A DNA stretch of 64,000 nucleotides from Adineta vaga (Eukaryota > Animalia > Rotifera): positions 6,386,001 to 6,450,000 of the forward strand of contig CP075494.1 in NCBI GenBank assembly GCA_021613535.1, read 5' to 3'. Positions 1-64,000 of the stretch are shown piece by piece (position 1 is the stretch's first letter; every line of letters starts with the position of its first letter). The notes beneath the pieces are model-generated. The model did no database searches. It was given only the letters and a program-made list of their open reading frames with translations, and was not told the DNA's origin. The position numbers and the translations under genes were made by a program.

Positions 1-335
1 GCCATTTTCATCATTTGTTTCTTCGCTATTTGTATTAACATCGAAGAGATAAGAGAGATCTTCATCATCATATATTGAGCGGCCAATACGTGGAAATTTT
101 GTTGTACGAATAAAACGATCATAAATTGAAGGAAGACTTAAATCCGATGGTTGATCAATAAGATTATTTCTTACTTCATTTGACTCAACAACATAAGCGC
201 ACTGGAAACAAAGAATATTTTCAGTCTATTAGAAACAGTGCTTCGAAATTTACTTACCGATGATTTCAAGAAGATTATCATGACAATATAGCAGCAAGAA
301 AGGATAATTGTTGATGATAACGATGGAATGAACAT
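1..335 (-). CDS. Neuropeptide precursor (PRXamide/FPRIamide-type), 3' end runs off the window
   Basis: Not in the ORF track. Exon 335-258 (MFIPSLSSTIILSCCYIVMIIFLKSS, signal-peptide-like), 56-nt GT-AG intron, exon 201-1 (CAYVVESNE...DRFIRTTKFPRIGRSIYDDEDL...). Amidation and cleavage signal FPRI-G-R with an acidic spacer. Confidence 0.75.
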
Positions 336-3300
336 GATGATTAATTTTTAAAAAAGATTAAGAATTAATTTTATGATTTTATCTGTAAAAAAAAGTTAAC
401 GAATAGACAATGTATGTGTATAGTAATTTCTGCTGGTCTTTATATACATAAATAACTTTAAGTAGTTATGGAAATAAGATTTTCATAAAGAACAGTCAAA
501 AGTGTAGGAGGCACGAGAAACAATAGTCATATTGATGATGAAAAGACGGCGAAGAGAATGGAATCTTTGTTTCAGTTCGAGCAAATCATAGAAAGAACTG
601 TCTTGCAAATCGGAAAGACAATCGATCGAGTGCAAAGGCATTGTTGCAGAGGTCGGAAACGTTAGGCGGACACATTTTTTCTTAATCAACTCAATTTTGA
701 GGAAGTTCTGCTTGATGAATTATTGCGACTCTTGCCATTAATAAACCATCCCACACGATTTTCTTCTAAAATAAACACCTACCGAGAAGCTATTTAAAAA
801 AGAAACACGTCATACGGAAGTCCTTTAAGCGAATGATTTTTTCAAATAAATATTCAAAGCGAAGAAAAACAGAAGAGAAGAATGTTATATTTATTACGGG
901 TGGTATTTATTGAACTTAAAAAGAAATATGACAACAAAAATACAATTAAATATTGAATTGTTGTATTAGTACAATTCAGTTGTCGTCATCATGATTTCTT
1001 CTGATGATCAATCGATCTACCACACAATTTGAATTCGTGTAATTGTTGATAATATAAATTCATTTCCTTCCGATTATATAGCCTACGGATGGTGTGATTT
1101 CATTTGAAATATAGTACTATTAATTATGTTATAAACAAATCAAATTATAGAATTAAAGGAATGTCAATTTCAATCTGATATAGTATCATAATTCTTCCAA
1201 TGAGTCTGAAGAAAGAGACATTTTTTGTATTTTAAGTACGCTTGGTCTCTAATTGAAATGATATTCTCATCACATATAATTCTCGTTTCAAAAACAAAGT
1301 GATCAAAACAACAAATCTATCAAGTCATTCATAGTTATTGTCATACTTCAAAAACGAATAACTAGTATAGATGTACGTCAGTCAATACTAACTAAAACGT
1401 TTGTCAACACTACATAAATTGTGTACCAAACTTGTTTATCATTTCTTCATGTGAACAAAACTATTTGCAATTTCTTGCTTGAATATCCATTATCATCTTT
1501 TCTTTCTATTAACCCACACATATAATTTGGGCATCAAAATTTCAAGATTCTTTTAATAGTATACGTCAAAGACAATCGTATAGACTATTTTCAAATCTAA
1601 TTCTTTTTCATAACAAAAAATGTAACTATAAATTAATGCTCACATTTATCTGTAAACAATCTCAGTGACAATGTAACATCAGTTTTGCTATGATGTTGGT
1701 TAAAAGTACGTCATCAACTGAGAAAGAAAATGTTAAGCTATCTGTAACTTTAACATGAAGAGCAAATTCTAAGAGAGTTACGTTATTATCTTCGTTTTAT
1801 CTACTCGTAAAAGAATCAATGAGAACTAAGTGTTTCTATTTCAATATGTTTGACAAACTGTTCGGTATGATAATTAATTTTGCAGAAGTACAACGAATAT
1901 ACAAATCAATCACGAAAATAATCAGTAATTGAAAACTATTCAACATAGTATTATTACACAAAAAATAATGGGAAATGTATGTAAGTTGTCAGTGTACCAT
2001 CCTTAAGACTTCGGCGTTTCGAATTTTCTGAATTTTGTCGATAACGAATAGTTGATGTTAATAATATGAATTACCGGGAAATAATTAATTGTTTCTTTGA
2101 CAGCAACTTTACTTCAAGAATTGTTTTCTCTTATAAAAAAAAACTATCCAGTTAAAACCGCACTACTTTCTCATGCCTCTAAAGTATAGGATTTTATAAT
2201 GTAAATCGGACAGCTATTGACTTAACTTTAAGGTGTTTCATTGCTCGTGAAAGTATACTTGATTTAGTTCAATATAATAAAGGTCAAAAGCTATGGCAAT
2301 GTTTATTTCAACCTCAATCTATTTGATATCGTGCATTCGACTGGTTTATATGAGCCAGTGGTAGAGAAAACAAGGATTCGAGCTGCCTGATATGATACGA
2401 TTTGAAACATTTCCGATAACTTATATTGACTTCACTAATAGAAGATATCAAATCTTCGAGTCATTAGCTGTAAAATTAAAGCGCAGAAGTTAAGTGATCA
2501 TACATTGTCGTATACTAACGAGGTGCATGTCTTGCTTGATATTCTCTCTTCGCAAGACTATAATTTTGAAAGTAATCTTTTCAAGTATGTCACGTTTATT
2601 GATGAGAAAGAGTTCGGTAACTATAGCGATCAATTCAAGTACACAATTGAGTGAAATATATTACTTAAATTTACAAGTATCTAAAAGAATCAGGAGAATC
2701 GCTGAATACAAATCATATTGTTGATCACAATGTATTTGTAAATCTCAATTTCTTCGATGAATACGCTTTTTACAATAAAGATAATTGATGAATCGTTCTT
2801 GTTGTCTTGCGTGCTTATGACAAAAGAATCTTGTTGATTATGCAATTTAGATTGTTGAAGACATGCAGTTTTGATCGACGATGATTATGAGAATAAGAAG
2901 ATGTCTAGAGTATCTGATTAATTCAATGTCGTTTTTCAAATTGACGTTTGTCGTTTTTTTTTAGAAATAAAAATCATTGTTCTTCGATTTATCAACTATC
3001 ACAAAAGTAGAGATTCTTCGGACGCCATATTCTCTTGTTCATTTTTATCCATTAGGTTAGTATATTTTCAGCTGAAATCTTTCTTTTTCCATAAGATAAT
3101 CAATATCATACACCTGCTGTCATTAGAAATGTCAATAAAAATAATTATTTCTTGTTGTGGCCTGATTTTATCTGTATATTGTTTCGGACATAGATATTTA
3201 AGATATTATAGTGTACAAGAAATCATATTTTGGAAGCCAAACCTACACCCATACCAAGTGTTCAGAGTTTTCAACAAGATTATCATAAAGCTCATAGCAA

Positions 3301-3744
3301 GAAGGACGTTATCATTGCTTGCACTTCTATTCAAACGGGAACTTAGTCATAATTTGATGACGAGTGGCTGCTATATACAGATTTAGAACTCCCTGGAGAA
3401 AGCATGTATGGCTTCCATGATAGAAGTAAGCGATATCTACTAACCCTTATAATGATTAATAATAATTTGTTAATTGAAATAATCTATTTTATAGATATAT
3501 TTCGTTGATTTATATTAAAAAATAATTATCTATTAGAACTATTAGCGACAGATGGATTCCATGTAAATTCTATTGGCTAATCTTTTTCAAACCAATGAAT
3601 AAAATCCGTTTTCTATATTACGCTATTTGTTTATTTCAATGGGGTTTATATTTTAGTATCCGATCTATAATATAAATTATGAATATTTCTGATAGTTATA
3701 ATTAATTTTTAGAGGAAAATTTTATCTTAAAGCATCACCTATGA

Positions 3745-3878
3745 TCACCTTGTACTGTCATTCATTTCAGTTATTCGAAGGTCGTTTTCTTTTGTCAAGG
3801 TCTTTTGCCTTTACCATTGTCGATCTTTTTTTCGTATATGTGCCTATATACATATATGTATTCAACCGACCTTGACAA
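3745..3878. promoter_or_regulatory. Cluster of NR5A/FTZ-F1-like binding sites upstream of the NR5A gene
   Basis: TCGAAGGTCG (3775), TCAAGGTCT (3795) and CGACCTTGA (3867; reverse complement TCAAGGTCG, which matches YCAAGGYCR). The last two form an 11-bp inverted repeat TTGTCAAGGTC/GACCTTGACAA. Confidence 0.4.
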
Positions 3879-4104
3879 TTAATTTTTTTTCATCATTTTA
3901 GATCATTTTCTATGATCTTCTAGAACGTATCGGTGAGTGATACACATTATGATTGAAAACAATCGACTTTCTTATCTTCAAATGCTATCTTAATATTACA
4001 CATATGTGTAAGTGAAAAATTGTATATAGTAAAGACAAATGAAGATGTTTTGTTCTTATAGAAAATAGTTTTCTTTTAATATTTGCAATGTTATTGTGGA
4101 CAAA

Positions 4105-7100
4105 ATGAATGAATATGAAATTTTACGAAAAAATTCAATACAAAAAACTTATTCACCCGATTCAAATAATGATTTTGATGAAACAATCGATGATCGAAAT
4201 AGTTCAATGATGCTTGATAATAATAATGTTATAATGAAAACACCTCAATCTCTTGATGATCTTCTCGATGTTGATGATAATAACAATCAAAATGAGGAAG
4301 ATAAAGAAGAGAATGAATATGATAATCAGAACAATGATGACGATGATGAAGAAGATGATGATGATGATGATAACGACAATGATTCAACACATTTAAGCAT
4401 TGATCAGCTAAATCCAACACAACAAACAAAACAAAAGAAATCTATCGAGAAAAACGGTAAGATTTAATAGCTCGTTAAGTAATGAGTATGTGCGATTATG
4501 TAAACTCTATGAATGGAGATCATCTTTACGATGCTCAATGCCAACATAGACTCATTATTGTCTGTTCTTCTATATCTTTCTAAACATGTGGGCGTGTTAG
4601 ATAAGTTTTGTATCGATTAATCTCTTCCTCTTCATTGACCAATGACTGCACAATGTCTGTCTTATACATTTTCACTCAACTAGTTTTATTGAGTATGTCT
4701 GACCATATAGTTATAATGCCCTTCATATATAAGGTTATGCACATTACGATCGAACAATCGTCTAGTCACTAGACGATCTAGTGCCTGACCGATCACATTT
4801 ACATCAAGATTTTTTTGTCTTTCTATCACATTGACGACAGACGATGTTGCCTCGTTGATGGTCAGTCAGACGATGAAAAAAAAGGACAAATAAAATGACC
4901 TAGATCTACATAGACATATTCGGTCATTGTCCTTACAAAAGAAGAATTTCTTTGTACAAGCATGCATTGTTTCATCATCATATCAATCTAGATCATTTAT
5001 TGATTGCAATAGAATCAATTCAGTTTCTTTTTCTGTACGTAATCTTTGTATATACATATGAAGCAAAACGAGAAAGAGCGTACTTGCACCCGCAAAAGAG
5101 GGGGAGAGAGAGGAACAGAGTAAAAAAGAAATAAATAATGTAAAACGTTGATTTGTTCAGAAGCAAATAGTAGCAGAAGGCAAGGCATCGATGTAACTAT
5201 CACATCATTGCACATATATGTATGTATACATATACATATATATATATATATACCGCCAAAAAAAGAAAATAGCTCTCTTTCTTTCTTCTGAGCGAGCTAT
5301 AATTGCTTTTTTAACGGTGACGTTGATGCAAAGTGTGCGAGCGCTCTTACTAGCTTGCATATGTGCAGGCAGCTCATCTTTTTCTTCTTTCCGACAACGT
5401 CGTCGTTTTATGGTGAACATATACATATATATGTACGTGTACATACATGAAGAAAGGGATAGAATGTAAAAGAAGAAGAAGAAGAAGAAGAAAAAAAGAA
5501 AGAAATAAAATAAGGCGGCGAAACAATGGTTGTAGTTGGACGCATTGCGTTCTTTCGCTCTTTTTTCTCTCATATGCACTGCTGTAACTGCTGCAATATG
5601 TACATGGTCATCGGTTCATGGGCGTCATTGCGCGCGTACACACACACACATACATGCAAAAAAAAGAAGAAAGAAAGAAAAGAGAAAAAAAGAGAGAAAA
5701 AAGATGGTTGATAGTGGTAGTGCGGCGATGGTGTAAAGAAGAAAGAAAAAAAAAAGAATAGCGAAATCGTTCGCGCAACGCTCTCTACTACTGACAACGT
5801 CGACTACCATCATAACCGGCACACGTACGTTTACTACAATACATATGCTGCGTTGGTGTCGTTGGACGAGTAGAATCAGCAATACACTATCTCGGAGGAA
5901 AAATTGGATGCGCTGAGCATAGCGCACAAATGTTACGCAGCATTTATCCTTCGACAACGACCACTAACTGAGTACGAGAAAATTGAGAACGAGAGAGTAG
6001 TACAAAACTCCAATACACGCTGATTTTTAACCATTACACATTTGACCCCGATAACAAGAACCAAAAATCACTGCCTCACAGTTCGCACCCCGGATGGGTA
6101 AGTTGTTCAAATTTATCTTTATCTATGTATTCATTCGATTCGATTTTAAGTTTTTCATTCTGACCCAGTTTCTTTCTTTTTTTTCCTTTTGAAAATCTTG
6201 TCATTAAGCTAAAAAAAACGATGTCAGATTTCTTTCTTCATCTTATCATTATCATTATCATCATCGCCATCATCATCAGGTGTTCACATACACACTTGTC
6301 TTATGACTGCTGATGAGCATAATGTCCTTGTGATCACATTCTCGTTTAAGCGACTCAATGTCCTTGTCATTAGCCGTACTAGAGTCCGGACCGAGACTTG
6401 ACTCGACTTGTTCAAACGCAAAAATGGTTAATGAATGTGAGTATGTGCCTGTGTGCGACACATACATAAACCGAGAGAAGTGCACGAATGCTTTGTTTGT
6501 CCAAACGATTAACGATGTTGCGCAAGGCCAACATGCACAATTCGCTCGAATTTCAATCGTCATCATCATCATCATCATCAAATGACTGTTGGGATGAGGG
6601 TGGAGAAAAGGGGATGTTCATCGTGTACACGTTCGTGTTACGTCTTTACGACGTACAAAGAAAAGGAGAGAGAGAGAGAGAGAGAGAGAGGAAAAGAAAG
6701 CAGAAGCGTTTGTATACGAACGTAAAGCACAGAAATAGTAACGATGTTGCGTCTTTCTGTGTTCCCCACGCCCCTTCTCATCATCATCGACTTGTAGGAG
6801 TACGAGGATGTGTTGGGAAGTAGTTGTAGTTATTGTAGTAATAATAGTGATGGTAGTAGCGGGTGCACAGAACAAGAAGAAAAAAGGTCAAAGAAAAACG
6901 CGCGTTGAAAGCGGCTACGTCCAGCTTCGACGTGCGTGTGAACTCTCATGTCGCCGCCATTACCGTTGTTATATTTATAACAAAAGCATTCTTTTCTTTT
7001 TTTTTCTTTTTCTTCTTCTTCGTCGTTCTTTCTTACTTATTCCTGTTTCGTACCAATTTCCATTCATTCATTCATATGTGCACACAGCTGTTGACTTTAG

Positions 7101-9982
7101 TGGTTTACGCAATTTTTAACTGATGTTTAATTATTCTACCTCATCTATCTTTGATTTGTATGTATATGTGTAGCAAAAGTAATAATTTATTATTTAATGA
7201 ACTAATTTTTGTTATAAACAGAACAAAAAAAAGAAATCTTCAATAATGATATACAAAAGTACTTCTCTACGTGTGTGTATGTGTGTGTGTGTATGCATAT
7301 TAATAGTAAAGAGAAAAAATGTAAATTTTATTTGCATAAAAACAAACCGTTTAATGTGATCATTATAGGTCCAGGTGTCCTGGACGTTCCATCACCGGAC
7401 GTTGGGCTCGATGTAAAATTTGGTTTCAATGATCTATGTCCTGTATGTGGTGATAAAGTCAGTGGATTTCATTATGGTCTATTGACTTGTGAATCATGCA
7501 AAGGTAAGAATAAACAATGAAAAGAATCTCTTTTCACTCTAGCTAATAATAACATTTTTCATTAGGATTCTTTAAACGAACAGTACAAAATAAGAAGAAC
7601 TATCAATGTATTGACAAACAACAATGTCAAATCGATAAAACTCAACGTAAACGTTGTGCATTTTGTCGATTTAAAAAATGTTTACAAGTGGGGATGAAGT
7701 TAGAAGCTGTTCGAGAAAATCGTGTACGAGGTGGACGAAATAAATTTGGTCCATTATATCGTCGAAGTCGAGCATTACGTCAACAAATCATGCGACAACA
7801 TTTTGTCAGTATGGTAAAAGCTCAACAAAACATGATTCCGAATGGTAATGGAATGGATAATGGACAAGGATCATTAGATATAAGTGGAAATGGTATGCAA
7901 GTAAAATCTGAACCTGAACAACCAAATCTTCATCCATTTCAACATATGTATTCAAATCTACAAGCTACAACTAATATCAATCATCCATCACATTCACATC
8001 ATCCAAATACTCATCCATCACATCATCAACATCATTATCAACAACAAAAATCATCGACATTTTCTGGTGTTTATCCAGATTTTTTCAATCCAAATTCAGC
8101 AATTACGAATAATACACGTTTACAACAACCATTTCAATTGAATCCATTTGATTCATATTATAAAAATTCTTCAGCATCATCAACAGCATATGGTCATTCC
8201 CCTCCTTCCTTACTTTTACCATCCAATAGCAACAGTAATCCAGCCTCAGGTTCATCCAATTCAAGTTCATCACCTGTCGGTCAAATCTCATCGAAATTAC
8301 TTGACTATCAAATCTCATCACCATCAACAACTGGCACAACGACAACTGTCAGTACAGCTAATTCAACATCACATACATCTTCAATTCTAAGTACATTAAC
8401 TATGCAACAACAATCAATGACCACCAATGATTCAATGCATACAGATACCAATAATGGCATATCATCAATCTATTTTTATAATAATCAATATTTAGCACCG
8501 AGTTATGATATTAATGATACAAATAATATCCCTGAAACATTAACGAAATTAATTGAATCAGATCAAGCTTATCGAGTAAGAACTATAATAAACACTGAGA
8601 CACAGAGAGAGAAACCATATACTAAAACTTTTCTTTGTACTTTTTTCTTGTAGTGTACGGAAGTACGTTATATTGAAGATATTCAACAGATTCATATTGA
8701 TTTAAATCGTGACGATGGTGATATACTAGTGGTCTGTTCATTATTAGACAAACTATGTTTTCTAATGGTTGATTGGGTATGTTAAAACAATGAAAAACTG
8801 TTCATATATATATATATTGATGTTTTTTTTCTTTTTCTAGGCTCGACAATCATTATATTTCAAAGATATTCAGGTAGATTAAATTATGAAATGTACATCT
8901 GTATCATTTATTTTTCTTTCAAGATTGATAATCAGATAAAATTATTAAAAGCAGCATGGATTGAAATCTTAATTATTGATCTTATTTGGAAACAATGTCA
9001 ACAACCAAAAGAAACATGTGTAAATTGTATCGTTAGTGTATGTAGAATATTCTCTTTTGTCTTCTTTTCTTGATAATAATTTTGATTCAATTGAATAGGC
9101 TAATGGACAATTATTAAATATCAATTTAATTCAAAATCCTGCTGTTAAAAAACTAGCGGAAAGATATCTGCAATGTGTTAATGATTTTCGTCAACTACAG
9201 TGGCAAGTATGTAACATTTTTCTTTTCTTTTCTTATACTTCGTTGAAATCTATCGGTCGATATACATTTATATATTTTAGTATCCAGAATATCTTGCACT
9301 CAAATATCTTGTTCTATTCGATCCAGGTAAAAATTTTCATTTGAATTTTTTCATGCGTCACCTTTGAACACGAGCGTACCTTTTGTCAATAAAAGTAACT
9401 TTTAGGTTACATCTGATGATATGATAGATAATTGAAGGACTAAGGCGTACACCGTTTCTTTTTTTAGTCAGGGTCTTCATATTAATTAGTTCAGGTTATT
9501 TGATGCTTGTCAGTTTCATTACTTGCAAAAATCAAAAAGTCACTATGTGTGAAATCTCGATACGATCAATAAAAAGGCGTACAAAGTCGATGGAAATCTT
9601 TTGAAGAAAAAAAAACTTATTTTGTTTGGTAGATAATACAATTAATTCGATTCTATTTTTCTCGTTAGATGTTCAAGGTGTAACGGAATCAAGTTTAATT
9701 GAAGAAGTTCAAGAGAAAATAACAAATGCATTAGGTGAATACACGACCGATCATAATAATCCATCAACATCAAATTCAACAAATCGCTCTCCATCACAAC
9801 AACAAGCACCAACAAATGAACAAGAAAAGTTCGCTTGTATTCTCTTAAAATTGCCCGATGTACGTTTGATTGGCAATGATTTAAAGAAATTCTTACAATT
9901 AATTGATCGTAAACATAATGGCAAACTTCTTGATGGTTGTCTACTTGGCGAAATGCTCAATGGTTTACAATCGAATAATTAA
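4105..9982 (+). CDS. ftz-f1: Nuclear receptor FTZ-F1 / NR5A (multi-exon)
   Basis: [37 protein letters not shown]...[42 protein letters not shown] (P-box ESCKG plus FTZ-F1 box). LBD with [34 protein letters not shown] and AF-2 LLGEML. Acidic exon 4105-4456 splices in phase 1 to 7369. Confidence 0.93.
5215..7295. repeat. Microsatellite-rich intronic zone: (TA)n, (GAA)n, (CA)n, (TCA)n, (GA)n, (GT)n
   Basis: Examples: TA run near 5236-5252, GAA run near 5470-5490, CA near 5638, TCA near 6245-6277 and 6560-6580, GA near 6666-6689, GT near 7271-7292. Confidence 0.8.
6094..6097 (+). other. Coding end of a putative alternative first exon of FTZ-F1 (ATG-G|GTAAGT)
   Basis: ATG at 6094, then G and a perfect GTAAGT donor at 6098. 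Phase 1 is compatible with the 7369 acceptor and gives MGPGVLDV... Confidence 0.5.
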
Positions 9983-10862
9983 AATTCTATATTACTTAAT
10001 CATTACACACGTGTGTGTTTTCTTCTTCTACGTTTTCTTTCTTTTATCACTCAGGTCCAAAATTTCTTCTCTAATTCTCTTTATTCATTCATTTTTGTTT
10101 AGAGAGATATTTGTACAGTCTTTTTATTTGTTGTTTCAAACATCAATTCTTTCCTTCTTTTTCCTCAGTCACTTGAAAATAACAGTGTGCGAAAGCAAAT
10201 AGGTATAATAACTATATTGAGAGAAAAACAGTGACATATATTGCTATCTCCTTGCATCCTTTGTTTTAATCAGAGAGTTGTACCATTTTCCTCTCTTTTT
10301 TCTTTCTCTTTCTCTTTTTCTTCTTTTATTGCCTTTCGTTTTTTTTGCTGCTACTTTGCATTATTCTTTTAAAATTTTACTAGTTGTTTGCTTCGTTTTC
10401 TTTTTTTCGTTTTTTTTTCTGACCGACTAATTGATCGACGACTCTATAAAACAGGCAGATGTTTGGCGAAATTCACGATATTTGTTGTGTTTTTTTTTTC
10501 TTTTTCGATAAAAGAAATAAGGAGTTACATATTTAATATATATACATACCTATAAATATTGATTATCGCCTATGCAGTGCGTGTGTGTGTGTGTTTATGG
10601 ACAACCAGGTCGCCTCTGTTTCTCTTTCTCTTGCTTTCTCAGGGATAAACAAGTAAAATTATCATCTGTCCGTTATTCGTTTTTCGAATACGATCTCGAA
10701 TCAATGAGAGCCTGGTCTGATGTTATTCATTTATTAAACTTATTCTTGTGAACACCACGTGTATTGTCACTACTTGTGTGTGTATACAAAATATTTTTCT
10801 GTGTGTGCGCGTTTGTTTTTCTTTTGAAAGAATAAAAAAAAAAGAAACATATATGATGAAAA

Positions 10863-12017
10863 TTATAAACATATGTCCGGTTTGAGTTTTTCAATGCATA
10901 GAAGTGTAACATCATTCTAAAATGTAGATGAATTCAAAGTGTATCTGTAATAATTTCTTTTTAATCTTTGTAAACATATGTACTTAGAATTGAATACTCG
11001 ATCTGACAACAATTTCCTAGAGATTTATTCAACGTGTGACAAATAGATTTTTTTTATCTTATTTCCTCATTAGTTCATTAACAAACCTGTAAACAATATT
11101 GCACGAAATCTTCTTTATGTACGAGACCATTCCTATGAATATCCCATTTCTAAAATGAACCAGACATTAATGAATAATAAGAAAACTATTAAACAAACAT
11201 GAAATAATTGATTCGTTCGTTCTTCAATCGCATTTGTCAGCGGTGCATAATTAAGTTTACAAACTGGAGCAATAAGTTGGAATACTGCTGCAACTAATTG
11301 AAGTAATTCCTAATCAAATAAGAAGATTTGTTTTTCTTTTGAAAAAGAAAAAGAATTTGATTTTATACAAACCACTCGAGTTATTTTACCATCTTTATTT
11401 AAATCATAGAGATCAAATATCCAGCCTAGACGTTCTTCAATAGATCCATGCATTAATATAGAAAAGACTGTAATTAAATCTTCAAATTGAATCATTCCCG
11501 TATTTGATCGATCGATATTTCGAAAGAGAAATATTGAATAACGATAACATTCTTAAATAATAAGAAAAATCTGTTTATATTTTTAATGAACAGAGGAAGA
11601 AGAAAACAGACCACCAGTTGGAAATAATGTCGCAAAGATTGAAGCAAAATGTTCTTTACTAACTTGACCGGATGGACTATCCTAAAGATAGATGGAAAAA
11701 AAACCTTCGAATTAATTGAGAAAATGTGTAAATTTACTTGTTTAAACGTTCGATAAAGATGACGAATTTGTTCTTTGGAAAATTTTGTTTTTTTCATTAA
11801 TTCTGCAATCGAACAAGTCGGTCTTGAAATGGGTGAAGTAGCTGTAGCATTTTCTAAATATAAATGACAATCTCAATTCTAACTGATATTTTTGATTATT
11901 AAAAAAATAAATCAAAGACTTTCTTCTTCTTTTACTTGGTGTTGCTTTCTTAAAACTTATATTCAGTCGGCGTGTTTTATTCAATACTTGAATTGATGTT
12001 TCAACGGCTTGCCACAT
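10863..12017 (-). CDS. Kv channel-interacting protein / neuronal calcium sensor (KChIP-like EF-hand protein)
   Basis: Spliced: LMKKTKFSKEQIRHLYRTFKQ-DSPSGQV...LFRNIDRSNTGMIQFEDL...GSIEERLGWIFDLYDLNKDGKITR...KWDIHRNGLVHKEDFVQYCLQ-NDVTLLCIEKLKPDICL*. Non-myristoylated N-terminal extension as in KChIPs. Confidence 0.88.
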
Positions 12018-14811
12018 CTGTTACTTTTCTTTTGATTAATAATAATAATGTTTATGTATATGTCTAGATTTATCAATCAAGAAAAAACAAAAAAAAAAGA
12101 AGAAGAAGAACTGATTTGGATAATCAGAATGCCTTTTGGATGTTTGTAACTAATAAAGAAAATGAAAACAAAAAGCTTCTCTCTTGAGTAATTAATATGC
12201 AACAAGATCAGTTCGAATTCATCTCTTACCCTTGTCTATTTTATAATTGTCATTATTTCCACCATTACCACCACCAGCAGATCGAACGACATTCATATCG
12301 ATAATCTAAAGTAATATGTAGTTAATGAATATAATGTCGATACTTTTTTCTAATGCTTTGTAAACCTCGAATAGTTTTTCTTTCTTCTTCCTTTTAACTT
12401 TCCTCGTTTTTTTTGTGAAACAAGAAATTCAACAATTGAAATGATCCTAATTATGTTTTCTTTTTTTTCACGATAGTAATGGAAACAGCCTGCCCGAAGC
12501 TATTTACATTCTTTTTTTTCTCTCGCTCTTTCTTTTAGAAACATGTATTGTATTGAATAGTAACAATTACATTTTGTTTTGTCGTGATCGAGTAAAGAAA
12601 GGTTACATCGATAGTTAGTAACATTGATGCATCCATGCATGTCTTGTCTGTTAGTTAAAATGCTAAACGATATGATAATTATTATCATCTTACAACTGAT
12701 GAAAAACGAGAAATAATAGAATGACAAGACTGTCATAGATGTTTTTCTATTAGAGATACATAGATATGTATTGTGTAGAGTAATGAGATGAAATATCTAT
12801 GGAAAAACAAAGATGAAAGCTAGTGTTTTGTAACGAATCGAATAGAATGGAACAAAATACATGATTTCGTTTTTCATTCGTATTTATTAGATTGAGAAGA
12901 TCTTTTTTCAAGATTTTGAAATAGGAATTTATCAGGAAAAATGTTCCTCTTTATAGAATTTCATATATCGGATTGTAAGAAAGCTCTAGACTTCCGATAA
13001 TTATTTCTATTCATTCTAATTTTACAAATAATTCCTCGACTTTCCTCTATAAATATATCTTCATGTTCTATCTGATTGATTGTATTTTTTTCTATCAAAA
13101 TTTTCAATCGAACTATTACAGACAATCTCATATACATACCGTGTATCTGATGTCAGGAAGCAGAAGATAAAAGTATGCATTCAAGATACGATAATTGAAA
13201 TGCCAGTGTCGAATATTTCTGGATCCTTTTCCAGATCAATGAAACAACAGATATTCATAGCCCGGAAAGAGAAACGTCCGTCCTGAATCCAATATCTTAT
13301 TACATATGTCGATGTGTTCGGTTTACCATATATATATATACCATCAAGGTTTTTTCAACAGTGTATTTTTCATTTTTGGAACTGAACAGAAAATATAATT
13401 GATTCGATGTATATGAAATTATGTATCATTTGTCAATTTTTATTATAAAGATAAAAGACAGATGATCATGTAGATCTCTTTTTTTTTCATATTGATCCAC
13501 TGAGTTTTACCAAAACTATCAATTCATATCTTACATTTAGAATTTATGAGAAAGAAAAAAAATCATCAATCGAACATTATTGTATCGTTATACCTTGAAA
13601 TGCCATGCCTGATGCATAGCGCAAGAGAAATATGTTCTCTTATTTCACATTGTTATATAATTCTCTAAAGACTATATACCAACTGAGTAATGTAAAGATT
13701 AGCGACGATGAAGAAAAACCTTTACTTTGATCATTAGAAGATGAAATATTTGACATGTATTGATCGTTCACAATTCATTCGACTAATAGAGAAGAAATGA
13801 ATCTTTTCTCTATAATGAGTCGATCACAACAAAGGCTGCGGGTAATAAAACATAATAGAAAATTATCGTATATTCAACTATGTTCGTCAGTGTTTGACCA
13901 AGCACAAACGAGAAACAACATGAAGTATGACTGTGATATCATCCGTCGTTAATTAACTTATGGAAATGCTATCGATTTAGAACACGACGATGACAACAGA
14001 AATGACATGCGCAACAAATCACTTTCTAATAGAAAAACACGTATAGAATCAATCAAGACAAATAAGCAACGAGAACAACATCTGTTTGACATTGAAAGGC
14101 AGAAAAAAAAGCGGAAAAACGAAGAAGAAGTTTATCAACAAAACAGTTATTGACAATATTTATTGTCAAAGAGGGAGAAAAACATCGAAGAAGAAACAAT
14201 TTTCTAAGAAAACATTGCACATCATTTGATCGTTGTCTGATAATTATAAGAATAATTAAGTAATGATAGAATTAGACAAGAACGTAGTGTTCGTTTTTAT
14301 CGAATAAGAACATGAATAATCATTATGGTGAATTTTGACAATATACAGAATTCTATCTGTATATTACAAATGTACAGATTAGCAGAAATAAAGAAGATGA
14401 ATAATGTTGAGCAAGACTGATATGACACATATAGATAGACATCTGGTACCCATAAATTGATACATATATGTATGTATATCCGTATGTAATCTTATATTCA
14501 CGTTAATATTCTTTTGAAAGTTATCGATGTTGTTTGATATCTGTTATTATATGGTAATGATCTTTATCAAGCATTCTTCTTCAAGTAAATCAATTGAGAA
14601 TTGAATATCAGAAATATAAGAAAGTTTGGTTTTTCTTCATACTGTTTTCTATAATATATCTGTCTCGTTTGTGTTTTTTTATTATTATCTTTTTCTTTCG
14701 TTCATGAAAGCTCATTATCATGCATACGCGTGACAAAAACGGAAGAACGAAAAAAAAAGAACAAAGAAATCAAAGACAAGACTGTACAAAATACAAAGTA
14801 CGGTCACTCAT

Positions 14812-16241
14812 TCACATATCATCTCGACTAGCACTGGCGTCAAACAGGCGTACACTAACCTGTCTACCACCAGTCGGACCTGATCTCGACGATGCTGGAA
14901 TTGCTGCTGATGATACAGCTGAACCAGCCGTCGAACCACCTCCGACACCCCCACTACCTACACGTTTATAAAACTGCCATAACTGTTGAATTAATTCAGT
15001 AACTACTAAATCACTTGAATTATACGAAAGAAGTCTTAGAATAAGAACACCATCATGTTGTAAATAACGATGAATAAATTCTTTTGCTGGCATTCGTCGA
15101 AGATGGGTGTCACTTTGCATTAATTCAAGACGTTTCTTGATATAGGCATAGCGTACACGACCAAATGAACGAACAAACCATGCTAATAAATCATACGTAT
15201 TACATACAGTTAAGAAAGCAAGCCAAAACCATATGAATAGAAAAGCTTTTTCATTAAATAGATTGATTGGTAGAACACACTACAAATACAAATATAAATG
15301 TCAAAGAAAAGAATAGACATATCAAAAATTCTTACCTGTACGGTATGAACATGGACATTTTGGATATTTCGAACAGCAAATTCACACATCGTCACACGTG
15401 GAAAATAGATTGATTCAGCAAGTTCTTCTCCATTTAGAATTTTTCGAATTAAATCAACACCATACGATGCAAAATTGTGACCCAAAAAGATATTTAACAA
15501 AAATAATTGTCCAACAGAATTGACAATGAAGAGAAGTTTGGTGACAAAAAAAAGTATCAACAAATAGGATCCCATCCGACGGCCGGGTACACAAAGCATA
15601 AAGGCAAGAAAACGACGAATAAAATCAAATCGTTTTGGCTTTCGTTTACGCATGTAAACATATTGATCAATTGAACGAGTTAAGTAAGTCATTATCTTAT
15701 TTCGATCTTCAAATCGATCAGCTGTTTGATAATTTAATGCTGCATCGACTAAATTAACTATATTAATACCTGATTTAGCTGATAAAGAACGCCACAACAT
15801 TCGTGGCATATAGAATAGAACAGCTTGAAAAAGTAAAATGAATGGAGTCCACTGGTAATACTATAGTGGCAAAAAGAAAAGGAAGCAGTATTTCCTCATT
15901 AGACAAATGAACAATGACTTATGTATTAGAATGCTTACCTTAACAACACGAGTTTTCTTCTTATTTTCGTCTAAAGGTAATGTTTCAGCTGTTGCAACAT
16001 AGTATGTATTCGAAACCCAACAAATATTATTGGAATAGACTTCATATGAACGTGTAAAATGTCCGGGTACCCAACACGCAATATGATCGGATGAGAATTG
16101 TTTATTGGAAACGATAATCGAAAAAATGACGAGGATAATAACTGTATATTTATAGTTTAAACGATCGACTGTACATGTATCACTTCGATGTGATCCAAGA
16201 ACAGAAAAAGGCAAACGTGATACAGTAGCAAATAAGTCCAT
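14812..16241 (-). CDS. Innexin (gap junction protein), 3 coding exons
   Basis: VDRLNYKYT, IACWVP..F, CWVSNTY, the YYQW signature, FYMPRMLW, FPRVTMCEF, CVLPINLFNEK, YLQHDGVLILRL. Confidence 0.95.
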
Positions 16242-19200
16242 GATCGTTTTCTTTGCTTATTAACCTAATTAAATAATGACAACGATTGGATGCCATCTGT
16301 AGTCGACATGAACATAACATTAGTATCAAGAAGAAAACCACCAAGATAAGCAATTTGAATAGAATTTCAAAATAATGAAAATTTAATGATCGTTGGTCAT
16401 ATTGATTAGCTTTCTATAGACAAATATCTAAATAGAAAGAAAACAACGAACTGATAAACAAATAACATCCGAATACCAATTGAAGCAAATGATTATCTTG
16501 GACAATCTATTACTTTAGCAAGAAAAAGAAAAGATAGTTACGGGGTATGACTTGTCTTCTTTCTTCGCTCTTCTATCGTTTTTCTTCCTCTCTATCTCCT
16601 TATTCCTCTTCTTCTTCTTTTTTCATCTAACTCTCTTCTCTTCATTATCTCTCGTTTGTATACAACAAAAAGCTCTTCTCTTGTCATATTCAAATCCCTA
16701 TTTGATGTTCTCTCAACCGACGGTAAAGAAAAATTTTATGATAATAATGACACGGTGGTTACATTGCAGTGATTTCCGGTTCTTGAAGCGGATGATCGAA
16801 CATAGCACGTAGTCGTTCTCCCTTGTCTCAACGAGATTGACGGTTGTATTTGCAAGCACAGAGTGGAAACTGATGATCAAATAATTGGTTCCAGCTGTAT
16901 ATGAAACAAAAAAAAACGAGAAAGAAAGCATTCGTTTTTGTCTCATCAAGCACATAATATTTGATCGATATTACTAAATAGGAAAAAAAAACGGGGAACA
17001 TGAGATCTTGCAGATAGTATTTTTCTTCTCTTTGTCTATATGATGATGTAGACAACATGTTATTTGATGAGATACACAATAAGAGAGTTCTCCAAATAAT
17101 GATACTTAATAGGTTCCGCTTCTCTGTTTTTTCTCTCGCTTGTTTTCTATGCCTTATTCGTTTACTTGACAAGAAAGAAAAAAAAAATCATTTGTCATCA
17201 TCATAATTGTTTCGAACATCAATCGATACAAAAGCCTGATGGTTTGCTTCTCTTATGTATTACCTGCGAGACAAAATCAACGAATTTCTTATCATTATTT
17301 GCTCTCCTGCTTTCACATTAGAAATCCCTTTGGACGAGTGCTTAGTTCCGGTCTCTCGACTTGATTATCAAAATATTATCCTGTGGATGAATGTATGAGT
17401 GTATGTGTAGCTGTACGTCATCGTTACTGTTATCGATAAAAACGGAAAGCGGATTTTTCCCCGCGAGCAAAAGAATTAAAATGATTTTGAATCGCCAGAC
17501 TACGCAGACAACGCAAGTTTCTGTATGATGGTACGCATCGATTGTGGTTTTTCTTCTTTATATCTACGACAATAATGTTGACGAACGGAAAAGAACGATT
17601 AACGGCTATTGAGAAAAGATACAGTAGACGAGGAAGATGATGATGATGACAATGGCAATAACGACGGAAACAACGACAGAGAATAAGATCAAGGTCTTTG
17701 AAGAATAGTTGTTGATTAGGCATGTGACTTTAGTAATTAAACAATGAAAATAATAAATCATATTTACCTTTTGATTTTACATCATTATCAGTGAGAATTA
17801 TCTGCCGATTTCATCATGAGTCCTGTTTTGTAAGATGATGTCGATACTTTTCTAAAAATTACGGTTGTATAGTTATCTGACGATGATCTAAAATGACAAT
17901 AATGATGAACTTAAGTCATGAATTAGATTAAAAGAAACAGAAATGAATGAAACTCGATCTTAGTTGAACAGCCTGTTTTATCGTATTAAGACAAACAAAT
18001 CAATGAATCTCTGACAAATAATAGTTCAAATGCAACATGATTGTTTTCATATGTGATAAATAACGGATGGAACAAGTCAATGCTGTTTGGTTAATAAGAT
18101 CATTTAGAGACTAAAAAATCTTTCTCAACTCAATGAATTTTCTTTGATGATGTAACAATCTCTCTCTCTCTCCCTTCCTCAATCGCAACTGCGCTTTCTT
18201 CTATAATAATAAAGTACAGGATTAATGAACAATGATAATGGAAAAGTAGTGAGTTAGATTTCAATACTATATTGTTCAAACCAGTAATTTAAATATCAGA
18301 GATATTTTCCGCCTAACATCGAACAATGTTACAACAATCATGAAAAAAGGAACGGCAAGACATGAGATTGACGTGAATCTCATTGACTGTTTTGATGTTC
18401 ATGAATAACAACTAAAAATCGAACATTTTCTCTTTTTCACTCGCTCAAGTGGTTTGTCTATGAATTGCTGATGCACGCACGGAGAAAATAGATTGATATA
18501 TATTTTTTTAAAGGCTGTTATGATTACTACATACATAGACACACTCTATCATCTTCCTGTAGTTGAATGCACATGAACGAGAGTAGGGATTGTTGTTCTA
18601 GTAGACGAAAAAGAAAAGTAATCTCTCTCATTCTTTCTTTTCATAAAGATTCCTCTTTTTTTTCTTCTTCGTCTTCTTTCTCAATCTCTGAGAAAAGTAA
18701 AACAGGAAGAGAGCGTTCCGTTGTCATTTCTCTACATGTCATTTGAATTAGATACTTGCAGTTTGCGTGATGTCATTGTGATTGTATATGTGAGAAAAAC
18801 CTTTGCTATGCATAGCATCATCGAAGCAAGTGCTCGATCATCGCACCAACAAGAACGAGAGAGGAAGACACGCGCATTGGTGCTCAAATAGATCCGCCTC
18901 TTACTGAGAAACGAGAGAGAGAGAGAAGAGCGAAACATCGAACGAGAACAGATAACAACTATGGGAGAGCGTTTCATGTTGATTGTATTATTCGCACCAT
19001 CAACATAATCGAATTGTGGTGACTCTTCAAGAATAGTAGCAAGAATTTCACATTATTAAATGACGACAAGCATCTACAATACATTATATATAACGAAATC
19101 CATCGAGATTTGTTATAGTCATGCATGTGTATGTTTTTTTATAGATAGAGAGGGGAAGAGAAAAACCGCAACAAACAATCATCATCACCGAATCACTAAA

Positions 19201-22200
19201 GGAAAAAGAGAACGAAGAAAACCCAGTGAACAGGGTAGAACGAGAAGAGAAAAAAATCTGATTTATCTGATTATTCACACACACATATATATATATATAT
19301 ATATACAGACAAGCACTGAGATCGGAGTTCTATCTCGAGAGCATGATCAAACCTAGCAACAAAAGGGTGACAAGAGAAAAAAACGATATGATCAAATACA
19401 GTGAAGCATGAGAAGTTCAAGAGCATCGAATATACACAATAAGAGATTGTTTATTTTTTACAGAAAAGTAAAAACTGACATTCTCTAATGATGACAGTAA
19501 GAGTACCTTTTACTGAAACGACCAATTTAACAAAAGAAAAAGATAAAAATGACTCGTTCTCTACGAATGATGATTGACATTTTGTAATAAACTCAAGCAA
19601 AGAGGATGATAAAAGAAGTAAAAAAGTGCAATGATACTCAACAGTTCCAGATGAACCACACTATGATTATTAAGACAAACGGACGATAAATGTCGAGTTA
19701 TTTTGACTCAGCATGCTTAGAGGATATCATCTCTCGTTTATGCTTATCAATGCCAGATGTCGCTATATTTGAAAACTCTCATCAACAAGACGAGTTATCT
19801 ATCAAATGAAGCACAACTTTTGATTGTAATGCTAGAAAATCTAGAGCAAGACAGAGGGAGAGAGAGAGAGAGAAAATTTGTCTGTGTATGCATGTCATTT
19901 TGCGTGACTGAGATAAACAAATATTGTTACTATTATATTAACTAATTTAGTTCGAGTATGGCAACTTAATCACTATATTGAATCATTCTCTTCGATTATA
20001 ACGCGAACACTAAATAATCCATCATAGGTACATCTAATTCTTTGACTAAATTCATTCGTGTCATGTTTGTATAGAATATTCATTACATTGAATAGATTAG
20101 AAAAGTGCATATTCATCGTAAAAAAGAGAAGATTATTTCACGAACCTTAGTTACAATATCGAGGGAAATAGTTGTTCATCATCGATTAAAATTGATAGAG
20201 AAAGTAGAAAAAAAAATCTGAATTGAAGAAAATCAAATATTTGTTGGGAACAAATACGGACGCAGATGGAGAGAAAGAGAAGGGAATCTCTTTTTTTTCT
20301 ACTGATTTATCATGCGCATTTACTAGAATATATAGGGTATTGATGCCGGTAAGCAAATTGCCATCAAGCGAACATCATTGACCAGCGTCTTGTGCAAACA
20401 TATGTTAGAGTCAAAAAATGACAGTTAAAGCATGCGGTAGGGTGGAATTGACATATGAATTTGCTGTCTTTATCGCCTCACTACCAATATGACAGATAAT
20501 GATTGTTTATACATACATAGATCTTTATAGTATGGAAGTAAAATTGGATTTTTCTTTTCTTTCTTTCAATTTGATTTGATTTTAAGTGATATTCAATCGA
20601 TTGGTAAAGAAAAAGAAAGAATTTCTCTTTTGAATAATTTTCCTCTTTTTCTTCTACTTCTTCGTCATCTTATTGCTGGTGATTAGATCTCAATGACAGG
20701 AAATGACGAGTTCCGTCTTTGCTTGTGCGTCTCTACTTTCTTGTTAGACACTCACAATCATGGATGCATGCTAGGCAAAAGTCGATTATGAATCACAAAT
20801 AAGCTCAAGTGATCATCACGACAAGAGAAAGAGAGAGAGAGTAGAAAAGAGGGAAAGAAATGAGTATGCAAGTTAGTGAAGAACCGACCTGACTGAGTAA
20901 ATGACAAATATAGAAGATTTGTCTCTTAAGTAGAAAATACGCACCGTAATAATTGTGAATATAATAAGTGTATAGATTTCTGATTGCAATTACAATGAAA
21001 TAAGATTGTAGGGAAAAGGAAAAAAACGCAAAAAGAAAGAAACAGATAAGAAAGAGAAGGAGGAGATCGTCGGTAGAAAGATCATGATGATCAGAAATCA
21101 TTTTTCTCATCTCTTCTTGCCAAAGTTCATCGTTGTATTAACCACGTTCATTCAGTTCTACATGAAGCTCATAGAAAGAGAAATAATGGTAGATAGGGAG
21201 ATGACAAGGTGTTTTCTTTCGATCCTTACATACGTACATTCTAACGTTGCTGTCCGTTCGAGGATATGCATATCAAACACAACAAACAGTAATTCAGTCT
21301 ATATATGTATATATAAACAGAAAAGAAAACTATAGTATGACGTGTGAATGGCAGCATCACTATTACTCTTTACTCTCGCTTTCTTTCATCATGTAAAACA
21401 ATCCAGCTTCGACTAATATGAACAAGAGATAACTAAAACAACTGGAATTACTATTACGTCGTCTGATTATCGTGATTTTGTCATCATCTATACATACATT
21501 GAATCATTTACAATGTGTGCACACTACTCACTTGATATGCATACAAAAAAAGCAAGAGAAAGTGTTAGAGTGAAACAAAGTAGAAGAGTTATTGTCCCTC
21601 TCTCTCTCCCTCTCATTTTTATCGTTGTCCCGGTATCTACTTAAAGCAAGCAGCGATCCTTCTTTTTTCCTGCTTCTTCTCTTCAAAATGCATTCTCATC
21701 ACTGTTGCTTTGGGCTAGTATTTTGTGTCTAACGTGTTAGTATATAGCACAACTAATCGAAAGGCATTAATAAAAGACGAGAGAAAGAAGAAGAAGAAGA
21801 AGAAGTGTCGTCATTGTAGAAATATAGAAGAACAAAATCGAAATGAATCGATTAAGCAATCTAAGAAAAAGAAAAGGAGAATCTTCTTGCTTGACGTTCT
21901 CGTATGTAAATAGAAATCAGTAGCAATGATTGATTCTCAAAAAAAAAAAAAAGAAAAAACGGAAAGAAAAAGGCAAGCAACACATCATAAAGAGAGAAAA
22001 GAACGAAGGCTCAATATAAATTCTGTATATAGTCTGCATATTTGATTGAACTGAATTGCTTTTCAAATCGTTTCTTATTCTTTCGGATAGTTTATTGAAA
22101 TGATCAATACACATAAAAGTAATTGATGATAATACAGTATTAAAACACGCTACAACTGGGAATTCAATTTGAAAATAGACGAAATAAGAAAAACACAATG

Positions 22201-22328
22201 TTATTCAAGTTCATTATCATCATTATTATCATTATTATTGCGTGTTTGTGGATAGATAAATTCTCCCATACATAAATTAAATGTTTCACCATTAAGAAAT
22301 CTAAAAAACATGAAATATTGTTAGTTCT

Positions 22329-24735
22329 CTAGACAATTAATTGAATCTCATACGCCTCATCTTGATTGACAATTGGCATGTTAGTAGATTGTCGTGTAAG
22401 ACGAGATTTAATTCGATCTTCTTTCAATCTTGGCATGATACTACAACTGGGTGACCATGAAACATAATTAATACTCTTATAATAGTCCAGAAATGTTCGA
22501 GCTAAATTTCTTCCTAATTGTTGATCTGGAAGAAAAAAGGAAAAGAAAAAAAAAGATTAAATCTCATTTTGTATTGTCACATATCTTCTTTGTTGAGAAA
22601 GAGAAGAAGAAGAAGTATCGAACGTAAATTCAATTAACTATTGAAAACTTTCTTTTTCCTCTTTTGAAAAAAGCAATAAAGCATATATAATATAATATCT
22701 TTTTCTTCTCAAAGCTTTTATGAGTTCTTTTCAAGTATCAATAAAGAAAATATTTTTCTTACATAATTCTTCCGTATAAGGTATTGCTTGTGAATTGCTC
22801 GATGTTTGGTAGGAAAAAAAAGAAACTTCTAATGTATAACAATGTGTACTTTCTTGTAAACAACCACCAAGTGTTCTAAATAAAGATTTGCAATAGAACA
22901 AAACATAGTTGTTTAGAATACGCATATTTACCGTCGACCTGTTCCAGCTTTGAATGCATCACGATTAAATGTCGTATTATTGATGGAAAAATCTTCCGCA
23001 TTCCGAGAAAATAATCGAGGAAAGATCCCATGTTTTTCAAAACGATTCGTATCTTCATAAACATTTCCATACATAAAACCATTCATCATTGTTGAATGTG
23101 CATGTATATCAATGAAGAAATCTAATTCGAAATCCTAGACAAATAAGAAACAAAATCGGTTAAGTTTTTCAATCATGAAAAATCGCTTACGGCATCTTCG
23201 TTTAAATTCATTATGTGAGTTTTAATACCATAGATTTCAGGATGTGCCCAATGGGATGGTTCATTCCAAACTCGATTAAGATCAAAACCAAGTAGTGAAC
23301 ATCTATGAGAAAGCAATCAATTAACAGATAAAATATCATGTTGATCTACATTTTAAAAGCTTTAAGATAGATTTTTTTGCAATATTCGGACGTCGAACGG
23401 AACTTCAATCTTTTACATTCATCATCGATAAATATAATTAATCAATTATTAATAAATTTTCTACTCATAAAACTCAGAATAAATCTTAAGTGCATGAAAA
23501 ATGAATCCGACTATATGTCAATAATTTTCTCCTCGGAAATGAATCAATAACGAACCTTTGATTTCCAAGAAAAACACCATCTGGATTAAGCATAGGTACA
23601 ATATAGAATACAATATTATCTCGTAATAATCTTGCAATAGGATGATCACTGATTATAAAATCAATAAAACCTTGACAAACATAGGATGATGGTGTTTCAC
23701 CTGGATGTACACGAGCTGTAACAATAACAGCTTTCTTTCGTTTTCCTTTTACCAATAACGATGGATTTGCTACTGTAAGAAGATCGAGTCGACGTTTTTG
23801 CTAAGTAAATAATAAAAACAAAACAAAATGAAATAATATTGTACATGAAGAGAATAGTTTACCACGCTATAAACTAATGGTCGCCGTTGAATATAATCTA
23901 ATTGACGTTGTTCAATATTTTCAAGATAGTTTTGAAGTTTTGTGTATGTATATGGAAAAGAATAAGCAAATTGATAAACATCATCTTCACGATCAAAACA
24001 GAACGTAAATGACATCACGTAATTTTTTCGATGATCAGGACAACGATAATAGAATACATTGCGCGTTGGTAAACGTTGCCTATAAGAATAATTGGACTAT
24101 ATGATATTCTTCAAATACAACGAACTTACCATCGTTTACGACTCGTCGATTTCACTAATGGTGTCATACCATCACGATATAAAGATTTCGCTTTGGAGAA
24201 ATTCACAATATGAAAAATGACTCTCTAAAAACATGTAAACAAATTTTTACAGACAAAAAGAAGATGAAGTAATGAAAGAGGGTTTCTCAGTTGTAGATAC
24301 AAACCTGATCAGCTTTTACATTTTCAACAGTAAATAAAAACCAACAACGAAATCTTGGACAACATGTATCCGGTCGAATGAAGAGATCATATTCATTATC
24401 ATTAACATAATCAACTCGACCGAGATTACCTTTAGTTTTAGGAAAAGAACAGAAAACAAATCAATTCATCATTTAACAATACTAGAACATACCACATTCA
24501 AAAGAAGCATCAAAAATCAAATGTCCTTTCTTTGGCTTTCCTTCGTAATTCGGTGGAATAATCGCAATACGTTGTACATTTCCAATTAAATGATCATTAT
24601 TTGCATCAGATTCACTATCTAATAGATAATCGCTAAAACTTTGTTTACTTCCTTATTCTTTCATTTACCAGAATTGTTATTGTCACGTTTTTGTGTTGGT
24701 GATAGATTTGTTTTTCCATTCGTTTCCGTCGACAT
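22329..24735 (-). CDS. AGBL4: Cytosolic carboxypeptidase 6 (tubulin deglutamylase, M14D)
   Basis: FDASFECGNLGRV, EYDLFIRPDTC, WFLF, NFSKAKSLYRDGMTPLVKS, FAYSFPYTYT, ARVHPGETPSS, PMLNPDGVFLGNQR, FDLNR, FIDIHAHS, CYTLEVSF. Confidence 0.92.
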
Positions 24736-24859
24736 CTTATCTTCAAAACAAAACTTTTCGGTCGATTTATTTTTAATCACCTGCCAAAAATGTTTGTTTT
24801 TCTCTATTCCAATTTTATCGATGCATTTGAGAAGCCATTGAATAGTCTTTTTCGACGTT

Positions 24860-24872
24860 GTTGCTAAGCAAC
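24860..24872. promoter_or_regulatory. RFX X-box (GTTGCTAAGCAAC) in the CCP6/NPEPPS divergent promoter
   Basis: Palindromic GTTGC-n3-GCAAC about 125 bp upstream of the ATG of a cilia-associated tubulin deglutamylase. Confidence 0.6.
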
Positions 24873-25083
24873 TTAAACATGTCTTCTTACACTACCATCT
24901 ATCTAATTTTGAATTCATAAGAAAACTTTATTTCCAGATTAGTTTTTTTTACATTTAAATATAAATAAAATCATAAAAAATAAAATTCTTTTATATTGAT
25001 TCTAAATCCATGAAAACACTTCCTCATATATTCTTTGATTATGCAAGCTATCAGTTTGATCACAAGTTCGCTGACATAAGAAG

Positions 25084-28000
25084 ATGACTGAACAAAATAC
25101 AGTAAAACTATTCAAACGTTTACCACAAACGATCGTTCCAATACATTATGAGTTAACGATTCAACCATTCCTCGATACATTTAAATTTAATGGAGATGTT
25201 ACCATTCATTTACAGGTTCGTTTTTTTGTTTCACCAATTTATACAAATTAAATAATGCTATTCTAGGTCAAGGAATCGACAGATACTGTGATATTATATG
25301 CAGCTGAATTACAAGTTCATCATGCAAAAATTGTATCAATTTCAAAAGGTATATTCAAATGTTTGTTGGATGTAAAGACATTTTACGATTTTTTAGATGA
25401 ATTGAAAGGTACAATTGAACTTGATGAGGAAAATGAACGGTTAAAAATAAGTTTTGATAAAAAATTAGAAGTAATTTATCTTTATTAATTGAAAATGAGA
25501 ATAAGATTGATTTTTCTTACTAGAATGGTGATCATCAATTATCATTGAAATTTACCGGTGAAATAAGTGATCGTATGGTTGGTTTTTATCGAAATAAATA
25601 TGCAACACCTGATGGTAAAGAAGTTCGTTATGGAGCTAGTACACAATTTGAAGTAATAGAAATTATGAGAGAAGATTATTTTGATTATTGATGAATGTTT
25701 TTTTAGCCAGCAGATTGTCGACGAGCATTTCCATGTTGGGATGAACCGAATTTTAAAGCAACATTTGATATTACATTGATTACACCAAAAAATCTTCAAG
25801 CAATTTCAAATATGGTTTGTATATTTTAACATGAACATCAAAATTCTTAAGATTGAGATTTGTGGGCTGAATTTCTTTTCATACTATGAGAAACACTCGT
25901 TTATCATCGAATATATTTGAATAGGTCGATGATATTTTGTATTTTTAGCCAATAAAATCTGAAAATGAATTTGCTGATAATAAAGATTGGAAAGTAACAA
26001 CATTTGATCGTACACCGATTATGAGTACATATCTTGTTGCTTATGTTGTTGGTGAATATGATTATGTTGAAACAAAAGATACCAATGGTGTTAGTATGCG
26101 AGTTTATACTCCAGTTGGCAAAAAAGAACATGGCAATTTTGCATTAGATATCGCTTCGAAAGTATTACCGTTCTATGCAGAATATTTTAATATTAAATAT
26201 CCAATTGCTAAAGCTGATCAAATCGCAATAGCAGATTTTGCTATGGGGTAAAAAATGATTGTTTGTTCGTTCGATTTAATTTAATTTGACTTTCTTTTTA
26301 GAGCAATGGAAAACTGGGGTGTAAGTTGATGTTTATTCTTTTCGTTTTATTCTATTGTTTGAGTTGGAAATGTAATCTAGTTGGTGACATATCGTGAAAC
26401 TGCGCTTTTGATTGATCCAAAACTTTCATCCATAGGTTCTCGACAACGTGTTGCTATTGTTGTTGCGCACGAACTTGCACATCAATGGTTTGGAAATCTA
26501 GTGGTATGTAATTTTTCTCTATTGAAGATTCAAAACTAAAATAAACATTATTTTTTAAATTTTGATCTTAGACTATGGATTGGTGGACGGATTTATGTAA
26601 GAAAAAGCAATGTAACTTTGCCTTGATCATTACGTATGTTTTATTTTAGGGCTCAATGAAGGATTTGCTTCATGGATTGAATACTTAGCAGTTGATAAAT
26701 GCTATCCGGAGTTTGATATTTGGACACAATTTGTTGCTGATACATTTGCACGATTTCTTATTCCTGATGCATTGAAATCTTCGCATCCAATTGAAGTACC
26801 AATTGGTACATATCTTTTTCTAATTTTTCATTATATTCATATAGTAAATATAATCTGTTTAGGTTGTCCTGCTGAAATTGATGAAATTTTCGATGATATT
26901 TCATATGCAAAAGGTTCTTCAGTAATTCGTATGTTACACGATTATATTGGTGATGATGCTTTCCGAAAAGGACTTCATAATTATTTAAAAGAATATAGTT
27001 ATAAAAATACAATTACAGTGAATCTTTGGTCACATTTAGCTAAAGCATCGAATAAACCAGTCGAAGAAGTTATGTCATCATGGACATTACAAATGGTTAG
27101 TAAAGATAAAAGTTATTTGTTTAACATATCATGTCTATATTTAATTGAGCTAAAGTTGAATTTACTGAGAATATCGATGCGTACTATTATTCTAACAGTT
27201 TTTTTAATGTCTATCGACTAATTTTATTCTATTGTTTAGGGTTATCCATTATTGACTGTAACTGAAGAGCAACAGTCGAATAAAACTCGTGTTCTTAAAT
27301 TAACCCAACAACGTTTCATTGCTGATGGTAGTGTTGATGATGAAAATCTCCAATGGAAAATTCCGATAACTATTTTCACAAAATCAAATCCAAATGCTAT
27401 TGTAAAACAAATTCTAATGGATAAACCTGAAGTTACTGTAGCATTAGAAAATGTTTCCGAAGATGATTGGATTAAATTAAATTATAATTCAATTGGACTT
27501 TATCGTGTTAAATATGAATCAAAAACATTAGCACGTCTCAATGAACCAATTGCTAATAAAACACTTAGTCCACAAGATCGACTCATCATTCAAAATGATG
27601 TTGCTGCTCTATGTAATGCTGGTCATCAATCATTTGTTGATTATTTGAAATTATTATTATCTTATAAAGATGAAGATAATTTTACTGTTTGGAAATCTAT
27701 TGGTAAAAACAAAACGATACTTGATCATTCACTCATATGGTTAATTGTTTGTTTTAGCATCGACAATTGGCGATCTATCATCTCTACTTGAATATACTAA
27801 TTATTTCGATCAATTCAAGAAATATCGTTTAAATCTTTTCTCATCCATACAAGATAAACTCGGCTGGAATGCGAAAGAAAATGAGAATCCATTAGTCTCT
27901 ATGTTACGTCCAATGATTTTAGGTTTAATGGGCAAATCAGGCGATCAAGCAGTGATTGATGAAGCAAAAAAATGTTTTAAGAAACATCTTGCTGGAGAAT

Positions 28001-28751
28001 TAATTGATCCAAATATTCGCGGAGCTGTCTATGGTTTAGTTTCACGTTATGGCGATGAAACTACCCAAGAAGAACTTCGAAATTTATATCAAGCAGCTGA
28101 TATGACTGAAGAAAAAGTTCGTTTACTTCGTTCAATGGGACAAACAGTTAATCCTGATACCATTGAAAAGGTTTTACGCTTCGTATTTGAAGGGGTATGG
28201 TTGGTTTTAAACAACTCATTCAGAAAAGCAGATGTTGAGTTCATAGTTTTGACTGATGAATTCTTGTCGGTCTTTTAGGCTAAAGTTTCATTCTATATTT
28301 GACTGAATTATTCATATTCGTACAATTCGCTGTTTTATTTATATTCTTCTGTAGGATAATGTCCGAATGCAAGATTCATATATGGGTCTTGCTGGTTGTT
28401 CAAGCAGTCGAGTTGGCCGTGAAATTGTTTGGAAATATTTACAAAATAATTGGAAGAAACTTGCTGAACGTTACGGTGAAAAGAGCGGTCTTCTTATTTC
28501 ATTTGTTGAAGTAATTAAGAACTTGATGGACTTCGTTGAACTTAATGATTTCCTTCTGTGTTTTTATTTAGTATCCTTTATCGGAATTTGTCGATGAAAA
28601 AATAGCAAGTGAAATCAAAGCATTCTTTGATTCTGTTAACACACCGATTGTTACACGAGCTATAAAACAAATTGTTGAAACAATCCATATGCGTGCAAAA
28701 GTCTTGGAACGTGATTCAAGCGCTATTGAAGAATATTTAACACAAGCATAA
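25084..28751 (+). CDS. NPEPPS: Puromycin-sensitive aminopeptidase (M1 family)
   Basis: N-terminal [48 protein letters not shown], zinc motif [13 protein letters not shown]...[22 protein letters not shown]1-like C-terminal domain. No signal peptide. Confidence 0.95.
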
Positions 28752-29529
28752 ATATAAAATAAAGCCACGATCTGCCCAATAACGTATTTCGATTATTGAC
28801 ATTTGCTTCTTTTTAACAAGTTTCAGTTTACTCATGAAAAATCAATAAAATCTAGAAAAACTCTGTTCAATGAGCAGTACATGTCATTTTCTCAAATATG
28901 AAACGATTACTTTTTCTTCTCTTTTCGAGTACTATTTGAAGAATAATACTTTGAATATGTCGGTACTAAAACGCAGCTAAACAGAATGTGTAATGATGTT
29001 TACCAATAATAATCATCTATTTGTATGTATATACTTAGCTACTCGAATAGAATGCTATCCACTTATCTTCAGTAGATGACATGTCAATTCAATATAATGA
29101 TAGAACTCAAATGATTGAACATTAGATTCTAGTTCAACCGAATGAATAGAATGTAATCTAATGAAGCAACTATATTAGTCTATTGATTCAAGCGACATCT
29201 ATTTACAAAATGTACTTCTCGTTTATTAACATCCAATCCTGTCTAATTCTTTCTTTACTCAATCTTGCTCTGTTATGTTTCAATACCATATCTATTATCG
29301 TTAATAAATAAAAGTTTAAATTTTTTTAAATTTAAACTCAACATAAAACAATGATATTCATGATTGTTCAAATTGACTTGTTAGAAAACGTACCACTTTC
29401 CTCATCGCACGTCATTATTGAATAGACTCATTTATAATTTATCTCTTTTTTCTTCTTCTTTGAATAGAGTTATCAAATAAGAAATAGGAAATATTTACGT
29501 TTTAATCATTTTCTAGATGCATAATATCG

Positions 29530-32500
29530 ATGACATCATCTAGTGATAACGATGATAGTACATCAACCGATTCTGATGATGAATCAGTTTTCTTTGATGC
29601 AAATAGCAGTCCAACAAATATCGATACACTCACGTAAATATCGATTAATAATCTACTTTTGAAGAGAAAACTTCTTCCTCATCTAAATAGATCTCTTCAA
29701 CAAGAACCTCGATGGCGAATATCATCAAAACAGGATACAAATAAAGCACCTGTACGTTTATTCGTGTATAAAAACGATATATTTTGACAAAACGTTTTTT
29801 TTTCTTCTTCTTTCAATTAGGAACATTTTTGTACTATATCATTAACAGAAAATCAATTGCATGACATACAGAGACGTGATAAACTTCAACGATTGCGAGG
29901 TGTTGACACTCGAAATAATTCTAATGTTACAGTAAAATCGACAACTGATTCGCCTACGGTTTTATCGACATCATCAGTAACAACTGATCAAGATTTGAGT
30001 AATGAAGATGCTTCAATAGCAACTGACGCTTCCATAGATTATACAACTAGTGAATATAATCGAAACAATTATAAGGTTAGTAGATCATATTAGTCGTTTG
30101 AAAAGAAATAAAATATAGTACAACACGCATTATAAATGACAATGATGTCTTTTTTTTTCATTCGTCTACATAAACAGTTTTCCCAAGGTAATAGTATATA
30201 GACAAATGTTTTCTGTCAAAACTTGCTCTGAATCGTTAATGAGCAAACATACGAATATTCTTTTTCCCATGTGTGATATATCTTTTATGATTATCACATA
30301 TGGTTGAAAGTTACTATTTGATACTTTATTCAAAGACTTTGTTTTGCAAGTGAGACCCTAATATATTGTCTGATGTTCAACCGTTTGTATCGAGTCGTTT
30401 GTGTTTGTTATTTTTTTTTCAAGAGAAAACATCAATCAAGTACTGATGGTGTACCATTTGTTATTTCAAGGTCGATTATAAGAATGTGATGAATTCTGAT
30501 TGGTTTGATACTTAATTGAAGTATTATTCTGTATAATAAAGATTTAGAACGTTAATTTTGATTCATTGTTCAATGCATAAAGAATAGATAAATCATCTAT
30601 ACTTTTTATACAGGATTCCAGGTCTTCCACAATTCAACAAACGTTGATAAGTTCTTCCATCACATCTAGTGATCAATCTTACACACCGTCTTCCTCATTA
30701 TCTGCAACCTCCGCTCGTGGTACTGGTGGATATTATTCGACTAGAAAGTCTCTATCAACAACCAATGAACTGAGTCCAATCGATTTAAATACTATCGATC
30801 ATATAACAAAATATGGTGAATTATCTCCTAATGGTCGAAAATTAAGTGATAATGAAATTCTTCAACAACTAATTGTACATAATCTTGATAATGGTAAATA
30901 CATTCCCTTAACTGATGCAAATCCAATGAATGAAACTATCATGGAACGTGTACGAGGAACGGAAAGTATCAAGATCTTACGCTCTAATTCATCGATAAAT
31001 AGTAACAATAGTTTAAGAAAAAAATCTATTGATAATATAAGAAAATCAACGATCAGTCTTCCACATAATATTCCTGATAATGAATCAACATCATCAGAAT
31101 CATCTAGTCAAACAGTAGCAAGATCAATTATTGATAGACAAGCATCAGCATCGAATCTACGACGAGAAACATCTATTCGAAAACAATTAACTAATTTAGT
31201 TATGCGAAATATTTTACGTAAAGGAAAACACAAAACAACTGATAATCATCATGATACAGGTGATGATGAAGAAGATGATACAGAACGTGCATTGATTAAT
31301 GATGGTTCAAATGGTGATTTGAAATATAAAGCATCCAGATATTTAAAAGAACAAACACAATTTGATAAAACACAATTATTACAAACAATTGTTAATGCAC
31401 ATAATGGACCTATATGGTGTATGAGGTATTTAACCTACGATCTTTTTCATTGAGATATAATAAGTTACTTTTCTTTTTTCTCAAAATTTCATTTAGATTT
31501 TCTCCTGATGGTAATCTTCTTGCAACAGGTGGACAAGATACACTACTGAAAGTTTGGGTTTTAAAATTAGCTCAACCGAATTTTAATGATTTTTCTCAAT
31601 TGACATCGAATGCTTCACAACAACAAAATGAAATTCTCACGAATCGATTTCATGACTTCCATCGAACAATTTCAACAGAACCAACAACATCTACAATAAA
31701 TACAAGACTTGGTCTAAATGAAACGCAAGCACCACTCTATACAAAACCATTTTGTGAACTTATTGGACATCAAGCACCAGTTCTTGATGTTGCATGGTCG
31801 AAATCTTTATTTCTTCTCTCATCATCAATGGATAAAACTGTTCGTCTATGGCATTTAAGTCGATTAGAATGTTTATGTTACTTTCGACATGTAGATTTTG
31901 TTTCAGCTATTGCCTTTCATCCACGAGACGATCGATTTTTTGTATCTGCAAGTTTAGATGGGTAAGAATTCATAATTATTTCGAAATAACATGCATTCTT
32001 CGGATGTTCTTTTTGTATACGAAAACGAGTATATTCAAAGAGACTATTGATATAAGCATACTCTATTCAACTGGACGGAAAAAGGAATAGACTAATGGTT
32101 TGCGATTAATCGGAACTCTTTATCATAACTCTTGCTCAATCTTAGTGCTTCGTGCCAAGCCGACTCGTTTCCTCTAGTTCTCTCTTTCTTTATTCAAAAT
32201 ATTCTACAACAGATTCGTACTCGGATTGACAGTATGAGAGATGCAAAGTTTTCGAACTGGAAATAGAACACAAATTATACTTGTAATACAATGTAAGAAA
32301 TCTCATTATCATGTCGCATATATGAAGTTCCGTTATTTTTACATCTGTGCGTTTCAGATAGTCTTAGAAAATATTGACACTTGATTTTGTTTTTAAATAA
32401 ACTATTTTTCAGACATGTTCGTCTTTGGAATATTCCGGACAAACGTGTTCTTCATTGGTCTTTAATTCCTGCTCAAGCTTCATCACAAATATCAGCGGCT

Positions 32501-33517
32501 CATGCAAATTTAATTACAGCAGTTAACTTTTGTGACGATGGTCGAAAAGTGACAGTTGGCACATTCGATGGCCGATTTTTAGTTTATAGTGATTCATTAG
32601 AATATGATGTAAGACTTTTCTTATTTATTTGATAATGTATTTTTTTTTTCTAACCAAAATGACATTCCTATACAGACTGTAATAAATATTAGCGATAAAG
32701 ATGGTAGTCGAAGTCATCGATCAAGAAAGAAACGACGAAAACCATGTAAAATCACGGGAATTGAATCGATGAATGCAAATAATTCAAAAGTATAGTCATC
32801 ATGATTTATATTATGTAAAGAATTAAATAATGTTTTTAACTAGGTTCTAATTACATCGAATGATTCTCGTATTCGTTTGTATAATATTCGATCGAAAGAA
32901 ATCGAACGAAAATATCGTGGTTATTCCAATCAATCAAGTCAAATTCGAGCATCCTTCAGTCATGATGATCAATATATAATCAGGTAGAAATAGAAAAGCT
33001 TTTCTTCTTACTTAATAAATAATGATAATAATAATAACTTTTAGTGGAAGTGAAGATAGTTGGTTTTATATCTGGAGAACTGAACCAGATATGAATGGTG
33101 ATAGTATATCTATAAATTCGAAATTAACAAGAAAACAACGACGATATTTTGATCGTTCTTATGAACGTATTCGAGGTGAAGAAAAAGTTTGAAATATTTA
33201 TTCAAAATTTATGCTAAATATTTATTATTTTAGTTCATAATACAATGGTAACATCAGCAATTTTTGCACCAAATCCTGCTGCAATTATGAAGTATATATA
33301 TTCTCCGAATGAACCATCACCTTCTCTCATTCGTTCACCAATTCCAATTCAAAGTCCAAGTATGCATCATAATCGTGGACGATTAAATTGTTTCTATCAT
33401 TCGATGAATTCACATGACGAATCAAGTGTAACAATTAATACGGGATCTATTTATGTCATGGTTACAGCCGATTCAAAAGGTCAATTGAAATTACTTGCGA
33501 ATCGTTATCATCGTTAA
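29530..33517 (+). CDS. WDR44: WD repeat-containing protein 44 (Rab11 effector)
   Basis: N-terminal acidic FFAT-like DDESVFFDANS, NLDNGKYIPL, AHNGPIWCMRFSPDGNLLATGGQD, LLSSSMDKTVRLWH...ECLCYFRHVDFVSAIAFHPRDDRFFVSASLDG, LITSNDSRIRLY, SQIRASFS. Confidence 0.9.
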
Positions 33518-35413
33518 ATCTGCTCATTATTTATGTGATAATTCATCTTTTGTTTTTATTTTGCTCATGGTATAAGGATTAATATTTAAACAGTGACAGA
33601 AATATAAAATTTTCAATAATTTAACAACAGTAGTTTTATTTGACAAATATAAATGGTGAACATGTCTTTCAAATTTGTTTTATTAATATGTATGTGTGTT
33701 TGTGTGTATGTTAATCTTTGATTAATTGAGTTTTTCTTTGTTTTGTTTATATCTTTAACAAAAGAAGAACCTTTCAATAGTTCGAATAAGAAAAAAGAAC
33801 GAAATAATTTCTTATTTTGTTTTTCTTTTCTTTTAGATTGATTTTTATCAAATGAAAATGACATATATATCTTTTCTTATTATTAACCTTTCTTTCAAAT
33901 GCTGACCTTCTCGATCGATATAATCGCCGATGGGCAAGTGTGCAGAGAATGATGCTTTATTCTAATAACGAACATTTCTTCTTTCTATCATCAACCATGT
34001 GCTCGACGTTTGATAGATTCGAGAAAAAACAAGAAGAAAAGAGACTATTTGTTTGGTAATGAGTTGAAAGAATAAGAAAAATGACATCGTGTGTTTCTAT
34101 GTGCGTGCATCAAAGTTAGAAGACAAACGTTGATGTGAATCTTTATTATTAGTATAGTATTGACTGTGTATCTAAAGAAAACGAGAACAGGATATCCGAG
34201 AGTTTTCCGCAAAAAAAGTGATGAATGTTTTGTTTTTATGTTCGAACGTCAAACATCTGTCAACTAATGAGTTTCGAAATATTTCATCGAAGTAATTACT
34301 AGTTCTAACTAGATTTTCTCTATTTACTTCAACAAATTAGAACCTTTCTTTTTCCCTCTAATATTATGTTATTAACGTTCGAATAGCTCTTTTTTTTACA
34401 CTATTTAGTTGTAACCCTATATTATTGACAATGACAATAGTTGGTCCCAGCTGACAATTTTATCTCAGATCTATTTGATACTATTAATATCAGTGATAAT
34501 GATTATTTTTTTATTGTTTTATCTACATAGGAATAGTATCGATTAACAAAAATCTTTGCTATGGGAATTTTTTTGGAAGATTCCTCCTATTAATTATTAT
34601 TATGTGTGTACAGATTTGTGTTAGAAAGATACTTGGTAATAATAACGAACAGTTATCTCTCCAGTCATTCAAATGACATCCAGAGGCGGTAGTAGATTTA
34701 ATTGTATACTCTATAGATGAATATGTTATCCTGACAAGCTGGAAGAACACAAAGAGAGAGAGAGAGAGAGAATATAAAGGAAAAATCGATGATTGCAATA
34801 GAGTGTTGCTATGTGTCAAAGGGGCACGAGATCTATGTGTGCGCTATCATCAATAACATCAGTTCTCTTCTTTTCTTTTCTCTTTCTCTCAGCTTTTTTT
34901 TGTTACTTGCTCGTTTTTCCGTCTATTTCATACAACGAGGTAGGGTAATGAGGAAAAGAAGAGCTATAACAACAGTAATATTGGTGGCGGTGCTAGATAA
35001 GTATCTATCATCAAATCATCATCACTAATATTTTTCCATAAACTAGCAATCGTGCAGAAGTTATTTTCCTTTACCATCGCTTTTCCTCGACTAGCAACAA
35101 TTCATTAAAGCTGCGTGTACATACATATCTATATGTATATATTGCGATTCTTTTTTCTTCTTCTTTTTCTTTTTCTTTTTATATCATAGACTAATTATGT
35201 ACATCAGCCTTATGATCTTTTTTTTCCTCACTCGAACTATGCCTCTATAATCCGACTCTCATAAATGAGGTCATATAACAACACATCTGTCTCCTATAGG
35301 AAGAAGATATCGAGGAATTTGTTATTTCGATAATGCCTTTAGATAAATACCAATCATAATTACAGTGTAAGCATCATCATGTCCAATAATTTCTTTTTCG
35401 TCGATCAACGCTA

Positions 35414-38337
35414 ATGAGTAACGAAAAAATCTTTTCATCAAATCAATCAAATGTTCGATTCTTATTCATTACGGCCAATACTGGTTCGATATTTGAGAAG
35501 GTAAAGAGATTATCATTTTGGATTAATCATTAGTCGCCTTCATTCTTTTTATCTTTAGCCTGAACTATTATCCACATGGATGAACGAATTGACAAACGTA
35601 AGTTAAATTAGCTAAGACGAAGAAAAGAACAAAACTATCAGTTATCGTTTTTGTTGACCAGCAGAATAATTAAATGAGAAAGTACGTTGTTGATTATCAC
35701 CACAATGACAATCACAGAAAACATTATAATTATTAGATTTGAAATTTTTTAACATTTTTTCGAATATACCCAAATCTGATGTCGACGTTAATCGACCTTG
35801 TGTGACTTTTTTCGCCTAGAAAAAGATACTAATACAATATCCCATCCGAAATCTTCTATTAAAATCTTTACCGAACAATCACATGAACAATCAATAAAAC
35901 AAGCACGAAATTTTTCTTCTTCACATAAGTCAGCTTCACGTTTGACGAGTTGATCTATTTTCTTATCATTTGCATGAAATATACAATCGTTTGTATCAGC
36001 AATTGTCGATGGCTGTTCATGAATAATACATTCATTTGCCGGAACTTTCGTATGCCCATCATTGTTTAGAAGATTTTTAATCTGTGTTGTTGCATTGTGA
36101 AAAGGATTAAAAATTTTTCCATTCATTGATATAGGAAATGAAAAGAGAAAAGAAAAGAATGAGCGCGAAGATAATCTTGATATTTTCTAGCTCTTACGAC
36201 GTCATCCATCCGATTTCGTGGCATTACATTGTCAAGAAGTTGGTGGAAAAGATTATGAAAAACATATGCATATGCTAGATCAATTCTTAACGTAAGTGGA
36301 TATTAACTTGGAATTCTTCTTCTTCTATTCTCAATTATTCAATAGAGCTCTACTACAAATAACAGAATTATCATCCGAATATACTCGTCATCGTTTATAT
36401 TTCGATTCAGAATACTCATCCCAGGAAACATTTACAGTAAAGAAATCATTTGATTTGTTATTCATTTCTTACAAGTTTTATAATAATAGGCTCTTGGTAG
36501 TGCATATTTTATTCGTCAAAATCTCTCTGTGCAACAATGGAATTTTGCAAGTAGGAAATTTTCGAATTTCGAAATTAAATCGTTTTCTTTTTCAAATTCT
36601 TCTAGCTTCAACATTTCAAAATGTTGTTAATTGTCAGATTTTTGCTGGTAATGTACGTAATGCTCAAACATTACGAAAAGAAAAATATCCTCGAGAATTT
36701 TTTCCCGAAGTAAATCTTATCATTTCGAAAAACTTTCTTCGATTAGAAATCGTTTTCTTTTTTTCTCTTAGGCAAAATGGTCAAGGAAAGGTTTTACTGA
36801 AACTCGCTGGTTAATCAATGGCTTGTAATTGATTTCAACGAATCTCTTCGACATTCATTTCTCTCTTTTCTTTCATAGTACATTTGACTTACTTAATGTA
36901 CATCTATTCCATGACGCATCCAATCTATTAGCAGCTGAACGTAGTCCATCAATCTATAGTAAATGTCGACGTAATGCTTTGCAATATACTTTACAAAAGT
37001 GTGAAACGAATTTCTTTTCTATACAAAAGAATTTATTTCTTGATTTGATTAGTTTACCACTTGATTCAAATGGTGAACATGTCCCATATGTTATATTTGG
37101 TGATTTTAATTTTCGACTTGATGCTCATCGTTTAGTTGAGGTAATTTCAATTTGAATAGTACAAAGAATTGAATATTGACTTGTTTTATTGTTAAATAGC
37201 ATATTGCAGAAAAACGACATGATTTAATTGATAAAATCAAAGAAAAAAATAGCGATGAAATTGCAAAAATTATCATTCGCAATGAAGATAATAGACCGAA
37301 ATTAACTATTGAAAAAAAAGAATTCAATCTTCATGAAAATCATGATTCATTCTTCAATACAAATATAAACCAGGTAAATTTTCTCTTATTGAATTCCAAT
37401 AGATTCTTACGAATGTTTCTGTCGTTCGCGAAGAAAATTAGTAATAGTTAATTAGTAATATTCATATTAAGTAAACATGTCCCTAGGCATCAGGTTGCAC
37501 AGCATGTGCTCTGACATATAACGGCCTTGTTGATCTAGGTCAAACAGACAGATAATCTTTTAATTACTAATCTTTTCATTCTAGGCTCATACGTTTGATT
37601 TTGAATCATCATCATTCAATGATCATCTATATGAATATGAAAAAACTTTTCCACCAAGGTATTTTTTATTCATTTTCTTCTATTTTTATGAATTTTGTTT
37701 TGTTTAGTTATCCATATAGTGAAGAACATCATGAAGCCCGGTCGTATTTACGTGCTCGTTGTCCAGCATGGTGTGATCGTATACTTCTTAGTCATTCATT
37801 TAAAAATTTTGTTGATATGAAGGTTCAATTTTCCTATCATATTTGTTTATTTTAAGTTTTTCAATCATCTTTTTCTAGGCGAATAAACCATCCTATGATA
37901 TTATTGGATATGATGTATGTGTGGGCGACCATAAGGTTAGTTAGAAAGATGATTGACTTGAGAATTTACTCGTCTTTTTTAATATTAATATCTAATTCTC
38001 TAGCCGGTCTATTTATCTTTAACCATTGGTATGGTACAAGGTTGGTTTTTGTCCCGATTAGTGTTATTTTCTTCCTTAGTTTTTCCTTTCGAATGAAAAA
38101 TTATGGGCTTATGAGTGCTACTATATTTATGTGCAAAGCATTAGTTTATTCATTGAATTTTTACATGAAATCATCTGTCACTGTTAGGAATAGAGAGATA
38201 CACAATATTCTTCATTTCATTGTAAGTAGAAAACGAATTTTATCCTTTAATCTGCTAATCAATCCTATTTATACAATTCTTCCTAACAGTGACAGATCAT
38301 TTTCGATGTCTTTGGTATATATTATCCTTCGTAGTTT

Positions 38338-38373
<36 letters not shown>

Positions 38374-39018
38374 ATGCTTTTGCATGTAATATTATAATAT
38401 TTATTCGTTGATATTGCTTTTGTATTCAAATGCTCGTTGCTTGTGCACACTATATGATTGAATGTCAGGGCTGTTTTTTTCAATTTTTCTCTTGTTCTAG
38501 AAAAATGTGATGATATTGAATGTTCTATCTAGTCGCATCTTGAGGGTAAATACAAAGCAATTCTTCCTATCGTTTATAACCCATGTAGATATACTTAACT
38601 TTCCAACTGTAAATATTCATTATCATAGTTCTAGTCAAACCCATATCACTTCTTCTCTCATTTTGTTTCGTGGGTGTGCTTTCATATTTTGTTCGTTGGA
38701 ATCATATTTTAAATAAGTTGGTTTTTTTTCTTCATTCGATTGATTTGTTTAGATAATTATGATGATATTCAACGATGGAAAAGTGTACCAATTTATTCAA
38801 ATTTAATATCTGAAACTCAATCCTCCAATAGAATGAAGAATAGATCTGAAGAAATAGAAATAAATTCAAAAAATATTCATGATTTAGTTCCAAATAAACT
38901 TCCTGTATTACCATCAATAGACAATAATGAGGAACATCGAACAGTACTCGCCCATCATTTATTTTATGCTAATATTAAACATACATTTATTCGATTTCTT
39001 CGCGAGACGCCGGTGTAA
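35414..39018 (+). CDS. INPP5A: Type I inositol-1,4,5-trisphosphate 5-phosphatase (3' exon choice uncertain)
   Basis: ITANTGSIFE, FVALHCQEVGGKDY, FTALGS, KWSRKGF, NVHLFHDASNL, IFGDFNFRLD, FPPSYPYSE, RCPAWCDRILLS, VGDHKPV. The phase-1 donor after LTI is in frame with exon 38753-39018, which ends RETPV*. Confidence 0.9.
35788..36126 (-). CDS. Hypothetical 112-aa Cys-containing protein nested antisense in an INPP5A intron
   Basis: Uninterrupted ATG-to-stop ORF with normal protein composition. It fills most of a roughly 590-nt intron, about 10x the typical intron size here. Confidence 0.5.
   Translation of the reverse strand: MNGKIFNPFHNATTQIKNLLNNDGHTKVPANECIIHEQPSTIADTNDCIFHANDKKIDQLVKREADLCEEEKFRACFIDCSCDCSVKILIEDFGWDIVLVSFSRRKKSHKVD
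38341..38370. repeat. (TA)15 microsatellite
   Basis: Perfect TA run. Confidence 0.95.
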
Positions 39019-39238
39019 TCTTTTCATCGTTTTCTTTTTCGTTTGTCTTTTCAATTCATTTTTCTTTTCATTTTGTATATATGCGAATCTCTATATGTTT
39101 TTTTTCTCTTCCTAGTCTACAAATCCTCATCAGCAGTGAATTTTTCTATCATTTTATTTGTTGTTTTGTTCGTTTCGTATTGTTTCGTGCATATCTATTT
39201 GCAGCAATATATTCACAGACAACGTGTCTGTATTTTAG

Positions 39239-42200
39239 ATGACATCAATGATGATAGATGAAGCCAATGGAAATCATGATGAACTATCAAATTCCGCAAA
39301 AGTTGTGAAATTTTCGAATTTATGTAATTTACTTGAAAGAATTTCGAAAAGTCAGGGTGCGATTGCTAAACAAAAGCTTATGACACGATTTATCTGTGAT
39401 TGGCGGAAAACACATAAAGAAGTTCATGCAAATGATTCGTCAGTTGTAGTACCCGCTCCTATAACAACAGCTGATGGACAAACAGCTACTGGTGGTGTTA
39501 CTGGAGCATCACCAACAATTCTGCAAGATTCATTCTATCCAATTTTACGTTTACTTTTACCACAATCTGATCGAGAACGTATTGCATATGGTCTTAAAGA
39601 AAGTAAACTTGGTAAACATTTAGTTGAAGTACTTAGTATTTCAAAAGATAGTGATGATGGAAAGAAATTGTAAGTAAAAGTTTATCTTTCTAGTTCATAG
39701 TTGTTATTTTATTTTTATATAATTCAGATTGAATTTTCGTGTACAGAAGAACACACGTACTCAGAAAGGAAGTGACTTTGCTGAAGTTGCTTATTATGTA
39801 TTAAAAAATCGTTGTAATGAAGACGTAACAATGAGTATTTGGGAAATTAATAAGATTTTGGATGAAATTGCTGTAGAAAATGGAAAAGGAAAGGAAGGTC
39901 AAAAGGTATGTGTAAATCTTCTCTTTTTCTAATAACTAAAGAGAATGCTGTTTCTTTAGATTATCGATCATCGTCTGACATATTTACTGCGTCATCTCAG
40001 TGCTCTGGAATTGAAATGGTTAATTCGTATTTTATTAAAAGATTTACGTGTATCTTTAAAAGAAAATTCCATTCTTGAATGTTTCCATCCTGATGCCAAA
40101 GATCTATTTGATCATACAAGTAATTTATTTAAAGTAGCTGTTTATTTACATGATCCTGAAAAACGTCTTCATGAAATTGGCCTTAGTTTATTTTCACCAT
40201 TTCGACCTATGCTTGGTAAACAAAAACCGATTCGAATCTAAAGAATTTCATAGAAAAATATCGATTCTATTTAGGTGAAAGAACCCGTGCTGATAAAATT
40301 GAACAATTAATTCGAAAAAAATCAACTAATCCATCAGCTGCTCTTGCAGAATTCTATATTGAAACAAAATATGATGGTGATCGTTTTCAATTACATCGTG
40401 ATAAAGATCAATTTATGTATTTCTCACGTAATGGTCATGATTATACCAATGTTTTTGGACCTGATGCAAATAATATCGGTACATTAACACCATATATTGC
40501 GAATACATTCAAAATCGATTGTGAAAAATGTATCATAGGTAAATTTTTCATTTCATCGGTTTGTTTTCAAGGAAATAAGTTATTTTTTTTCAAATGAATT
40601 TTTTTAGATGGTGAAATGGTTATTTATAATCGAAATGAAAAAATTATACATTCCAAAGGTGATAGCTTTGATGTGAAAACTATTCAAGCCAATGATTCTC
40701 AATTGCAACCATGTTTTATTGTATTCGACATTTTAATGTACAATGATGAAGTTCTAACAAATAAACCATTGAATGAACGTTTACAATATTTACATAAGAA
40801 AATTCTTGAACCAATCGAAGGACGAATTATATTCTCAGCTATTAAACCCGGTGCATGTAATCAAGATGTTATTAATGAATTAAACTTAGCAATTGAAGAA
40901 CGACAAGAAGGTATTGTTGTCAAAGATCCGTGGGCTGTTTATAAACCAAATGTTCGAGAAAATGGTGGTTGGTATAAAGTATGTAGATGAAATCATTGAA
41001 TATTAAAGATAAACATACTATGTTTGATTTTAGATCAAACCAGATTATACTATTGGTAAGATCTAATCAAGTAATTATCGGATATTTAAATGTATTTATT
41101 CTAGGTCTTAATGACGAAATCGATTGCTTGATTGTTGGTGGTTATTTTGGTACTGGTCGTTTACGTGCTGGTATGCTTTCTCATTTTCTTTGCTGTGCTG
41201 TTGTAAAACAAAGTAATACAACAAATAATTCCGAACCAAAAAATCCCGATGATGAAAATGCAACAACATCAACACAATGTAAAGTTGATGTTCGTGATTT
41301 TCTATATTATACATTCTGTAAGATTGGTTCTGGTTATACACATAAAGAATTACTGGATTTCAATAATCGTTTTGCAAATAAATGGAAACCATGGTCGAAA
41401 AAGACTGCACCATCCTATATCTTATGTACACATGAAAAACCTGATGTATGGATTGAACCAAACGATTCATGTATTGTTCAAGTTAAAGCAACAGAATTTA
41501 TGACATCGGATAAATATAAATGTGGTTTTACATTACGTTTTCCACGTTTAGAAAAATTTCGCGAAGATAAAGCTTGGTATGAATGTGTGACTTATCAAGA
41601 ATTAATCGATTTACGAGAGAGAAATTCCGGCAAATTAGCATCACGTTTTATGGAAAATGATTTAAATGATGATGGACAACAAACAATAACTATGACAAGA
41701 CAATTACAAAACAAATCTCGACAACAAGCTAAACCAACGGTTGATTCACGTTTTCGTGGTATTGATCAACAAGCTGTTAAACAAACCGGACATTTCTTAT
41801 CAAATTTACAATTTTGTGTTATGGAAGGTAATGCTAAATATAGTAAAGCTGATTTAGAAAAGCTGATTTATGAAAATGGTGGAACTTGTGTACAAAATGC
41901 AGTTTCCAAAACACATTGTGTCATTACAGGTAATCAAATCTAGATAATTTATTTCAAATATTCATGAACAATTCTTTTTTTGTTTTTATTTCATTTAGAT
42001 AATCCGTCTAGTATTCGTCTCCGTACATTGATTAAAAATAGACAATATGATATTGTCCATATTGCCTGGTTAGTTCGCTGTATTGAACACAAAGAATTAC
42101 TTCCATATTATTTATCTGATTTAATTTCTTGTACTGATAAAACACGTGCAGGTTTGGATTTACTCTATGATGAATTTGGTGATGCCTATTATACAACAAC

Positions 42201-42786
42201 TAATGAACAAGAACTTCGAGAAATATTCAATAGAATGACATCAGCAACACCCATTCCTTCATCACCACCATCTTTACCATCGACACCGAATAAAAAATTA
42301 CCTACAAATAAAAAACGTCGTCTCAATGAACCAGTTCCATTATCTCAAACGACAATTAATATTAGTACAATATCAAATCCATTGAATGAACAAGAAAAAC
42401 TCCGTACATTCATTTCCGAATTTGAAAATGTTTATTTTCCTGATGAATCATCGGATTATGGACTTTTTCGTTTATTCTATATCTATTTCGATCAATATTG
42501 GACTATTGGTGATGAATCAACTCAATTTATCGATTCGAATCATAGTTTAATCATATTAGAAAGTCAATTGCATGGTGCGCGTGTTGCCCATTCAATTACA
42601 TCGGATGTAACTCATGTTATTTGTGCTAAAGCAGATATTGATGACAAGAAAGCTAATGATCGAATAACTCTTTTTAAAAAAATTAATCGTGATCGTTCAA
42701 CTAAATTTCATTTGGTTAGTTATGAATGGATTAAAGCTTGTATTGATAATCAACGTCTTGTAAAAGAACTACCATTTGCTCTGTAG
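39239..42786 (+). CDS. LIG4: DNA ligase IV
   Basis: RLLLPQSDRERIAYGLKE, adenylation motif YIETKYDGDRFQLH, IDGEM, EGIVVK, IKPDY, TLRFPR, two BRCT domains with the inter-BRCT XRCC4-binding segment YDEFGDAYY...ELREIF. Confidence 0.96.
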
Positions 42787-43232
42787 GTATTATTCCTGTT
42801 TGTTTGTTTTTTGCTTTTCTTCCGTTAATTGTATACATTCTTTGTGTATTTGTAATTTCGTTTATCACTGTGAAGTTGATTAATTAAATAATAAACAAGA
42901 ACAAACAGAATATTTTCAAATGTTATTTCAAAACTGTGGTAAAGAATTTGCATTGAGAATAATTATGATGGATAGTTAGTGGATTATTTTATTAAAATCT
43001 TTCAATAGAATCAAAATAAATATCTATGTTTCAAATAAATACAAATAAACCTTATTAGAAGTAACAATGAACTGATGTATGTATTTTTATACAGCGAAAA
43101 AAGAAGAGAAATTATTGAATAATAGTCAGTAATAAAAAAAATAGTAGAGAAAGTTTTCATTTAGAAATCAATCACCCGGTAAAATTAAGAACATAGGATC
43201 ATAAGATGATTAATAATATGAAGATATAGGCT

Positions 43233-43627
43233 TTAGATTGGATCATCAGATAACCCAACAAATTTACGACGAACATCTAAAGAAAAATGTGTTCATTTAA
43301 ATGTCACATATGACAATAGAAAGGATTCTTACATGAATGTCTATTCATATCCTCATCATCGAAACGATTAAATACACGTTTCTGATGTTCTTCTTGTGAT
43401 TCTTGTGATTTATCATCGAATAATCCACGTCGCTTTGCTTCCAATAATAAATCCAAAAGTTTTTCTCCAAACAAATCATTTGAAACCTAGATCGAGTATG
43501 TTAATGATAACATCAAAATCTTTTACCTCTAATTAATCATACTTACACGCTTGCTTTGCCTCGTATCTACCACACTTATTAAACATATAGCCATCATTAT
43601 GGCAAAAACAATAAACTTTGCTTCCAT
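43233..43627 (-). CDS. Secreted prepropeptide A (92 aa), C-terminal peptide FVGLSDDPI
   Basis: Not in the ORF track. Exons 43627-43547, 43486-43333, 43276-43233: MEAKFIVFAIMMAICLISVVDTRQSKR/VSNDLFGEKLLDLLLEAKRRGLFDDKSQESQEEHQKRVFNRFDDEDMNRHS/YVRRKFVGLSDDPI*. Signal peptide and several basic cleavage sites. Confidence 0.8.
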
Positions 43628-46029
43628 CTGTATAAAAAAATAGCACAAATTAGTTATCATCGTATCCAATCATTGACTTACCGATGCAAAATCGTATACG
43701 TTACCAATCGTATAGAAAAAATATGATTCTAATGCAAACAAAAATAATTTCCTTCTCAGTATCGTTTTTAAGAGTTATTGATGCATATCCGTCGATTTAC
43801 TGGTCGTTTTTTTCTACCTTTCTTCATATTCAATGGGTTTTTATACATTTAATGCATAACGTCATCGTCATTCGCCAACTTATCTATCATTGTTTTGAAT
43901 CTCTGTTTTCTTATATGTAATTTCTTTATCCTTCAAAACCGTTACCTAAATGACGTGTACAACTCTATTGTGCTTTTCGTATGTACAAAACATTTTTTCT
44001 ACGTGTGAAATATTTTTGCCCAATGAGTAAAACTGGGTATAATGACTCTTGTCTCTCATGTGAGCAATCAACCTGAGATGATGCAATTTACCTGATAAAT
44101 ATATCAGATACTATTTTGATTATATTAAATAGTATTAATACAGACATGAGAGTTATAAAGCAAGTTTGATATAACTATATACATTCAATTAAATGTATGA
44201 TACATGCTGTTGTTAATTGTATAATAAATTGTCAACAGCTCCATTTTTCGAGTTGATTGATTCTATATATAACATCATTTGTACATGAGTCAATTAATTG
44301 GTATGTATTACATTTTTACTAAACTATCTAGTTTTGATGATAAAAATTTTGCATAATAAACGTTTCGAAAACAAATTGTTTTTTTACAAATTCGAACGAA
44401 ATTATGTCTCAGGTAATATCAGTAGCAATTTGTATGCAAAAATAAGAAACTGAAATCGAACATAAATGAAAAGAGTGTACAGCTCGAGGGTTCCAAGCAG
44501 TCGTAGAGAGCATCATTTCAGTAATTCAATCTGAAAAACAGAAAGGAAAGGAATGTGTCAACAGTTGTTTAAATTTACTCTATCGTCAGATGAAATCTTT
44601 TTCTTCATATTCGTTTTTTTTGTCTTTACAGTACACTCTTGTCGTGTATAATCACAGTCAGTCCAAGTGTGATGTAGAAGAGTCATGAAGTCTATAGAAA
44701 AGTTTCACAAGAAAGATTATATTTCAATTAGGCTAAAAGTATCAAGATTCTCTTTATATTCTAAAGCAAGCTTTTATAAATTTATCTGACAAAATGAAAC
44801 TATCTTCGAGAGATTTTCATTAACATACTCTTGTATTTTAATGCAAGCAGCATTCTGAATCAAAAGACGTATTCTCTGAGATTTTACAGTTGATTCCAGT
44901 CGTTTTACATAGTTAGAATCATCGTTCGGACTACTTTTGAGAAGAGATTACTGTGTTGATTTGTATTAAAATATATGAGCATCCAGAGTTTTATTTCTTT
45001 TCTGGAGACAAATTTGAAAGACTTGGTTTATACTCATATAAAATAGTTATGTTAACCTACTATTACAATTTAGATATCAATTATATCGTCGATTATCTAT
45101 TTGTTCGTTTCTAATGAGTTTTTGGTTGATCAACAATCCTCATCTGTTCATTAATAAATTTAGTTCATTGAGGTGTGTAAATTTTCCTTACTGATATTTT
45201 AGAATTCTTGAATAAAACTAGGATATTCCTTTATCTAAGCTCTATGTAAAATTAGTACAAGAAGGAGCTCAAATGGTATGTGAACAATGCTTTCGTTTAA
45301 TAATCTGGTACCTTGTTGATGTACTTGTATTCAAGTGACTTATCCATGGTCAAAAAATTAATTGATAGTTTTGTGAGCATGATATTTCAATATCAACGTT
45401 CAAAGTTGAAATATATATCATTTGATAAATAAAAAAGAACTTTCGATAGTATCACTTATCAGCATATTCAAACAATACCCTAAAAAATCAATTATAAAAC
45501 AACAAGTACAACAAAATTCTAGGATTAACTTGAGTTCTCTATTAATTAACACGATATCATTTATTCAGACATTTTTTAACCAAACAGGAAGTTACATATC
45601 AGATAAAAGTATTATTTATTCACGGCACACTCAATCTGTTTCATTCTTTCGATCCTTTTCTGTGTGTCTACTGTGGAAAAAAACCATCAAATAAAAATTG
45701 TATTCAATATTAATTAGATATGAATTTGCGTCTTCAAAGATCAAGATAATCTTGAATATTAATGATATTTTTATTAGGATATGCATGGGATAGAAATCGA
45801 TGTATTCGCAAGTAAGACTTCGAATTACTTGTTGTTCTAGGCGATAGTTATGAAAATGACAACAGGAGAAAAAAGAAAAATTTCATTTATATCAGCTGAA
45901 ATGCACGCATTCATTTTTATATCAATAAAAGATGAAATAACTCGAAGATATTCAAATGAAACAAACAAAAAAGACAAAAGATTTAAAAATGAATGAGTAA
46001 TATTCGTTTCAGCAATGATAGAAATTGAA

Positions 46030-46446
46030 TTAAAATGGATTATCGCTAATGCCAACTAATTTTCGGCGAACAACTAAATAAAAAATTGTAGTACAGATAT
46101 TAATCATAAGAAGAAGAAAAAAAGAAAGAAAAGAAGCAAATATCTTACATGTTCGTCCTCGATTTTCTTCATTACTTTCTTGTCGAAATCGATCGAGTTT
46201 GTATCTCGGTGATTCTTCTTTCATTTGTTTATACTTATTTAATAAATATTCACGCCATTTCATTTCAATCAATGTAGTCAATACTTGATCTTCAGATAAA
46301 TACGTTGAAAACTATGAAAAATATAAACGATATTTTCTTCATAAGATTTGTCAGTTTTTACTTACGGTTTTTCGATCGTTGGCATCGATGATGGTTATGA
46401 AACAAGAAGCGATCACAATAGCTAACACAATACTGACAATTTTCAT
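46030..46446 (-). CDS. Secreted prepropeptide B (95 aa), C-terminal peptide LVGISDNPF; paralog of A
   Basis: Exons 46446-46366, 46311-46149, 46073-46030: MKIVSIVLAIVIASCFITIIDANDRKT/FSTYLSEDQVLTTLIEMKWREYLL...ENRGRT/FVRRKLVGISDNPF*. Confidence 0.8.
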
Positions 46447-48932
46447 GGTTTCTTTTGTTTAAAATGGTATCTACAAGATGAAATGAAGAATAAGTAAAGT
46501 AAACAAATTGTTTTTTTTTAAATCTAATCACAAATTTTCATTTGTTCGTATTTATTTACTGATTCATTTTACTACTTACGTCTTTAGTTATTGTTTTTAA
46601 TGTAGAAAAAGAAGAAATTATATATTCGTGCTTGTCGACGTGCAGACAGACTTGCTTTTTTCCTTTCACGCAATAAAATGAATTTAAAAAAAATACAAAT
46701 TGCACAATCGTCTATCGATACAGTTGTTTGAACAACATGATTTGTCATTCATTGTATTATTCGATTATTTGCTGGCAAGAACTGAATCTCATTTATATGT
46801 GATAGAATAGAGAATGATCCTTGTTATAGATTAAAACTGAAATGTAAAAAACTCTAATTGAATATCAAAATAAGATATCAGTTACGAAGTACATGACTAC
46901 TTATGTTGCGAGAGTTTAAAAATATCATCTATGGAGAAGTTGATTACTATTTGTAGTGTTATCAGCAGTGAAGAAGATTCGCTAGAGAATAAAGAGACCT
47001 CTCAGTTCAGTTTTGATCTGTACGGAGATCTTAGTTTTCATCTATATGAAATATCATATCATTGGCATTTTTTCAACTAACAGATAGATTGGAGTTCGAA
47101 ACATCTGATACGCTATAAATAGGAACTTTTCTATTAATAAAGTCTATTATGGCTTACCGAAGTATTCTTGTATGTTGGGATATTAAATTCGATCTTTCTT
47201 TCTTCTCTGTATATATATGGGAAGAAGAGAAAGAGAGAGCGAGAGATACGTATGTGAGTGGGTAGATATGGTAAACTATATGTAGGTGCTCAGCGTTTTA
47301 TTGATCCAAGAGAGAAAAAAATTGCTCAGTATGTTCTTATTTTTAAGTTTTAATAGTTTTCTGCATTGTAACGTCATAAACATGAGCAAACTGCTATGCT
47401 ATATTCGTGATAATGTCAGGTTTTAATTCGATAGCAGGAAAATAAATAAACCCTCAATTTTTCAACTCAGGCGTTTTAAATGATAACTTCTCGATCCAAG
47501 TTTTTCTTTCTAAATAATCCTAAAACTACTTCTATGGAGAATTCTTCATCTCTATTCGAAGAGATAGCAACAGACATAGGTTTCTCTTCACTCAAACAAT
47601 AAAATCATCATCTAGATTACTTTTAATGATAACATATCTTATATCGATTCATCCGATGTGTCATCTAGTAAAATATTCTTTCCTATCCAATTGGAAAGTT
47701 TAACTTCAGTTTTTATTTGGTCACGCATTAATCGGTGTTCATTAATAAAAATTTAACATTCACTACATACGTATGTATGTTAGTCAATATTTTCCGAACT
47801 TGCATGTGATTTCCTGAACTGTTATTGAATTATACTACTGAAAATTGATAGTATAAATATTATTTGTTAATTCAGACGAATATCTATTGAACAGATGCTA
47901 AAATCGTTCCTTTTCCAGCCTCCTCCTCGATCTGGTCTCTTCTCAATTTAAATCAACATAGATTTAATATTATTGCCAGTTCTAGTTATGTATTCCGGAG
48001 GAAACAGACCTTCCAATTATTATTAAAAGTTTAAATTCACTTGTTTTCTTACTCGTTGTATTTGGAAAAGCGAAACCTGTTGAAAAATTCTTTTATCGAT
48101 GATTTGACATATTTGACTGAGCTAAAGATTTTACCAGATACTTGCAAGGGATGTCAATATATATACATGTATAGTAAAAAAATGACTTTTACTAAGTTTA
48201 ATGAATGTGATGAATACTGATGTCTCATGTTTGTCAAGAAACAGAAATCAGGGTAACATTTTCCTTGAAGATCATATTCTCATTCTTTCATAGGACATGA
48301 CTGTTTGCACAAGACGAGTTACCGTTGGCTTGCAGATGATTTGAAGGATCTATTACAATATCCAAAAATCTGACATATACCAGACTTCTTACATGATACT
48401 CATATGTTTTCGAATATCAAAAAAAAGTTACATTTATTATTTAATACCATTTGCATTCGTAAGAGATGTATCGTTATCCAAATATTTATCCGTTTGTCGA
48501 GTATCTGTGTATGCATGTGAAATATTGACGAAACATGATTCAAACAAAGATCGTTTTACAACCTATGTCGTTTTCTATTAATTTTACTACGTTTTAAAAC
48601 AAGCATTTGTCACAATGTATAATCATTGTTCTATCAATAATTTGAAATTAAGAAGATTGCAAATATTCTTTCTATCTTAAGCTCGATCCGTTCAATCGAG
48701 TGTCTAAGGACATCTATAGTTTTGTTCATATGTACATTTCTTATTGGTAGAGAAGACTTTTACCAATTGAAGAAAACATCTACTGTTCTAAATAAGCAAG
48801 CAAATAAATAAATTTTCCTTGGAAGAGATTCACGTGAATTATAACATTATAGATGAAACATACCAACAATTTTCGAGGTCGTCTATTCAATCATCAAGGC
48901 GGCTAATTCACTATTCAGATATATTCTTATCT

Positions 48933-50210
48933 ATGGCTCCTCGCACGAAAAAAATCGTGCGTAAAACACGACGAGATCAAACGGAAATTAGTCGATGTAT
49001 CAAGTAAGACGAAATGAACTTCTTTTCAATTATTATTTCAATCTTCATTATCCTTTGTTTAGATATTTAATGTTTGGTTTTAATATACTCTTTTGGGTAA
49101 ATGAATTTATATTGATTTAGTTTGAATAAATTTGATATTTGTTTCACAGATTCTTGGATTTATGATTGCTGCTATTGGTATTTATGCTTGGATTGAAAAG
49201 GATACTTTTGATAATTTCGGTCGTTTAACAATGGGTGGAACATTATTTTTCGATCCGGCATTACTTTTCGTCCTTGTAGGAATTTTCATGTTCTTTATCG
49301 GATTTACTGGTTGTGTTGGATCATTACGAGAAAATACATGTTTATTACTTTTTGTAAGTAAAAGAAAAAAGGACAGAAAGAAATGAATTCATATATATTA
49401 TTTATTGTAGTTCAGTTTTGCTTTGGCAATAATCTTTTTCATTCAACTTGCCTTTGGTACATTGGTTTTCATCTATCGTGAAAAGGTTGATTTGTTCGAA
49501 TGAAAAAAAAACGAGTTCTTTGATAATAAATATTTCTTTTTTAGGTTAAAAATGAAAGCGAAAAACAACTAATGATTATGGTTCAAAGTTATCGTGATGA
49601 TCCCGATTTACAAAATATGATTGATTGGATTCAACGCGATTGGTTACATTGTTGTGGAGTGAATAATTATCGTAATTGGGAAAGTAATGTTTATTTCAAT
49701 TGTACATCGAAAATTGTTGGAAGTGTCGAAGCATGCGGTGTACCAGCCAGTTGTTGTCGAGCAGAATATTTCCATGTAAGAAACGATAGAAGAAAATTAT
49801 ATCAAATATGAAAGGATTTATGTGATTTTAGAACAATAAACAATGCGGATATGGAACATTAGAGCCAACAGGGGTAAGGATGAGTATTCTTTTGTACAGA
49901 AGATTGAATCGTAACTTTGAATTCATGTTTGTTTTAGGGTACACATATGATTTACACAGAAGGTTGTCTTCCAAAAGCATCTCATTGGTTTGAACGACAT
50001 ATTATACCCGTCGCAATAGTTGTCGCTATTCTTGCTGTTTTACAAGTAATAAAATTTCTTCAAAACAACGTTCATCTATCTACCTTTTTCTTTCTCCACT
50101 AGATTCTTGGTATTTGCTTTGCTCAAAATCTTCGCAATGATATTCTTGCACAAAAAGCGAAATGGTCATGGCATACACATCCAATGATGAATTATTATCG
50201 ACATCAATAA
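48933..50210 (+). CDS. Tetraspanin, TspanC8 subfamily (TSPAN5/17-like, ADAM10 regulator)
   Basis: EISRCIKYLMFGFNILFW, GCVGSLRENTCLL, YRDDPDLQNMID, CCG, WESNVYFNC, CGVPASCC, QCGYG, YTEGC, QILGICFAQNL. Confidence 0.92.
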
Positions 50211-50461
50211 ATAAACAAATCTAGAACATCAATGTCAGATTGAATATCTCTCTTCTTCTTCTTCTCCTCTCAGGAATATAATCAGATCATCATTGTAGAA
50301 ATGCATGTGTATGCCTTTGACTAATCTCAGTGTATTTCTGTAGATATAAACATATATACATTTATAATAAATAGAATTTCTTTTTGGCGTTGTGTTTTTG
50401 TCAGTCTTTAACGAAATGATTATAATTCATATATGATTTTAGAGAGAAGAAAATAATTACA

Positions 50462-51094
50462 ATGGAACCAATTAAAAATGCTTTAGCACAAGCTGGTGAT
50501 TTAGTACAACAAGTAGCACATACAGTTGTCGATGCAATTCGTGGTACTGAAAGTGAAGAAACAGCAACGAATAATGTATGATGAAAGAATTGAACAACGA
50601 TAGAGAAGAAGTATTTATTTTTTAGAATGAAAAATCAAAAGACAAAAAGAATGATGATGACGACGGAGAGAAAACCGAACAAAATATTGATAGTAAACAA
50701 AAGAAATTTGATAAAGAACAAGATGCTACACTTCAAAAAAGTGAAATAACAGCATCATCAGGTGGTTATCGAGATCCTGCTCCACGAGTAATTGATAATA
50801 TAAATGGTTTCAAATGGAAAAGAATATTTTGTTTTTAGAGTGATGCAAAAGTATTAGCAACATCGTGGCCTGATTTGATCGGTAAAACACGTCATGAAGC
50901 AGAAGAATTGATTAAAGCTAAAGGTATGAAGAAGAGAAAAAGATTTCAATATTCTAAGATTCCTTTTTTTAGGTTATTCAAATATCAAAGTTATGAAAAA
51001 AGGTACATCATCAACAACTGAACATGATGAATCACGTGTAATTATCTTCGTCGATGACAATGATGTCGTTGTTGAAGAACCGAAAGTTGGCTAA
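50462..51094 (+). CDS. Potato inhibitor I (MEROPS I13, eglin c/CI-2-like) domain protein with a hydrophilic N-terminal extension
   Basis: Not in the ORF track; 4 exons. The C-terminus TSWPDLIGKTRHEAEELIKAKGYSNIKVMKKGTSSTTEHDESRVIIFVDDNDVVVEEPKVG* follows the WPELVG...RV.LFVD...P.VG pattern. Confidence 0.85.
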
Positions 51095-51391
51095 ATCAAC
51101 GCAAACCAATGAACTGAAAAGAACTTCGTTTTTTTTATACTGTTATTCCAGCTTTAAAAAGCTCTAAAACGCCAATAAACTTATTTGATTCGTTAAATTT
51201 TTCATCGGTGGCAAACAATTTCAGTCTAATATATGTATTTATTTGCTTCGCAAAACAGAAAAAAGTAAAAAATAATTGAATCAAAATGCAAAGGAAATAT
51301 CCAACAACACGGAGAACAACTTTGAAAACTCAGAGTTTATGTTGTTCAAAAATATTCCGGAGTAATATACACATTACTGCAATAATATCAT

Positions 51392-53156
51392 TTATTCGTT
51401 TCGAAAACGCTTTATTGTCCGACCTACGGATGGTATTTCTGTAGCAGATCGCCATAACGACGAGTTACCATGAGGAGCTACTGGAAGTGCACCGGTGATC
51501 GCCATATGGGGTTCAGAAGCATCATCTCCATTCAAGTCTCCTAGAAAAATCATTCATTGTAAATCATTTCAAAAAAAGATAATCTCCTACATACCATCTA
51601 AGGAACGCAGATATTGAAAAGTGCTAGCCCAGATGACTTCTTGATTGTATTCAACAACGATATCAACATCAACACGTTGAAGCGATGCATTCAACATTGC
51701 GGGCATGAGAAACGTGAAATTATTTCCACTTTTTTGCATTTTTTGCATCTCATGAATCGATTCACGACCATTATAACGTATTTTCATAATGAGGTTTGCT
51801 TTGTAATCTTTAGGCAGAGGACCTTTCGTTTCAAAGCAAACTTTTTCGTTACCAGACATTGGTCCACGACGTGGAAAGACATCGATTATTGAGAAATCGC
51901 CATATTCTAAAAGAAGAAATTTCTTTTTCGAATCAAACCAGTATATGAATATAGTTTTCTTTACTTTCAATCATAATATCGGAAAAGACGGTACTCGTTC
52001 TTTCTGGATAAAATATACCATCTGGAGATTTCTGTAAGCATGTAAAGGAAAGTTTTGATTGATTAAGCTGGTATTTGGCAATTATCTCCTTGGTTATCTG
52101 ACCAACTTGTTTACCTTTAATAAACTCAATGAAAAATCTACAAAGACAAAAGTTTAGAATATCAACAGAGAAAATAAGAAAATTATTTACGTTTTTTCGC
52201 CCTTTTGACAATCTTGTTCAGTAACATAAAAATAAAGCGTATTTGCTTCATCCTCTTTATATATTAATGATGATGTGCGACGCTCTTTATTATCAATTGT
52301 ATATAAATGTGGTTGATCGTTGAGACAAACAAGAGATACTTGAATAATAGTTTTGCCAGCACTCCAGTTTGGTTGGATCTAAGATAACAGAAGAGACTTT
52401 GGTATAGATTTTTTGTTTGAATAAAGTAGAAACATACTCGGATAGTTGGATGTTCGTGGCGACTGCCTTTGGCACAGCGTAAAAAGTGGGATGAGTCTTG
52501 ACTTTCACGTTCCGTTCGTGGTCGAAATTCAGAACGTGGCTGCGATAAAATTTCAATTTGTTTAGATGCTAAAGCATTACATTGTATTTCTATAATGCAG
52601 GATAAATACTTTAATAAAACATACAAAAAAAACAAAAACAAATATACTTGGCAAGTTGCCGATTTGTTCTTGAACTGATTGTGGAGGTTCATCGTGAACT
52701 GAAAAAGAAATGATATTTCAATATTTTCAAGTGAAATTGTTAGTACAAACATACCAAATGTAAAATGCACCGGATTAACCGTTTTTGATTGTTGTGATGC
52801 TAGAAACACAAAAAATTCAAATCCTCGTATTTATCATGGAAATGATCGACTTACTGATACCGTTTGGGGTTGGAATATTATCAAAGAAAACATCACTAAA
52901 GTCATCCATATAGTTGCTTATTTGTGAAGTATTTGAAAAGGAACCACAACTATTACGTAAGCCTTCCGCTATCTAAGAGAAAAACAAAACAATACGACTG
53001 AAAAATCTGTTCATCTGTAAGTATGAAACATACTTCATTTATTTTTTGATTCTCATTTACTGCGAGTGACAGAAATTGAAAAGAAGGAGTCGAACAAATG
53101 ATTGATTCATTAATTGAATCGTCGATCGGCAATAGAAAATTTTCGAAATCAGTCAT
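51392..53156 (-). CDS. Divergent Rel-homology-domain (RHD+IPT) transcription factor A
   Basis: IEILSQPRSEFRPRTERE...HPTI, LNQSKLSFT, VFSDIMIE, IPT start YGDFSIIDVFPRRGPMSGNEKV, FTFLMP, FQY. C-terminal basic KRFR and acidic N-terminus. Confidence 0.72.
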
Positions 53157-54665
53157 CTGAAATAAAAATATTATATGTGTATATATATGTATTGATATAA
53201 AGAATTATTCAATGATAAAAATAGCTGACTCGAAAGTAAAAGTGTCGATTCGTATATACTTATACCTCTTTTTTCTTTCGCGATAAAAAAGAAAAAAAAC
53301 GACAGATTCTGGCGCATTCTCTACACTAAATTTCCAATTTAAAGTGAGATAAAACCCACTTAAGTGGTTTCTTTATGAAATTATGTTTCAAATGTGTTGT
53401 GCAATGGCACTTGCATAGTATTGATCGGACATTAATATGACTCATTAAGATTACTTAGAGAACTTTTTTCCCTATGTTAAAATTATACAGTACTTCACTA
53501 CGCAGACTAAATAGATCATCTACTTAATAAAACTTTATGATAAATGATTTCGGTTAACTATAGAGTCATTTTAATGGCTCTGCGAATAAAATGAAACAAT
53601 TAATGGGAAGTGCAAATATTGGCCTTGTGCCTAAAATCTCATAAGTTGCATATCGTAAGATCCAGACTATCAGTAGACTTGATAACTATAAACGTAATAT
53701 TTAAGGGTTTATAAGTTCAAGTTGTACTAAGAAACAATCTCATTTGACTAATTTTTCATACATTTATTACTTATACAAATGGCAAAGAATCAGTCTTCTA
53801 CACGTTTCGTTTTATAGTATAGTAGACAGAATAGGAAAAAACGAATGACGACATGCGGAGGCGTTACGCATTATTTTTCCCTTGTCATATGAGAACAATA
53901 TCTTCGGTAAATATTGTGGAGGCAAATCGACAATATACTATAATGTCAGCTAACTGAGTTGATATTATAAAAAATTGGAGATGAATATGAAAACACACGG
54001 ATAGTTTTAACTATAACAGTATAACAACTAGTTAATTTTATATTCATCGGAAAGATTTCATATTTGAGTTTTAAATAGTCCCTGTTGATCCTTCAATTTT
54101 CGAAAGGTAATATTTTGAGTAATTATTCACGCGGAGAATCAAATAATTATTCATGCAAATCGGTTTATTCCATTCAGCTTTGTTTACTCTTTTCTTATTA
54201 CTTAATGTTACTATCAAAATATGTCATAATAAATCATCTAATAATGCTTGACAATACGGTAAAAAAACCAACATAATTAATCGATATGCTTGAAAAGTTG
54301 ACGACCTTTCGATTCTAGTCATATCGGAAAAAAACTTAATTCGATTTTCATATGAATTTGAACAGAACATCGATATTTAACACAATTTTTTTATTGATTT
54401 TTTTACACTCTCACATCACTATGTACAACACAGAGATAACAGAAGCAAAAACAAAAATATGAACGATTGTAAAAGAATAACGATATTTTATGTAAATTTT
54501 TTTCTTAGAAAAAAAACTATACTAAAATCTAAATTCAACGGTTAATACACAACGTTCAAATATCCCAATAAATTCCAACCGAATATGTTATCCGAAGTAA
54601 AATATGATTTGCAATAATACGAAAATAAAACCAACAAGTTTCACCACTTTATTTTACATGTTCAT

Positions 54666-57063
54666 TTATGCATGAGCTAAACGTTTGGGACGTTTAGTTG
54701 TCGATGATTTTTTCAATGAAGCAACAACTGGACATACACCGGTAGCTGAAATCATATCCAAAACATCATATGAATTGGATGTTGAAGTGCTATTAGTTGC
54801 TGTATTTGAATCACTTAAATTAAGTGCCGCTAATACTTCTAGAAAAAAAGTGAATACGTTAATTTAATAAATATGAATAGAAGAAATCAAAAGTACTTAC
54901 GATCTAATGATCCTTGGTACGCATAATTCGATGTATGAATTTCTTCTCCTTTGTAATAGATAGAAATCATTACCACAGCACGATCGAATTGTGAAAAGGG
55001 AAATGGTGGCATGGAGAAGTATACAAGATTTCCACTTTTTGTAAATGAAATCTGTTGTAGCCAACCACTCATGCTTTCTTTCACGAATACTGTTATATCA
55101 TCCTTAGAAACATGGCCTTTGAGAAGGGCATAGACTCGTTCATTTCCGCCCATGGGCCCGTATTGTGGTCCCATATGGCCAACAGTCACACCACCATAAT
55201 CTAAAAATTTCAAATAGAAAAGTTTGTCGTGGAAAAAAGGATTTCTTACCTTCAGTCATTATACAAGAATATGTCACACTACTCTCATCACGATAATAAT
55301 TGTTCTTTCCACTTTCATATATTCGTGTAAAACGAAGCATTGATTGATCCAATTCACGTGTTTTAATTAATTCTTTTGTCACAATTTCATTTTGTCGACT
55401 TTTAATGTATTCAATCATAAAACTAAAAACAAAGAAATAAGTTACTACCATAATAAAATCATTCTTGAAGGATAAATGTACCTTTTATGACCTTTCGCTA
55501 TATCTTCTGGCGTGACACGAAAGTATAATGTATGAAGATCATTCTGTCGAAAAATTAATGAATTTTCATCAAAATTTGTTTGACTTTTTTTGTTGTCAAT
55601 GGCATAGCAATGAGGTTGTTTATCCTTGGCAACAAGGGTAACTTCAATGATGTTGGTAACTGATTCAGCAGCCCATCGTTGAAATATCTACAGAGAGAAA
55701 ATTTCAATTTTACAGATTATGCACATTTGAAAAGCAATATACATCAATTGTTGGATAATCAAATTCACTGAATGGTTCACATCGAATAAAATGTGATGCC
55801 AATTTACTTTCGTTTTCTGTTCGCGGACGAAATGATTTTCGTGGTTGACATTTAATTTTAATTTGCTTGAAATCGAATGAATCGAATTGTAGTACTATAA
55901 AACAAAGATATTCAATTTATATTCAACTACAATGAAATATAACATACATTCTAGTTGATTATCAAATTCAGTATTGATTTGAATTGTTGTACATGGTTGA
56001 CAGCCACCATAAGCTAAGAGGACAAAGCAAGGGAAATAAATAAAGATTAGTATTAGATTCTATAGGTCACAACTTACTCGGAGCAACGTCAATTGGAGCA
56101 ACAGATGATGAAGCATGACGATAACCTAGAAAGAAATCAATGATGAATATGTGAAACTAGAAGAGTATGAATTAAAATTACCATTAGTTCTCCTCGTTTT
56201 CGATGCATTTTTCAATAAACGTTGATTTCGGACGGTTTGTTTAGAAAGAATAGAATCTATGAGGCGAAACGTTTTAATAACGAAAAGAATTAAAATATGT
56301 CTTACTATCGATTTCTTTCGGTTCCACAGGTGCACTACCAACTTGAACAGGTAGTGACGAAGACAATAAAGCATCTACTATATTAAACTATATATTAACA
56401 ATTGAAGAAAAAAACACAAGTCAATTTTACCTTCTTGTAATTGATTAATATTCATTTGTTCCATACTATCTTCAATAGTACTTTGTCTTGGTGTTTCGGC
56501 AATAGGTGAAGAAATTAATGCAGCAATATCTTCGGATTCGAATGAATGTTCCGGACTAGTGTTGAATACTATCGAATGCAAAACAATTCGATTCAACTTA
56601 TGAAATGAATTTTGTCAGAATTAAACATCAGTTTAATTAGAATTCGTTGGATATCTTCCAAAGATCCTCTTAATTCAATCTACAATTATTCGCTTTTCTT
56701 TCCCTAGAGTCACGATACTCTAATAACTAACTATAGTAAACATCCAATGACGTCATTTAGGTAGCTGTATTTTTATCTAAACAAAAAACTTACAGGCGTT
56801 TGGTGAATCGATAAGAGCATTTTGGATGTCATCAGCAGATATTGCATGCAAATCCTGGAAACCATTTGTGGGGAAGAACATATCATTCAAAATCTATAGA
56901 CGGATAAAAGAAAACAATTTATCAAATTTATATCAAAAACTTGTTGTTTTTTATCACTCACTTGACTATCCAAAGAAAGATCTGATACATCGTGCACTAC
57001 TGATGGTTGCGATTGACCAGTTAAATTAATAGATTCAAACAAACTATCAAAATCTTCTTCCAT
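54666..57063 (-). CDS. Divergent Rel-homology-domain (RHD+IPT) transcription factor B, paralog of A
   Basis: IKIKCQPRKSFRPRTENE...YPTI, IIEVTLVAKDKQPH, ELDQSMLRFT, IPT GPMGGNERVYALLKGHVSKDDITVF (compare Rel [21 protein letters not shown]), YFSMPP. C-terminal KRPKR NLS. Confidence 0.78.
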
Positions 57064-57755
57064 CCTTAATATAACGAAAAATTGATCAAAAAAATCAATC
57101 TAAAACAATCAAATCAGCCCCCTGTTTATCATCTGATTATAGAGATGAGGAAAACAAATGTGTATCTTAATATATTACGACGCATATAATGCAAGAAAAA
57201 AAAGAAACTTTATTAGAAATACACGGCCCTACGAGCGTTGAAAAAAGAATGATGAAATACATTTTTTTTATTTCTTATTTACTCAAATCAACCCTTTTTT
57301 GCCTTACCAACCGTCTTTTTTGTCTAGCAATCAAACTAGACGTTGTAAACGAAGAAAAAAAACAACATTTTCGCTCTTTCCTATCCTCCACACATTCTCG
57401 TATATGCGTCGATGTCGCTAAAAGGGTCGAGCGCCACTGCGATGGAAAAAAGAACATATAGGGCAATGTAAGATAAATATTTCTTTTTTTCTATAACATG
57501 CGTCATGTTCTTCTTCTATTTCTAATGCGTCATTAAAAAAGCTCTTTCAGCATTATAACCAATCATTTATAGACAGAAACAAATTAAATTGACGAAATAA
57601 CAAGGTGAATAGAAGTAATTTTACTTTTTATTAGTAAAAAAAAGACACCACGATTGGTTGTAATTATATTTCATACGAAAATATCTTGTTAATATAACAA
57701 GTTAAAATCTATCACGGATTGTTAATTCATTACAAAAAAAAACGCAAAATGCGAA

Positions 57756-59695
57756 TTAATGTTTTCGATGATTAAACGAAGAAAAAAGTGATTCTATCGC
57801 ACCATTGAATGATAAATTGTAGAAAAGACGAAGTGGAACAGTTGATGGGAGTAATGATTCGACAACACGATAATAATCAGTAGGAGACTAAAGAGAAAAG
57901 ACAGCAGAAACAATTTAGATAATGAATAGTTATTTTCATTTATTACATCAAATTTTATTTTATATAACTGCCATAGTGTAGTCCCATTAAAGTTCATTAA
58001 AGCATTTTCAAATCTGAAAAAAAAACAAACCGTAGAATTCAATGATTAAGATAATCAATCAGATTTACATTTCAAGTTTTTCTCGATCTAACCATTCGAC
58101 AACATCATTTGCATTCCATTCATTTACATCTTGAAAATGATGCCAAGAATTGTTCACTGTTGTTATTGCTCGAGTTGAATTAAATGATGTATCAACTAAA
58201 TTGAATCTATATGAAAATCAATAGAGAATATGAACAAATACTATCTACCACTAATGTGTCGATGATTTCCATCAGCGCCGAGTGAAATTCGAATTGTTTC
58301 AATTTCACGAATAAGTAATTGAAATGCTTCATCAAATGAAAGTTGACTGAAATCTATATGAAGTTTTGATCCATTGATTATTCCAAGCCAACCACTTGCT
58401 TTATAATCGCGTTCCATTAACATTGGAATCGATGCTTTATTACGTTCAAGTGAATATTCCGCTTCTATTAAGAGAAAAGTTTATTTTACATGAGAAAAGA
58501 AATATTATTATCAAACCTAATCGACAATATCGACTTTTATAATATTGATCATTAATGGCCATGAGAACGACAAATGCATTTTCAACTGCTGAAGCCATTG
58601 ATGTTAAAATATCTCCAGATATATTATCTTGATCAATCCAAACTATATAATTTCGATCCTAAAAATATATTCAAATGACAATCAATGATTTTCTTCATTG
58701 TCTAGTTTTACTTTTAATCCTCGAGCAATTTTTGAACATAGAACTTTAGTTGAATGATTATAACTAATCATTATATGTCCAAGATCATTTTTATCTTTTT
58801 TCAATTCAGTATATTCTGTCGTTAATGTTGTTGTAGTTGTGGTTAATGTTTCTTTGATAGTTGCAATATCTAATCAATCAAACTTATGTCTAAGTTCATC
58901 CATAAATGAAAAACAAAGTATTCTTCTACCATCTTTTTCAACTGTACATGGTACACATAAACTTTGTTTATAAACAACAGAGGATGATTCTGTCGGTTTT
59001 GTATCACAGATATCGTCGATTTCAGCAACAACACTGGAGAAATTGGATTGACATGGATCAGTTTCTTCAACAGGGGAACGGATATCATCATCACGATCTT
59101 GTGATGGTTGAGGTTGAAATGAAACTAAATAAAAACAAATAACATAAACCATTGTTTAAAACACATGATTAACAAACTATCGATTGTTTTCTCATCGGAA
59201 TCTACTAGGGATCCATTTGGAAGGATACCTAATAGAATTATTTTATATTAATAATGAATATAATACAAAAACATCTCATACTATCATCAGTGGCTTCAGT
59301 TGGAGGTTGATCATGTGTATCTGAATCATCTTCACTTTCACCTAAAATAAAATCATTGAAAGATTTCATATATAGATCTTCATAAATTAATATACATACA
59401 AACATTATTACTAGATGGATAATTATCATTACTCGTGTTATCTTCAAGATCAATTACATTGGATTGAGGTTCTATAGATAACGATTGCAATTGTTGCTAA
59501 AACAATATAACATGTTCATTGAACAAAGTGTTTTTCTCTCACAAAGAACCCTACCTCTAAATTTGAAGATGTATGTGATGTACTTCCATCACTAATCATT
59601 GATGCCAAGAAATCTATGTATCATAAAAGTTTAACAACATTCTTACATAGAAAAAATAATATCATACGTGATTGATCTGAATCTACATTTTCCAT
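57756..59695 (-). CDS. TIR-domain plus SAM-like domain protein with an acidic N-terminus
   Basis: TIR: HIMISYNH...LKDRNYIVWIDQDNISGDILTSMASAVENAFVVLMAINDQYYKSRYCRLEAEY...YKASGWLG. SAM-like: VNEWNANDVVEWL...FNGTTLWQL. Confidence 0.85.
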
Positions 59696-60708
59696 GATAA
59701 TTAAATCGACTTACATCGAACGAATGTCGATCTAATTTCAATCTAAAATTTCATCATATATATAAAAGATTTTTATTATTTATTTTTGTCATATCTATAA
59801 TTCGATACATCCGACGAAAAACTACCATAGTAACACGTGTATGAAGACTCATTCGTTGACTTTATCGATGAATCTATACTGCAGACAGAAAGAGAAAAAA
59901 CAAATGCACACAGTTTATTTTTTTCAAAATACGTCTCAGATGCAATCAGCAAGAGAAACATATTCAAATGTTACGTTGATTATTGACTAGTTACCCATTT
60001 TTCAAAACGAAAATATATCATGCCGTAAAAAGGTAGTGGGAAAAACAATCCATCCCCTTCTTTTGTACGTAATTTTATTTTATTTGAATACCTGACCCAA
60101 TTTTTTTTACGATAATTAGTAGAAATACTTAAAGTTCGCAAACCTTCTTTAAACTATTTCCACTGAAGGCTATATATATGTGTATATTCTTTTAAGTAAA
60201 CTTTCGATTCGGCGAATTTTATATGACGTCTGTTTCAAAAATAAAACACTCTATGTAAAAGAACGACGCAGTAAAAATAACGCTACTTAATATATATTTA
60301 TTATCATGGACACAATGATAAAACGAAATGAATTATCAAAAAAGAACATGCTGATAGCAAAAACCTTTTAGATTTGATTAAAGTGTACCCTAACGAGTGA
60401 TTAAATATACAGCAATACCCTCAATAGAGTTGGTGAGATATCTGACATGCAGTGATATGATTACTTTGTAAAGTTTTTCATATAATCGATTTATTTTGTT
60501 AAACATAAAGATAAAAAGAGTAGGCGGAAATTCAGAATGACATCAAATAAAAAGTACCTAGTTAAATAAAGATACAGAGGTCAATGATAACTTTGATTCA
60601 TTCGATGAACTGTCTATAAGTCATGTTTTATCAAAATTTAAAATAAGAAGAGATTCACAAATACCAAATAAATATATCAGTGTGTATACATATTATTATG
60701 AAAAGAAA

Positions 60709-62280
60709 TTAAATAAGAATTTTCGGTTCTGTAACACTTTCGGTAATTGCTTTGTGGGGCAATATAATACCACCATTGATAAATAATTCATCTTGCACGG
60801 AAACATCAAGTCCAAGTACAGTTGTGTTTTCCATACGAACCTAAAAGTACACAGTTAAAAATGATCAGAACATGAAAACAAGTTTACCCATTTTCCAATA
60901 GTACATCTCCAGCCGATGATACAGTTAGCAATCCATGTATGACTTTTAACTAGTGAATCGGCAAGTATAGTGCAATTTTTTAAACATACACCATCTTGAA
61001 TAACAACGCGTGGACCAACAACTACATTGGGTCCAATACGACATCGTTCGCCGATCTTTGCAGTTGGATCCTATAAGATGGATATTTAGATGATGAAACT
61101 ACGGAAGTAGACAGTAACTATACCAATAAAACATTGCCTACAATTCCATTGTCACGCGATAGTCGTTCAGGACAGGAATGGCGAGCATGATCCAAATATA
61201 AACCAATACCAATTAAATAATCTTTTGGTTGACCAACATCCATCCAAAAACCTTTAAAAGAAAGTTCTTTTTATAATCCTTAATGAATCTCTATCGAATA
61301 AAAACAGAAGATTGCCATTACTTTTTTTTGTAATGTAGAGTACACTTTTCAATGTTTTGTTTTTCTCAAATAAACCTACGTTCAATTAAGTATTTCATTC
61401 TCTTACCTTTCAATTCAAATGCAAATAGCTGTTTGTCTGTTGCCATTACTGGAAAAATTTCTTTTTCAATCGATGTTGGTCGTAACTAAAATTCTCGACT
61501 AAGCAACGGCACATCTTTCAACTAAATGATTGTCTTACTTCTATTCGATTGAGTATTGCCGGATTGAATATATATAAACCAGCATTGATTTTATTTGAAA
61601 CATATTCACGTGGTTTTTCCACAAAGCGTTCAATTTTACCAGTATTCTGTTCATAGACAACAACACCATATTTGGACGGTTCTTCAACTTTTGTTACCTA
61701 AATTATTCCAAGAAGATCATTGTCTTTTATTTTTAATTAAATAACTTCGATATATACGCACACAGATAGTACCTTCACATTGATGACCTTTATGAAATTT
61801 AAGCATATCGTCAAATGGAAATTCACATATAACATCAGAATTAAGAACGAAAAATGGATCATTATCATCTTGAAGATGATCACGTGCTAATGCCAATGGG
61901 CCAGCTAAATAAAAACGATAGAATATAAATATCAATGAATACCTTTAATGAATCGAACCTGTTCCCAATGGTTCTGTTTCTTGTGAAAGTATTATTTTTA
62001 TATTTAAACGTTTCGCTTCAACTTCCATTTCTCTCTGAAGCATATCTGATAAATAACTCACCGCTAAAATTACATAAGTCACTCCGACCTAAATAGATAC
62101 AAAAGAAAATAGAATGATATAAAGGATCAGATGGTACTCTCAAATAGGTACTTGAGCTAAAGCTTCGATTTGATGTAATACCATTGGCTTATTACAAAAT
62201 TCAACTAATGGTTTCGGTTTTGTGAGTGTTAATGGACGTAAACGAGTACCATAGCCACCGACAAGAATAAGTGCTTTCAT
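60709..62280 (-). CDS. GMPPB: Mannose-1-phosphate guanylyltransferase beta
   Basis: [84 protein letters not shown]-terminal hexapeptide repeats. Confidence 0.96.
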
Positions 62281-63432
62281 GTTCTTAATTCAGAAATATA
62301 TTTAATGTAATAGAAAATTTATCTGAAAGAGAATCATGTATATGTTTTTCATTTTTATTTTAAACAGACAAGAGTAATTTGTGGAAGATTCAACATTTGA
62401 ATACGCACTGATCAAAAGACTATTGCAAAGAAAAACAATGAAAAGTGAGAAATGGCACAGCATAAAATATTAACAAATTATTCAATCTGCGTATCAATGA
62501 AACAGATGGAGGAATAAAAAAATCGACGAAATATTCAAATTCTCGTAATACAAACTTTTCAAATAGAGAGAGAGAAATCAAATCTTGATCATGAAAAGTT
62601 TTCTACTTGAATAGTGTCTATATGATACATAACCAAACTATTTTTTTAATTAAACTACGGCTACGGTAAAAGAACAAGAGTCATGTATTTCCTTTCTTTC
62701 GATATTCATGACAAGTGTATGTCATGCACTACACAAATATTCACATTTATTTCAAAGAATGGATAGGAAAGTGTTAAACATGGAATTAATTTTGATTGGT
62801 TTAGAAGGCAGATCTTAACCACATTCACTTCAATTTTGAATCTAGTACAGCTCATTGTATTAAGCATTTCAAGAATAATCAAAAGGATTTTGCTGACTTG
62901 ATTCATATTGTGCATAGAGATATAATGATAATCATTCTCTGACTAGTTTACAGATACAAACAGCACAGAAAAACCTTCATCATCAATCAATAATATGATC
63001 TATTATCACCTTCTCGATTTATACTACACTGAATGAGAGATTGACGAGACAGAGATCTTTCAATCGTGTTTCATCCAGTAAATTTCTGATACTGAAAATT
63101 TTGAACTCTGTATATGCATAGGAAGGATAGATATTGTTATAAAATGAATTCTCAGGTAATATTTATGTCTGGTTTAAAAATATAAATTGTTTCTCTTGTG
63201 AATATATGAGATTTATTCACCTAGTAAAACAAACAAAAAAAAACAATTGGTATTCATCACCGTTTCATTTGAGACATACAAAAGACTATGAGAATATACA
63301 GACGAAGAAGAGACACTTCTGAAAAACAATCCACTAACGTTGTTGACAGAAGGAAAATGAGACGATTTGGTTTTTCTTTATTGTTCACATAGACACAGAC
63401 ACACATACACACACAAATAGAAAAGAATGAAA

Positions 63433-64000
63433 CTATCGCCGTTGCATATTCTGATTACGTAGAAAAGGTACATGTGATCGTGTACATTTGTTCGCATAAT
63501 GTCTAAAATAGAGAACCGTGATTTCATATGTGATAAAAGTTCAGTTTCGTTTTTTCTGATCTTACCCCCGTTCTCCACACTTGAAACAAGTGACATCATG
63601 TTGAAACGGTTGTGACATTCCCATCCCAGGTGGATGCTGTTCATCGTTCATATGATGATTTCCCGGCTGTTGTGACATTGGTACATCATGTGTGTGATTA
63701 TTTGAATTTTGATTTTGACCGTAAGATGGTCGATTATTATGTTGCTGTGACTGAGAATTATTTGATGGCATATTAAGATATTTTTGTCGTTCTTCATATG
63801 GTAATTTAAAGCATGAAGATGCTTTATGTCCTGTTTCATGACAAAAATCACAAACATAAACCACTTTACGTTGTACTGGAGTATATTCGTTGGAATTCGG
63901 TAGTTCAAAACTTGGATGTGATAATGTACATCTTGGTCCTTCAGGACAAAATCCGCAAAGATAGTTTTGACAGAGAACTTTTCGTGTATGACGATTTTTA
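63433..64000 (-). CDS. CPSF4: Cleavage and polyadenylation specificity factor 30 kDa subunit, 3' part
   Basis: Last CCCH finger RHTRKVLCQNYLCGFCPEGPRCTLSHPSFELP and two CCHC knuckles (CDFCHETGHKASSC; VTCFKCGERG/HYANKC...HVPFL). Confidence 0.92.

What the first reader, a model, noticed from the sequence alone, without database searches (positions are those of the whole stretch)
43233..46446. Tandem pair of prepropeptide genes defining an apparently unassigned C-terminal nonapeptide family
Seen: two minus-strand genes about 2.4 kb apart with the same architecture (a 5'UTR intron just before the ATG, 81-nt signal-peptide exon, phase-1 middle exon ending T|GTAAGA, 44-nt last exon). The pro-regions are barely alignable, but the last exon is conserved: YVRRK-FVGLSDDPI* and FVRRK-LVGISDNPF*. 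Established: a basic cleavage site followed by a conserved terminal peptide inside a diverged precursor is the hallmark of peptide hormones and neuropeptides. Inference: a non-amidated [FL]VG[LI]SD[DN]P[IF]-OH ligand (hormone, neuropeptide or pheromone) that I cannot match to any family I know. The ORF track misses gene A entirely and catches only part of gene B.
Basis: partly seen in the sequence, partly recalled or inferred. Interest (0 to 1): 0.78.

Follow-up and report, generated by a model that had tools for sequence, protein, structure and literature searches.

The report
Undescribed bdelloid rotifer peptide-precursor family
Two neighbouring, spliced and expressed genes of the rotifer Adineta vaga belong to a small gene family seen only in bdelloid rotifers in these searches; each encodes a short protein predicted to be secreted and cut to release a conserved tail of 9-10 residues, likely a hormone or nerve signal that matched no described family.

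Summary
Confirmed. Both minus-strand genes are real: all four coding introns are bridged in RNA-like contigs, and the products equal Adineta vaga UJR20823.1 (B) and the last 92 residues of UJR20822.1 (A). Relatives were found only in bdelloids: three Adineta and four Rotaria species plus metagenome loci, one keeping the tandem pair between DNA ligase IV and tetraspanin. The tail K-x-[VI]-G-[LIFM]-[SGA]-D-[DNE]-P-[FIVY] holds in 19 of 21 members; 3 carry a trailing K or KR, none a canonical amidation signal. Two corrections: the pro-regions of A and B do align, and the mature form may be a Lys-started decapeptide, since Lys is invariant (21 of 21) while RR is not. No Pfam, PDB or literature match. 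The core tetrad recurs in nemertean achatins, but the tetrapeptide and multi-copy criteria fail and chance is about 0.26. Verdict: a new lineage-restricted prepropeptide family; processing, site of expression, receptor and function are untested.

The parts
43233..43276 (-). Gene A last coding exon (44 nt): basic site, tail peptide, stop
43236..43265 (-). Gene A predicted mature peptide: KFVGLSDDPI (or FVGLSDDPI from 43262); predicted MH+ 1090.578 / 962.483
   Evidence: position, masses; processing inferred
43277..43332 (-). Gene A intron 2 (56 nt, phase 1)
   Evidence: joined in 6 of 7 RNA-like runs
43333..43486 (-). Gene A middle exon (154 nt): conserved leucine-rich segment flanked by KR and KRR, then acidic spacer
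43487..43546 (-). Gene A intron 1 (60 nt, phase 0)
   Evidence: joined in 5 of 7 RNA-like runs
43547..43627 (-). Gene A first coding exon (81 nt): predicted signal peptide
   Evidence: hydropathy and -3/-1 pattern; no SignalP run
43628..43681 (-). Gene A 5'UTR intron (54 nt) ending at the ATG
   Evidence: joined in 4 of 7 RNA-like runs
43682..43801 (-). Gene A non-coding first exon (extent of contigs)
   Evidence: holds a 20-nt stretch 95% identical to the same place in L023
42963..43232 (-). Gene A 3'UTR to poly(A) site
   Evidence: poly(T) loose end in run X5
46030..46073 (-). Gene B last coding exon (44 nt)
46033..46062 (-). Gene B predicted mature peptide: KLVGISDNPF (or LVGISDNPF from 46059); predicted MH+ 1089.594 / 961.499
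   Evidence: position, masses; processing inferred
46074..46148 (-). Gene B intron 2 (75 nt, phase 1; in frame and stop-free if retained)
   Evidence: bridged by contig pieces in 7 of 7 RNA-like runs; open frame
46149..46311 (-). Gene B middle exon (163 nt): pro-region
46312..46365 (-). Gene B intron 1 (54 nt, phase 0)
   Evidence: joined in 6 of 7 RNA-like runs
46366..46470 (-). Gene B exon with 24-nt leader and first 81 coding nt (ATG at 46446): predicted signal peptide
45752..46029 (-). Gene B 3'UTR to poly(A) site
   Evidence: poly(T) loose ends in runs X5 and X6
46580..47200 (-). Likely upstream non-coding exons of gene B (pieces 46583-46746 and 46690-46837; candidate donor at 47157)
   Evidence: low-depth contigs in X1 and X3; one 12-letter loose end matches 47159-47170; not bridged to the coding exon
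39239..42786 (+). Flank: DNA ligase IV gene (synteny anchor)
   Evidence: Pfam PF01068, PF04679, PF11411, BRCT; same flank in L006/L010
49126..50198 (+). Flank: tetraspanin gene, part (synteny anchor)
   Evidence: Pfam PF00335; same flank in L006/L010

Best explanation
These are two expressed tandem paralogues of a bdelloid rotifer gene family whose products are predicted to enter the secretory pathway and to be cut by a prohormone convertase at the basic cluster near the end, likely releasing a single short peptide with a free C-terminus that acts as a neuropeptide or hormone on a receptor not yet known. Shown: gene structure, splicing, polyadenylation, conservation of the tail across Adineta and Rotaria, conserved tandem order. 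Inferred: signal cleavage after residue 22; cleavage after Arg, which would leave Lys as first residue (decapeptide, about 55%), or after Lys or with later trimming of Lys (nonapeptide, about 45%); carboxypeptidase removal of the trailing K/KR found in 3 members; action through a G-protein-coupled receptor that reads G, D, P and the terminal hydrophobic residue. The conserved leucine-rich pro-segment is read as a sorting or folding element, possibly a second peptide in A-type genes.
For: Spliced, polyadenylated transcripts. N-terminal hydrophobic stretch with a small residue at the predicted -1 site in 20 of 20 members (Ala 17, Gly 2, Thr 1) and no Cys after residue 24. Tail motif in 19 of 21 members, Lys before it in 21 of 21, a basic residue at P2, P4 or P6 in 21 of 21 under either cut. 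Identity by region in the 17 members not picked by the DNA motif: tail 0.58, signal 0.38, helix-like segment 0.35, spacer 0.22. pN/pS lowest in the last 12 codons: 0.06 (B vs L021) and 0.31 (A vs L023) against 0.55-1.04 in the pro-region. The B-position gene of L006 is orthologous by synteny, its pro-region is not above shuffles (62 of 200 reach its score), yet exon phases and tail are kept. Trailing K (2) or KR (1) before the stop. Language-model neighbours are mostly small peptide-hormone precursors (PDH, DH31, UTS2B, NPF; scores 0.83-0.89, leads only). A. vaga has four paralogues each of PCSK1 and PCSK2 (10.1101/802215, passage). For the decapeptide: a cut after Lys would put V, I, L or T at P1' in 17 of 21, and bulky or beta-branched P1' residues are disfavoured for Kex2 (PMC10699272, passage).
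Against: No peptide, expression site, receptor or phenotype was observed. SignalP and ProP were not available. All members were found with queries that contain the tail, and L021, L023 and L006-B with the tail alone, so its conservation is inflated; the pN/pS values rest on about 8 synonymous sites near saturation. The one member found by neighbourhood rather than motif (L006 A-position) has a tail one residue shorter in the core with two extra residues at the end, and P0024 has a clearly different tail. Rotifer FCAP-like precursors use KK between repeats (PMC6425005 supplement passages), so Lys at P1 is possible and the nonapeptide stays open. The top language-model hit was the non-hormone cluster C11orf94/Frey (0.90-0.91, 135-144 shared features, below the 170 typical of true family members). 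The pro-segment's amphipathic moment was not above shuffles in any of 20 members (percentiles 0.13-0.94).
Confidence: 0.74

Rival explanations
1. The whole ~70-residue protein is secreted uncut and works as a small protein (signal, matrix or glue component) whose conserved tail is a binding or sorting motif.
For: The pro-region is under some constraint: B-type orthologues of A. vaga and A. ricciae are 75% identical overall and the pro-region profile exceeds all 200 shuffles in 7 of 17 other members. No cleavage product was seen.
Against: A basic cluster directly precedes the tail in 21 of 21 members, trailing K/KR occurs in 3, the spacer varies in length and is low-complexity in R. socialis, no Cys, no fold match.
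Confidence: 0.1
2. The precursor yields two products, and the leucine-rich segment right after the signal peptide (a 17-residue piece between KR and KR in gene A and its L023 orthologue) is a main active peptide.
For: That segment is strongly conserved between gene A and L023-A and recognisable in A. ricciae, A. steineri and unnamed partial proteins; 10 of 20 members show KR or RR after it by eye on the alignment (5 of 20 by the script's stricter pattern).
Against: Both flanking dibasic sites are present in only 3 of 20 members by the script's patterns; B-type Adineta genes lack the downstream pair; identity there (0.35) is well below the tail's (0.58).
Confidence: 0.07
3. The peptide is released to the outside as a defence peptide or water-borne cue rather than an internal messenger; the layout (signal, acidic spacer, basic site, short tail) is also that of skin-defence and pheromone precursors (recalled, no call).
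For: Same layout; extra copies in R. sordida (4 distinct members); expression site unknown.
Against: The peptides are neutral to acidic (net 0 to -2), not cationic; the B peptide is identical in three Adineta species, which fits a receptor-bound signal better than an arms race or a species cue.
Confidence: 0.07
4. The hydrophobic N-terminus is an uncut membrane anchor and the tail is a cytosolic endocytic motif (DPF/NPF-type adaptor motifs, recalled, no call).
For: Tails end in D-P-F or N-P-F in many members; basic residues follow the hydrophobic stretch.
Against: Small residue at the signal-peptidase -1 position in 20 of 20; 5 of 19 motif-bearing tails end in I, V or Y; invariant Lys and Gly are unexplained.
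Confidence: 0.02

Closest known systems
Unnamed bdelloid database proteins: A. vaga UJR20823.1, UJR20822.1, UJR28747.1; A. ricciae CAF1025897.1, CAF1617456.1; A. steineri CAF1353140.1, CAF1442647.1, CAF0814835.1; R. sordida, R. socialis, Rotaria sp. Silwood1 and Silwood2 entries
   Same: Same family; gene B is UJR20823.1 letter for letter and gene A is the last 92 residues of UJR20822.1.
   Different: All are named hypothetical, unnamed or uncharacterized; UJR20822.1 carries a 48-residue N-terminal extension that RNA contigs do not support, which hides its signal peptide.
Achatin (bilaterian acidic tetrapeptides)
   Same: Non-amidated, acidic; the core tetrads GFGD, GLGD, GIGD and GISD of the rotifer tails (12 of 21 members) all occur as KR-flanked repeats in nemertean precursors listed as achatin (PMC8557429 supplement part 4). 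Extended GFG peptides of acoels were proposed as possible achatin orthologues (10.1101/265579, passage).
   Different: Achatins are multi-copy tetrapeptides with an aromatic D-residue at position 2; here a single copy is embedded in a 9-10-mer, is never flanked by basic sites, and has an aromatic residue in 2 of 21.
Single-copy C-terminal peptide precursors as a kind (PDF/PDH, DH31, urotensin IIB, NPF, gastrin/CCK)
   Same: Size about 80-125 aa, signal peptide, pro-region, basic site, short tail; these are the nearest named clusters by language-model features.
   Different: No alignment or Pfam match to any; no amidation glycine before basic residues and no cysteines.
Rotifer FCAP-related peptides (Rotaria)
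   Same: Non-amidated short peptides of bdelloids ending in an acidic and aromatic stretch (PMC6425005, passage and supplement).
   Different: 8-9 copies of an 11-mer per precursor, different sequence, no Pro.

Membership tests
Prepropeptide (neuropeptide or peptide-hormone precursor) as a kind | Expressed, spliced, open reading frame | tested here: met
Prepropeptide (neuropeptide or peptide-hormone precursor) as a kind | Cleavable N-terminal signal peptide | tested here: met
   hydropathy and -3/-1 pattern only, 20 of 20 small at -1; SignalP not available
Prepropeptide (neuropeptide or peptide-hormone precursor) as a kind | Convertase-type basic site before a peptide that is better conserved than the spacer | tested here: met
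   21 of 21 sites; identity 0.58 vs 0.22; selection bias noted
Prepropeptide (neuropeptide or peptide-hormone precursor) as a kind | Mature peptide is actually produced, released from neurons or endocrine cells, and activates a receptor | not testable with these tools
   needs peptidomics, in situ hybridisation, receptor assay
Achatin | Core G-hydrophobic-small-acidic, non-amidated | tested here: met
   19 of 21 have G-[LIFM]-[SGA]-D; rough chance of such a match to one of about 65 families 0.26 (background frequencies recalled)
Achatin | Four-residue peptide directly flanked by basic sites | tested here: not met
   0 of 21 against the precursors
Achatin | Multi-copy precursor | tested here: not met
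   one copy per precursor in 21 of 21
Achatin | Aromatic D-amino acid at position 2 | tested here: not met
   Phe in 2 of 21; D-isomer not testable
Achatin | Activates an achatin-type receptor | not testable with these tools
   no rotifer receptor set or assay
Proctolin | Non-amidated, usually ending in Thr (PMC8557429 passage) | tested here: not met
   tails end in F, I, V or Y
FCAP-related rotifer peptides | 8-9 copies of an 11-residue peptide | tested here: not met
   single copy
PDF, DH31, NPF, CCK and other amidated families | Gly before the terminal basic residues; Pfam match | tested here: not met
   no Gly-K/R in 21 of 21 (one member ends Gly-Glu); no such family among Pfam rows shown at E up to 1 (25 of 30 families shown)
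Somatostatin, allatostatin C, urotensin II, CCAP | Disulphide ring | tested here: not met
   no Cys after residue 24 in 20 of 20
The 20 rotifer families of the NP-HMMer preprint | Listed there for A. ricciae or R. socialis | tested here: inconclusive
   text parts 1-2 of 3 read: no named family fits; figures, Table 1 and supplements not seen

The most novel reading that the evidence does not exclude
The family is the bdelloid form of the ancient achatin system, rebuilt from a multi-copy tetrapeptide into a single-copy decapeptide that keeps the G-hydrophobic-small-D core and adds a D/N-P-F tail, so that these peptides are the ligands of rotifer achatin-type receptors.
Probability: 0.12. Interest if true: 0.68.

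Novelty: new member of a known kind. Interest (0 to 1): 0.46.

Why it matters
Gnathiferan peptide signalling is thinly sampled: one survey calls it the next frontier (PMC8557429, passage), and the rotifer catalogue so far came from profiles of 46 families built on arthropods (10.1101/2024.07.20.604414), which cannot find a lineage-restricted family. This gives a conserved, expressed, multi-gene candidate with exact masses to look for and short peptides that are easy to synthesise in a laboratory model animal. It is a new family of an ordinary kind; lineage-restricted neuropeptides are common. It would matter more if the achatin link held.

Tried and rejected
No whole genome was held for the window, so the full A. 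vaga copy number was not counted; three genes are known from protein records. Word-based protein search with gene A's middle exon found no candidate because the database model is 140 aa, outside the length range; the profile search found it. Of 21 profile hits one (P0013, 646-aa repeat protein) was dropped as spurious. Of 30 metagenome motif matches 24 were rejected (no stop after the motif, no AT-rich splice acceptor); L006, L010 and L026 were counted as one locus. Pfam, PDB sequences (0 hits at E 10) and Atlas structure rows gave nothing usable. A first pro-region control kept the signal peptides and was uninformative; it was redone without them. Amphipathicity of the pro-segment was not above shuffles. 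The tree supports a B clade (98/97) but leaves A-type and third-paralogue relations open. Horizontal origin: no non-rotifer hit among 1.84 billion representatives, but with a narrow Adineta-based profile that could not be rerun, so absence from Brachionus, Didymodactylos, acanthocephalans and other phyla is not shown. Expression by condition: locus numbers gave no matching gene row in two A. vaga RNA-seq papers' supplements (one file cut, identifier mapping unknown). Retention of B intron 2 was not seen in any contig. Recalled look-alikes not tested beyond Pfam and inspection, and set aside: plant CLE peptides, insect ITG peptide, apelin, orcokinin. No fold or complex prediction was run: the peptides are too short and no receptor is known. 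Earlier scan notes: nothing by sequence or relatives; the 8 notes by words concern other families.
Full report
Observation. The strict tail motif occurs twice in the window and never in 200 base shuffles. Of 15 runs listed I laid 8. In the 7 RNA-like runs (their RNA status is the tool's guess, but the contigs skip GT-AG introns, some end in poly(T), and none covers the 1.8 kb between the genes) A intron 2 is joined in 6, A intron 1 in 5, A's 5'UTR intron in 4, B intron 1 in 6 and B intron 2 is bridged by contiguous pieces in all 7; the eighth run covers the whole stretch without a joint. The two genes make separate polyadenylated transcripts. B's 5'UTR intron is not bridged by any contig. Contig depth cannot rank expression.

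Identity. Gene B equals UJR20823.1 of Adineta vaga letter for letter; gene A equals the last 92 residues of UJR20822.1, whose 48 extra N-terminal residues are not supported by the RNA contigs. So the genes are in the databases, as hypothetical proteins. A profile search of 1.84 billion representatives gave 21 hits at E up to 0.001: 12 named bdelloid proteins, 8 unnamed partial proteins from environmental assemblies that resemble the middle exon, and 1 repeat protein that I dropped. A final word-based search scored 11 of 1823 candidates, 10 named bdelloid and 1 unnamed. Named species are A. vaga (three genes, the third on another chromosome-scale contig), A. ricciae, A. steineri, R. sordida, R. 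socialis and Rotaria sp. Silwood1 and Silwood2. A DNA motif scan of metagenomes gave 30 matches, 6 of them real last exons. L023 holds B then A on one strand as in the window. L006 (with near-identical L010 and L026) holds B then A between a tetraspanin and a DNA ligase IV gene, the window's own flanks. Neighbouring accession numbers suggest the pair is also adjacent in A. ricciae, A. steineri and Rotaria sp. Silwood2 (inference).

What is conserved. I compared 21 distinct members (alleles, truncated models, partial proteins and duplicate loci left out). The tail K-x-[VI]-G-[LIFM]-[SGA]-D-[DNE]-P-[FIVY] holds in 19 of 21; the Lys in 21 of 21; the two residues before it are R in 17 and 16 of the 19. 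Seventeen stop at the hydrophobic residue, two add K, one adds KR, one adds GE; none has Gly followed by a basic residue. In the 17 members not picked by the DNA motif, mean pairwise identity is 0.58 in the tail, 0.38 in the signal, 0.35 in the segment after it and 0.22 in the spacer. pN/pS is lowest in the last 12 codons in all 6 pairs tested (0.06-0.54), on few sites. These figures are biased upward because all queries held the tail. The cleanest case is L006-B: orthologous by synteny, pro-region no better than shuffles, tail and exon phases kept. Against a rigid motif: L006-A, found by neighbourhood, has a core one residue shorter, and P0024 has a different tail.

First, the pro-regions are homologous: a profile of B-type pro-regions without signal and last exon scores gene A at 21.4 bits (best of 200 shuffles 8.0) and exceeds all shuffles in 7 of 17 members. 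In gene A and L023-A a well-conserved 17-residue leucine-rich piece lies between dibasic sites, but both sites are present in only 3 of 20 members by the script's patterns and it is not measurably amphipathic; I read it as a likely sorting or folding element and leave a second peptide open. Second, the length of the product is open. Both cuts satisfy the general convertase spacing in 21 of 21. A cut after Lys would place V, I, L or T at P1' in 17 of 21; a cut after the last Arg gives Lys (18) or Asp (3) at P1' and has two or more upstream basic residues in register in 12. Bulky and beta-branched P1' residues are disfavoured for Kex2 (PMC10699272, passage only). On the other side, Rotaria FCAP-like precursors separate repeats by KK (PMC6425005, supplement passages), and an N-terminal Lys can be trimmed later (established knowledge, no call). 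I put the decapeptide slightly ahead.

Mechanism. Most likely: signal cleavage after residue 22, packaging, convertase cut at the basic cluster, carboxypeptidase trimming of any trailing K or KR, release of a neutral-to-acidic peptide with a free C-terminus, and action on a G-protein-coupled receptor. A. vaga has four paralogues each of PCSK1 and PCSK2 (10.1101/802215, passages). Only the gene, the transcript and the conservation are shown; every later step is inferred. Rivals (uncut protein, pro-segment as main product, exocrine cue or defence peptide, membrane anchor) are scored above.

Comparison with known families. Pfam gave no match above a curated cut-off for the proteins and a best E of 0.007 among the 16 rows; PDB sequences gave 0 hits. 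Language-model features place two members near small peptide-hormone precursors and C11orf94/Frey, at lead level only. Six tail motifs occur in 0 papers of the full-text library; in the supplements of two spiralian surveys the motif hits shown were unrelated proteins (PMC8557429; PMC6425005, where two files were cut when stored and only the first places were shown). Listings for bdelloid plus neuropeptide (19 papers), Adineta plus neuropeptide (19, 17 listed) and achatin plus rotifer (32, 20 listed) showed no study of this family (listings only). The NP-HMMer preprint names no family that fits (text parts 1-2 of 3), but its figures and supplements, which cover A. ricciae and R. socialis, were not seen and could hold an assignment. 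The one real lead is achatin: four core tetrads of the rotifer tails, in 12 of 21 members, occur as repeats in nemertean precursors filed as achatin (the GISD entry there is a short repetitive fragment), and acoel extended GFG peptides were proposed as achatin orthologues (10.1101/265579, passages; oyster achatins in PMC4200219, passages). Three defining features fail (tetrapeptide, multi-copy, aromatic residue), and a match of this kind to one of about 65 families has a rough chance of 0.26, so I do not file it as achatin.

Verdict. A real, expressed, conserved tandem pair in a family so far seen only in bdelloid rotifers and not found in print by these searches. It is a new family of a familiar kind, directly testable by mass spectrometry, with no function yet.

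Noticed in passing
window 46074-46148 (-): Gene B intron 2 is 75 nt, in frame and stop-free; if retained it would insert a 25-residue hydrophobic stretch before the basic site. No contig retained it; likely a by-product of a pyrimidine-rich intron.
   Followed up: partly
UJR20822.1 (P0006); also P0015, P0027, P0034, P0036, P0040: Several database models of this family carry N-terminal extensions or fusions (one to a BTB-domain protein), which hide the signal peptide and may explain why neuropeptide screens missed them.
   Followed up: partly
P0024/P0044, Rotaria sp. Silwood1: Family member with a homologous pro-region but a different 8-residue tail after the basic site, kept in both clustered sequences: possibly a paralogue with a new ligand.
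   Followed up: no
L006 2986-2606 (-): A-position copy whose tail core is one residue shorter and ends in Gly-Glu; model from sequence only.
   Followed up: partly
window 43794-43775 and L023 1350-1369: A 20-nt stretch in gene A's non-coding first exon is 95% identical between the window and L023; possibly a regulatory element near the transcription start.
   Followed up: no
window 46580-47200 (-): Low-depth transcribed pieces and a candidate splice from 47158 to 46836 suggest gene B has a multi-exon or alternative 5' leader.
   Followed up: partly
window 50839-51091 (+): Small gene with a potato inhibitor I family domain (PF00280, E 5.5e-08), syntenic in L006; a family mostly known from plants, leeches and microbes (recalled), so a possible foreign gene. 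Origin not tested.
   Followed up: no
window 7553-8653 (+), 14812-16256 (-), 23486-24096 (-), 25949-28278 (+), 30581-31965 (+): Ordinary neighbours by Pfam: C4 zinc-finger nuclear receptor, innexin, M14 zinc carboxypeptidase, M1 aminopeptidase, WD40 protein.
   Followed up: no
window 51587-55484 (-): Two similar open frames (51587-51970 and 54887-55255) both match one L006 segment; the one scanned has no Pfam match at E 0.001; they look like a repeated domain of one large gene or a tandem pair.
   Followed up: no
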